DNA of 64,000 nucleotides from the NCBI RefSeq assembly GCF_002105155.1, contig NW_019028993.1, positions 62,001 through 126,000 of the forward strand, given 5' to 3'. The position numbers and the translations under genes were made by a program. Positions within the stretch are counted from its first letter, which is position 1. Every line of letters starts with the position of its first letter. This DNA comes from Lobosporangium transversale (lineage: Eukaryota). Shown piece after piece: positions 1 through 64,000 of the stretch. Below the pieces are notes generated by a model, which saw nothing but the letters and a program-made list of their open reading frames with translations, had not been told where the DNA came from and made no database searches.

Positions 1-70
1 ATGGGCTACACCGACGTTGTCGTCCCTAATGTCATTCTCAGAAACGTCTTGGAGAACCCTGGATGGTAAG

Positions 71-102
<32 letters not shown>

Positions 103-864
103 ATATTGTCTTTCCCCGCAATATTATGTTTCAAAGTTTACAACTCCGGATCAAGACATCAGAACAAAAAGGACGCAACAAAATGGATCGAATGAAGGAA
201 CAAAAAAAAAAAAAATCATGATCAGCATTACAGTCATCAATCAACACCGATAAACTAAGGTTGAACAAAGGAAAAAGAAAAAAGAAAGCGAAAATGGAAT
301 AAACCCATCCCTTCTTGCTGGAGCTGCTTTCCCATACAATTTAATCCGATCTGCTCATCATTACATTATGCCTCCTTTTAACTAGGTACACTCAATACAC
401 CCCTTACCAGCCAGAAATTGCTCAAGGTCGTCTCGAGTCCCTGCTCAACTACCAAACCATGGTCACCGATTTGACTGGCATGTCAATTGCTAATGCCTCG
501 TTGCTGGATGAGGGAACTGCTGCTGCAGAGGCCATGATCATGTGCTGGACTGCCACCAACCGCAAGAAGAGCACCTTCTTTGTCGATGAGAACTGCCACC
601 CTCAGACCATTGCCTGTGTCCAGACCCGTGCCGAGGCTTTCAATATCAAGGTCGTTGTCGGTGATCACCGTAACTTTGATTTTGAGGCAATCAAGGACGA
701 GATGGCCGGTGTTCTTATCCAGGTAAGACTCTACAACTAGTCTTCGTTATTTGTTAAAAAAAGGGGAGAGACTGATGCCAAGCTGACGAGAAGGTAGTAC
801 CTGTCAGAAAATTAAGGGGAAGGGCAAGAGGAAGAGTGTTGCATATTTGAATGGAGCGAATCGG

Positions 865-896
<32 letters not shown>

Positions 897-3296
897 TTCT
901 CACACACATGTGATTGCTTGAATGGTTAATCGCAATATATTTTATAAATAAGTGGTGATTGCAATTTTTTTTTTTTTTTTTTTTTCCTTCCTTCCAAACA
1001 CTAGTTACTCACCCTTGTTATCTCACACTCAATCTCTCTTTTATAGTACCCTGATACCCGTGGAAATGTCTCCGACTACAAAGGTCTCGCCGACAAGATC
1101 CATGGATATGGCGCTCAGGTGGTCGCTGCCACTGATTTGATGGCCTTGACCCTCTTGACTCCTCCTGGCGAGTGGGGCGCTGATATTGCCCTCGGAAACT
1201 CACAACGCTTCGGTGTCCCTCTCGGCTTTGGTGGACCTCATGCCGCATTCTTCGCCTGCAAGGATCAACACAAGCGCAGGATGCCCGGTCGCTTAGTCGG
1301 TGTCTCCAAAGATGCTCAGGGCAACCAGGCCTACCGTCTCGCCCTTCAGACTCGCGAGCAGCACATTCGCCGTGAGAAGGCCACTTCCAACATTTGCACT
1401 GCTCAGGCTCTTTTGGCCAACATGGCTGCTCTCTATGCTGTCTACCACGGACCTGAGGGCATCAAGAACATTGCTCAACGCATTCACAACATGACTGCCA
1501 TCTTTGCTGAGGGAGTTCGCGAGGCCGGCCACAAGGTCGAAAACGAGCAGTTCTTTGATACCTTGGCTATTAAGGTCCAGGGCGGTGCTGACAACGTCGT
1601 CAAGAAGGCTCTCGCTGCTGGAATCAACATTCGCCAATTCGATGCTGATACTGTCGGTGTCACCTTTGACGAGTCATGCAACAAGGCAGAGCTTGATGAA
1701 CTTATCAAGGTCTTCACCAAGGATGGCGCCTCAACTCCTGATCTCCTTAGCATTGCTCAGAAGCTCAACATTTCAGAGACAAGTCCTGCGAATGTTTTGG
1801 ACAACAAGTTCATCCGTACCTCAGAATACCTTACCCACAAGATCTTCAACTCCTATCATTCAGAGACTGAGATGCTTCGCTATCTGTATCGCCTTCAGAA
1901 CAAGGATCTCTCGCTAACTCACTCGATGATCCCTCTCGGTTCCTGCACCATGAAGCTCAATGCCACCACCGAGATGATCCCTGTCACTTGGCCTGAGCTT
2001 GGCAACATCCATCCCTTCGCCCCTGATAGCCAGACCGAGGGCTACCAGATCATGCTCAAGGAGCTTCGCAACGATTTGGCCGAGATCACTGGATTTGATG
2101 ATGTCTCGCTCCAGCCCAACTCTGGTGCCCAGGGAGAGTATGCTGGCCTTCGTGCCATCCGTGCTTATCATGAGAGCCGTGGCGACAACAAGCGTAACGT
2201 CTGCTTGATTCCCGTCTCTGCTCACGGAACCAACCCTGCTTCGGCTGCCATGGCCGGTATGGATGTCGTCCCCGTCAAGTGCTTGGCCAACGGAAATTTG
2301 GATCTTGAAGACCTGAAAGCCAAGGCAGCCAAGCATGCTGACCGTCTCTCTGCCTTCATGGTCACTTATCCCTCTACTTTCGGTGTGTTTGAGGACACTG
2401 TCTCGGATGCTTGTGAGATCATTCATTCCCATGGAGGTCAAGTCTACATGGATGGTGCCAACATGAACGCTCAGATCGGATTGACCTCCCCTGGACACAT
2501 TGGCGCTGATGTCTGCCATTTGAACTTGCACAAGACCTTCTGTATCCCCCACGGAGGTGGAGGACCAGGTATGGGACCTATCGGTGTCAAGGCTCACTTG
2601 GCTCCTTACTTGCCTGGCCACCCTATTGTGAAGACTGGAGGTGACAAGGCCATCGGACCAATCTCTGCTGCTCCTCACGGCTCTGCCTCCATCCTGCCCA
2701 TCTCTTGGGCCTATGTCAAGATGATGGGAGGTGAGGGCATCAAGAGTGCCACCGAGATTGCTCTCTTGAATGCAAACTACATGGCTCGCCGCCTCGGCAA
2801 GCATTACAAGGTTCTCTTCACTAACGAGAACGGCATGTGCGCTCACGAGTTCATCATCGATATCCGGCCCTTCGGCTCTGTTGGTATTGAGGCTATTGAT
2901 ATTGCTAAGCGTCTTCAGGACTATGGTTTCCACTCACCCACCATGTCATGGCCAGTGCCCAATACCCTCATGATTGAGCCTACAGAGTCTGAGAGCAAGG
3001 AGGAGCTCGACCGCTTCTGCGATGCTATGATTGCCATCCGTGCCGAGATTCAAGAGATTCAGGACGGTAAGCAGCCCCAGAAGGACAACGTGCTTAACAA
3101 TGCACCCCATACATTGGCTGTGCTGATGAAGGATGACGAATACTGGAAGACAAAGTCATACAGTCGTTTCCAGGCTGCCTATCCTTTGCCCTACCTCCAT
3201 AAGTTCAAGCTGTTCCCTACTGTCTCACGCATTGATGACAGCTTTGGTGATCGCAACTTGATCTGCTCGTGCCCTCCCATGAGTGACTATGAGTAA
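1..3296 (+). CDS. GCV2: Glycine dehydrogenase (decarboxylating), glycine cleavage system P protein; 5' end lies outside the window. Exons 1-65, 386-722, 1047-3296
   Basis: Spliced translation gives [56 protein letters not shown]-lysine motif [18 protein letters not shown] and C-terminal [15 protein letters not shown] introns at 66-385 and 723-1046. Confidence 0.97.
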
Positions 3297-3564
3297 ACGA
3301 TAGAACGATAGGACGATAGAATGATGGAGGGGCCATTTCACATCGATGACCTTTAGCATTTAGACATCTTCTTGAAGCATTATATTTTTTAGAGTAGCAC
3401 TCGTGTACATTAAAATTAAATACCTTTTTTTTATTCGCATTTATGTTGTTGATCGCGTGGTTAAAAAAAATTTGTCTTTGAAATGATGGTGTGATTAGAA
3501 ATATTTATCTGTTTTTCATCAATTGTCAAAAACCTTTTTCTGTCACGCTTGAATTCCTATAACT

Positions 3565-6111
3565 ATGGAGTATTCTAACCATTTATCATCAGACCTGCAT
3601 AGCGAGGATTATGAACTAATGGATAGCCTCATAGACAAGGGTAGTTCTTGGACCGGACTTCAAACTATGAGCTCGACTATGATATATCCGGAGCAGCATC
3701 AGGTCGAAGGGAGCGAGGACAGCATCGATACTGAAGCTATTATCCAGCAGCTATATTACGACGAGTTACTACATCTACAGTCAGAAGACTGCGAGCGTGA
3801 GGACGATCGAATGAGCTTTGAAGAAGAACAGCAGAGCCTTAGCTCCTGGACTTTTAATCACTCAGCAGATCTCCCAATATCTGGAGAAATAAACTCGTGG
3901 GACGATTTCATCCACAACGATCAACCACTCTGGAGTTGGTCTAACTGCTTTAGTGAACTTGACCAAACCGAATACTATGATCAATGGAAGAAGGAAGACT
4001 TGGAGGATCCAGAGACTTCAGAGCCTTCAGAGTTCAGCAGCTTTTCATTTTCATTCAAGAGCGAGGAGGATAGCAGTGAATCGGACGAGTACTCTACGAT
4101 TCTATCATCGGATTGGCTTGAACCCGAGGCCCATCCTTACGGCGTTCTAGACCAGAAGGATCAGTGCATGAGCCCTAGAATCGATGCCAAGAACTACATC
4201 CAAGGGCTATCCTCGCAAGGTCCGTATGTGAATACGACTTGTCGATCACAGGAGTGGGTTCTTGAAAAGCTAGAATCTTTTGCGAGTCGATTTTTGAATG
4301 ATTTATCTCTCGAAAGGCAACCAAGTATTGAGTTGGCTAATAGGACTAGCATGAGAGCAATCATATACGACGAGGAGAGTGGAGTCATTCGACGAAGACT
4401 ATCCCCGAATGAAAGGCGGATGGATATAGACGGCAAATTGAGCGATGAAGCATCAGTGAGATCCAGAGGTGCAATTATCTATGATAATGACGGTATTGAT
4501 GACGGCAACATTTCTAGATCTTCAATAATAGGCAAGGGTCATACTCTCAATGAATCAGAACAGAAGCAGCTGTTAGCATCACCCTCATCAAGGTCATTTA
4601 CTATCATCCACCGATTTGGCACCACCAGAGTCGTGCCGTCTGCCATGCGTGTAGTGGATTTAATGCATGAAAACATTTGTAGGGGAGCAATCTCTTCCAA
4701 GCGCGATCTTTATTACAGGGACGTAGGATTGTTTAGGTCGCAACTAGCTGTGGATAACATTGTGGAAGATGTGGCATGCACTCTGGAAGTGCCACGGTCA
4801 TGCTTGAATGTTGTAGCTGGTGGACGCAGCATTGCCTTTGGCTCCATCAGGCTAACTACCAAAATCCGAGGGAAACGCATGGATCAGCATCAGCATGACC
4901 AACAGCAACAAGAGGCCACAGTCAATTATAGCAATCACAAAGCGGATCTGAACTCTGAGATCGAAGTAACCGAGCTTATGGCTGATACTGCACCCCATGA
5001 TATGATGCGTCAAGGTGCTGAGATAACATCGAATGATGAATGTAAAGAATCTGATGATCCTTTGAACAAGAGCTTTGCACAGACGAGCTATAATACGCTG
5101 ATTACGCTCCCTGCAACCATGGATGAGATATTAAAAGTCGAGATTCATCCGAGGACACGATTTATCTTGGTGATCGAGAAGGAAGCGACCATGGAGTATC
5201 TATTGTCCTTGGGCTTCTGCGAGACACATGGGCCATGTATCCTCCTCACAAGCAAAGGATATCCAGATCGTGCTGTGCGTCAGCTCTTAAAGTTGCTTTC
5301 TTTTATGACCGAATCTGGCAGATATAAAGTTGAGCGACAAAGCGGAAGTAATTGGGGTGATAGCTTGAGTCATTTCATCCTACCAGTCATAGACCCATCC
5401 GGATTCAGCGATTCAACCTCGTCAGCCAATCAAAGTTTTGGCCATTCTCTCGATATACCACTCCTTGCTCTGGTGGATTGTGACCCATATGGAATTGAGA
5501 TCTATTTAACATACAGGTGTGGGTCCGTCAGGTCCGCTTACGACAATGCAAACCTTGCAGTGACCTCACTGAAATGCCTAGGCCACATTCCAGATGATTG
5601 GCAGAGAGGTTTTCTTGGGAGCTATGGATTTAATCAGTCGATCACTAATTCCTCCTGCAAAGAAGGTCAAATATCATCATCAGATAACCATCAGCGGGTG
5701 GAGGCGGAGACGGAGACAGAGATAGAGTGTGAGCATGAGCATGAATGCCAATGGAGCGCGTTCGAGCGATATCTGATCCCATTGACTCACTGGGATCGAC
5801 TAAAGCTGGTGAAATTATTGACTCAACATCCGTATATTCTTCGTCATGATGGGTGGAAGAAACAAATTTCACGTATGTTAATGATGAACCGTAAGGCAGA
5901 GTTGCAGAGTTTATATATTGGGTTAGACTGCAAGCCCAATGAGTTGTCGACGACGATGAGGCAAGAGGAAGGGGCCCCGAATAATAGTCGTAGTTGCGAC
6001 CACCTATCAAAGGATAGTATTGGCAATGGCATTAGTAATAGGCTTGGGACCAAAGATCATCCATTAGTGAAGTACCTTGAATACAAACTACAGCATCACT
6101 TGTGGTTATAA
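3565..6111 (+). CDS. SPO11: Meiotic double-strand-break transesterase Spo11/Rec12 (topo VI A family), 848 aa, apparently intronless
   Basis: Catalytic-Tyr motif SKRDLYYRD, Q..VD.IVED.ACTL.VPR..LNVVA, TOPRIM motifs ILVIEKEAT, TSKGYPD and LVDCDPYGIEIY, and C-terminal KAELQSL. Confidence 0.93.
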   Translation: MEYSNHLSSDLHSEDYELMDSLIDKGSSWTGLQTMSSTMIYPEQHQVEGSEDSIDTEAIIQQLYYDELLHLQSEDCEREDDRMSFEEEQQSLSSWTFNHSADLPISGEINSWDDFIHNDQPLWSWSNCFSELDQTEYYDQWKKEDLEDPETSEPSEFSSFSFSFKSEEDSSESDEYSTILSSDWLEPEAHPYGVLDQKDQCMSPRIDAKNYIQGLSSQGPYVNTTCRSQEWVLEKLESFASRFLNDLSLERQPSIELANRTSMRAIIYDEESGVIRRRLSPNERRMDIDGKLSDEASVRSRGAIIYDNDGIDDGNISRSSIIGKGHTLNESEQKQLLASPSSRSFTIIHRFGTTRVVPSAMRVVDLMHENICRGAISSKRDLYYRDVGLFRSQLAVDNIVEDVACTLEVPRSCLNVVAGGRSIAFGSIRLTTKIRGKRMDQHQHDQQQQEATVNYSNHKADLNSEIEVTELMADTAPHDMMRQGAEITSNDECKESDDPLNKSFAQTSYNTLITLPATMDEILKVEIHPRTRFILVIEKEATMEYLLSLGFCETHGPCILLTSKGYPDRAVRQLLKLLSFMTESGRYKVERQSGSNWGDSLSHFILPVIDPSGFSDSTSSANQSFGHSLDIPLLALVDCDPYGIEIYLTYRCGSVRSAYDNANLAVTSLKCLGHIPDDWQRGFLGSYGFNQSITNSSCKEGQISSSDNHQRVEAETETEIECEHEHECQWSAFERYLIPLTHWDRLKLVKLLTQHPYILRHDGWKKQISRMLMMNRKAELQSLYIGLDCKPNELSTTMRQEEGAPNNSRSCDHLSKDSIGNGISNRLGTKDHPLVKYLEYKLQHHLWL

Positions 6112-6920
6112 TAGTTTAATGCAAATATAAAAAATAAATAGAATAAATAAATAAACAAAAAAATCGCGTCTGTAATATTAGCGTTGTAGGTCGCTTTCTA
6201 ATACGTCATATATATATATATATTGGATATTTAGGACTTTCAATGACCTTCATACCAACTATGATCCATAATGAGCGAGCATGAAACGAGGGTATGGGCA
6301 CAGCAGCACAAGTCCTTCAAACAGATAGACATAAAATAGGGAGATCCTCCAAAAAATAATAATAGTAAATCCCCTCGAAATACCAACCTCCCGCCAAGTA
6401 TCGCCACTCATAAAGAAACTGGACATCGACTTCCCCCAACTCTAATGAAGCAATACGTGCAGAAGACATACAAAGGCTCCCGCCGCAAAAAAAAACAACT
6501 AGGTACTCCACTCTAAGGAGGAAACAGGAAGAAAGGAAAAAAAAAGTTTTAGGAGGAGGAAGAGAAAGGATATAAATGATATGGAAAGAGGAAATTTGGG
6601 CCCGTTTGTAATGCGATAGGGAGGGCATCCCTATCATTAAGCCCCTCAATGCTAGGGCCTCGTTGAGGACTCCCATTTTTTTGATATGCTAACGTTAAGT
6701 AAAGTCTTAGGAAATTACCCAAGCTAGTATCCTGAGGGTGAAAAAAAAATAAATTTTCTAACAAGACAAGCAATGATCATGGTATAATAAAAAGACGCGG
6801 GTTTGCGGCTTATTATTATTAAAAGTTTATTATTATTATTACTATTTGTTGTTATTGCTCGGAATCTAAAGCGCTTTATGTGCGAGAGCAGAGTGCAGAA
6901 GGGGGATGCAAATAAGGAAG

Positions 6921-8590
6921 CTAGGGGCTGTTCGTCAATAAAGACTTTGTGCTGCCTGTGTTCATTTCCATCTCTTCCTGTTTAGGCACAACTCGTATGC
7001 TCTCAAACGCCATTGGGTGTATATCCGCTCGCATAATCCATAGCGCAGACACTGGATTATGAGGCGTCAATTGGATAGAAATGGTCTTGTAAAGCGAACT
7101 GGTATATTTTCCATCCAGGAGCAACTCTGTCAAGACCCATACATAGAAACAAGCCACCATGGCCACGATAATGAAGACTAACAACCACATTGGGATTTCT
7201 AGGCCTTTTTCCGGAGTAAAGACATCATAGAGTACATAGGCCTTTCGGCCATCAAAATCCATATAAAAGTTATGCCCCAACGACGCCATATATTGAGACA
7301 CAGCCACTGTATCATCCTGAAGCTGAGGGATCGAGGCCAAGGCCCGTTCACCATGAATTATAGGAGGAAAATGCTCAATCACCATGTCATTTCCACCATA
7401 ACGATCGGGTAAAGGACGCCAGTTACTTCTTGCTTTCACGTTATGGACTATTTGCTCTTTTGGCCTCACGACCAAGAGATTGATGACAGAGTACAGACAT
7501 ATAGGCAATGGAGAGCGAAAAAAGATTACAAAAGTGCAAAGCACGATGTCAATCATGGGTCCACGGATCCTCACTTCAGCTAGAAGTGTAGGATATTTGT
7601 CTCGAGATGTAACTGTCCTGATGATGAGTGCATTCATGGCTTGGAAGATCTCGTCCGCTCCTTGGAAAACTTCTTCGATTGAATCACTAGGTATTGATCC
7701 ATTAAATCCTAAGAACTTTACAGCTGTGGCAGCCATCACTAAGACATCACCGTTCTCATGAACACATTTTTTGATGACGGTACTAGGAAGTGTATTCATC
7801 TTGCTTTGCAAGTAAGAAAGAAATGGCATGTTGAGTCCACCCAAACCGCAGCTCACGCCTTGGTTCCTAAATTCGATTCCCACAGCCGTACCGCCTAGTT
7901 CTTTCCCTCCTGTGATAACTACACTCCATTGATTAGAAGATCCCTGCACAACGTTTGTGATGTTGTAGGAAGGAGCCTCTAGATCAGTCTGCAAGTAAAC
8001 TGATGTTTCAGAGCATTTTTCACTACCGAGTGGAGGAGTGGCCATCTGCTTGACCGTAAACTGAACGTTGGATTGTGCACAAACAATGTCGTAGTCTGTC
8101 TGTCGCAGAATATACAATCTTCTACTACTCGCCTCAGCGGTTGTGATGTTCTTAGTGCTGTTGATCAACAAGCCCATAGCCTCTGTAACATTTTCACCGT
8201 ATCGGATTGATTTAGACCAACCGCTGAAGGTTATTTCAGGGCCGATAGTGATAATCTGTGGTGTGATCTCTAAGATGCTGTCGCCTTTAATGAGTCTTTC
8301 TGCTGGAGAGATGAAGCGAGCCACACCTTTATCGAGCAGGCCAGCTACAAGGCTTGCCAAGATAGTGATCACCATGATGCATTTTGTACGGCTGGGGACA
8401 ATATAGAGCGAGTTGTAAAGCGAACTGATCATCTCCATGTAACCCCCTTGATGACCCCATCGGATACTGTTGGCATACTGGTCTCCGACCTGTGAATAGA
8501 TGGGAAGAATAGGCCTACTGCGGCAACCAGCAAGAACTGGAGGACTGCTAAGGTGATGTTGAGAGTGAAAATCGAGAGCGGAAGGAACAT
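6921..8590 (-). pseudogene. Three-TM, six-Cys-ectodomain family, copy A; 1-nt deletion frameshift near 8512-8516 (real lesion or assembly error)
   Basis: ATG at 8590 gives MFLPLSIFTLNITLAVLQFLLVAAVG. After a frameshift (gta ggc ct att versus copy B gta ggg gcc att) it continues GDQYANSIRWGHQGGYMEM into ORF 6921-8438, ending GLEIPMWL...LLDGKYTSSLYK. Confidence 0.8.
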
Positions 8591-8813
8591 TTGGCTATCC
8601 TTTTTTTTATTTTGTGAATATGTAGATTGTCTGTGTGTGACACAAGTGAGATACAGGAGAGAGGACTGTGCGAAATAACAATCGTCTTTGCCAAAAGACA
8701 TAAACAGAAATATCTTCATTTATTTAATTAAATTTTGTGCTAAATAGTTTCGATCATGCTTTCTAAGATTCAAGTCAAACAGGTATTTAAAAAATACATT
8801 TGCGCCTTGGCTT

Positions 8814-8846
<33 letters not shown>

Positions 8847-9505
8847 GTACAGAAAAAACTCTCACTACAGCACTTTTCACACACACATAATGCTGATAAA
8901 GTTGCCCATTCCATTACACGGTTCCCTTCCTCCTACAATTCTACAGATTCCTTTTATCGATACTATCCCTGGTTCCCAGGCCACTGAGAGTATACGATGA
9001 TCATCTTTTTACATAATGGAGTCCAAACATTCCATAACGAATCAAACCTTAAACCTTATTTTATCCTGAATTAAGGGATAAATAAATTCATATTTGTGTG
9101 TTTGAATGTCCATTCATGTGTGACATTAAACATTTCATCCATCATTTATTTATACATGTGCTCTTTTCAGCCTCGTATTCAGAAGAAATAAAGGAAGAGT
9201 CCCTTTAAAGCATTTCTTAGCCTAACACTCTCTTCTTGATATGACTATGGGTGTAAAGAAAATGGTTAAAATAAAAAATAATTTAGATTTTAAAATGGAC
9301 AGGAGGACAAGCTTTGACGCCACAACGGGCTGTGCCATTTTACCCATGTGATAACCTTGGGACAAGCAGCCAAACCAAGCAAACAAATGCTGGTTTTTCC
9401 AATCCATTGTTTAAAGTGTAAACAAATTTACTATTAGCATTCAACAAGGCTCGGCGGCGCGGAGAATATCAAAATTTAATTTATTCTTCGTCAGAAAAGG
9501 CCTAG

Positions 9506-11349
9506 TTAGCATTGTTTACCTTTGCAGTCCACATCATATTGTAAATCTGCTCTGCTGTCAGTTAATTGCAAACTACACTTCCCTTTATTATTGCAAAAAC
9601 ATACAGTCATGTCACATAAATTATTAAGACTAGGTATATTTATTTGCATTTTTTGAATATACAAGGGACTATCCATCAATAAGGCATTGGTATCTTTGGG
9701 CTCTGTGTTCTTTCCCATCTCCTCCTGTATAGATACGATTGGTATATCCTCAAACTTCATTGGTTCGACATCTACTCGCATGATCCAAGGCGCAGACGCT
9801 TGATTATAAGGGGACAATTGAATAGAAATAGTCTTGTAAAGTGAGCTGGTGTATTTCCTGTCCAGAAGCCCCTCTGCCAAGGTCCATAAACAGAAGCAGA
9901 CAACCATGAGTACGAGAATGACAATCAATAGCCACTTTGGGATCTCTAGTCCTTTTTCTGGATAAAAGACATCGTAGATCACATAGAGCTTCTCGGATTC
10001 CTCGGATTCAAAATCATTATGAAAGTTTTGTCCCAGCAGTGCCATGAGTCGAGATGCAGCCACTGTATCATCCTGGAGTTGAGAATTCGAGACTAAGGAC
10101 CGTTCACCATGGATTATGGGAGGGACATGTTCAATCATCATGGCATTTAACTTTTTTAAAGGATATATCGGAAGCGACTCGTTGCCTCTTGCTTTTTTGA
10201 TATCGACACTTTGTTCTTTTGGCCTCACGACCAAGGAATTGATGACGGAATATTGACATACAGGATATTGTAAACCTACAACGATAGAAAAAACACAGAT
10301 CACAGTGTCGAGCATAGTTCCACGAATCCTCACTTTGGCTAACATTGTAGGGCGATCCATGTCCGTGTCTGATGGAACTGTCCTTTTGATAAGTTCATCC
10401 ATGGCCTGAAAAATTTCATCATCTTCCTGGAAAAATCTTGTGGTTGTGTTGTTAAGCCTTGACTGAAACCCTTCAGAAAAATGTACAGTTGTGGCAGCCA
10501 CAACTGAAACATCCCCATCCTCATGAACACATTTCGTTGTGATAGTCCTGGGAAGACGATTCACTTTGGCTTTATTCGAGATAGCGAAAGATGGTATGTT
10601 GATTTCGCCTAGAACGCAGAGTATGCCTCGGTTCTCAAAGTTGATGCTCAAGCTCGCGTCATGCAGTTCTTCCCCTCCTGGAATAACCATACTCCATCGG
10701 TTAGGAAATCTCTGCAAAACGATTGTGGTATGGTAGGAAATAACCGAAGTTGTGGTAAAGCCGATATATGTATTGGAGCATCCTCCTTGAGTGGGTAAGG
10801 CAACATCATGATCCAGGAACTGAACGTTGGATTGTGCACAAACAATTTCATACTCTGTCAATCGCGGAATATATAATCGTCCACTACTGGCGTCAGCTGT
10901 TGGAATGTTCCTAGTACTGTTGATTAACAAGCTCATGGCCTCGGTAATATTTTCGCCGTATCGGATTGATGTAGACCAGCCGCTGAAGGCAATTTCAGGG
11001 TTGTAAATGATGAACTCGGGATGATTGCTAAGGTACTATCACCTTTGATGAGCCTTTCTGCTGGAGAGATAAAACTAGCCACGCCTTTATCGAACAGGCC
11101 AGCTACAAGACTTGCCAAGATAGTGATCACCATAATGCATTTTGTACGGCTTGGGACAATATGAAACGAGTCGTAAAGTGAACTGATCATCTCTACGTAT
11201 CCTCCTTGACGAGTCCATCGGATACTGTTGGCATACTGGTCCCCGAACCGTGAATAGATGGCAAGAATGGCCCCTACTGCGGCGAACAGTAGGAACTGAA
11301 GGACTGCCAGGGTAATGTTAAGAGTGAAAATCGAGAGTGGGCCAAACAT
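9506..11349 (-). pseudogene. Three-TM, six-Cys-ectodomain family, copy B; 1-nt deletion near 11017 and loss of the ancestral stop codon
   Basis: ORFs 10933-11349 and 9506-10936 are contiguous halves of a close paralogue of copy A (ccg -ag ttc versus A cca cag att). The position of A's TAG stop reads TTG (9662-9664), adding 52 unrelated residues. Confidence 0.8.
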
Positions 11350-12710
11350 TCAGCTGTCTTTTTTATTTTTAAGTGTGTGTGTTGCCTGTGGCAAAGCGGT
11401 TCTGGGGGAACTGTATCTCTTTTATACATTGCTAAGTAAAAATAAAGATGCAGCTCTCTGCCTGCCTTGACACAAAGTTTTCATTTAGACTTTTTTTTTG
11501 GTCCGAGAGAGTATTTTTTTACACACAATTGTTCATGCCTCTGTGCGGCTCTCTTCGTTCATTGACACAGCCCTGGTGCCCAGTCTAGTTTACAACCACT
11601 TATTCCAAAGTAAATCTTTATTTTTGTCATGAACTTTCGGTACCTGAGGAATAAGTTTATGTTTGGTGTAACCCTCCTACTTTCCTACTCTTCGCATGAC
11701 AATATTGGATCTAAAAGGATAATGGGAATAAAGATTGGCGATACCAATGGACAAACGGACAGCTTTGACGCCTCAGTGTTTATTATTATTTATGACAAGA
11801 GCAAGAGGTTCTGTCATATTAGCCACAAGATGATCCTTGACAAACAGTCAGATTTCAATGGGCAGAGCTTCCTCATCCGGCCTATTGAAGCAAGCGAGCA
11901 AGCCCATCTAATACTAGGTGAAGACAATAAAGAAAGCCTTATGTTCATTACCTGTACCGGCGATCCTTCCCTGTCTCATCCACAGCCTCCTATTCCATGA
12001 TCTTGTTTTTTTCTTTGTTTTGAAAAAGAAAGATAAAGGACGAGACCTGTCAGCCGTCGAACTTAAAAAAGAGAAAAAATTCGGGGTAGCTCTGCGGCCC
12101 GAGGTTATTGAAGAGTCGCTGGGTTATAAGGATAACTCAGTCGAGTTAATACGTTATGTCAGTTCTCCAACCTAGATCCCTTCCAAATCCCCCAACGTTG
12201 TCCAAAATATAGACAAGGCACTCAAAGGTATATTAATGCTGCAGAGAATAGTCTATCAATGTTCAATTTGTTCTTCAGTAGAAGCACAGCCTACGCTCCA
12301 TTTCCAACTAAAATAAAATATAAAAAGGCACAAGCTATGATCTAAGTTGACGTTGAAAAGAAATCATAGAGAAAGTATAAGAGATAGATCATTTTACATT
12401 CAAGAACAAGCTCCGAATTGGCAATCGAATCATGGAGATCATGAAGGATATCATCAAAGGTTGCATAAATGATTGCCAAAAGAATAGACCAAAGCTTTTT
12501 TTCATCAATTAATAGATTTGTTTGTTTTGTTCTCATTTAGATTGGGATTTGAGTTTGATCTTGCGAATCTACCCTGCCACTTTATTGTAAGAGCTGACCA
12601 TGGCAAAGTCAAGGGTCTGCAGTTCGTTATAATTAGGGTTATACATGTATGTATATATACTATTAGATGAACGAAAGCAGAGAGAAGAATATGTACACAA
12701 ATAAAAAAAG

Positions 12711-13270
12711 CTAGAGATTAACCATCATTAAAGCTTTGGTGTTGCTTTTATTCTTTTCCATCTGTTCCTGTATAAGTACGATTGGTGTATCTTCAAATTT
12801 CATTGAATCGACGTCCATTTGCATGATCCAAAGTGCCGAGATCTAACCGTGGACTGCCAATTCAGTAGAAATGGTCTTGTAAACTGAGCTGGTATATTTC
12901 TCATCTAGCAACCATTTTGTTAGGGTCCATAGTTAGAAGCAGGCCACCATGTCCACGAGAATGAGGATTATTAGCCATTTTGGGATCTCTAACCCATTTT
13001 TCGGACCAAAGATATCATAGACCACATCGAGCTTGTTGGATTCATAATAAGTAAAAAAAGTCTTGTCCCAGTCATGCTCTGAATTGAGACACAGCCATTG
13101 TATCATCCTGAAGCTGAGGAATCGAGATCAGGGCTCGTTCATCATAGACTATGAAAGGGATATGCTCAACCATCATGATATTTGTATCTGCGGAAATGGG
13201 CAATAAGGAATGGTTATCCCTTGCTTTTACGATATCGACCATTTATTCTTTTGACCTTACGACCAGGGGG
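12711..13270 (-). pseudogene. Three-TM family, copy C; 3' fragment only, with multiple stops and a frameshift
   Basis: Reverse strand reads LVVRSKE*MVDIVKAR...MMVEHIP..ERALISIPQLQDDTMAVSQFRA*LGQDFF / ..VVYDIFGPKNGLEIPKWLII..ACF*LWTLTKWLLDEKYTSSVYKTIS..., collinear with the C-termini of copies A and B. Confidence 0.9.
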
Positions 13271-13899
13271 TTGTGCACAGCTGCTCGCGTACAGTTCATG
13301 CACTTACACATGAAGCACAACTCTTTAACCTTCAAAGTTTATGAACTTAAACTTCAATCACACCAAAATTGGCCCCTGAACCTCATATTGAATCTTCATT
13401 TTGGAGGATATGGCCTTGTACAGAGATCATATGTAAATGATACTCCAAAGAATGATGCAGGCACCAGTGATAACGCCTAGAAGCTATATTAACTAATTTG
13501 ACACGTCAGTACGTAGAGAGAGTTGCTTACTCAGTCTGGAATGGTGCTATGGTTGAGCAGTGCCTTACAAGTTGCAATAGACGCTATTGAGGCCTGTAAA
13601 CAGACTGTAGAAACCTATGTAAAGCAGCCCCTGGCAGCTTTAGGGGAATAGGCAAATGACATTATGCCCGTAAGATGTTGCGGCTTGGACTCACAGTACA
13701 TACGAGTTACACTGGATGAAAAGCTATTCAGCTTAATTTCTTCTAGAAAGTTCAAGTTGGTTGTAGTCTTTGGGTTGTTTGGTCCGTAACCTGAAGCGAC
13801 TCATCATACTTGATAATGCCTGGCGAAGGAATGTCGCAGAATCCATGCACTTTCATTGATTAAAAAGTGGGCTGAGAAAAGCGACAACACTCCTACTTC

Positions 13900-14260
13900 A
13901 CTTCTGTGTCACGCATTTGTTATCATTGTTCTTGGGATATCGATCATTTCCGAGTGGACAAATCGGTGATAGGGTATTGCATGTTTTTATAGTTTACCAG
14001 CGGTGCAGCAGAACTGTCACTTTTCGTAGACTGCCAGATAAGTGGCAATAGTTATTTTTGATTCGTATAGCGTCGCATTACTAACGAATGCTATTATCAC
14101 CATATACCGCCATTCTGCTTTTAAGGATTGTAGATACACCATTCAACAGCGCGTGTTCATTGCCATATTGGCGCGGCGCCTTTGCAGGGGGAAGAGTCCT
14201 ACTGAAAGCAAGGAAGCCAAAGTAACCGCTTCGACAACGAAGTTTTGTTGTAAATGGTAG
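13900..14260 (-). pseudogene. Possible highly decayed 5' relic of another three-TM family copy
   Basis: Across frameshifts: NFVVEAVTLASLLSVG (same N-to-VG spacing as copy E NIILALFQALLVSAVG), QYGNEHA (cf. KYGDEYA, RLRGEHA) and MVIIAFVS (cf. MVITILAS). A TATAAAAG lies upstream on the minus strand at about 14522-14529. Confidence 0.4.
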
Positions 14261-14889
14261 GTGTATCTTTGCTTAAGGGGCAAAAAGATAGACACAAAAT
14301 CAGGAAAGGACAGTACAAAGAGTGTCAACAAATAAAGACAAACAACCTTGACGACAAACAGCGCCATAGGATGCCGAAAGAGAAAGATGGGAGCTTTATA
14401 GGTTAGCTCACAAACTGAGTTCCTGGACGGCAAATGCTTGTTGTGAAAAGGGGAAAAGATAATAGCAAGAACAAGACGTATGGGGAAAACTGAAGACTTT
14501 ATTGAGGAAGAAGTTCTTTGGCTTTTATAACTTAGCCTACAGGCCTGACTGTGGTGCTTTCTAGGTGAGGTGGACTCACCGATAGCTTAAGGCTTTGCAC
14601 AAAGGTTCTTTTAACTGTGGATCGACAGAATGTCCCGATTAGTTGATACAAAGTAAAAATAAAATAGTTATAATTAATTTATATAACTATTAATGACCAG
14701 CCACAACAGTTACAGGGTGACGTAGTTTTAGATACAATTGACTCAATTTTTTCGGATCTCCGAATTTCCCTTTGGTCGCCAGATCAGTCATTGGCATTGA
14801 CACAACAAGAGCATTTTAATATTCTTTACATCAACTTTCTCTCCTCTCTTCTCTTGTCTTGAGGCTTGTTTCCATAAATATAATCAATC

Positions 14890-15090
14890 ATGGCCAACTT
14901 TGAAGACCCTTGGGCAAAGCATCACGCCTGGCGCAACAGCACCATCTTCACACGCTCTGCTCGCATCCGCACCATGTTTCCCGGCCTCGGAATCGCCTCG
15001 GTTGCATTTGCCGCATATCTCGGATACGAGTACATTACCGCACCCAAGGCTGATGCCCATCACCACCAACACGGCGAGACTCACCACTAA
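14890..15090 (+). CDS. NDUFB3: NADH:ubiquinone oxidoreductase (complex I) B12 subunit
   Basis: DPW....AWR....F.......MFPGLGIASVAFAAYLGYEY followed by a His-rich tail matches fungal NB2M/B12. Confidence 0.9.
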   Translation: MANFEDPWAKHHAWRNSTIFTRSARIRTMFPGLGIASVAFAAYLGYEYITAPKADAHHHQHGETHH

Positions 15091-16744
15091 ATTCAGGGAA
15101 CCATCAAGATGGCTTTGTCAGGATGCGGGAAAGAAGTGAACTAGAGGCGTATCAAAAAAGACGTAATGCTTTTACCCGTATGAGTAGAAAAAAATAATAA
15201 TAATAAACAAGGAAAAAAAAAAAAAAAAAAAAAAAAAAGAAAAGAAAGGACGATTGGAACAAAAGCGTTTAGGGACGATCCTTGTTTGTGAATTGGTGAA
15301 GCGAACGAGCTTGACACAGGAAGAAGAGGAAAAAAAATACAGAGAGCATACCATTTGAGGTTGTTGGATAAATTATCTCTCTACTTTTTCCAGTCAAGGA
15401 ACTGTGTTGAACATATTGACGATGTTTTGTATATTATAATTTCCCAAGGCCTTCCCACAGTCAAAAAATCAGAATGCTTTTTTTCTTTTTTCTGTTTTTT
15501 CGCTCGTCGTTTCTGTCTTTTTAAAAATCTATAATACTTCGCGAAAGCTTTCAAAATACGACTCTCCCAACAATACTTTGCCTGCAAAATGGTTTATCAA
15601 TCTTTCTCATCGGCCTTTTTTTTTTGCTAACATGGAAACATAAACACCTCTCGACAAAAGGAACCATACAGATGAATAAACAATTCCTTGTAGTATTTTT
15701 GAAATTCCTCTATTACTTATTTCCATCCTACCAAGTTTTATCTTTAACAGTATCTGTTGAATCATCAATATAATCGCGCGATGATGCTCAAAAACCATAG
15801 ATATTGGTTCAACGAACTGAGTCTATATAATTCATAGCTGTTGATTAGATAATCAAACATGACTTGTAAAGAAAATAATAATAATAATAATCAAATACCA
15901 TGAATGGCCATTTTCGCAATTATATGACACCAGTTTAGCTAAGACAGTTCACTACATCGTGCTCAGGGACACAGCCATCGGTTTTCAAGTGATTGTCATT
16001 AACTTCATAATTAAAAAAGAAGCTATCAACATCATAGGAAGGAGCCCATAGATGTCCCTATTTTAGGGGCTTGGATAGCAACATGGCTTTTGTACGTGAA
16101 TTAATGAAATTGCTAGGATTTCAGTCTACACTGCGTTGGAGTTTGGTCTAGCTTGATGTAGTAAAGCATTGACCGACTCAAATTAACCCCCCTATCACAA
16201 ATAGCATAAACAGCACAGACTTGGAGCTAAAACACAAACAATGCAGAAATAAATAAATAAAAAAAGACGGTGAACCCAGGAGCGTTTTTTTGTCAATTGG
16301 CAGCGATCATTATCTTAGTGCAGTCGCTTAAAGCCTTCAATCAAAGCTGTATTACGACGCATGCACACAATGCTTGGATTTGCATAAATAAATATGAAGT
16401 GGCGCCCGAAGAGGTTGGCGTTTAAATGGGTCATGATTACCATTTTTCTTCCGATAATCTACCCCTGCAGGAGATGTCTCTCTTCATATTACATACCTCA
16501 ATTGATGCTAAGGAGAGAAGGAATTATTTGTTTAATTAAATGCTATGGACTATCTGATAACATAGCTTTGATGGATCTATTCTATGCACATGGCTCACCG
16601 AGAATCAGGTTTGCACTCGAAACGCTCTTAGCGGTGGGTCAGTGCAGAAACTAAAAATAAAAAAATAAAAAAAATAATAGATGAATACGCTAATCAATAA
16701 AATATCTAAAACGGGCTGAATGATTTCAAAGGGAAAATTATATA

Positions 16745-17000
16745 CAGTGGAATCTCGATAATTGTACACTTTTGTACAAATTTCAAATTTGATATATTTC
16801 TAGGCCATTGATTGGCTAAGAAGCCCACAATTCATGAAAAACTATTCTAAAAATCCTCTGCTGATTCCCCTACTCCAGTTGAGTGTGGGTTTTTTAGAAT
16901 ACTTTTTTTTAAAAGAGTAAGGCTCTTAGCCAACCAATGGCCTAGAAATATATCAAATTTGAAATTTGTACAAAAGTGTACAATTATCGAGATTCCACTG
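16745..17000. mobile_element. MITE of Tc1/mariner-pogo type, 256 bp, about 77-bp terminal inverted repeats, TA target-site duplication
   Basis: The left end CAGTGGAATCTCGATAATTGTACACTTTTG...GGCTAAGA (16745-16821) is the reverse complement of 16924-17000 with one mismatch. Flanked by TA at 16743-16744 and 17001-17002. No coding capacity. Confidence 0.92.
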
Positions 17001-17293
17001 TATGAAAGTGCAACCTCAAATGTTTGCCCAGCAAAGGAGAACAGGCGCACAAGCGTGAATTACTCTTCCCGAGACAATTTTTTTTTTATTCTTAATGTAC
17101 TACAAGGTCTGAGAAACAGTGCGACACAAAAATGCGCGCACAGACATCAAATCTCGACTCATCGGCCTGAAGTGTGAGACCCATTCACCCATAATCATCC
17201 GCAGTAGAAAAGCAAGGAGAATGTTGCCCTAAATGAGTTGCACCATGAAAAAATAAATTTGTTTAGGCATATTTACAGTAGTTACAGTCTGTC

Positions 17294-17332
<39 letters not shown>

Positions 17333-17928
17333 GAAGTAAATATCTCTAACAATACTGCGCCAGATCATTTCACGCCAAAAGCATTTGCAGTTGAGTTTAT
17401 TCCCAGTTTTTGGGTCCCTTATCCGTTTTTCTTTTCTTTCTTTTGTGTTAATGGGACAAATGACATCCAAGAGTGGATAGAAATAACCGGGGTGCCTTGT
17501 GAGACAATGCGTGGTCAATGCGTAAAAGCATTCGAGTGTCTGAATGCCGTGGATGCTCAAAATAAATTATTTCCCTTATTTTGAGACATGATGTTTTTAA
17601 AAATGCTGTCTGTGCACGATTTGAGTCCAAAAGCTCGGCCCCAAGCTAAAACAGGTCTGTATGCACTTTGCACCACACGTTGTAATGTTTAAAACACAGA
17701 CAAGGTGCCAAGCTGAGACAGCGCACCAAAAAAAAAAAAAAAAAAAAAATCACCGATAACCAGCCATATCATAGCTCATATTTCGACCATTCTCGCTCGA
17801 ATATCTCAACGTCTTAGGTACTCCATGCTTTGACCTTGCAAATGTGTCATAACTTTTACTCACGCCTCACCAGATCAAGGTCATTACCGTATAGTGGGGA
17901 CACTGGAGCATAGAGTCTTCAACTTTTC

Positions 17929-17936
17929 TATAAAAG
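17929..17936 (+). promoter_or_regulatory. TATA box of secreted peptide gene 1
   Basis: TATAAAAG about 190 bp upstream of ATG 18120, followed by a CA/CT-rich leader. AATAAA at 18451-18456 lies downstream of the stop. Confidence 0.6.
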
Positions 17937-18119
17937 AAGGACAATAGCCCACCCCACTTTCTATCCACACTACATTCAACAGTCAATCACTTCAAACCAC
18001 AACCGATTCATCCACATTATTCCTATTCAAGCCCTTCTGAATCGAGGCTTTATACCCTTTTCACTTAATTCTCAAACTAAACGGCCAGCCCAAACCAGAC
18101 CAACTAGTCTCAATCCAAC

Positions 18120-18323
18120 ATGAAGTTCTCCATCACCCTCACTACCCTCGTCGTCCTTGCTCTCTCAGTCATGTCCATTCAAGCTGCTCCAGTCGATACG
18201 AATCTCGTTGAGAAAAGGGCTTGCTGCAGTTCTCTCCCCACCTGCCAAAAATTGTCACCCGAATATAGATTACAATGCATGATGAGAGCCAAAACCTTAG
18301 GCAATTGCAGTTCAAGATGTTAA
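18120..18323 (+). CDS. Small secreted cysteine-rich prepropeptide 1 (signal peptide, pro region, KR site, 34-aa mature peptide with 6 Cys)
   Basis: MKFSITLTTLVVLALSVMSIQA-APVDTNLVEKR-ACCSSLPTCQKLSPEYRLQCMMRAKTLGNCSSRC, with a TATA box and a poly(A) signal. Confidence 0.85.
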   Translation: MKFSITLTTLVVLALSVMSIQAAPVDTNLVEKRACCSSLPTCQKLSPEYRLQCMMRAKTLGNCSSRC

Positions 18324-19462
18324 GCAAGAGGATAGTCACCAAATCCACTCAAGAGTCTACCGATAATAAGAGAGATTGTGTGCAGACTTTATACTTTGCT
18401 GGTTCCAAAGTTCCTCTATACTCAATATATTTCTTATAGTCTTATAATTTAATAAACACATGTAATTCAAATCTGTGTATCAGTTCATTATATCTATTAT
18501 CTGCTATTCAACTTCCTGTGCACTGTAGCCGACAGAGCGACAATGGAAGAAATCGAGAGCATATCAAGGGCAACTCTATCTGTATTTTATGAAAAATATT
18601 AGTAATTTGATTTCTGCGGTAAAGTTGAGAGATGATCTACGCAGTACACTAAAGGAATACACTGAAATCATCGTGGCAAAATATCTGAGATTAGGCCTGT
18701 CAGGAGTAACAAGAATACCTCGAACTCTTCCGAAGAAATGACTTTGGACTGCATATTGACAATAATATATTGTTCACCGAAAATGTTTTCGATAACTACC
18801 GGAAACTAAAGCAACCAAATAACGAAAACAATAGACAGCATTGGTGAGCATACAAGCAAGCAATGACAGTTCTCGACATCCATCGAGTCATGAAGTAAAG
18901 TCCACATTACCAACCTCAGTTATGTTTGCCCATGTCACTGGGGTCGGTGTCAATGTTTTCAAGAATAGGCGTGAGTGCCCTACTGGTCACAGTACTTAGT
19001 CGATGTCATCAAGATCCCTATGCTAAGGAAAATACACGTCCCTTATAGCCGCGCATCGGCCTTTAAGATCTATTAAAATGAGGAACGGTAAGATTTACCG
19101 CTGATTTCAAAGTCCCTTGCATGTAGCATGACATTTAGAATTGATAAATGCCCTTTATTAGAAGGATTGAAAGAACGGGATTTAAATGCTAAATCCAACG
19201 CTTCAACGAAAGCTGTTCCAGAGCCCAGAGCTGCTATGTGAGCTTTCCTAAGTTGGTGATTTATAACCTTACATAGAACAGACGGGGTATAAGGTATCCC
19301 AGTCCTCCCATTTAATTTCTCTGAAAGAGAAGAAGTTTAATAAATGGGTGCGATTTGAAGCTTTCTAATACCTTCAATGCTCAGTCTTACAAGAGGTTTA
19401 TGTATCTACCTGACTGTATATTTTATAAACGCGAGTTTTTATTACAGTTAACAATATCGTGA

Positions 19463-21193
19463 CTAGGATTTGGGATTATTGATCGTGGAAGAGGCACAAT
19501 TAGCTATAACTTTTGAACTATGTTTTGTATCCACATTAGAACTAGGCTCTGTGGGAATGACAGGAACACCTTCAAACTCCACAGGGTTGACCTTCGACCG
19601 CATCAGCATTGGCGCAAAGTTGTTCAAATAGTGTTGCATCGGAAGCGCGATTGTTTTGTAGAGCGAGCTGGTATATCGTCCGTCTAAGAGGTACTCCGTG
19701 GCCACCAGAAAAACAAGACAGCAGGAAGCGATGACGGGTACAAGAATGATAAGCCATTGGGGGATCTCAAGGCCATGCTCGATGTCGATTGTGTCATATA
19801 ACACAATTAAGCGGCTCTTAGTGAGATCAGCTAAAAAGTTGTATCCTAATTCCGCAAAGTACTGGGATATCGCAGCCGTAGCGTTTCTGATGCTGGAGAT
19901 TGAGAATTGCGCTTGGCCTGCTGATCTAAGGTAGGTGATTTGCATTGAGATGCTCTCGTCTTTCATTTCTGGCAAGACGCCCCCAAACTCAGATATTATT
20001 TGAGGATCGATTCTTTTTTCCTTCAACATATTTATCTCAGCGACTACGTACAAACACAATGTGATATCTTTGAAGTTGGGATTGGTGTAGTCGCCATTGA
20101 AGTCATCTATGAGTTCCCAAGGCAAGTAGCGGGTTGGGGCACATGTCAAAACATTGATGGAGGTGCCTTGAATCCTCATCTCACTGAATACACTAGTGAT
20201 GTTTCCTGGACCTGCAGTTGCATTCTGAATGACCGGCTCCATAGCTTGAAAAAGTTCATCGTAATCATCAAATATTTCTTTCGAAGTTTCGTTAAAGAAA
20301 TTTGACGGGGTAATCACAAAGTTCATATCGGAAACGGTGATTGTAGTGACTCTTCCAGAAGGAAAAACGCATTTTTTTATCGAAGTCATCGGTAAAATGG
20401 TTAATCCATTAGTGGGTTCAAGAGTTACACTTCTGAAGGTGTTAGGCAAAGTGCAAACCTCTCCATCGCGATCCACGGCAATGTTCATGACCAAATCATT
20501 GTAAAAATTAAAGGATTCAGATTTTACAGAGACGCTCCATCGACTGTCAGACCTCTTCTTTTTGCGCATGGTTTTTGTATTAAAGACTATTGGGGCGCCG
20601 CGGATGCTGAGTGTAGTCTTTGCACAACCATTGTTTTCCAAAAGAGCCCTAGAATCGTCTAACATTGCGTAAATATCTAGCTTGTCACATCCGCTTTCAT
20701 ATGGCGATAGTTTTGGGGTATATATCCGCCCTTCAACAGCATCTGGGATAAGTTTAGTGTCGCCTATCATTGCTACTACGGTGTCCACAGCGGTAGAGAT
20801 ATTACGGATAGACTTTGACCATCCACTGAACATACTCTCTCCAAGTGGCAAGTACTGTTTGGTGTTTACAATAGCGGAGGATGGATTTGTTGCTCTGGTT
20901 GTAGGCTCAATGAATCGTACTGCTCCTCTTCCCATGATGGCTGCTGCGAGCGTGGCGAGAATGGTGAATAAAAGTGCTGTTTTGGCTTGTAGTGATATGT
21001 CGTTACGAGTGTTGATGAGGAAGTTGAACATTTCCAGGTATCCTCCTTGTCGGACCCATCGGATACTGTTAGCGTGCTCGCCGCGGAGCCTAGAGTATAC
21101 AGCAATAGCAGCGCCGATAGAGGCAACTACAAGGAACCGTGTGATGGCCAATATGATATTGACGAAAACAAGTGTCCAGGGATAATACGCCAT
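19463..21193 (-). CDS. Three-TM, six-Cys-ectodomain family, copy D (intact, about 576 aa, intronless)
   Basis: MAYYPWTLVFVNIILA.. TM1; GEHANSIRWVRQGGYLEM; TM2; ectodomain with 6 Cys and several N-X-S/T sequons; GLEIPQWL plus TM3; LLDGRYTSSLYK. Confidence 0.88.
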   Translation of the reverse strand: MAYYPWTLVFVNIILAITRFLVVASIGAAIAVYSRLRGEHANSIRWVRQGGYLEMFNFLINTRNDISLQAKTALLFTILATLAAAIMGRGAVRFIEPTTRATNPSSAIVNTKQYLPLGESMFSGWSKSIRNISTAVDTVVAMIGDTKLIPDAVEGRIYTPKLSPYESGCDKLDIYAMLDDSRALLENNGCAKTTLSIRGAPIVFNTKTMRKKKRSDSRWSVSVKSESFNFYNDLVMNIAVDRDGEVCTLPNTFRSVTLEPTNGLTILPMTSIKKCVFPSGRVTTITVSDMNFVITPSNFFNETSKEIFDDYDELFQAMEPVIQNATAGPGNITSVFSEMRIQGTSINVLTCAPTRYLPWELIDDFNGDYTNPNFKDITLCLYVVAEINMLKEKRIDPQIISEFGGVLPEMKDESISMQITYLRSAGQAQFSISSIRNATAAISQYFAELGYNFLADLTKSRLIVLYDTIDIEHGLEIPQWLIILVPVIASCCLVFLVATEYLLDGRYTSSLYKTIALPMQHYLNNFAPMLMRSKVNPVEFEGVPVIPTEPSSNVDTKHSSKVIANCASSTINNPKS

Positions 21194-21783
21194 GATAGAA
21201 TAAGAATTGAACAAGTAAAAAAAAAAATAGAGGGAGAGAAAGAAAAGTGAGAGGGATCGTGGTAAAAAAAAAAAAAAAAAAAAAGCATACTTTATATTCA
21301 ATTACTTTTTCCCTTGCCCAGAATCTGAAACGCAAACTGGGGGTAGCATACAAATTTGAATTCAGGGGAATGACGGCACAAACAAAAACCTAAATGTTTG
21401 CCTGACTTAAAAATCAGAGAGCACTGCATCTTACCCTAATTTAATCGACTGAGGCGGAACCCCTGAAACGCAAACAGCACAGCAGTGGCATCAATTGTTA
21501 GAAGCTCTGGTTACCAAGATTTGTTGAAGTGTTTCAGGATTATTAGTTGATAGTCTATACAGGAGTATCATTTATGTCATTGTTTGCATTCAGACCATGG
21601 GGCCATGGATGATTGTTGGCGCAAACTCTCATCAAGGATGCTGCATTGCTGTGATAGGATTAAGGTTAGAGATGACAATAGGTTTTCCTTAAATTTTGAT
21701 TTGCCAGACATCAAGAGCAGCTTTAATTTTCCGTCCTCACGCGTTGATTCACTATATTCATAATCCGCATTCCTACCTTGATC

Positions 21784-23500
21784 ATGGCCAATACATTGAG
21801 TACTGCTCGAGAATCCTCGGCCACGGATACGCTTCTCACCGGATCAAAAGCCATACAGGGACAAGACAATAAAGGAAAGAATAAGAAGAGCATAAAAGAT
21901 GAGAGAGGCAGCAGTAAGGACATTGAAAAAGAGAATGAACCTCCTCTTAATGATGACACAATTCCGAAGCAGACCCAGGGAACTAAGCTTGCGCCTAGTA
22001 GCGCTGAGTCCGACAAGGAGAATTTTGCGGGCGCCAAAAAACGCAAGCGTTCACGATCAACGCGAATTGTACCGCTGAATGAATGCAATGATGAGGTTGA
22101 GGAATCGGAAAGTGAAAGCAGTGATCGCGACTCTGATGATGACTACGCGACTCATGGAAAGAAGAATAAAGTAGACTTGTCTGAGCACATCAAACGGGGC
22201 TCTTCTAGGCGTCGACACGAGCCAGAGATGTCAGAATATGGTGAGTCCTTTTAATCGTATCCATTACTACGAGATCAATGATAACTCGGAAGACTAATGC
22301 TAGGCTTCAGAAAAACAACGACTGGAGAATATCAAGAGGAACCAGGAGATGCTCCAGTTCTTGGAATTACCTACAGTCACGACAGCTATAATGACAGTTT
22401 CTATCGAAGACAAGAATGACACAAGTCTTAGTGACCAAGAAAAGCCAATAACTGCTTCTATAAGGTACTGAATGTGCGTAGTATAGCAGCCTTATTTTAT
22501 TTAAGCGAATTCTTGGTAATACTAATATCATGTTATCTTGAATAGAATACGGAAGCAGCGTGTGAAGTCAGGTACATATAAATACAACACAATGTGCTGA
22601 GACAACGGCTCTGTATCTGACAATTTATTTTTCTTTGCTATACCGAATACTATAGTTCCCAAAGTTGTACAATCAGTCAGAACTTCAAACAGATTGCGTG
22701 GACTCCCCGTGAAAAGTATTGAGGTTGGGGAAGACGACAATGTGCATCGCGAGGAATCACCAGCTGTCAAAAAAACTAATATCAAGACAGAGCACCGTAA
22801 TGAAGATGATGCTAGCGATAACGAAGAAGATGCAGCTAATCTTATGTCAGGAGATTTATTTTTTGATGAGGAGACAAGAAAGAAAGCCATTCGTGTCGAT
22901 GGCCATTACAAGGGCTGGTTGAATGAAGGCGTCATGAAGAGATATGGCTTTGAAAAATCTGCGCAGGAAGCATGGGAAGCAAATGGCGGAGGTGCATTTT
23001 CATTCAAAGACCTACAAGGGCTAGGTGATAGTACAGGAGGTGCCAAATCTAAATCATCAAAGAAACCAAAACATGACGCCAAGATGGTTGCAAAGGCCAT
23101 GTTCAAGAAAAACCCTAATGCGTTTTTCTATCGACATAACGAACCAGGCCAAGTATGCAGACGTCCATATCGCTCATGAACTATTATTAAATTGTTGCAT
23201 GCCAAATCAGTCTTCTTATTTTATTTTGTTCCGTTTGACATTCAAATACGATAGGAGCAATGGACAGGAGATTGGACAACAGAAGAAGGAGAGTTGTTTC
23301 TCAAGGTAGTAAAGGAATTTGGATGTGGTGATAAATGGGGTCTGTTTGCCAGCCACATTCCACACCGCGTGGGATATCAATGCAGCAACTACTACCGTCA
23401 GGTTGTCTTGCCTACAGGCCTGGTTTTTGACCCCAACTATGAATACACATCAAGAGGCAAACCGGTTTATTGCGGCAAGTACAACCAACGGCGCGATTAA
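21784..23500 (+). CDS. Myb/SANT-like domain nuclear protein. Exons about 21784-22240, 22311-22464, 22546-22571, 22656-23152, 23255-23500
   Basis: Spliced product has a basic NLS-like KKRKRSR, a SEYEKQRLENIKRNQEML motif, and NPNAFFYRHNEPGQ|EQWTGDWTTEEKELFLKVVKEFGCGDKWGLFASHIPHRVGYQCSNYYR (Myb repeat). Introns are canonical and frame-consistent. Confidence 0.8.
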
Positions 23501-23799
23501 AAAAATCCATAACTGTAAATATCTATATATCTATCCTTCAATATGACTATACATTCTTAGTATATTTTCCGTTTGCAATAAAGAAGGCAAAGAGAACTCT
23601 CTTACTTTGCCTGGAATCAAAAGTGGCTGCGGTTGTTCTATTCTATGTTTTTATGTGTCTCTGAAAAATAAAAATATGTCTAGTCTAGTCTACAAATGGT
23701 GTCAAAATACTGATGTGCGGATGTGGTGCAAAAAGCACGGTGCATAAAAATAACTGCATGGGTGGGTGGGTGGTGGGGACGGGTAAAGGTATTATGCCT

Positions 23800-26232
23800 T
23801 CATTCTCTTCCTGCGCGTTGGTTTTGACGACGCCTATTGGCATCCAATTCACGCTTCCTAATCCTCAGGGAGGACTGAGTCACCTCGAGAACCTCATCTG
23901 CTGCAAGATAGGAAATCATCGACTCCAAACTCATTTCAACCGGTGGGCGCAGGATGATATTGTCATCTTTGGCAACTGTGCGGATGTTTGTCACCTGTTT
24001 TGCGCGGGTAGGGTTCACTTCCAGATCGCCAGCACGGGAAGACTCTCCAATGACCATACCAGCGTAAACCTTGTCGCCCGGACGAATGAACAGCTTACCG
24101 CGAGGTTCGATCAAATTAAGAGCATAGGAGGTAGCTGCTCCAACAGTTCCCATGGCGACTAAACTTCCTTTGCGAGATCTTTCAAGGCCGCCTTTATAGG
24201 GCATATAGCCCAAGAAAGTATGGTTCAATGTCCCATCTCCACTCGTGTCATTCTTAAATTCTGAAGCATATCCCAATAATCCACGAGTCGGGCACTCAAA
24301 GATAATACGAGTCTTGTCTCCGTTTTCCTCGAAGCTCTTGAGCTCAGCCTTGCGTTTACTTAGCTTCTCAATGATAGTTCCAGTGTACTGATTACCAACA
24401 TCAATAGTGACTTCTTCGATCGGCTCCAGACGCTCTCCATTCTCTTCTTTGTACACAACACGAGGAGGCGACACGCTGAGTTCGAATCCTTCGCGACGCA
24501 TAGTTTCGATCAAAACTCCAAGCTGCAACTCTCCACGTCCACGGACCTCAAAGGCTTCTTTGTTTTCTGACTCCACAACCTGGAGAGCGACATTAGTCTC
24601 TGCTTCCTTCATCAGACGATCGCGGATCATGTTGGAAGTCAAACTCTTGCCTTCCTCTCCAGCGTAGGGCGAATCATTGACAGAAAACTTCATGACAATG
24701 GTGGGAGGATCGATAGGATTGGACTATAATTAAGTGTATAAAAAATTAAAGGTTAGCAGGCACCAAATGCGATTGTTCTCAAAAAAGAAATCGTAGCAAG
24801 ATCTTACAGGAAGTGGCTCAGTGACACTAAGGTCACAGAGAGTCGAGTTGACTGTTGCATTAGCGACTCCTGTAAGTGTAACAATGTCACCCGCACCAGC
24901 CTCGTTCACAGGGATCATCTCCAATCCACGACGAACAAAGATCTTGGTACAACGTCCAGATTCAGTCTGTTTTCCTTCGCGATCCAAGGCTTGCATCTTA
25001 TCACCAATCTTGATAGTGCCTCCAGTGATCTTCCCGAGGAAGCACTTTCCAAGGTAAGGATTGCTGTCGATTTGGGTGACAAGCATCTTAAAAGTATCAG
25101 AACGGTCAACCTTTGGTGCAGGAACGTGATCGACGATCAAATCCAACAGAGGCCTCATGCTTTCACGGGCCTCATTCATGCCGCGTGTGGCCCAGCCTTC
25201 CTTTGCGGAAGCATACACAATAGGGTAATCCATTTGCTCGTCAGAAGCACCCAGTGAGCTAAACAAATCCAGCAGTAATCCGTCGACTTCGTCTACGCGC
25301 GAGGTTGGGCGATCAACTTTATTGAGGACGACAAGCGGACGAAGGCCAGTTGACAAGGCCTTATTCAGGACAAACTTAGTCTGCGTCATTGGCCCCTCAC
25401 TAGCATCTTTGATTAAGATTCAATATTAGATTTGGCAATAGAAACACTTAAAGCTTTATATCTTCATAGATACTTACCAACAATCAACGCAACGCCATCA
25501 ACCATTGACAGAATGCGTTCTACTTCGCCGCCAAAGTCAGCATGTCCGGGCGTATCTACATTATCGGGGTAAATTGTAAGTAAACCAAAATCGACATTCG
25601 AAAAAGCGTCTTTGCTTAATAGAAACCAGCCCATATGTTCAATAGCAACATAACATACCGACAATGTTGATCTTGATAGGCCTGCCGTCTGCAGTATTAT
25701 AGACAACAGATGTGACTTTAGAGAGGATGGTAATACCTCTTTCTTTCTCAAGTGTGTTGGAATCCATGACACGGGTTGATCCAAGTGCTTCTCCTGACTG
25801 TGCTAACAATTTGTCGACAAGCGAAGTCTTTCCATGGTCGACATGAGCTAAGCGAATAAGTCCCATCAGCACACATATTTATAAAAGAGACAAGATACTC
25901 AAGGCTATTACTTTAATCTTACCAATGATAGCAATGTTGCGGATATTTTCTACAGGCATCATGTCTTCAACAGTCAATGATGGGGTGGCTAGTTCCTCCT
26001 GAGAAGCCTCTGTGACATAGCAACGACGAAGGAACTGTGAACTTGTAGTAGCTGTTCTCCAAAGCTGCGCTTTTGATAAAAGTATTCCTGCATGAGGCGT
26101 CTGTGCCTTGACCGGAATAGTCATAACATTTCTCAACAATGGTCTTGAAGCTGAGGCCCCTGTAGTGATGAATGGCCTAGCGAAGGGTAACTTCACCGTT
26201 GCAGTCCTGAGAGAAGGTCGAATGGCAAACAT
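23800..26232 (-). CDS. typA: TypA/BipA translational GTPase with putative mitochondrial presequence. Exons 26232-25923, 25847-25659, 25555-25478, 25406-24808, 24723-23800
   Basis: [50 protein letters not shown], and TypA-specific [21 protein letters not shown] and DEVLEVT..SLRIRK. The N-terminus is Arg/Ser/Thr-rich and acid-poor. Confidence 0.93.
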
Positions 26233-26773
26233 GTTCTTGATTAGTACAGAGTAACCGGACAAGTCGATCAGTTTGCTAATTTTGAATCAGATTCTCGGAA
26301 GAAGTTTATATTCAAAGCCACATTCTCGCCACCAACACTGCTTGTTTCATCTTTTTAAGGTTTGAGTTTTAGAATCTGTCAGGGGTACAAACAAACAAAT
26401 CAAAATTGCAATTAACCCGCCACTGCTGTGTCAACTGTATGCGCAATCACTTGGTCATTCAAACTTAAGATTCTATGGCATATATAAACTAGCGAGGTTT
26501 AAGATAGATCCCCATCCTTCTTTCCTCACCCTCGTTTTCCTCTATCATTTTCCTCACTCGTTTCTCTCCCCTCTTTTCTAGAATTCCTCTAGTTGTAAAT
26601 ATCTAATAGTCGCTACGACATCCATAACACCCGTATTTTAATTTCTTCTCCTCTTAAAACAAATTGCTTTACACTCACTCTGTACATTTTCATCATACGT
26701 TATTTACCTTAACCCTGACCCTCTCACCATTGACGACATATTCACTTTCCTTCACCCCGAAACTTTCTTTATC

Positions 26774-28483
26774 ATGTTCGTGGCTTGGTCATTTCTCGGG
26801 CTCAACATCATCTTGGCCTTATTCCAAGCCTTACTTGTCAGTGCCGTTGGTGCCATCCTCGCCATTTATTCCAAATATGGCGATGAATACGCCAACAGCA
26901 TTCGTTGGGTTCGCCAAGGCGGATACTTTGAAATGTATAACACACTTGTCAACTCTCGCAACAGTATTCCTCGTTCAACAAAGCTCATACTCATTATAAC
27001 GATAGTTGTGAGTATTATTGCAAGTCTTTCCGATATTGGAGCCATCTACTTCATCGAACCATCAGAGGCACCAAGTCGAACAACATTTATAATCGTTAAA
27101 ACTACTCAATACGTGGTTAATTCTGGTCAGTACATACTCAGTGGCTGGAATACAGCAACCCGTGGCCGCTCAGACATTGTGGATGCCATAAAGCATATGA
27201 TAAACGATACAGCAAATATCCCTGGCTATGTGCCTGGGCTCGTCTACACCCCAAGGACTACCAAATACGAGATTGGATGCGATAAAATCGCGTTTCAGAT
27301 GTGGGATGGTGATGTCATATTGAATACACATCAAGATAGCTGCGCCACAGCCAACTTTACTATGGATGGAATAGTTGTAAGAGACTATTCAAAGATGACC
27401 GTCATACGCGAGTCCAGTAGCCGAATAAGCATTTCTGTACTTGGGCAATCTCCCATTTTTTTTACAGAAATGATCTCAACTACATCAATGACCATCTTTG
27501 GAGAGGAATGTGGGTTGTTGGAAGCGTACACGAACTCAGATATGCTTGCGGATGGAATTTCCTCTTTACCGGTAACTCAAGCTACCAAGTGTATCCTTCC
27601 GACTGGCGAAATAATTGTGATATCATCAACAGCAATACGTTTTTTCGTGGCGGACCCCCAACTTATTAACATCACAACTTCCACCCTCTTTCACGAGGAA
27701 AATGAGCTAGTTAAAGCAATGGAAACAACTGTCATGAAGGAGTCATTCACAAAGAATTCGACCTTACTTGTCGAGCTCAGGGCTGGCGACTCATCTCTGG
27801 ATGCATCAGGCTGTTTCTCAAATTGGAACACTGAGACAAATTCGACCAACCTGGCATGTATGTATATCAATTTCAAATACATCATCACCAAGGCCCAAAA
27901 GCCCGATAAAATTATTGCAGCTGCACGTGGAAATGCTCCATGGCCAAAGCCAGTGGGATATAGTTCGGTAATGGCCATTCAGCATCTTCCGACAATCACG
28001 TATAAGGAACCAAAGCATCTTTCCATCGCTGGCGCGAAGGATGCAACGAAATCAGTAGCTGATTATGTGGCATCATTGGGGCAGAACTTTTTCGTCGATT
28101 TTGCTCAGCGACAACTTTTAGTTCTGTACGATTCTTCAGAGTACGAAAAAGGCTTCGATATTCCTGATTGGTTGGCGATCGGAGCTTTGTGTACTATGGT
28201 AGTCTGTGCTATATTTTATGTCTCTACCCAGTATTTCTTGGATCCACGATACACTGGCTCGCTCTACAAAGTCATGTCGATTCACCTGGCAGACAAATAC
28301 AACAGCTACGCCCAAATGATTCGATGGTCCAAAGTTTACTCTATGCAGCTTGACGAGTTTTCGAATGCGGCATCCAATGATGATGAGCACCAAACCAAAT
28401 ACAACAACAAATCCGATGATGTCGAATATCAAACTAAATACACCAACAAATCCGATACTTCACTCAATCGCGGAATGTGGTGA
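26774..28483 (+). CDS. Three-TM, six-Cys-ectodomain family, copy E (intact, 569 aa, intronless)
   Basis: MFVAWSFLGLNIILA.. TM1; GDEYANSIRWVRQGGYFEM; TM2; 6 ectodomain Cys; GFDIPDWL plus TM3; FLDPRYTGSLYK. Confidence 0.9.
   Translation: MFVAWSFLGLNIILALFQALLVSAVGAILAIYSKYGDEYANSIRWVRQGGYFEMYNTLVNSRNSIPRSTKLILIITIVVSIIASLSDIGAIYFIEPSEAPSRTTFIIVKTTQYVVNSGQYILSGWNTATRGRSDIVDAIKHMINDTANIPGYVPGLVYTPRTTKYEIGCDKIAFQMWDGDVILNTHQDSCATANFTMDGIVVRDYSKMTVIRESSSRISISVLGQSPIFFTEMISTTSMTIFGEECGLLEAYTNSDMLADGISSLPVTQATKCILPTGEIIVISSTAIRFFVADPQLINITTSTLFHEENELVKAMETTVMKESFTKNSTLLVELRAGDSSLDASGCFSNWNTETNSTNLACMYINFKYIITKAQKPDKIIAAARGNAPWPKPVGYSSVMAIQHLPTITYKEPKHLSIAGAKDATKSVADYVASLGQNFFVDFAQRQLLVLYDSSEYEKGFDIPDWLAIGALCTMVVCAIFYVSTQYFLDPRYTGSLYKVMSIHLADKYNSYAQMIRWSKVYSMQLDEFSNAASNDDEHQTKYNNKSDDVEYQTKYTNKSDTSLNRGMW
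28376..28453 (+). repeat. Two imperfect 39-bp tandem units in the tail of copy E
   Basis: NDDEHQTKYNNKS / DDVEYQTKYTNKS. Confidence 0.8.
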
Positions 28484-29687
28484 ATCTTGAGTATATATCC
28501 TTCCCTAACAGTAGCTTCATCATCTTAATGTATATATATAGACTTATACCCATCATTAAAACAACTATTTTTTATTTAAAGTAATGAAATGATGAAAAAC
28601 AAGACTTCTTTCCTTCTACTTGATGATTGTGCATTGGGTCTCGGAGGTTTATTTTACCTAAGACTCATAATCAAGTCGTTTTATTAAACATAGTCAAATG
28701 GTGCTCTAACCTCCTTCATTCGTCGTCTTCCTCAACTTATTAATATACACATTAGCACACAAAAATGAGTCTAGATCACCTATCGATTAGCTTTTCTCTT
28801 ATATCTCTTATATCTTAGGAATCATCTATGTAGGCACTGATCGAAGTTGATACAAATAAAGCTCCCAATCCTACCTACGCGACTATTGTGTATGGGTATT
28901 TCAGCTAGATTCCTTATTGAATTAACTTTTAATTTTACTTTTCTTTTTCTTTTTATTTCTAGCTAGCCATGGATTCAGCTTTTATCTATTAACTTGGTAC
29001 TATATGGTCACACACCGTATCTCCTACAAAGGCTAATACTTAAATCATAAAAATGGACCACTGCTGGTCGCTATCCAATGTTAAAATCAAGAATTCCATA
29101 TGATTTTAAGCGCCTTAGGGATAAAGCTTGCTCTACAAAACTAGTATCATGGTGTCTGAAGAGTATCAGCTTCGATATAAGCGATCTAAATGAAAGATAA
29201 AGCAAAGGATTGATTCGATTTTCGCCTCTAAAAAATGAGTCCATGACTAGCTTGAAATAAAAAAAAAAAAAAAAAAAGTTGCTAATAAGGAGTCAAGCTG
29301 AAAAGAACTATATGCAACAAACACGTAAATGGAGGTGGGGGCTTTACTTGTAGCACGTATGATCAATGTCTACATAAAGAATGCCTAGCTGATGGATGGT
29401 ATTGGCTCATTTTTGCGTGTTAGTGTACATTACTGTCATAGATACCGTTCATGTTGTCTTTTATTGACTTGGTTCTTTTATTTTTCGCCATAATTTTATC
29501 CGCCAGCTACTAGATTCCGATAACACAGTTGACATCTCACGAATACGGTTAAATATTATTTATTAGGTATATCAACATGAACGGATTAGGGCGAGAATGG
29601 ACTAGATCAAAGGCGATTTAAACAAAGAATGGACGCGCTCCAAAGGCAGAAAAGTAAAGTTATCATCCTCTCGCGCTGATAATGAGG

Positions 29688-29909
29688 CTAAGGGGCCTTG
29701 CGACACTTATTAATACAGGTCATATATTCTCTGTTGGCACGGCTTTGGCATATATGCTTTGCTGAGCGTGGAACGCCTCTACATTCGTAACGCGTGCATG
29801 CGCATCCTCTTTTCTCAAGGACCTCAATCTCGGCCGGAGCAGTGCGGATAGAGGCGGACATGGCTGAGGACGCAAGAGCAAAGATAACAAGAGCGGTGGA
29901 GATCTTCAT
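29688..29909 (-). CDS. Small secreted cysteine-rich prepropeptide 2 (signal peptide, pro region, KR site, 39-aa mature peptide with 6 Cys)
   Basis: MKISTALVIFALASSAMS-ASIRTAPAEIEVLEKR-GCACTRYECRGVPRSAKHICQSRANREYMTCINKCRKAP, with TATAAAAG upstream and AATAAA downstream (about 29559-29564, minus strand). Confidence 0.87.
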   Translation of the reverse strand: MKISTALVIFALASSAMSASIRTAPAEIEVLEKRGCACTRYECRGVPRSAKHICQSRANREYMTCINKCRKAP

Positions 29910-30044
29910 GGTAGGTCAGCGACTTCGATATATTGTGGTTAGGTTATAAGGGGTAGGGACAGTGAGATTTCGGTTTAGGGCTGTAGTAGTATTTGGCTGC
30001 TTTAAGTGTTTTTGAGGATGAAAAGTAAAGGAATGTGATGCGCT

Positions 30045-30052
30045 CTTTTATA
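30045..30052 (-). promoter_or_regulatory. TATA box of secreted peptide gene 2
   Basis: TATAAAAG on the minus strand about 135 bp upstream of ATG 29909. Confidence 0.6.
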
Positions 30053-31651
30053 AAGATTTTTTTTGAAAAAGAGAGAGAGAGAAAAAGAGAGACCTAACAA
30101 GTGTAGATGAGGCGGAATGATTCTGTCCGAGCGCCGAATTGTCGATATGGTTTCCTCTGTAGGGAATACAATATGGTGCATGACAAGTGATAGATGTTTG
30201 TATCATAACTTGGTCTGTAGCTCACTCAACCTAGGCTTATTGCTTGAAGATCACATTTTGTTTAACATAGTTGGCTAGGTCAGGGGCAGTTTGTCAGTGA
30301 TTATTTAAAAAATACGAAAGAAAAAACAATGTTACAACCAGCGGTAATAACCGTTTCTTTAAATTCTATTATAAAGAATATTTTAGTTGTAATCACTAAC
30401 CTACAACTATCAACGTTTAGTTTTTCTACTGACACCAATCAAAGTCGATGAAGCATTGTTTTTCAGTTCCTGGCATGTGGAGCGTAACTGTAATAACATT
30501 CAGTTATTAATATCGCCTTGGGACAAAAAAAAAAAAAAGTATTCACCGACAATAACAATGTATAGGCCGATCATTCTTTACAAACAGGACTTTGATCGTT
30601 ATCGCTTTATGACATTGTTTTTGCGTACTCGGTAGGAGTACTTGTTTCACCTAGACATGTTCAAAAGACAATGGAGCCCCGAATACATTGCCGCCGCCCT
30701 CAGTAACTTTTATGCAAATGCTAATACACATGAAGGTTAATCCTATGGAATTCCAGGGCACTCAAAGCAATCAATGCTGAGCCTGGCTCAAGAAACGAAA
30801 GCATACACACACACACACAAAAACAAGTCATTTTAAGCCTACGAATTCAACATCTTAGCAACAAAACAAGGGCTGAGAGTCGAGACATTCGAGCCAATTG
30901 ATCACGAAATACGTGACAATAAAAATACTAAGAGGACTGATATTTGTTTTTTTCACTTAGATATTTATGGATCGAAGGAGTATGTGGACTAAATAAGAGA
31001 CTCGCATAAAAAAACGGGGAACCCATCTTAATGCATTTATAATGATTAGGACACCTGTTTCTCTCCTAAGTGAATAAAAGTTGCGATTGAAAAAGAGAAC
31101 ATGACAAAGTCTTTTTGTGAAAGATTAATGGCAAGTTGAACAGCCGATAGAAAGAATAAGGAGAGTTGAGGATAGTCAGAATGATAGAAAAAACTTTTTT
31201 GTCGGACTGAGATTGTTTGATATAGTATAGTATAGTATGGTTCGGTTTGGTTGGATAGTAATGATGTATAAACGAAAGAGTATATAAATGTTTTTTTTTT
31301 TTTTTTTTTTTTTGCTGTTGAGTATCGTGAGGATAAGAAATAAAGTGAGCGCTTGGCCATCTTTTATAGGAAATGGCGAATGAAGCTCTCATAACAATCC
31401 ACTGTCTCGGCTTCACTATGGCGATCTCTTGGCCTCAAGAGGTGCGGGCAAAATTTTTTGAGACATTAGTAGATCAGTGCATGCATTTCCAAGCCAAAAC
31501 ATTTAAAGCGACTTGACCAAAAATGGCCATGAAAGGAGCTCTATTAGGTTCGAATGTTTAGTGACCCCATTATTTGTAAATAAATACATGTAGATCACAT
31601 TATTTCACACCCCAGTTTTCTATATTTTTTATTTTACTTTACTTCTATTTA

Positions 31652-31685
<34 letters not shown>

Positions 31686-32014
31686 TGCTTAGGCTAAAAG
31701 CACTAGATCAGGTATGCTATAGGAAATACCAGGGTACTTTTGATATACAGTTCCCTGACCCTCATTGTTGCATTGTACTTACAATCATCCCCCCTGATTC
31801 TAGACTCTATTGTTTTCCAGACAGAATGGATCATGAGTAATATGGGCCTTCATATTTATTTGAAAATTTACAAAAAAATACAACTAGAATGTATAGGATA
31901 CGAACATGATCAAGAGTAGTGTTTAATACAATAAATAGAGATGAAGTAGCAATAAATGTTGATAAGCAATTAAAGTATGTCTCGAATGCTTTTTTTATTT
32001 TTTTATTTTTTTTT

Positions 32015-33984
<1,970 letters not shown>

Positions 33985-34096
33985 ATTGACTGTTGCTTAT
34001 ATGCTATGTTGTTCGTTTAGTGAGAGTGTGGGAGCACGATGAAGCCAATGGACGGGTGGTCTTTAAATGAAGTCAATGACTTTAATGGTTGAATGC

Positions 34097-34127
<31 letters not shown>

Positions 34128-34246
34128 GTTATGAAAGTGGCTTGAGTGACTGCCCCTGCTTGACAAGTTTTTTTTTTTTTTTTATAAAAAAGAACATCCC
34201 CAAGACCAATTATTGAGAAACCAACTTTACACTTGCCAGGAATACC

Positions 34247-34811
34247 ATGGATTCAGTGAAAACACAACCTATCGAAGCCTCAGCAGAACCCGCGCCCTCC
34301 GAAGTAGTAGAGGCCCTAGAACTCACCCCCTCTGGAAAGCCCAAAAAACGCTTTGTTGGCAAGGCTAGAAAACAGCAACAGCAGCAGCAAGCAGCAAACG
34401 ATTCCTCCGACCTAACTATTGAAGATTCCGTTGTGGCAATTAGAGATGGTAAGGGCCGGAAAATCGTCCTTCTACAGGAGCTAGGCTACCACCGCAATCT
34501 GTAGACTGCTGATAATATTCAATAATAATGACACATTCATTGGCAACCCATTTATTGAACAATAGCATCAAAGAGTGCAGGATCTAGTAGATCCCGAGTT
34601 GCTAACCAAGTTCCGGATGAGATTTTGAACGATACAAAGCTCAACCTTGCGATTGAGCAACTCCCATCCAACTATGGTTTTGAAATCCATAAGACTGTAT
34701 GGAGTGTACGTAAAGCTGGAGCTAAGAAAGGTAAAAATCTTTGAGCGAACATGGTTATGATCAATAACAAATATCATTCACTGCGCAGAACATAAATGGT
34801 AACTAAATTTA

Positions 34812-34846
<35 letters not shown>

Positions 34847-36298
34847 ATTTCAAAAACAGTGGCTCTGCAGTTTCCAGAAGGCTTGTTGATCTTTGCCTGT
34901 ACAATCGCAGATATCTTGGAAAAGTTCTGTCAAGTCGAAACTTTGGTGATGGGAGATGTCACTTATGGGGCGTGCTGCATCGACGACTTTACAGCTGTAG
35001 CTTTGGGATGTGATTTCATGGTTCATTATGGTCACAGCTGCCTTGGTATGCGTTCTTTGTTTTTTTTGTTTTTTTTTTTTTTTTGTCTGAGCAGTTTTTG
35101 TTGAAAAGGATGAACTATAATGGTTCTCAAAAAATGATACTAATGTAAATTGTATATATTCATGGACTCAAAACAAAATTTAACAAAAAAAATACAACAT
35201 TACATTACAGTTCCGGTCGATGTAACCACTATCAAAACACTATACGTTTTTGTTGACATTGGGATTGATGTCCAGCACTTTATCGCTACAGTCCGTAAGA
35301 ACTTTCAACCACAATCGAAATTAGTGCTCGTTGGCGTCATTCAATTTGTGCAGGCGATCCAGGCTGCTCGCCGTGAACTGGAAGTCGATTATATTCTCAA
35401 TGTTCCTCAAGCCAAACCTTTATCTCCAGCCGAGATCTTGGGCTGCACAGCTCCACGGTTACCGGAAGGTGAGGATGCATTGATCTTCCTGGGCGATGGA
35501 CGGTTCCATCTAGAGTCGATCATGATCCATAATCCAGACTTGCCAGCATTCAGATATGATCCCTATGACAAGAAGTTTACACGAGAAAGATATGACCATG
35601 CGGATATGCATTCGTTGAGGAAACACGCGATTGAGACAGCCAAGAAAGCGAAGCGATTTGGATTGATTCTTGGTACTCTTGGCCGACAAGGAAGCACATC
35701 TATTCTTGAAGTAAGGCTTTTGAGGATCTTAGCTGCGCTTGTTGCACAGAATGTAGATCAAATCCTTTCCTACAATTTTATACTTTTGACTGAAGCTAAA
35801 TCCTTTATTCCTTTTTCATTATTACTATCACTATTTTCAATCTTTTTTCTTTTTTGATAGCATATGGAAGCGAAGCTGAAGGAGCGTGGATGCGACTATA
35901 CTATTATTCTTCTATCTGAAATTTTCCCTGGAAAGCTAGCCATGTTTGAGGATATAGAAGCATTTATTCAAATTGCATGCCCTCGTCTGTCGATCGATTG
36001 GGGTTATGCATTCTCAAAGCCACTTTTGACTCCATACGAGGCTTCAGTTGTATTTGAATCCATTCCATGGCAAGAGACATATCCGATGGATTTCTACTCG
36101 AATGATTCATTAGGGCCATGGACTGTCAACCATGGGCGGAATATCAGAAAGAAACCTACAGGAACAGGAGACGTCAAATCACTTAAAGCAAAGAAGACTC
36201 AAGATCATACTGTAGAGGTATTATCAGGACCAATGTCAGGGTCAACATCTGCAATAGTACCGACATCAGTATCTGCGAACGATCCAATAGCATTATAA
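34247..36298 (+). CDS. DPH1: Diphthamide biosynthesis protein Dph1. Exons 34247-34448, 34566-34730, 34860-35045, 35211-35710, 35861-36298
   Basis: [60 protein letters not shown] and [12 protein letters not shown]. Divergent from RIO2. Confidence 0.96.
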
Positions 36299-36688
36299 AA
36301 TATTATTAATAAAAATTGTCAACTGAGCTACAGGAAATGATGGCGTGGCTTAGATACCATGCCACACGTTATTCGAATATTTTTTACGCGTCATTTTCTC
36401 TTTTTAACTTTCTTCCTTTCTTTCTTTAACCTTATTTTACTGGCAGACCATAGCTGACACCATATTACTTTAAGGTAATCAACTTCTGTAACCACTTGAT
36501 AGGCCAGTGCATCCTAACAAAGAAAGATAAAGCCTTTTAAACCGTATAACCAGAACAAAGATAGGCTTCTAAGGTAAAAAAAAAAAAAAAAAAAAAAAAA
36601 TTTGGTGGCAATTTTTTTTTTTTTTTTTTGCATTGACTCGAAACCTTTGACAAACTAATGAATGATCTTTTTACTAATCATAGCAGAC

Positions 36689-38437
36689 ATGACTGAGCCC
36701 CGTCACATTTTGCTTCGATGTGGGCAAAGCACATTAATCTTTCAAAGAATGTATGAACATTATGATTGTCTTTGTCTTATCCAGTTTGAGTGTCATGGAG
36801 AATTCATAAGGCACTTGTGGGCATGTCTCGAAATCGCTCAACTAGGAAGGATCATCAACATTTATCTTGATTTTGATGGCGCTGTCGATAATCATATTGG
36901 TGATTGTGTTGATATAAGCGAACCAGAAAGCCCCTACTCAAGTAGTGCAGACTATTCCACTGATTCATTAGCCAGTCAAGATCTGTCAAATCCAATACAG
37001 ATCAATATCCCACTGGAGAATGCACAGGCTGCAGTAGCGAGATCTGGCCAAAGCATGCAACGACCACTTCTGCCAAATGCTCTGGAGGCAAATCTAAACA
37101 ACGATATAAGAATATGTTCGGTCGCCATGCAGGGATTGGATATGAATACAAGTGGCAATGTGTCCTTGTCAAGAATCACTCATTACCATCAAAGAATCCA
37201 GTGTCAATCTCAATCTCAGTCTCAGTCTCAGCCTCAGTTTCCGTTTCAGTCTCGGAGCGAAATACTGGAAGCATCATCATACGCGGAAAAGTTTATTCGC
37301 TTCTTGGAAGAAGAATTTCCTCAACATCTCGATGGAGTCATGGCCAACCCACTATTCTCTCGTGAGGCCCAGGAAAAGTATACAAAGATCACGGATCAAA
37401 TCGCTAGTGTTTTAAATCAAAAATGGGATGCCAGGGGCTTGATCCAGTATTTTTCTCTTAGGGCTTTTGAGGGGATGATGATTGTGAACGAACATCATTG
37501 TGCGTGCATTCAGACCGTGGAGTTTTACCACAGGAATCCGGAACTCGATAAGCATCATGACAAATTCGAAAACACCGGATTCACTTTTCCAACCAGAAAG
37601 TAAAGAACATTAGCAATGGGGAGGATCTATAAGGACGAGTTTTTTTTTTTTTTTTTTTTTTTTTGTATAGTTCTCTATTTACTTATTTATTTATTTATTT
37701 ATTTATTTTAATATACCTCGATCGATCTATTTAGTTCGAGTGTTGGAGTAGGGATCCTTCGTATTAGAGGCCGTTCCAACCTGATTGTAAGTACACGGAT
37801 ATTTAACGCTCTAGTCACATCCTACCTCCACACCAACATACCAGGCATAAAAATAGGCCCAATCGCTCCCAGCGAAGCAGATTACATGTACAAGGACTCT
37901 CAAATATTTATTCGGAAGGAGGCTTTGGACGACTTGAGTCAAGGTATAGTTACAGGAAGGCTCCCGGAGAGAGTCAATCAAGATCGTAGCGTTTGCCAAC
38001 TGCGTCAGGTTCGATCTCGATTCCATGAGCTTTCAACGTATTGGCCACTACGCTCGTGGGGAGCCCTCTTGGATCAACACTTGCTGCCGGTGACTATCTG
38101 GACATTATATCTGTTTCCTCAGCGACGATCTGGTTCAGCGCTCCTTGTTGCATCTGAGCTATTTGCCTCTATAGCCCGAGAGGTTTGGGGCAAAGGGCCG
38201 GATGCTACTCTTACGATGGAATACGTTAGATCCCAGGTCAGTAAGGTGACATTCAGGGACAGGCCAGGTGAGATTTGTCGAGGTTTGCAAAATGTCCTTG
38301 GGCTTTTTGAAGGTCATGACCAGATGAAGATTATCGGGAATAAGGAACTCAATGAGCGCTTACAAGAGATTGCCAAAGCAATGGGTAGTGCTCTGGTTCG
38401 ACGAAACGAAAACATTCCAAAGATGATCATGATATAG
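36689..38437 (+). CDS. Hypothetical lineage-specific protein. Exons 36689-37599 and 37735-38437
   Basis: ORFs 36662-37603 and 37886-38437 join in frame through a GT..AG intron at 37600-37734. Contains a QS repeat. No recognisable family motif. Confidence 0.65.
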
Positions 38438-38783
38438 GAGTATTATCGTATCTTTTTTTTTTTTTTTTTCTTCAACCCGTTATTTGCGTTATTCCCCAAG
38501 CAACAGCAACTTTAGTCTGTTTAACATACATACTGTATAGCTTTTTGCTTATTTGTACAGCTTTCTAGCTTTCTATTCTTTCTAATTGCACATTGTATAC
38601 TTCATATCACTATAATAAAGGGAAGTCAAATCCTTAACAAGTGCAAAGTGGCTTGGACATTTGGGCAAAGGAGAAAAAATGTATCACGTGCGACAATGGG
38701 AAGAGGAAAAACGTCCATGTAGTCCAACTCTTTTCTACACCTTCGCCCTTCTCACGAATTTACACTAAAAAAAAAAAAGCGCC

Positions 38784-39057
38784 ATGGCGAATAAAGGTGC
38801 ATATGCCGCTATTGAAATCGACGATGACGGGGTATGTTTCCTCGTGTCATTTCATTGTCTCTCTCCTTATCCTTCATGCAAGCCAGACAGGGAAACAAAA
38901 AAGAAAAACGAAAAAAGAAAAAAAGGAATACAACAACACGACATCAACACCCAATAATGCAATTACTAGCGATTTGCACTTTTTTAAAAGACCCAGATAT
39001 CAATAAGTTTACAACCAATGAAGACGTTCTGACTTGAGTCAAGAAAGAAGCACTCGG

Positions 39058-39092
<35 letters not shown>

Positions 39093-39745
39093 GTTAACTT
39101 GTACAGTTATTGCGCCTAGGAGCAGCAATTAAATCAAAAAAAAAAAAATGCCAAGCCAAATTCAAACCTAACCTTTATCTTTATTTTTTTTTTTCCTTCA
39201 TCTTTTGCCTTGATTAATATATGTTTATCCTTTATCGTAGCTTGAATTCCAGAGTACGTTCATTACTATTACTACAAATTCAAGTGTTTGTTTGTTTGTT
39301 TTTTTTTTTTTTTCTTGTTTGCAAGTGGATATGTATTTACACGCGACAACCATCGAGATACATATGTCAACCCTTACGGAACTAAAAAGACTTTATAACC
39401 TAAAGCAACAGCGTCAATTAGGGCGGGATAAAGCTATAAAAATCAATTCTGGAGAAACAAGCAATCGGTACATTCTAACCGCACGGAGCATAGAAAAAAA
39501 AAAAAAAAAAAAAAAAAGACAATGGGGAGGGGGGGGGCGTAAAAAACTATGAATAGGATTCATTCAAGTTTTTGATGAGACAGAATATGATAGTACAGGA
39601 AAAGACAGGACAGGACAGGACAGGTTAGGGTAGGGCAGAACAGGATTACTGAGAATGCATAAATATTCAGGAATCAGGGAAACAATAGAGAAAGTGTTTT
39701 AAACTTGAGTATTTTCATTTATTCATTCATTAACATTTTGTTATA

Positions 39746-39780
<35 letters not shown>

Positions 39781-40428
39781 ATTGGTTGTTGTTGTTGCTG
39801 TTGTAGGCTTTGCTTCTTCTTCTTCACCAGGAACCTCTGGAAATATCACACCATCCAACAACACACCGCAGTCCAGACCAGCAGGTAGCTTATATATATT
39901 CTTTAAACTAAGACACTCTGAGATACTACGATATCTATAATGCATTCTCATTTCCTGATTATTATTATTATTATTATTATTATTTTATCGTTTTTATTTT
40001 ATTGCTAAACATTATTATTCTCTCAAAAGGATTCAATACTGGAGGAGCCTTTGATCCTCACCGGTCAATCCAAGATCAAACTGTGAGCAAACCTATTTGG
40101 TCAGTAGAATACTATGCCAAGTTCTTTGATGTCGACACTACTCAGGTAAACACCATTGGAGATTCACGTTTAGAAGAAGAGGAAGAATAAGAAAAAAAAA
40201 AAAAAAAAAAAAAACTACGATATGGAAAATCAACCTACAACCAGCTCATTTGTTCTAATTCAACTGACATTTCTTTTTTCTTTTTTTTTTTTTTTTTTTA
40301 TGAAGGTGATGGAAAGATGTATGGCGAGTATTATTCCCAAAGAAAACTTTTTGGATATTATGGCCGGAAATCCTGATTTGTATGGTATGTTCATTATTAA
40401 TATGGCCACTTTTATTTATTTATTTATT

Positions 40429-40468
<40 letters not shown>

Positions 40469-41044
40469 CTTCCAATTCTTCCAACTGACATTTCTCTCTT
40501 TTTTTTTTTTTGCCCTATATTTCCATCTATCTCCGACTCATTTTACAAAGGCCCCTTCTGGATTCCAACAACAGTGATTTTTGTTCTCTTTGTAACATCA
40601 TCGATCGTGAACTCTATCAATGCTTACTTGTCCTCTACACCTTACACCTACGATATCCGTCAGTTGACCTTCGCATTCGGCACGGTCTATTCTTATGCGT
40701 TCGCTGTCCCTGCTATGATTTGGGGTGCAACAAAGTATTTTGGTTGTCAACCTGATTTGCTCGAGATGTTGGCTCTTTATGGTTATGGTCTCACAGTCTG
40801 GATCCCAGTAGCGGTCCTCTGTATCCTGCCCTGGAATTTATTCCGCTGGGCTTTGGTCCTAGCAGGTGCCGCTGCCTCTGGGACCTTTCTCGTCCGGAAT
40901 ATGTATCCGGTCCTCTCTAGAGCAGAGGCACAGACCAGTAAGGTCATCTTGATCCTCGTCGTCTTCCTGCATGGCATCTTGGCATTGATCCTCAAATACA
41001 GGTTCTTTGCCTACAATGTTGTCGTCACCGAACCAGGGAAATAA
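38784..41044 (+). CDS. Yip1-domain Golgi membrane protein (Yip5/YIPF1-2 type). Exons 38784-38831, 39241-39253, 39807-39884, 40030-40145, 40306-40384, 40551-41044
   Basis: MANKGAYAAIEIDDDG|LEFQ, IWSVEYYAKFFDVDTTQV..RC, NPDLYGPFWIPTTVIF, LYGYGLTVWIPVAVLC and five TM helices. Confidence 0.9.
39745..39802 (+). repeat. Intronic (CTGTTG)n/(GTT)n microsatellite
   Basis: Direct reading of the sequence. Confidence 0.85.
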
Positions 41045-41140
41045 AAACCATTAATCGTAATAATAATAAAAAAGAAAGAACTGAACAGATGTCTGAAACA
41101 AGATTTAATCCCAACTTTCGCCGCATTTGATGCTTGTGAT

Positions 41141-41167
41141 AAATAAATAAATAAATAAATAAAAAAA

Positions 41168-41206
<39 letters not shown>

Positions 41207-41207
41207 A
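41141..41207 (+). repeat. (AAAT)n microsatellite between convergent genes
   Basis: Direct reading of the sequence. Confidence 0.9.
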
Positions 41208-41378
41208 AAAAAAAAAATTATTTAATTATTTTTATTTCTCGCGAAAGGATAAATATACAAGGGGATGGAGTACAAATTGTCTTTGACAGAGACAAAGGGG
41301 AATTTCTTTTTGGTTGCAATGACTAGGCGGAAAGGTAAAGAAACATACTACCCAAAGCTTTACTGCAAGTTTTAGTGT

Positions 41379-44300
41379 TTATGCAATGACCTCTATGGCA
41401 GCTGTGGAAACTAAAGAGTCTTCTTCAATGCCAGGCATTGTATTAATTACTTGTTGACTTTGTTGGCTCGACTGTTGGTTTTGCTCAATCGATTCTCCTT
41501 CCACGCCAAACGTAGTGGGGGTGGAGAGCCTCTGTGAACCTGAATTTGGAGCAGCAGCACAAGCTCCTGATGGTTCGACAATCGTATTAGCCCTCTGCCT
41601 TGCAGCTGGCAGCTCTGGGCCGCGCTCCATTGCCAGACGAGTCATCATCATATCGTGTTCATTTTCAACCCAGATACGGGTCTTTTTCCGTCCACGCTGT
41701 ACAAAGTTTGCTTGTCGCTCGATCGATAGCGCTTTAATTTTGCTCATCGTTGAAACCGACAGTAATGAACAGTATTCCACATTCACCTGTTCTAGGCGAG
41801 AGTCCCTTGTCCACACAAACGAAGAGTCGTCCTTTTCATCCGATTCAGATACTACTTCAGATTGTGGGGTGGACATAGGCATTTCTTCTGTTTCCTTTGA
41901 TGACGATATGGATGATGGGGCTTCTGTGCAGGCTGTTGTCATGGTGGTGGCTGATTCGGTCTTGCAGTTGTCGGCTGCCATACTGTCTTGACGAATGATC
42001 TCATTCGACACCATTTCGGCTCTATTACTTGCGTTTAGCTCGGTGGATGTTGAGCCACAAGCCTGTTGGATAGATGAACTCGTAGGCACAGCCAATGAAC
42101 AGACTCCCTGACTTTCGGCTTGTTTCGATGGGATAGGCAGAGCCGGTAGTAAAGGAATGCATAGGAATGGCCGCTGGTTTCCAGCCTCGGCTGTCGTTAG
42201 TAAAACTTGGCCATTTTGTTGGGCTTTGGCTGCATTTTCAGAATAAGATGGTGACGCTGACGATGACAATGACGCTGACGATGACGATGATGCTGATGAT
42301 GACGCCGATGATGATGATGACGATGACGATAACGACGATCCTGACGATGACGATGATCCTGACGATGGTGCTGACGACGCTGTTAACGAAGTTGGGCCGT
42401 AAGATGAATATAAAGGCACAATAGACGCGAACACAGCTGCTCCGTGGTGAGGGCTCTCACTGCCCTTATCAATATAAACGCCCTTGCCCTTGGCTTCTTT
42501 GGACAAGATTCTCTGTTCATCAGTGTCTTCCCCATGGCCTGTATCCGTCATCATTGTTTCGCCACATTCCCTTTCTTTGTCTTCAGCATTATGCTCTAAC
42601 TGCTCGCTATCAATCTCATCGTCACGGTCAAAGGATTTGAAGGTAATATTGCGATGATATCTTTGTAAATCTAGACGCATGTCAAGATCCATACTAGTAT
42701 CTTCGTCAATATTCATCGAAAGATCTGTTTCAATCACTTCATCAAGATCAAGGTTCATAATCGTCCTTAGAGCCATAGCGCCGGTATGATAGTGGACAAG
42801 ACCATGCTGCGACTGTTTCTTCGTGTATCCACCATTTGTAGAATAAGCGGGCATAACATCTTGTTGATCACTATCCATATTGGTGTCCATATATTCACCA
42901 TCATCTTCTTCACTTTCATCCTTCAGCCGCATTTCCATGCCACGTTTTCTGGATAAATCGGGCCTTTCCTCATCTGGGCTATCGGCTGTACTTTCCATCA
43001 TTTCCTGCTCAATTGAGGTTAGTTCATCTTTACTCTCAGCCAAATCTCCAACTTGCTCAGGTGTCAATTCCGTGATCGATGCAGTACTTGAATAGGTCGC
43101 AGCCGGGGTCTGTAGTTGGGTTGGAGAAAGCATATTTGAGGGCACTTGAGCTGAAAGTGTGTCCTCTGGAAGTGGGGCCGTGGAAACGATAGACTCTCTC
43201 TTGACTTCGCCCAAGCATTTGCAAATGATATCCGCTGTACTTTCTCCAATGTCTGTGTAACTAACATTAAGGTACCGCAACATGCCGCACTCACGCAAGA
43301 CATTTTCCAATGCTTTTTCTGAAAACTGCCAATGATTGATGTCCAAGAGCTCGACGTTCTGACAGTTGAGAGCAATCTGCTCGAGAATATCGTTGGCTAG
43401 ATCGCCATGCACATCATGACAGCCAAGGGTGAGCACACGCAAATTTGAAGCGCAAGGACGACTCAACATCATACTCACATCCTTGGCCTCTGATTCTAGA
43501 ATGTCTAGGCGGAAGCAATTGAGGCCCGAGCCATGCTCTCCAATGGCCAGGCATGTCTCCTGGTTTAGAGTATCCTCCATTCCTAACAAGATCAAAGCTT
43601 TAAGGACGCCCTTGGCTGCTGCAGGCGTGGACATGCCCTTCATGATGCTCATTAAAGAGTCTGTTTCGATATCCGAATTGGAAAAGTCCAAGTGCTCCAA
43701 TGTCAATTTGCAACCTTCTATCAGCTTGATCACCTCCTCACGGAAGAGGTGTATGCCTCCTGGGGCTGAAAACTTTTTGAGCTTTGTACAAGCCTTGCCC
43801 AGAGAGGCTAGGTCGCAGTTTTGGAAATCATGCGACTTGAGGACCAGTGTTTCTAAAGTTGGTCCATGAGTGGATGCTAACACATTGATGGTCCTGACCA
43901 GTTCATGTCCTTGACTAATCTCCCGATGGTTCTCCACATGCACCAACCTCAGCTCCTGTTGAGCAGCTACAAGTAAGGCCAGTGCTTGATCTGTTACTGA
44001 GTAGGAGTGGGGATAGTGCTGCCAATGTGTTGCGACTTTTAGGAACTCGATCTTGCGGCAGTTCATAGATAAGGAGATAATCAAAGAGTCTGAGACAATT
44101 GCATAACGCAGATCCAGATATACTAGACTATGTGTTTGTTCCATAGTCAGCGGCCAGGCAGCAAGGATAGGCCGCGAGGAAGAGAGTGCTGAAGATGAGG
44201 CGGATGTGGCTCGAGGATGTAGATGAGTAAATTCCGACATGTACGGTTGCTGGAAATTGTACATTGGCTGTGCCACGGTTGTGGTTGTGAATGCTGACAA

Positions 44301-45464
44301 TGAGGGCGATGTTACTATTGGGATAGTCTGAAATAAATGTGACGTAGCAACATCAAGAACTCCTATTGTCTCATCAACATGCTCAACAGCCGCTGTCATT
44401 TGAGTGTTCTCACCAACTGCCGATGCTGTGGCTTCATTAACCTCGTCAATAACGGCCGCTTGTGCACTTGAGGAGCTTGATGTGGACAAGCTAACAGTAG
44501 AAACAAGAGTGATAGGCGATGGAGGTGTATATGATGGAGCGAGTTCGCTCATCTGCATAGGATTGTTTGAATGTATTACAGTACTCTGTACCGTATGGTC
44601 ATTACCATCCAATGATAAGGGTGAGGACTCTGTAGTGGATATGCTGTCCGTTACAGAGTGGACGAGAGGCATAGCTGTGGCGATTGGCTGGACTGGAAGA
44701 AGTGGTGGTGTGGCTAACAAGCTCACGTTCAACCCAACCATATACTCATCATCTGTAGCTTGTTGCATCATGTTAGCCCAATCATCACTGTCTGTACTAG
44801 CTGTGTTGGCGGTATTAATTGTATTGGCTGGCTCTGTATCTGTAATAGATCCTTCCACAGCTGTGTTATCTGCTGTCAGCACAGTGGTCGCGTTAGCACC
44901 ATCGCCCGTGTCCTCTTCAACAAAGTTGTTTATAACGGTGGTCATATGTGCGAATAGGCAACGGGGCAATCCAGGTGCATGGCAATGGACAAAGTCACTC
45001 AGATAAGGCCGATTGGCAAGCAAACAGCGGATCAAAAAGTCTTTTGGTGCTTCATTCCTGGTCCATCGAAAGCCCGTCAAAGCCTGGATATCCACCTCAC
45101 GCAGGTCAAACGTATCATGAACCCACTTGAGATTGACGCTCCTTGCGAAACTAGGGTAGGGAAAAGTCGTCCTTGAAGGGTCCAAACATGCATGGAAGAG
45201 TGTTCTGAGCAAGAGTATAGAGCCAAGCTTATCCATGACACGACCTTCAGTATCAAATTGATAGCTAAAGAGATAGGACCATGGGTGGCGATAGAGCTCT
45301 TGAAGAGCAGGTCGTGACCATTGACGCGTGGTGAGAGCACAATTTAGCAGGTCCTGTGGCTGTTGGCTGAGGTGCATAAAGATCTGGATCATCATATCCA
45401 TGGGTAGGAGCTGATGATTGTTATGACCATGCTGATAATAGCCAAAGACTGACGAGGCTGTCAT
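41379..45464 (-). CDS. F-box / leucine-rich-repeat (RNI-like) protein with long low-complexity inserts; start codon uncertain
   Basis: F-box-like LLPMDMMIQIFMHL...DLLNCALTTRQW...ALQELY. LRR units LVYLDLRY, LETLVLKS, LEHLDFSNSDI, LRVLTLGC, LRYLNVSYTDI and LEQVNVEYC. Ser-rich tract at about 42250-42380. Confidence 0.8.
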   Translation of the reverse strand: MTASSVFGYYQHGHNNHQLLPMDMMIQIFMHLSQQPQDLLNCALTTRQWSRPALQELYRHPWSYLFSYQFDTEGRVMDKLGSILLLRTLFHACLDPSRTTFPYPSFARSVNLKWVHDTFDLREVDIQALTGFRWTRNEAPKDFLIRCLLANRPYLSDFVHCHAPGLPRCLFAHMTTVINNFVEEDTGDGANATTVLTADNTAVEGSITDTEPANTINTANTASTDSDDWANMMQQATDDEYMVGLNVSLLATPPLLPVQPIATAMPLVHSVTDSISTTESSPLSLDGNDHTVQSTVIHSNNPMQMSELAPSYTPPSPITLVSTVSLSTSSSSSAQAAVIDEVNEATASAVGENTQMTAAVEHVDETIGVLDVATSHLFQTIPIVTSPSLSAFTTTTVAQPMYNFQQPYMSEFTHLHPRATSASSSALSSSRPILAAWPLTMEQTHSLVYLDLRYAIVSDSLIISLSMNCRKIEFLKVATHWQHYPHSYSVTDQALALLVAAQQELRLVHVENHREISQGHELVRTINVLASTHGPTLETLVLKSHDFQNCDLASLGKACTKLKKFSAPGGIHLFREEVIKLIEGCKLTLEHLDFSNSDIETDSLMSIMKGMSTPAAAKGVLKALILLGMEDTLNQETCLAIGEHGSGLNCFRLDILESEAKDVSMMLSRPCASNLRVLTLGCHDVHGDLANDILEQIALNCQNVELLDINHWQFSEKALENVLRECGMLRYLNVSYTDIGESTADIICKCLGEVKRESIVSTAPLPEDTLSAQVPSNMLSPTQLQTPAATYSSTASITELTPEQVGDLAESKDELTSIEQEMMESTADSPDEERPDLSRKRGMEMRLKDESEEDDGEYMDTNMDSDQQDVMPAYSTNGGYTKKQSQHGLVHYHTGAMALRTIMNLDLDEVIETDLSMNIDEDTSMDLDMRLDLQRYHRNITFKSFDRDDEIDSEQLEHNAEDKERECGETMMTDTGHGEDTDEQRILSKEAKGKGVYIDKGSESPHHGAAVFASIVPLYSSYGPTSLTASSAPSSGSSSSSGSSLSSSSSSSSASSSASSSSSASLSSSASPSYSENAAKAQQNGQVLLTTAEAGNQRPFLCIPLLPALPIPSKQAESQGVCSLAVPTSSSIQQACGSTSTELNASNRAEMVSNEIIRQDSMAADNCKTESATTMTTACTEAPSSISSSKETEEMPMSTPQSEVVSESDEKDDSSFVWTRDSRLEQVNVEYCSLLSVSTMSKIKALSIERQANFVQRGRKKTRIWVENEHDMMMTRLAMERGPELPAARQRANTIVEPSGACAAAPNSGSQRLSTPTTFGVEGESIEQNQQSSQQSQQVINTMPGIEEDSLVSTAAIEVIA

Positions 45465-46401
45465 GATGCAAAGCGACCTGCACTTTTTTTTCCTTCTTTT
45501 TATTCCTAGAAATGCACGGAAAGTGTCCAAAGCCAGCGAACAGATTAAGGAGAGGATGAATGAGTATTTACTTGCTACCTCTTTGAGCTGGGAACTGTAG
45601 GGCATAAAGGAAGGAGTATTGCTGTTGATTGTTTGAATATTAAGCTGGCTGAAGACTGAAGACCAAGTAGTCATTGTGATATTACATGGAGTGAAAGAAG
45701 CGTAGTCACGGAGAAGGACGACGAGAATAAGCAAAGACCATACTCGATCCGCGCGTCTAGTTCAGCATTCACTGATCAGTCTTTCGAAACAAAGGAAGGA
45801 GGGAAGGGTATCAATGATATAATGAATGAGGTGTGCAAGGATGTCAAGTTGACGTTGTTACTGTTGAGTTTAAGCAAATAAGAAGACGCCATGGTATCCT
45901 CAAATCATCTCATCGCCAGCTTCCATAGCCCAACTTGCTCATAACCTCGTAGCCACAGCCATTGTCTTTGTTTTATCCTCTCGGGTACACGACTCTTAAC
46001 GTGTACAAACGAATGTATACATTCATGCAACACACAACGGATTGGGACTGATAACCCATCCATGCAATCATACAATTCCACATGAACACTAAACCAATCA
46101 AAGCAACAACGAGTCTCTTGGAGCTTAAAACGCATCCCAAGAAAATTAAAAAAGTCAGATGTCCAAACTTTTTTCTTCAGAAGCACAAGCCCTTTTTTTT
46201 TTTTTTTTTTTTTTTCATTTGTATTTGCACTCGTAACTATGAGATATGACTTTATGACTCTCCAAGTGAGGATTCATTTTAAGTGACTGAAGAAAGAAAA
46301 GAAGAAAAAAATACAACACCCAAACCAGAAAAGACACAAATAGCAATTTCATTGTCAGTTGTGGTCTGTTTAGCTAGTGCATCGATAGGACAGAGCACTG
46401 A

Positions 46402-46434
<33 letters not shown>

Positions 46435-49091
46435 CCCTTCATGATAGACGCGGGGATGATGCATGGATGGTGACTGCAAATGAGGACTGCGAACAGGGCG
46501 AAGTTAGGCTCTTTTTTTTTTTTTTTTTTTTTTCTTTTACGAGAAAAAGAAAAAATGTCGTAAGAATAAAGGAGGCAATGAATCGTATTCCCTGTAATGT
46601 GGTGGTGAGAACTTGAGGCATTTACCTAAGATGATTGCTGGCAGTGATAGTAACGGGGAGAAGAGAGTTGGTGTGAGGAAGTGAGGTCAAGCTTTGATTT
46701 TATCAGTCAGCTAGTCAGTCAATATATCGAGTGAGACGTGAGACTGAAGGATGGAAGACAGAAAAGAGTGAAAAGTGAAAAGAAAGCTTTTTTTTTATAA
46801 GGATGCGTAGAGCAGAGCCAAAAAAGAAGCCAAGAAATGGGGGAGAGAAGATCAAGGTAGCATGAAGTAAATAGAAGAGATAAGAGGTGAGGCGAAATAG
46901 AGCTTTAGGGAAGAAAAGAAAAGAAAAGGAAAAGGTGTAAAGTGAGTTGAGTGAGGGTAAAGGGTGAAAAAAGAGTCTGTGGGAAATAAAGAAAAGAAGA
47001 AAGAAAGGCCTTGATGGTAATTACATTTTCCATTAGAAAAAAAAAGGGGGGAGAGACAAAGGAAGGACTGTCTCTTGCCACGGATTGTTGGAAGAGACAG
47101 TAATCAAAAGGGTACATGGACATTAGAGCATTAAAGGCAATGTCCCGTTGTCTTGTTCTAATCTCACAATATACTTTCACACTGCCGGACTGGTGATCTG
47201 TACAGTACTCTCTCCTGCTGGAGTACATGTGCTTTTATCACAGTACATGCACTGCAAGGGGGAACAAAGATGCGTGATACCGTTCTGGAATCACCTGTCT
47301 TTATTCTCCCTCTCTCTCTCTTTATCTCTCTCTCTCTCTCTATCTCTCTATGTATATCTCTGACTCTCTAAAGAAAGGAAGGAAGGGAAAAAGGATCCCG
47401 ACCCCAGACATTGTATTTTACATGAGCTATCCCAACACTATGCAGTCCTGCATTTTCCACTAATCCCAAATGTCTTCTTTTACCAGATTGACGGGTCTTC
47501 TCCACAATTCAATTTATCAACAATTTCCTCCGTCCACAACTCCGACGCCATCAACATAGCTCTCAAGTCTTGCTTCTTTTAATGGTCAATCATTCGATAG
47601 CTCTACTACTGTATCTCCCTTCCGGATCTTCAACCTCTTCTATTTCTTTTATCTCTAATATCCTCTTGGTCTCAAGCTCCCTATTGTAACTGTTGTATAC
47701 AACCTTGCTAGCCGAATCCTTCTTTCTCCTGTCTTTATTGTTGTTGCTCCCATGCAGAGAGCATAGTACACGATACCAACATTGATCCTGCCGGAATTTC
47801 CAATGCCACTACCAAGTTCCAATCATTGTCTGTAAAATGCTCGGATCTTTGAAATGGATAGTTTTTTTTGATGGCGTGCCATGGAGAATCAAAGTGTTTT
47901 GTCTTTATCCATCAAAGTCTAATGAGCATGACTGACATGCCACTTTGCCACTTGGTAACCAACAGAAACGCAAAAAGAAATAAAAAAATAAAAATCCTTT
48001 TGACAAAATTAATTTTATTATTTTTTTCTGCTTTTTTTTTTTTAAAAGGTATATGGATAAATAAATGCCTTAAATGAATCAGGCACAAATATCGAAAAAC
48101 TATCTACACTATGAAATAAAAAAGAAATCATTGTCGCACTCGGACGTATCCTGACATCGTCTTTTTTTTTTTTTTTGAAAGGCTCTTGAGTGCTCTGAGA
48201 AACTCGAGTAGTTCGACAATTGACAACTGATATGAAGGAATTAAATCATTTGAAATAATAAAAAAAAAGCAAAGAGGTGTGTCTTCAGGAAAGAAAAATA
48301 AAAAAATAAAAAAAATAAAATAAAAATAAAGGTGGAAAGTGGAGTGTTGCCCAGTCACTGTTTGTGCTCCGTGTTCGTATTGTCTGCGATTGGCTTAGGC
48401 TACGTTAGCCTTACGGCACGCTAGGCACTAGGAGAACACATAACAACACTGTTCAGCAACTCAAGAACAATCACTGTATTTGACATTCAATAAAAGAAAA
48501 AACAAATTGAAAATAAAAGGAGAAGAATGAAAAAGAGAAGAGAGAATGGTCCCATTCCGGTAACCCCCCCACCCACTTCAATCATCCTTTGAAAAAATAA
48601 AAAGTGTAGTTGGGATGGAAAGAAAATAAAATCTATCGAACTTGTAATATAATATTGACTTCTTAGCTTCCTTCCTGCAATGCGATCTCGTAACGACGGT
48701 GTTCCAACTCATGACATTAATTTATCGATATTCCAAAATATAAAGTGCCTGTGCTTCTTTCTTGCATAGTCCTATTGCTGTTGATGTTCGAGTGACAAGT
48801 GACGTTGGTGTTGTCTTTTTTTTTTTTTTTTTTTTTTTTGTTATGCTGTTCTAGGAGTACTTTCCGCCCAAAAGGTAATCCTCTTGTTGGGATAATCATC
48901 AACACTCCCCATCCTCATAGCAACATCAAAATTGAAGGGCAAAAAAAAAAAAAAAAAAAAAAAAAAAGAAAATGCACACACTCTCCTCTTATGTAATGCA
49001 CACACTCAACTCCTTCCTCTTTCTCGTAACATGAAAACAACAACATGGGGGGAGCAAAAAAAAAAAAAATGCATGCAATAACAAAAGTCAT

Positions 49092-50357
49092 TCACAGGTG
49101 GCTCACTTGTTCCATTTCTTGATCGTCGTCAGCGCCTGTAGCGCAGGCGGTATTCTTCATGACATGTCGCTTGAGAGCATCGCTTCTGGTACATTTTTGT
49201 CCACAGGTCTTGCATTGGAATAAATTGCCTTGTGAGTGGCGGCTGCGCACGTGGCGCTCCAGATCATGACGGCGAGCAAAGGCCCAGCTACAGGTGTCAC
49301 CCTTCTCATTAGTTTGGGTGCAAAGAAAGGGCTTGACACCAAGATGTGTAGCACGGTGAGATCGCAGATTGAAGGGTCTAGAAAAAGTCTTGTCACATTC
49401 TGAGCATTTGTAACGAGCCTTGGCATTGGGATCATCCTTCTGCTCTTCGGGGACTACGCGATAAGCATCCTCGGATGTGACACGACGGCGGCGGCGTCTC
49501 TTGTTAGGTTGGAAACCTGGTTTTGTCGGTGATTGGACAGGCTTTCTTGGGGCAACATGGGGATAAGGCGTCACAACGTCCATGCCAAAGGTCTTTGCAG
49601 TCGAAAAGGAATCAACGGTATATCCGAGGGCGGCGGGACTGATGGATTCAACAAGTGGTGAAGGTACAATGTCGAGTCTGGGCTCCAAAGGAGATTCAGT
49701 GGGAACAATAGATTCAGCGTCAGGTGAAGCTGTATTCACAGGCTTCTTGAGCGAGGTCGGCTCAGCGCAGTTGACGTTGCTATCGGGGAAGAGCTGAAAG
49801 TCAACCATGTTCATATCTGGAATGTTGGCACGGAAGTCAAAATCAAACTCGAGAGAACCGTTCAGTTGATCAATTCCATTAAATGACTCTTCAAAGGGAG
49901 AAGCTAAGCTCATGGAGGGACTAGGACTAAAGTCATCAAATCCAAGGCCATCAAACCCATAGGGGGAGTTCACAGAACCCACAGCGGGTGAATACAAGCT
50001 CATAGAAGGTGACAACTCAGGAGTGAGGTCAAGACCGGCGGCGGCGGCGACTGCGGCAACTTGCTCATCTGAAAGAATTGTGTCTGTCCAATAGTTGCTG
50101 TTGTTAACTCCGAGGAAAGCAAGGTCGTCGTCGTCGTCGTTGTTGTTGTTGTTGTCGTCATTATTGTTGTTGAAGATGTTGAAGATGTCTTTGTGTGTAT
50201 TTGTTGTGGCGGTGTGTTCGCTTTTGCTGTTGTCGAGACAACCTTTGCTGCTGCTTTTGTTGGTGGCGTTAAGATCTACTGCAGGGACGAGAAAGGGGTT
50301 GCGGCCAAAGTCGCCAAAGATCTCCAAGCCCGAGTTCGAAAATGAGTTGGTATCCAT
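49092..50357 (-). CDS. C2H2 zinc-finger transcription factor (three C-terminal fingers); probable 5'-UTR intron at 50366-50510
   Basis: YKCSECDKTFSRPFNLRSHRATH, LGVKPF linker, C..(10)..CSWAFARRHDLERHVRSRH and FQCKTCGQKCTRSDALKRH. Basic NLS KRRRRRR and an acidic/Ser-Pro N-terminal region. Confidence 0.92.
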   Translation of the reverse strand: MDTNSFSNSGLEIFGDFGRNPFLVPAVDLNATNKSSSKGCLDNSKSEHTATTNTHKDIFNIFNNNNDDNNNNNDDDDDLAFLGVNNSNYWTDTILSDEQVAAVAAAAGLDLTPELSPSMSLYSPAVGSVNSPYGFDGLGFDDFSPSPSMSLASPFEESFNGIDQLNGSLEFDFDFRANIPDMNMVDFQLFPDSNVNCAEPTSLKKPVNTASPDAESIVPTESPLEPRLDIVPSPLVESISPAALGYTVDSFSTAKTFGMDVVTPYPHVAPRKPVQSPTKPGFQPNKRRRRRRVTSEDAYRVVPEEQKDDPNAKARYKCSECDKTFSRPFNLRSHRATHLGVKPFLCTQTNEKGDTCSWAFARRHDLERHVRSRHSQGNLFQCKTCGQKCTRSDALKRHVMKNTACATGADDDQEMEQVSHL

Positions 50358-50622
50358 GATTATAACTGTGTCGTGTAGAAAGGAAGAGGGGATTAAGGAT
50401 TAAGGATTTGGTATGATTACAGAAATAGAATGAATAGATATTAAAACAACTGTCTTTACTTGACAAAGAGGAATATAAATTATCGAAAGGGAAGATGCGA
50501 AAATACGTACGTTATTATTCTTTTTATCTTTTTTTTTATACGTTTGTATTTTTTCTTTTGTTTTTGTTTTTGTTTTTATCTTTTGTAATTTTGTGGAGTA
50601 GAGAAAAAAAAAAAAAACGGTG

Positions 50623-50658
<36 letters not shown>

Positions 50659-51817
50659 TTGAGAACAAAGCAGGCGGCAGATAGGAAGAAGAGACAGGTT
50701 GGGCCAGACAAGAAGGCAGGGAAGGCAGGAAGGCAAGCGTTGGACAGTAGACAAAAGAAAAGGTTCTCGGTCAACAACAACCAGAGAAACTGTCGAGGAC
50801 GACACACACACACTCACTCACACGCACGACGTCTGGCTCAAGGTCAGGTCGATGCGACAATGGTGGGGAGGGCGAGGTGTATGGACAAGACAAGACAAAG
50901 TGGAAGGAAAATGCCTCAAGTTGATGATTATAATAAGAATGGATGGGGGGACTGATGGATAAATGTGAATGAATGGGATGATTAAATAGAAGATCGATCT
51001 GGTGGCGCACCCGGCCAAACTTGGTTGCTATATAAAATAGAGGCGATAACGAGGCTGTCGCTTGCAGCAAATGAGGAAAGGGGAAGGGAAGGGTGGGGAA
51101 GAAAGTAGAAAAAAAAAAAAGAAAAGAAAAAAGAGAGAAAATTGGGTTTGGTCTAATGATGCTCATTTTTATACAAAAATTTTTAATTTTTGTGGCTGGC
51201 TCATTTTTATATCTTTTTTATTGCTCTGTCGACTATTGCACAAGCGATTAAAAAAAAAAAAAAAAAAAAAAAATGAATAACCCTTCCGTCAGCCCTCTTT
51301 CTATGGTGTCCCATGGTAAGAAGATCTTTAGGGAGATATGGTCTTGGCATAGAAAAAAAAAAAAAAAAAAAAAAGAATAAGAATGATAATAAAAAAGAAC
51401 GCACAGGCGCCTGGAACTCAGCGTGTTCACATTCTTATTAGTTGGAGGGTACAATCTCTCTTTTGGGGTCATCCATTTCTCACTGGCGAATCATATTGCT
51501 CAGAAATCCAGTCATAAACGCTGCGCAAAATTTTTGCACTCAAACTCACTTGCTCTTTCAATTGCACCATCTCTGCTCTTGGAATACCAGCAGCTGAAAA
51601 AGAGCAAAAAACATATAATAAGGTAGTCTAGGAATAAGAGGATGGGAAAAGATGAGAGCGGGTAATAAGGCAAAGAAGGAAAAAAAAAGGAGAAGGGTAA
51701 TGATTATCCCATGTCACTTCATTTGTGATGATGATTGCTACTCTTATCCGAAACACACATAAACTTTCATCACCTTCATGCCCACATTTGTCTTGAATAC
51801 AATAATACTGTAAAGAA

Positions 51818-51850
<33 letters not shown>

Positions 51851-52325
51851 TACTGTACTCTTTTTTGCCTTCATAGCAGAGCTTCATAAAGAAGGCATAT
51901 GGGTTAATAGATGAATAAATGCAAGTAATGTGGAGTAGGGATGTTCCTGCCTCTTGCATTGCTGCACTGCCTCATACTGCATTTGTCAGAAATTTTTTTT
52001 CTACTATGCGCCAAATGCTGAGCACTTAACAATGGAGATTCCAGTGACTTCATTGGCTGAATTGCTTTTTAAGATAGAAAAAACTCAATTGCTCTCTCTC
52101 TCTCTCCATCGAATATCAGCACCATTTTATTTTAAATTCGTGAAATGAGAATGAAGGAGTGTGGTAGGCAACATTACTAGTCTGTATTTGTATTTTGGGA
52201 GGATACCAATAGGCTTACATGTAACAAAAAAAAAAAGAAAAAAGAAAAGACCAATTGGAATAGACATTGAAACAGCTAACAACTAATAGTAGTTCAATAT
52301 CAAAACAAAAATGGCATGAAGAAAT

Positions 52326-54978
52326 TTACTCCATGTTGGCTTTACGCTGCTGTCTCGACCTGAATAAATCATATTCTGGTGGACGATTCACCCCTGGCAT
52401 GTGGTTGTTACGGAAATCTCCTCCGACATTACCCCCACCAGCCCCGCCCAGATCGTCATCATAATCCCGTCCTTTTCTTTTCATCCCTCCTCGCATACCT
52501 CCAGGCCCTCCACGTGACCTAAAGCTCCCACGGTCTCCACGACCGCCGCGCTCACCTCGTTGGTCTCTATCCCTATCCCGATTGTGAAAGTCTCGGTCAC
52601 GGTCCCCACGGTAACCGGTATTGCCCATGTCACGGCCTGGTAGCGGACCCCTTCCTCCATCTCGATGAATATCATTGTGTGGTGTGAGGCCTGGCCCTGG
52701 AACAGGTTGTGGTGGCATACCCGGTACTGGTACTGGCGGTGGAACAATCATGGCCTGTCCTGGCGGGATCTGTGCCACCCTAATAAGCTCTAGAATATCA
52801 TGAGGCGCTAAGACTGGACCATTGAAGCTGGAGGCCGAAGGTAAATTAGATAAAAAGAAGGCCACAGCCTCAGGAATCAATCCATGGGGTCCCGCAGTCC
52901 ATCCAGGAACAGATAACGGAGGTGGGTGTTGTTGGATTGGTGGCTGCGGCGGCGGCGGCAACACTGGAGGATTAGACTGATGAGATGGCGAATTCATAGC
53001 TTGAGGTGGGATTGGAGAAGGCGCATGGGGTGGTAAGAGAGGTTTTGGAGCAAAACCTGGCCCACCAGGGACGGGAACATCCCGCATCTCCGCATCGCGG
53101 GCATCCCGATCTCTGTCTCCGCCTCCTGCATGGGGATGTGCATGTGGTACTGTATCCATACCACCTGGCCTTACATTGGCCTCCCTCTCCCTTTCCCTTT
53201 CACGTGCTGCGGCTGTTGCAGATGATTTGATCATTTCAGGATAGACTCTATAAGTATTCCACATGGCGAAGTCTGGTCTAGGGTACAAGTCAGCATGAAC
53301 AGGCTCCATCAAGGGTCGGCGCCCAGCTCGATAAGCTTTATCCAGATTAACGGGTGGAGGGGGCGGAAAGTCGCTTGAAAAATCCGTCAATGCTGGTACA
53401 TGGATATTCTTACGGACTACAATATTCATAATGCGAAGAAGGAAAAAAAAAAAAAAAAAAAAAGTCAAATCAAAGAACACTCTAGATGCTTTCTTCATTT
53501 TTTTCATTTTTTTCATTTTTTTCTTATACATAGTAGAGAACTTACTGCTGAGACCCATATCCATTTCCTCAATAACCTTGAGGTCATTAAAACTATATCT
53601 AGCCACAAACCGATCAAGCACAGAATCTTCCGGATACACCTCCCTGCGTCTCTTTTCCACCTTTGCGATCGCTGCAAGATCACCATACTTGTTCTCATAT
53701 TCTGAAAACTTCTCCCAGAGAGGACGCGCCGTATCAGGTGACATGTTGATCAATGCACGCTCAAAGAGTGCTCTTGCATTGCTATCATCGTTCAGTTGAA
53801 TTAAGAATTCCAGATATTGATCCACATAATCGGTCTCATCACTGAATGACTTGTATCCAAGCTCAAAAACCTTTCCTGCAATCGATGCATCCTTGGTGCA
53901 ATGGTACTCCATCAGAGCTGCAGCAATATATACCTGATATGGGCACCCGCTTGAGCGACGTGCACGGCTGAAGATCTGTCTCCATTGTGATGTCCCTTCT
54001 GTCCGACGTACAAACTGCATAAACATGATCCAGGCAAGTCCACATCCCTTGACCATCTCATCCACCTCCCGTCGGGCCAACTTTTCATACTGTAAAAGCT
54101 CCTTGGTGCGCTTCTTTAGCTCATCACGTTCACGTTCTCTCACCTCTCCATCGACTTCCTCAATATCGCGAACCTTCTTACCAGAGGTCAGTCCACTATC
54201 CAAAAGCTGTTGCTCAGCCTGCAACGCTAATTTGGCCGCCTGGACTTCCTCATTCACTTTATTATTCATATCATCGATCTTGTCCGTTAGGTTCTTGACC
54301 AATGTCTCAAAAACTGCCCTGCTTTCCTTAAAATTCTTACGGTTCTCTTCTAGTTCTGCACAAGCGAAATGAAGCAGAAAACTAGTAGGAAGAATTTCAC
54401 AACCATTTTTCAAGAGTGCTACGGCCTCATCAACACGTCCCACTTCTTGAAAATACGTTGCTGCCTCAAACCAAATCTCTGGATAGAACCGCATGGACAT
54501 CAGCGCTTGCTTATAGGTCCATATGACACGGTTTGACAACGCGGCTGGGTCTTCCAGATTGAGTGGATTAGATTTCTCCCATCGAATATAACGCTTCCAC
54601 TGTTCCAATTGATGTAACTCACGTTCAGTCCACTTCACAGGTCGAGGAAGCATATTCTTGTTGATTCCATCTGTCAATTTGCGAAGCTCTTTCCACATCA
54701 TGCGCGCTGTCATGTAACCTGCAGAACGCTCCAGAAGAAATTTCTTGGCTGTCAATTTATTGAGACCATTCTCAAATGAGTCATAATCTCTCCAGATGTT
54801 TTCAATGTTATTAAGTGGGATACAAACTGCCTTTTGGTACACACGACGCATAGCATCCATCTTTTGCTGCTCCTCCCATGTGTTTTGGACCTAAAAAGAA
54901 GAACAATATATTGATACAACATGGTCAATCAATAAATGATAGGACTATACAATCAAAGAGAGATTGATCCAACTTTTT

Positions 54979-55013
<35 letters not shown>

Positions 55014-55321
55014 ATCAACATAATACTATTGTTAAAACTTACCAGACCCGATTTTAGAAAAAAAATATAGTCCGCCCAGATAGGTCCAGAATCCCGATCA
55101 AGACCCACATGCTGAAGTACAAAGTCATAGGCTTTTGTGATGATGTCTCTAGATTCAGGGCCAGTATTGATACGACGAATGTAATTCAGATAGTACTTCC
55201 AAAGATCCACAGATAAAACAGATCTGAGGCAACGTTGAAAGATGTTTTCAACCTCAGTAAAATGTTGATTCTTGAGCTCAAACTCGGCATATTGGATCCA
55301 ATACCTAGACTAATTTATCAT

Positions 55322-55354
<33 letters not shown>

Positions 55355-56310
55355 AAAAAGCAGACACAATAATCCCAGGCAATGCGCAGGATAACAATCA
55401 TGTCGAGTATATTTTTTTTTTTTGTATATTTATTGAGTTCAAGGCCGGTAAATAAACATGAAAGATAATGAATGAAAATGACAGATGTTGCAGAAATGAA
55501 ATAGAAAAAGAAAAAGAGAAAGAGAAAAAAAAAAAAAAAAAAAAAAAAATAGAAATATCAAGTTGGTTACTAAGCATGATCTGTTTTCATCATAGCCCAT
55601 TGCGGCGGATCGAGTTGTAATCATAAATAAAACAATCGATAGACAAGTTGATACGATCCATAACATTGCAATACTCAATGTTTCAAGGCATAGTGAAGCT
55701 ATTCTTGCTGATATTTTTTTTTTTTATTATCATTATCATTATTATGTTGCGAGCTGTCAACTGGATCTTTTCTTTTTCTTTTTTTCTTTTTTTCTTTTTT
55801 TTTTTTTTTTTTTTTTTTCTTCTTCTTCTTCTTCTTTGACAGCTCAAAGGGCGATTCCTAGCAATAGAGTCGGCTGACCAATTGCGGAGAAATCATACTC
55901 GAATGCTTCACTTTTTCCTGTCTTATTGAACAATATCCAATCCTGAGATAGAGAGCATCTTGAGACCAAAATGAAAATGAAAAAGAAAAGGCTGACAGAC
56001 TTACCGAAGTCGGATAAACCTTGAGAAACCTTTCATATACATCCCTCACCCTCTTAACTTCACCTTCTCTCTCGGCTTCATTCAACAGTGTCAACCAAGC
56101 ATCTGCGTCATAAGGATCTTCAGCAATAGCCTGTTCCAGTCCATCCGTCAGTTCTGGCTTCTTATTAGGATCTGTAGTGGACAAGGTGCTTTCACCTCCA
56201 TTGACATTATGCTGCTGTGGAGTCAAACTACCCTCTACAGAACTCGCCCGTGAAGGCTGATTGGAGCCCGATGCTGGAGATTTGGTCTCATTGAGAACAG
56301 GCAAATCCAT
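52326..56310 (-). CDS. RNA14: mRNA 3'-end processing factor Rna14/CstF-77 (HAT repeats). Exons 56310-56005, 55309-55043, 54890-53546, 53416-52326
   Basis: DPYDADAWL..L, YERFLKVYPTS|SRYWIQY, IFQRCL, VDLWKYYLNYIRR, IRWEKSNPL, AALMEYHC.KD..IAGKVFELG and NARALFERAL. Pro/RG-rich tail ending YDLFRSRQQRK. Confidence 0.95.
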
Positions 56311-56569
56311 TGAACCAAAAATGAAAAATAAACAAAATAAACAAACAGCAGATAAGCAGATAATTAAACAGACAACCAGACAACCAGACAAATGCAACTG
56401 TGCACAGCTGTAGGATAGAACAAAAAATAAAAGATGACAATATTATTAAAGGCTGATCGCTATAATGAGAGTGAAGAGAGATGATGATCAGAGGAGAATG
56501 CAAAAAGGGGGTAGAGAAGAAGAGATGGATGGCCCACAGAAGCTAAATTGTTTTTTATAAAAAAAGAAG

Positions 56570-56602
<33 letters not shown>

Positions 56603-56704
56603 CAAATGACGTCGATTTTTCATTTCCCACAAATAGTCACTTTATGTCTTTCTTACGCTTCTTCCATCCACAACTCACGCCTTTATTCTCCTCATTTCTT
56701 TATA

Positions 56705-57702
56705 ATGGTATGACTTCCACCTACAATCGCACTATTGCCTTTCTATACCCTCAACTGCTGACAAGCTTACTTACAACAGGAGCGTATTCTGTCTATCCAT
56801 ATTGACATCTAGGCCAATTCATCACAGAAAAAGATTGCACATGAGAATGCAAAAGCATTACTCTCCCTTCGCAAGGGATTCATCTGGGTCAATGTAAGTA
56901 AAGCTTTCGCCCCCTTTCCTCCCTTTTCTTAACAATAGAAGCCTCCTTAGTCTTACTCCTACATTGCATTTTTATTTTGTTTTATTTTACCTATGTATAT
57001 TTTTACATACTGAGTATTTTTCTTTTTTTTTTTTCCTTTTTTATACAAATGTCTGCACTTAGGCGTTCTACATCTTTTACAGGATCATCTATAACTGGAG
57101 TACATTTGGTCTCAAACTTGGCTTTGGATACATTGCAACTGCAGGGCTAAGCATCTTTCTCTACACTCAAATTAATGCCATGGGTCGACCCCGTTACAAC
57201 TCCAGGGGTGAATTGGCAGATGCCGGTCAGGATCTTTCACAGGAAGGTCTTGTTCAGTAAGTCTTTTTTGTTTTTCGCTCTCGCTCAGATCAGCCAATTA
57301 AAATTCAGTTCGTTCCCAACGATTAAGATTGACATGGAAACTTGGCGAATTTTAATTTATTCTGCATTTGTCATTTTATATGACCAAAAAAACACCGTTC
57401 TCCCCACGCAAAATGCTCTTATTTCATGAATGAGCTTGATATTACACCTGCTTTATATCCTATGCTCAACATGCATAGGCACCTTTCCTTGGTAGTGATA
57501 GCGACTTGCATATATTTCAAGACACCATTAGACTAACTTTTTTTTTTTTTTAATGTTAGATATGCATTTGATATCATCTATGTGACCTGGTTCGTCCATG
57601 TTACATCTGCCTTCTGGTCCAAAATGTGGTGGTTCTATCTATCTGTAAGTGTCTTTGTCTAACTCGTCCATATACCTTACTTGTCGATCGACATCATTCT
57701 CA

Positions 57703-57734
<32 letters not shown>

Positions 57735-57936
57735 TCCTTTTCATCTGCTATAGATCCCCGCATATGCTGGATGGAAAGCTTGGCAGTTGGCAGTAAAGCC
57801 AATGTTGGCTCGCAGCGGAATGGGCGTTCCTAGCGGTGCTGCTGAAGCCTCTGGAAGCACAGAGGGCACAAAGTCAAAGAGACGTGAAAAGATGGAGAAA
57901 CGTGCAGAGAAGGGTCCTCAGGTCCGCTACCGTTAA
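56705..57936 (+). CDS. SND2: SRP-independent targeting protein Snd2/TMEM208 (DUF788). Exons 56705-56707, 56813-56893, 57063-57256, 57560-57644, 57754-57936
   Basis: Spliced translation M|ANSSQKKIAHENAKAL...GRPRYNSRGELADAGQDLSQEGLVQ|YAFDIIYVTWFVH...WWFYLS|IPAY..WK...KSKRREKMEKR...QVRYR*. All introns are GT..AG and frame-consistent. Confidence 0.92.
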
Positions 57937-58090
57937 AAAAAAAAAAAAAAAAAAAAGTTTAAAAAAGCTTTGGCTTGTTTTTTTTTTTTTTTTTGCATCA
58001 ATAGAAGAAGAACTTAGTCATAGTAGTTTGGTAGTTAAGGTAGTAAGTAATATTTCCCCACTTTGTAATAATATATATCTCTCTACTTTT

Positions 58091-59837
58091 CTACACAAGC
58101 TCAAAGTATCGCTTTGTCTCCCATGTGGTCACAGCTGTCTCCCACAATCGATACTCATTCAACCTTGTGGCGCCATAATGATCTACAAAAGCATCTCCAA
58201 GGATCTCTCTTGCAATCGATCCTTTCTCCAACATCTTTAATGCAGACTCTTGCAATGATTTCGGTAGCCTCTCTGCTGGCTTGATTTCAACTCTTTGGCC
58301 TGATGTCATCGCAGCCTCTGATTGTGCCGTTGTGGGTGCAACAGGTATGGCCAATTTTTTCTTGATCCCGTAGAGTCCAGCTGCAATACAGGCCGCAATA
58401 GCCAGATGTGGATTAATGTCTGCACCTCCTACACGCATCTCCAGACGTGTACCCTTTGGCTCACATTGAGGTGGTCCAATCACACGAATGGCAGAGACGC
58501 GAGACTCGATTCCCCAAGAGACCGTGACGGGGGCCCAGTAATTCTCGACCAATCGTTTATAAGAGTTGATGTTGGGTGCAAGGATACACATGATACTGGG
58601 TAGTGCTGTGAGCAGACCGGCCATAAAATGTTTCATCAGCTCACTCATTTGATCCACACCCTCAACAGAGGTCTCCCATTCAGGTCGATCCAAACTCTTC
58701 TGCATTACTTCTGCTGCTGCACTACTATTCTTATTGCTACTATCTTCCCCATCTGACTTTGGGCTGTGAAGTTGCTGTGGCTGAGCAACTCCTCCTTCTC
58801 CTCCACCAGAGCCAGAGGCTAAGGATGCAGCAAAGAGATTTGTTTTGGTTTTGATATCTCGAATTGAAAAGTGGATGTGTCCTGAACATCCAGGTTGATC
58901 TGAATAGGGCTTGGCCATGAACGTAGGCATAATCCCTCTCTTCAATCCCAGTTGTTTGACTGAAAGCTTGAAGAGACTGGCCATATCTGCCATATTGGTT
59001 GCAGTGTCGTAACTTAGCGCAGCCTCGTACACTCCAGGCCCTAGGAAAAAAATATAAATGTTTATACAACTTTGTAAATAACAAGGCAACTAATTGTATC
59101 ATTGGCACAATTACAATTTAGTACATGTTATTATTATAATTATAATAGTTACCTGTCTCGGTATGGAAACTCTCAATGTTGATACCAAAGTCAGAACACC
59201 GATCAAAGATATCATAAAAATAGTCTTGATGAAGTGCAGGACGGAGGAGTGAGTATCCAAACATGCCGGGTGTAAGTGCTTGAGGACCTGTATGTCCTTT
59301 AGCTTCCAATGAATCAGGTGTTTCTAAAAAATAAAATAAAAAATAAAAAAGTATGCGTAGTAGAAATGTAGAAATGTTAATGTGCTGAACATACTAAATT
59401 GCTTTGACCCCCTCTTCTTCCCCCCAAACATCCTTCTGCTACATTCCAAAGTCATCATGGGGTAACAAATAATACAATACAAAAAAAAAAAAAAAAAATC
59501 CCTTTATTACCTTTGAAGTTAAAGAACTCAAACTCGGCCCCACACATCGCCTCCCATCCTAGACTTGCAAGCTCATCCGTCACTCGTTTCAAAAGCCCGC
59601 GTGGACAAACCGTCAGAGGTTCCCTCGTTTTAGGATCCAGGAACGATAACAAGAAGAATGGAATGTTATCTTCCCAAGGAATACGTCTAAACGTTGACAG
59701 ATCCGGAATTGCAATAATATCTCGGTAACCTAAAGTTATGGAAGGAATAAAAAAAAAAAAAGAAAGAAAGTTAAAAAGCTGTAATTAAAAAGCTAGGAAA
59801 TCCTTTGCAAAATAGCTCCCCTGTCATATATCTATTA

Positions 59838-59868
<31 letters not shown>

Positions 59869-60146
59869 AAAAAAAAAAAAAAAAAAGGAAACTTACCATT
59901 CTCGGCATTGGAGATACTTAGGTCTTCCTCATAAGTCTTGTCATGCATATCCCATCCAAAGACAACAGAACAAAATCCGAAGCCAGACTCGAGGACAGAC
60001 AGGAACTTGGACTTGGCCATGATCTTGCCACGCAAAATACCATCGAGATCCACGCCTGCAACTTTGACGCGGCTATCACCCTGGAGTTCGGCCTTTATCT
60101 CTTCAAGACGCGACTGCGGTGGGGGAGAGGATGGAGAGGAATGCAT
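58091..60146 (-). CDS. Type I (GSI-like) glutamine synthetase family protein, related to the FluG C-terminal domain and gamma-glutamyl ligases. Exons about 60146-59897, 59729-59511, 59323-59153, 59040-58091
   Basis: VAGVDLDGILRGK, FGFCSVVFGWD, PDLSTFRRIPW, CPRGLLK, GAEFEFF, FHTETGPGVYE, TFMAKP, GCSGHIHFS, APNINSYKRL, WAP, EMRVGGADINP and WETKRYFELV. Confidence 0.9.
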
Positions 60147-60264
60147 CCTGATGAAGAAAAAGAACAATACTTTTTTTTTCTTTTTTAGAGTAGACTGAGG
60201 AGGAGTTTAATGATTACTAATTGACACTTGGAAGATACAAGAGTTGATCGAGAAAGTAAAGTAA

Positions 60265-60365
60265 AAGATGAGAGAAGAGAGGAGAAGAGGAAGGAGAAGA
60301 AGAGGAGAAGAGGAAGGAGAAGAAGAGGAGAAGAGGAGAAGAGGAGAAAAAGAAGGAAGGAGTAA
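60265..60365. repeat. Near-pure purine tract of (GAG/GAA)-type repeats upstream of the GS-like gene
   Basis: Direct reading of the sequence. Confidence 0.8.
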
Positions 60366-60975
60366 AGGAGGACAACAACAAAGAAAAGGGATGATTGATG
60401 ACAAAAGAAACAAAAAATGTGCACGCGCATTTATCCATTCATCATTCACACATCCATGATCCAAAACCGGCGATAATTGTGTTTGGGCTGACAGAACTTG
60501 CAAAGCATGCATGATCTTTAGCGTAAGAACAATATATTATGCATGTACAAATGAGTGAATGCCAAATGAGGATGGAGTGGACAAGTCCAGTTGTTACACT
60601 GATAACTGGAATGTTCACTCATATCCAGGGGAATAGAGGACAAAAAGTCCAACATGTCATGCACTATATATAACATTATCGCAAATATAAAGGTGTATAT
60701 AAATGTATTTACATATAAATATATAATACTTGTGGGACACTTGTCCCAACAGAGAAAGGGCATTGCATTGTACGAACAAAGTTGGGCGTCATGAAATGCT
60801 TGCTAAGAATATTTCCGGCGTGCATTCATTCCCTGTCAGAGATAATGACCCTGATCTTGTTCCCTCCGCTTAAATTTACTTCATTTTTATTTATTTATTT
60901 ATTTATTTATTTATTTTTTAGTACAAACTCCATGTAACAGTATCCTATTTCAAATCAACATAAGAAAATCTCTCT

Positions 60976-62387
60976 CTACGAAACGTGGCTCCACTTCTTG
61001 CCCGAAGTGACAACAAGCTTGCGGAAAGCATCATCGCGGTGAACGACGTTTTGGAACACAGTCACGTGCCCACCCATGTCTGTCACTTCAATACCAGGCA
61101 TTGACAAAGGTCCGACTTTCATGGTTTTAGCCTAGATTTAGATTACAATATAAAGAAGAAGAAGAAGAAACCATTGTAAGAATTTGAACACTACGCGTTC
61201 CATTATTTTTTATTTTTATTTTTTTTTTTTTTTTTAATTACCTTTTTGATTTTATCAATCTCTTCCCAGGGGAGCTCCACTTCAACATCCTTTCCAAGTA
61301 ATTTTGCAGTTCGGAAGCGTAGTGCATCTTCAGCGATCATAAGTCTTCCTGGCTTGCCTCGTAGTAAACAGTGGAATTCTATACAAAGTGTTAAAAAAAA
61401 CACACACATATATACAAGACATCATTCAATAAGAAGCAGCGTCACTAACGAATAAAAAAGAAAAAAAAAAAATTTTTTTGTCGTTGTGGAATATGGTGAA
61501 AACGAAAAAAAAAAATTACCAGTTCGACCATCTGCAGTGTCATAAGGACCTGAATCTATTGACGAAGTTTCACCTTGCATCTTATTCCGGTAATCATGCA
61601 TGGCCGCGGATGCTGGTGTACGACCTCCCTCACGCAATAAAGAGCCCTTTGCGCTCTGTCCGTCATTCAAAAGTCCATCGGCGTTTGCACCCTCACCAGT
61701 AATGACCTCATTAGACACTCGACCGATCTCGGTCTCCCTCCCCTGCGACATCAGCTCAACAACAAGCTCTGCGTTTGTGGGCACGCCCCAGAGGAGCCAT
61801 TCCACAGGCGAAAACACGTGAGCGAGTCGGGGGTAAGCATCTTGGAGGGGCAACAGGATAAAAAACTCGATCCCAAGAAACAGACCAATGGATGGCATAA
61901 TCAGGAATGGGAAGAATGTAACGACAAAGATCGCTCCTATCATTCCACCAACGGCGCGCCATGTTTGCGCAGGCCTTTCCCACTGGAACAGGTTTTTGAC
62001 TCGCTCTAGATAGCAGAGGTTCTCTTCTAAGAGTGCTTGGGAGTAAGGTCCCCAGATGCTGACCATGTGAGAGCCCCAGTCGGTGAGGTCTTTGGACTTG
62101 ATCAACTCTTCTAATTGCGAACGGATCTTTATTTTTTTAGTGGAGGTCTGTTCCTTACGGATTAGATCCGCTCCAACGGGTTCTGGAACATCAAGATGTT
62201 CATCAATATTGCCAAGGAACCCGAACTTGTTATTGAGGAGCTTGAGTAGGAGCAACAAGATCAGCCCTTGTGACCATAACCCGAAAAACCAAAGTGTGAA
62301 ATATGACTGTCACAAAAGGAGAAAAAAATTAAAATTAAATTAATGCATTGATGGAATTTCGTAATTTTAAGAGAAAGTTTCAAAGAG

Positions 62388-62424
<37 letters not shown>

Positions 62425-63574
62425 AAAACTTATTTCATTATGATGCTCTAATAATATTCTTACGATAAACCATGCGAATGTCTCGGTAGGATTTCTCCAG
62501 TGCATGACGCGATCGAGATAAAGCCCAAGGGACTGGACAGGGTTGGTAACATCATACAGTCGACTCAATAAAGTTCTCATTTTAGACCATTGGACTGGCT
62601 CGACCTTGCGAATCTTGTCATCTCGCGCCAAGGATTCGATAAAATATCTCGCATACTTTTTTTTTTTTTTTTTTTTTGTTTTGTTTGTGTCACAACCACA
62701 TGTTTAGCATAACATTCATGATGTTTAGTTCAGCTGTCTGATCGCGCAAGGGCTAGACTTAAAGAAAAAAAAAAACTGCGTTTTGTACTCACCGCTAGGA
62801 TATAGAGACGCACTTCAAAGACACGCTTTCCTGATTCTGCTTCGACCCTTGTAAAGTCCTCGCGATCAGGAGGCGGCAGTTGCTTTTCAGTCGTCCTTCG
62901 TCGTCGAATCTCTTGAACGTGTCTATCAAACTGAAAGGAAATCTCCTCCTTTTTGATACTGGGTGACATCGTTTGACCTGTCTGACCTGTTTGGCCTGTT
63001 TGGCCTGTTTGGTCTGCTTGGCCTGTTTGGCCTGTTTGGTCTGCTTGGCCTGTTTGGCCTGTTAGAGCCGTTTGGCCTGTTTGGCCTGTTTGACTTGTTT
63101 GGGTTGTTTGAAGCGTTTGAGCAGTAGCAGTAGTTCTGTTCGACGCCTGTGCAGGTGCTACTGGCCTGACAGGCTCATCAGGATATGCACCGCTCAGTTC
63201 TCTCGCCTGCTTCGACTGTGAAGGAGTGGGGGTCAATGACGGTTGGATTGTATGAACAGGTGCCCCTATTGGCTGAGTCTAACGACAGTGAAATATCAGA
63301 TTACGTATTGGATTTGAAATATAATGTCATTGCTCAAGCACCGTCAAAGTCAAGAGTTCTCTTTTTCTTTTTCTTTTTCTTTCTATACAGAACATACAGC
63401 ATCAATAGGACCCTGCCACTTTGATAGACCTGGAGGAGGGTCGCGTTCAGGAAGAGCCTCAGTGGCAGATTGTGTAGGCTGAGTGTATGGCTCAGTGATG
63501 ATGGATTTGGTCGAGCCATTTTGCCGCTCGGCTAAAGGAGGTGAAGTTATTAGAATGTCTCTGTTATTTGACAT
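60976..63574 (-). CDS. Multi-pass membrane protein, DUF3292/Pex24p-like, with a C-terminal GRAM/PH-like domain. Exons about 63574-63398, 63278-62793, 62655-62464, 62306-61520, 61378-61242, 61131-60976
   Basis: RLY...RVMHWRNPTETFAWFI|SYFTLW, ERVKNLFQWERP..T, LWGVPTNAEL, FHCLLRGKPGRL.I, ELPWEEIDKIKK and FQNVVHRDDAFRKL...GKKW. Splice sites are canonical and in frame. Confidence 0.72.
62970..63120 (-). repeat. Coding 9-bp minisatellite (CAAACAGGC-like) encoding (QTG)n with QAD variants
   Basis: Translation QTTQTSQTGQTGQTALTGQTGQADQTGQTGQADQTGQTGQTGQTGQT. Confidence 0.9.
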
Positions 63575-63770
63575 GATAGGGATAATTGCGGAAAAAAGAA
63601 AAAGAGAGAGTGAAGATCAGCAGGAAGCAGTAAACTCGTATTTGAAGCAAAAAAAAAAAAAATGAACGGTCTGGAGTGAAAATCGTTGGAACAGTTAAGC
63701 AATTAGCCAAGCAAAAAGACGTGACTATCGATTTGCTTCATGCACGTGAGTATGTTTATGTTTTTAGACC

Positions 63771-63812
<42 letters not shown>

Positions 63813-64000
63813 CATGGCTTTCTAAGGGCATGTTGACCTTCTTTTTATTTTTATTTTTTTGGTTCTTTCATTAATACATCTATCCTTCCGTTGCTTCTGC
63901 TCTATTTGAACAAGCCATGGAAGTTCACAGGTGTCGATTCGTCGACTACATCCCCTCCGCCATCAATGCCCTTTCATTTGCACCCAACACTACTAGACCT

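Follow-up and report, generated by a model that had tools for sequence, protein, structure and literature searches.

Lobosporangium transversale is a soil-dwelling fungus in the Mortierella family, and the 64-kb stretch of its genome that was analysed (the window) is fungal in character and contains spliced genes. Two pairs of genes lie within it in mirror image. In the first, a short open reading frame on the forward strand, P1 (18120-18323, 67 amino acids), faces D (19463-21193, reverse strand, 576 amino acids), a gene for a membrane protein with three transmembrane (TM) segments. In the second, the related membrane-protein gene E (26774-28483, forward strand, 569 amino acids) faces another short reading frame, P2 (29688-29909, reverse strand, 73 amino acids). 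Both pairs are tail-to-tail, with a stop-to-stop spacing of 1139 bp between P1 and D and 1204 bp between E and P2. The original prediction had described this as one module present twice, and a scan for open reading frames reproduced the coordinates, strands, mirror layout and gaps of all four genes exactly. DNA similarity was sought between the two intergenic spacers and none was found.

Two further genes, both spliced and neither part of the proposed module, occupy the interval between D and E. The first (21753-23625, forward strand) has four GT..AG joints in the contigs of an RNA run, and one of its exons was searched against Pfam with no match. The second (23662-26232, reverse strand) is a TypA/BipA-like GTPase gene (PF21018, E 9e-40) with joints in the same run. 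Neither gene is duplicated; thus the duplicated unit, if there is one, consists of a peptide gene and a TM gene alone. The RNA evidence comes from a single run of one study, with depths that are unfit for ranking genes. Its contigs skip GT..AG introns, and the run is therefore RNA-derived. D, which has a single exon, is matched by one contig at 19463-21205 and E by one contig at 26531-28563, in both cases with no differences. The bin that holds P1 (18010-18660) is also covered by contigs of this run, while the bin of the P1-D spacer is nearly uncovered. P2 has no contig in this one run, which is uninformative on its expression.

P1 and P2 have the appearance of prepropeptides. Each begins with a signal-like N-terminus and carries a KR site, followed by a mature part with six cysteines, which is 34 amino acids long with a net charge of +4 in P1 and 39 amino acids long with a net charge of +7 in P2. 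The cysteines lie at mature positions 2, 3, 9, 20, 30, and 34 in P1 versus 2, 4, 9, 20, 31, and 35 in P2, a near-identical register. TATAAAA motifs are found 191 nt upstream of P1 and 143 nt upstream of P2. Both products are predicted to be secreted and are probably cleaved at the KR site.

Do the two peptides derive from a common ancestor? The original prediction stated that they resemble each other, which holds for the prepro part and for the cysteine register; outside its cysteine frame, the mature part shows no significant likeness. With 5000 shuffles, the resemblance reaches p<0.001 over the whole sequences and over the prepro parts, whereas with the cysteines held fixed the mature parts are not significantly alike (p 0.35-0.52). 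Signal peptides resemble one another for compositional reasons, and the case for common ancestry therefore rests on the prepro match together with the cysteine register. By this comparison, a shared ancestry of P1 and P2 is likely but not proven.

A pattern written from P1 and P2 after the fact matches two reading frames in the window and none in 100 block-shuffled windows, and a profile of the two peptides detected no further intact peptide within the window. The best non-self score within the window, 36 against 30 for the next, belongs to a possible decayed paralogue of P1 at 17601-17675 on the forward strand, which has the same cysteine register as P1 but is a weak match (tblastn E 4.2). 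The exact sequences of P1 and P2 are absent from the protein collection searched. Another small reading frame of the window, 14891-15088, likewise has no exact entry there, so this absence is no evidence against the two peptide genes. A two-sequence profile run against 1.84 billion representatives gave no homologue at E<=0.001, and none of nine candidates was a homologue at E<=10. The best score in an Atlas search was 0.80, which is a lead only. A low-confidence model of P2 (pLDDT 53.7) has two C-terminal helices, and a structure search with it, for which the model is too weak to be of much use, matched nothing. P1 and P2 are previously uncatalogued genes for cationic, cysteine-rich peptides that have no detectable homologue.

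The membrane proteins had been predicted to be homologous yet strongly diverged and to share a three-TM architecture, and the comparison bears out both points. D and E are identical at 178 of 565 aligned columns (32%, E 1e-90), each has three hydrophobic segments, and an AlphaFold2 model of E (22-sequence alignment, pLDDT 78.5, pTM 0.66) contains three TM helices. In this model the TM segments lie at about 7-35, 67-93, and 465-488; two short helices stand between the first two, and a long strand leads into a beta-rich domain, from which a strand at 447-462 returns to the third. The beta-rich ectodomain would thus span about residues 94-464 (about 370 amino acids). Six of its cysteine columns are kept in 18-22 of the 22 rows of the family alignment, and 158 of the 171 N-glycosylation sequons of the 22 members fall within the 94-464 segment. 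The ectodomain is the least conserved part of the protein, with a majority fraction of 0.48, compared with 0.75 in the ANSIRW..QGG loop, the most conserved. The segment 94-464 is most naturally read as lying outside the cell and the conserved motifs as cytosolic.

How widely is this family distributed? A search with E gave 21 matches among 7993 scored candidates, and all 20 named relatives belong to the Mortierellaceae; a second search, using an alignment, matched 19 of 7992 candidates and added none. Apart from a Crinkler fragment on one protein, none of the 22 members matches a Pfam family at E<0.001. PF11374 (DUF3176) matches 0 of 22, with PF28465 and PF28351 possibly outside the HMM library searched, and PF11915 (DUF3433) likewise matches 0 of 22 at E<=0.5. 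A sequence search of the PDB found no solved relative. With the model of E as query, Foldseek found no PDB match at E<=0.001, and a comparison with 48161 chains gave none at Z>=8, the best rows matching helices only; a single viral structure was non-superimposable (TM 0.09). The ectodomain taken by itself may still have a known fold. Searches for family loci with one alignment (A1) in metagenome, prokaryote-genome, and viral contigs gave 36, 11, and 15 pattern matches, respectively, none of which was confirmed, and a C-terminal DNA motif picked out 18 + 13 loci, with 0 of 31 recognised by an HMM as belonging to the family (best score 7.5 bits).

By language-model features, the nearest group to E is a 177-member, mostly Mucoromycota cluster (0.98). 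Ascomycete clusters lie at 0.94-0.98. The nearest named ones, with proteins of 538-624 amino acids, score 0.94-0.96, and the families that name them, DUF8406 (PF28465), DUF3176 (PF11374), and CLZ1_N (PF28351), are found on just 10-58% of the members of those clusters (58%, 13-24%, and 10%, respectively). The TM family resembles this wider fungal group in such features only, which provides a lead and not membership.

Seven copies or remnants of the TM family lie within 24 kb of the window, between 6924 and 30768. Two reverse-strand copies other than D are near-full-length, A (6924-8590) and B (9671-11349), with frameshifts in the assembly near 8510 and 11020, respectively; neither has a peptide reading frame at its 3' end, and exact look-ups of their truncated products in the protein collection found nothing. 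Remnant C (12714-13242, reverse strand) is a C-terminal part with stops and a frameshift. A probable but weak remnant, C2 (13328-13500, reverse strand), retains the third TM segment and the SLYK motif with several stops (tblastn E 0.73, HMM E 0.068). On the forward strand, some 800 bp past the P2 start, is a probable remnant of the family C-terminus, F (30706-30768; HMM E 1.5), with an ungapped score of 52 compared with 51 for copy B and 28 for the best non-family sequence. The region also contains a MITE-like inverted repeat at 16742-17003.

Within the window, therefore, a peptide gene is found at the 3' end of both intact copies (2/2) and at none of the five copies that are broken in the assembly (0/5). 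A and B are each frameshifted by a single base, which an assembly error could explain; in that case the contrast between intact and broken copies is gone. The mirrored layout itself is real, and this contrast strengthens the observation somewhat.

The history of D and E was examined with a family tree of 24 rows and a second tree without the long-branch rows BGZ68_008597 and BGZ65_003864. D is sister to BGZ76_003813 of Entomortierella beljakovae (support 100/100), and E falls in a nine-row clade with BGZ76_003810 of the same species (100/98), while A and B cluster with BX616_005016 of L. transversale. D and E stand far apart in the tree, each with relatives of its own, which rules out a recent duplication of the two. 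When both long-branch rows are left out, the D and E lineages lie on one side of a branch with a weak support of 80; with both in the tree, their sisterhood is not resolved. BGZ76_003810 and BGZ76_003813 are on contigs of equal size (32552) with two locus tags between them, just as two genes lie between D and E. The layout thus looks old, and it likely predates the split from E. beljakovae. The peptides are either long-standing neighbours of D and E or later arrivals. Family members with consecutive tags are found in other relatives (BGZ72_000695/696, BGZ70_008323/324, and BGX20_001805/806). Together with the density of the family in the window, these point to a family that multiplies readily by itself; with P1 and P2 missing from the annotation here, such tags say little about peptides in those genomes.

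Could the arrangement have arisen by chance? Random placement puts both peptides within 1.5 kb (<=1.5 kb) of the 3' ends of the only intact copies (two of seven) with a probability of 0.013, or 0.003 when strand is included, assuming two independent placements. For two independent convergent peptides near family copies the figure is 0.003-0.04. These values use rough gene bounds and windows chosen after the fact. Both pairs may come from one old duplication, and hence they are not independent; a single placement that was then duplicated has a chance of 0.06 (intact copies) to 0.20 (either side, any copy). The low two-placement figures argue against the idea that two abundant lineage-specific families gathered in a rearrangement-prone region and that the mirror layout is a coincidence. 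So do the nearly equal gaps and the lack of any sign of an abundant peptide family in the collections searched, although short genes often go unannotated. The crowding of seven TM copies or remnants, the possible peptide remnant, and the MITE-like repeat into 24 kb would fit such independent arrival, as would the finding that D and E are not recent duplicates, but we regard it as distinctly improbable.

The higher single-event figure leaves more room for hitch-hiking, in which a peptide gene came to lie beside an ancestral family member by chance, the two were copied in one old inverted duplication, and the synteny has persisted. Microsynteny does appear stable here, with the D...E arrangement kept in E. 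beljakovae; the family duplicates without peptides, as A, B, and C illustrate; and any common origin would leave gaps of nearly the same length. The peptides would then likely be stand-alone antimicrobial or signalling molecules, and the role of the TM proteins would be unrelated. Against this, both peptides have kept intact reading frames and promoter-like motifs while D and E fell to 32% identity and no alignable intergenic DNA remained, and five peptide-less copies decayed meanwhile. Hitch-hiking is a credible explanation whose probability falls somewhat below even.

The alternative is that each peptide and the intact TM gene facing it form a cognate pair, either ligand and receptor or toxin and immunity protein. 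Here we infer secretion, processing, topology, duplication, binding, and function. The peptide would be a secreted, Kex2-type-processed, cationic product with six disulfide-bonded cysteines that acts at the cell surface of neighbouring hyphae, where the variable ectodomain of the three-TM protein would bind it, as a receptor or as protection of the producer. The two pairs would go back to an old inverted duplication; thereafter peptide and ectodomain would diverge together, with the prepro part, the cysteine frame, and the cytosolic motifs fixed, and family copies duplicated without a peptide would decay. The confinement of the peptides to intact copies counts in favour of this reading, as do the old layout, the variable and sequon-rich ectodomain, and the conserved prepro part with its divergent mature part. 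A conserved prepro part joined to a divergent mature part on a fixed cysteine frame is a pattern seen in toxins and recognition ligands. Counted against a cognate pair are the density of the family and its tandem occurrence in relatives, the single-event chance, mature peptides that are no more alike than their cysteine frame predicts, the weak sisterhood of D and E, and the possibly spurious frameshifts in A and B. The cognate-pair reading is accordingly held only tentatively, at just short of an even chance, and hitch-hiking and coincidence are jointly slightly likelier.

Linkage of a secreted cysteine-rich product to a membrane partner is found in yeast killer toxin/immunity systems and in plant SCR/SRK. 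The L. transversale pairs would share with these a cysteine-rich prepro product, probably with Kex2-type processing, and a linked membrane partner, but D and E have no kinase or known signalling domain, and their cytosolic tail is merely short; searches by sequence and with Pfam found no similarity. In fungal pheromone/receptor loci, too, the gene for a small peptide adjoins one for a membrane protein. However, D and E have three TM segments and are not seven-TM receptors, which excludes a pheromone/GPCR mating locus, and neither P1 nor P2 is a precursor of the repeat or CAAX type. CxC and CxxxC motifs mark the cystine-stabilised helix peptides of the endothelin/apamin order. P2 has a CxC near its mature N-terminus and a CxxxC in its predicted C-terminal helix, a lead only, whereas P1 has CC instead of CxC.

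A further comparison, and a precedent for the way in which a cognate pair would work, is cwr-1/cwr-2 of Neurospora crassa. There, secreted CWR-1 and membrane-bound CWR-2 are encoded by linked genes and mediate allorecognition; CWR-1 acts in trans on CWR-2, and specificity maps to large, variable ectodomains of about 330-355 amino acids, ED2 (G164-R496) and ED4 (N746-A1100) (10.1101/2025.01.17.633681). The systems are alike in linking the gene for a secreted product, predicted as such for P1 and P2, to that for a membrane protein, and in ectodomain size. They differ in that CWR-1 is a polysaccharide monooxygenase, whereas P1 and P2 are 67- and 73-residue peptides with no such Pfam match, and in that CWR-2 combines eight TM segments with two DUF3433 domains, in contrast to three TM segments and no DUF3433 match in the D/E family. 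At the cwr-1/cwr-2 locus, haplogroups are in linkage disequilibrium, and strains that are unlike are blocked from fusing. The differences in partner type and TM number rule out membership in this system.

No description of the TM family, of P1 and P2, or of such a gene pair in the Mortierellaceae was found in full-text literature drawn mostly from papers outside subscription. It is rather unlikely, though worth considering, that the locus belongs to a peptide-based self/non-self or kin-competition system of the Mortierellaceae, in which hypervariable six-cysteine peptides, missed by annotation, would each be matched to a cognate three-TM partner, either a receptor or an immunity protein. Should the pairing fail, both peptides would still merit assays for antimicrobial activity. 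If the pairing is true, an expanded membrane-protein family with neither a known fold nor a known function would gain a testable ligand, and recognition or competition among common soil-dwelling and root-associated fungi would become easier to study. If the self/non-self reading is also true, this would be the first ligand for a large, uncharacterised group of fungal membrane proteins, which may also take in the DUF3176-like proteins of Ascomycetes.

The uncharacterised family of three-TM membrane proteins is represented in the window by decaying as well as intact copies. Four decaying copies (A, B, C and C2) form a tandem array at 6924-13500, where A and B share 59% identity over 422 aligned residues and each carry one single-base frameshift. 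A short remnant matching the C-terminus of the family lies at 30706-30768, past the start of P2, the six-Cys peptide gene found tail-to-tail with the intact copy E.

Approximately 450 bp upstream of P1, the peptide gene tail-to-tail with the intact copy D, there is a candidate decayed P1 paralogue on the same strand (17601-17675); the match is statistically weak, and its Cys register is that of P1. A MITE-like inverted repeat occupies 16742-17003, with 80-nt arms that are 99% complementary and spaced 102 nt apart. Contigs with differing letters map over this repeat, which suggests that the genome holds additional copies of it.

Between D and E lies a gene for a TypA/BipA-like GTPase (23662-26232), whose N-terminus looks like a mitochondrial targeting signal. 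A long ORF at 3553-6108 has a long acidic N-terminal part, followed by a C-terminal half that, by its motifs, looks like Spo11/Topo VIA.

In the protein collection, D is clustered with three unrelated ENA sequences of 45-47 aa, one of which represents the cluster; D is therefore absent among the search hits. This grouping looks like a clustering artefact. Among the family members, BGZ81_006298 of Podila clonocystis (P0013) ends in a fragment of the Crinkler N-terminal domain (PF20147, E 2.4e-11), which may reflect either a fusion or a merged gene model.
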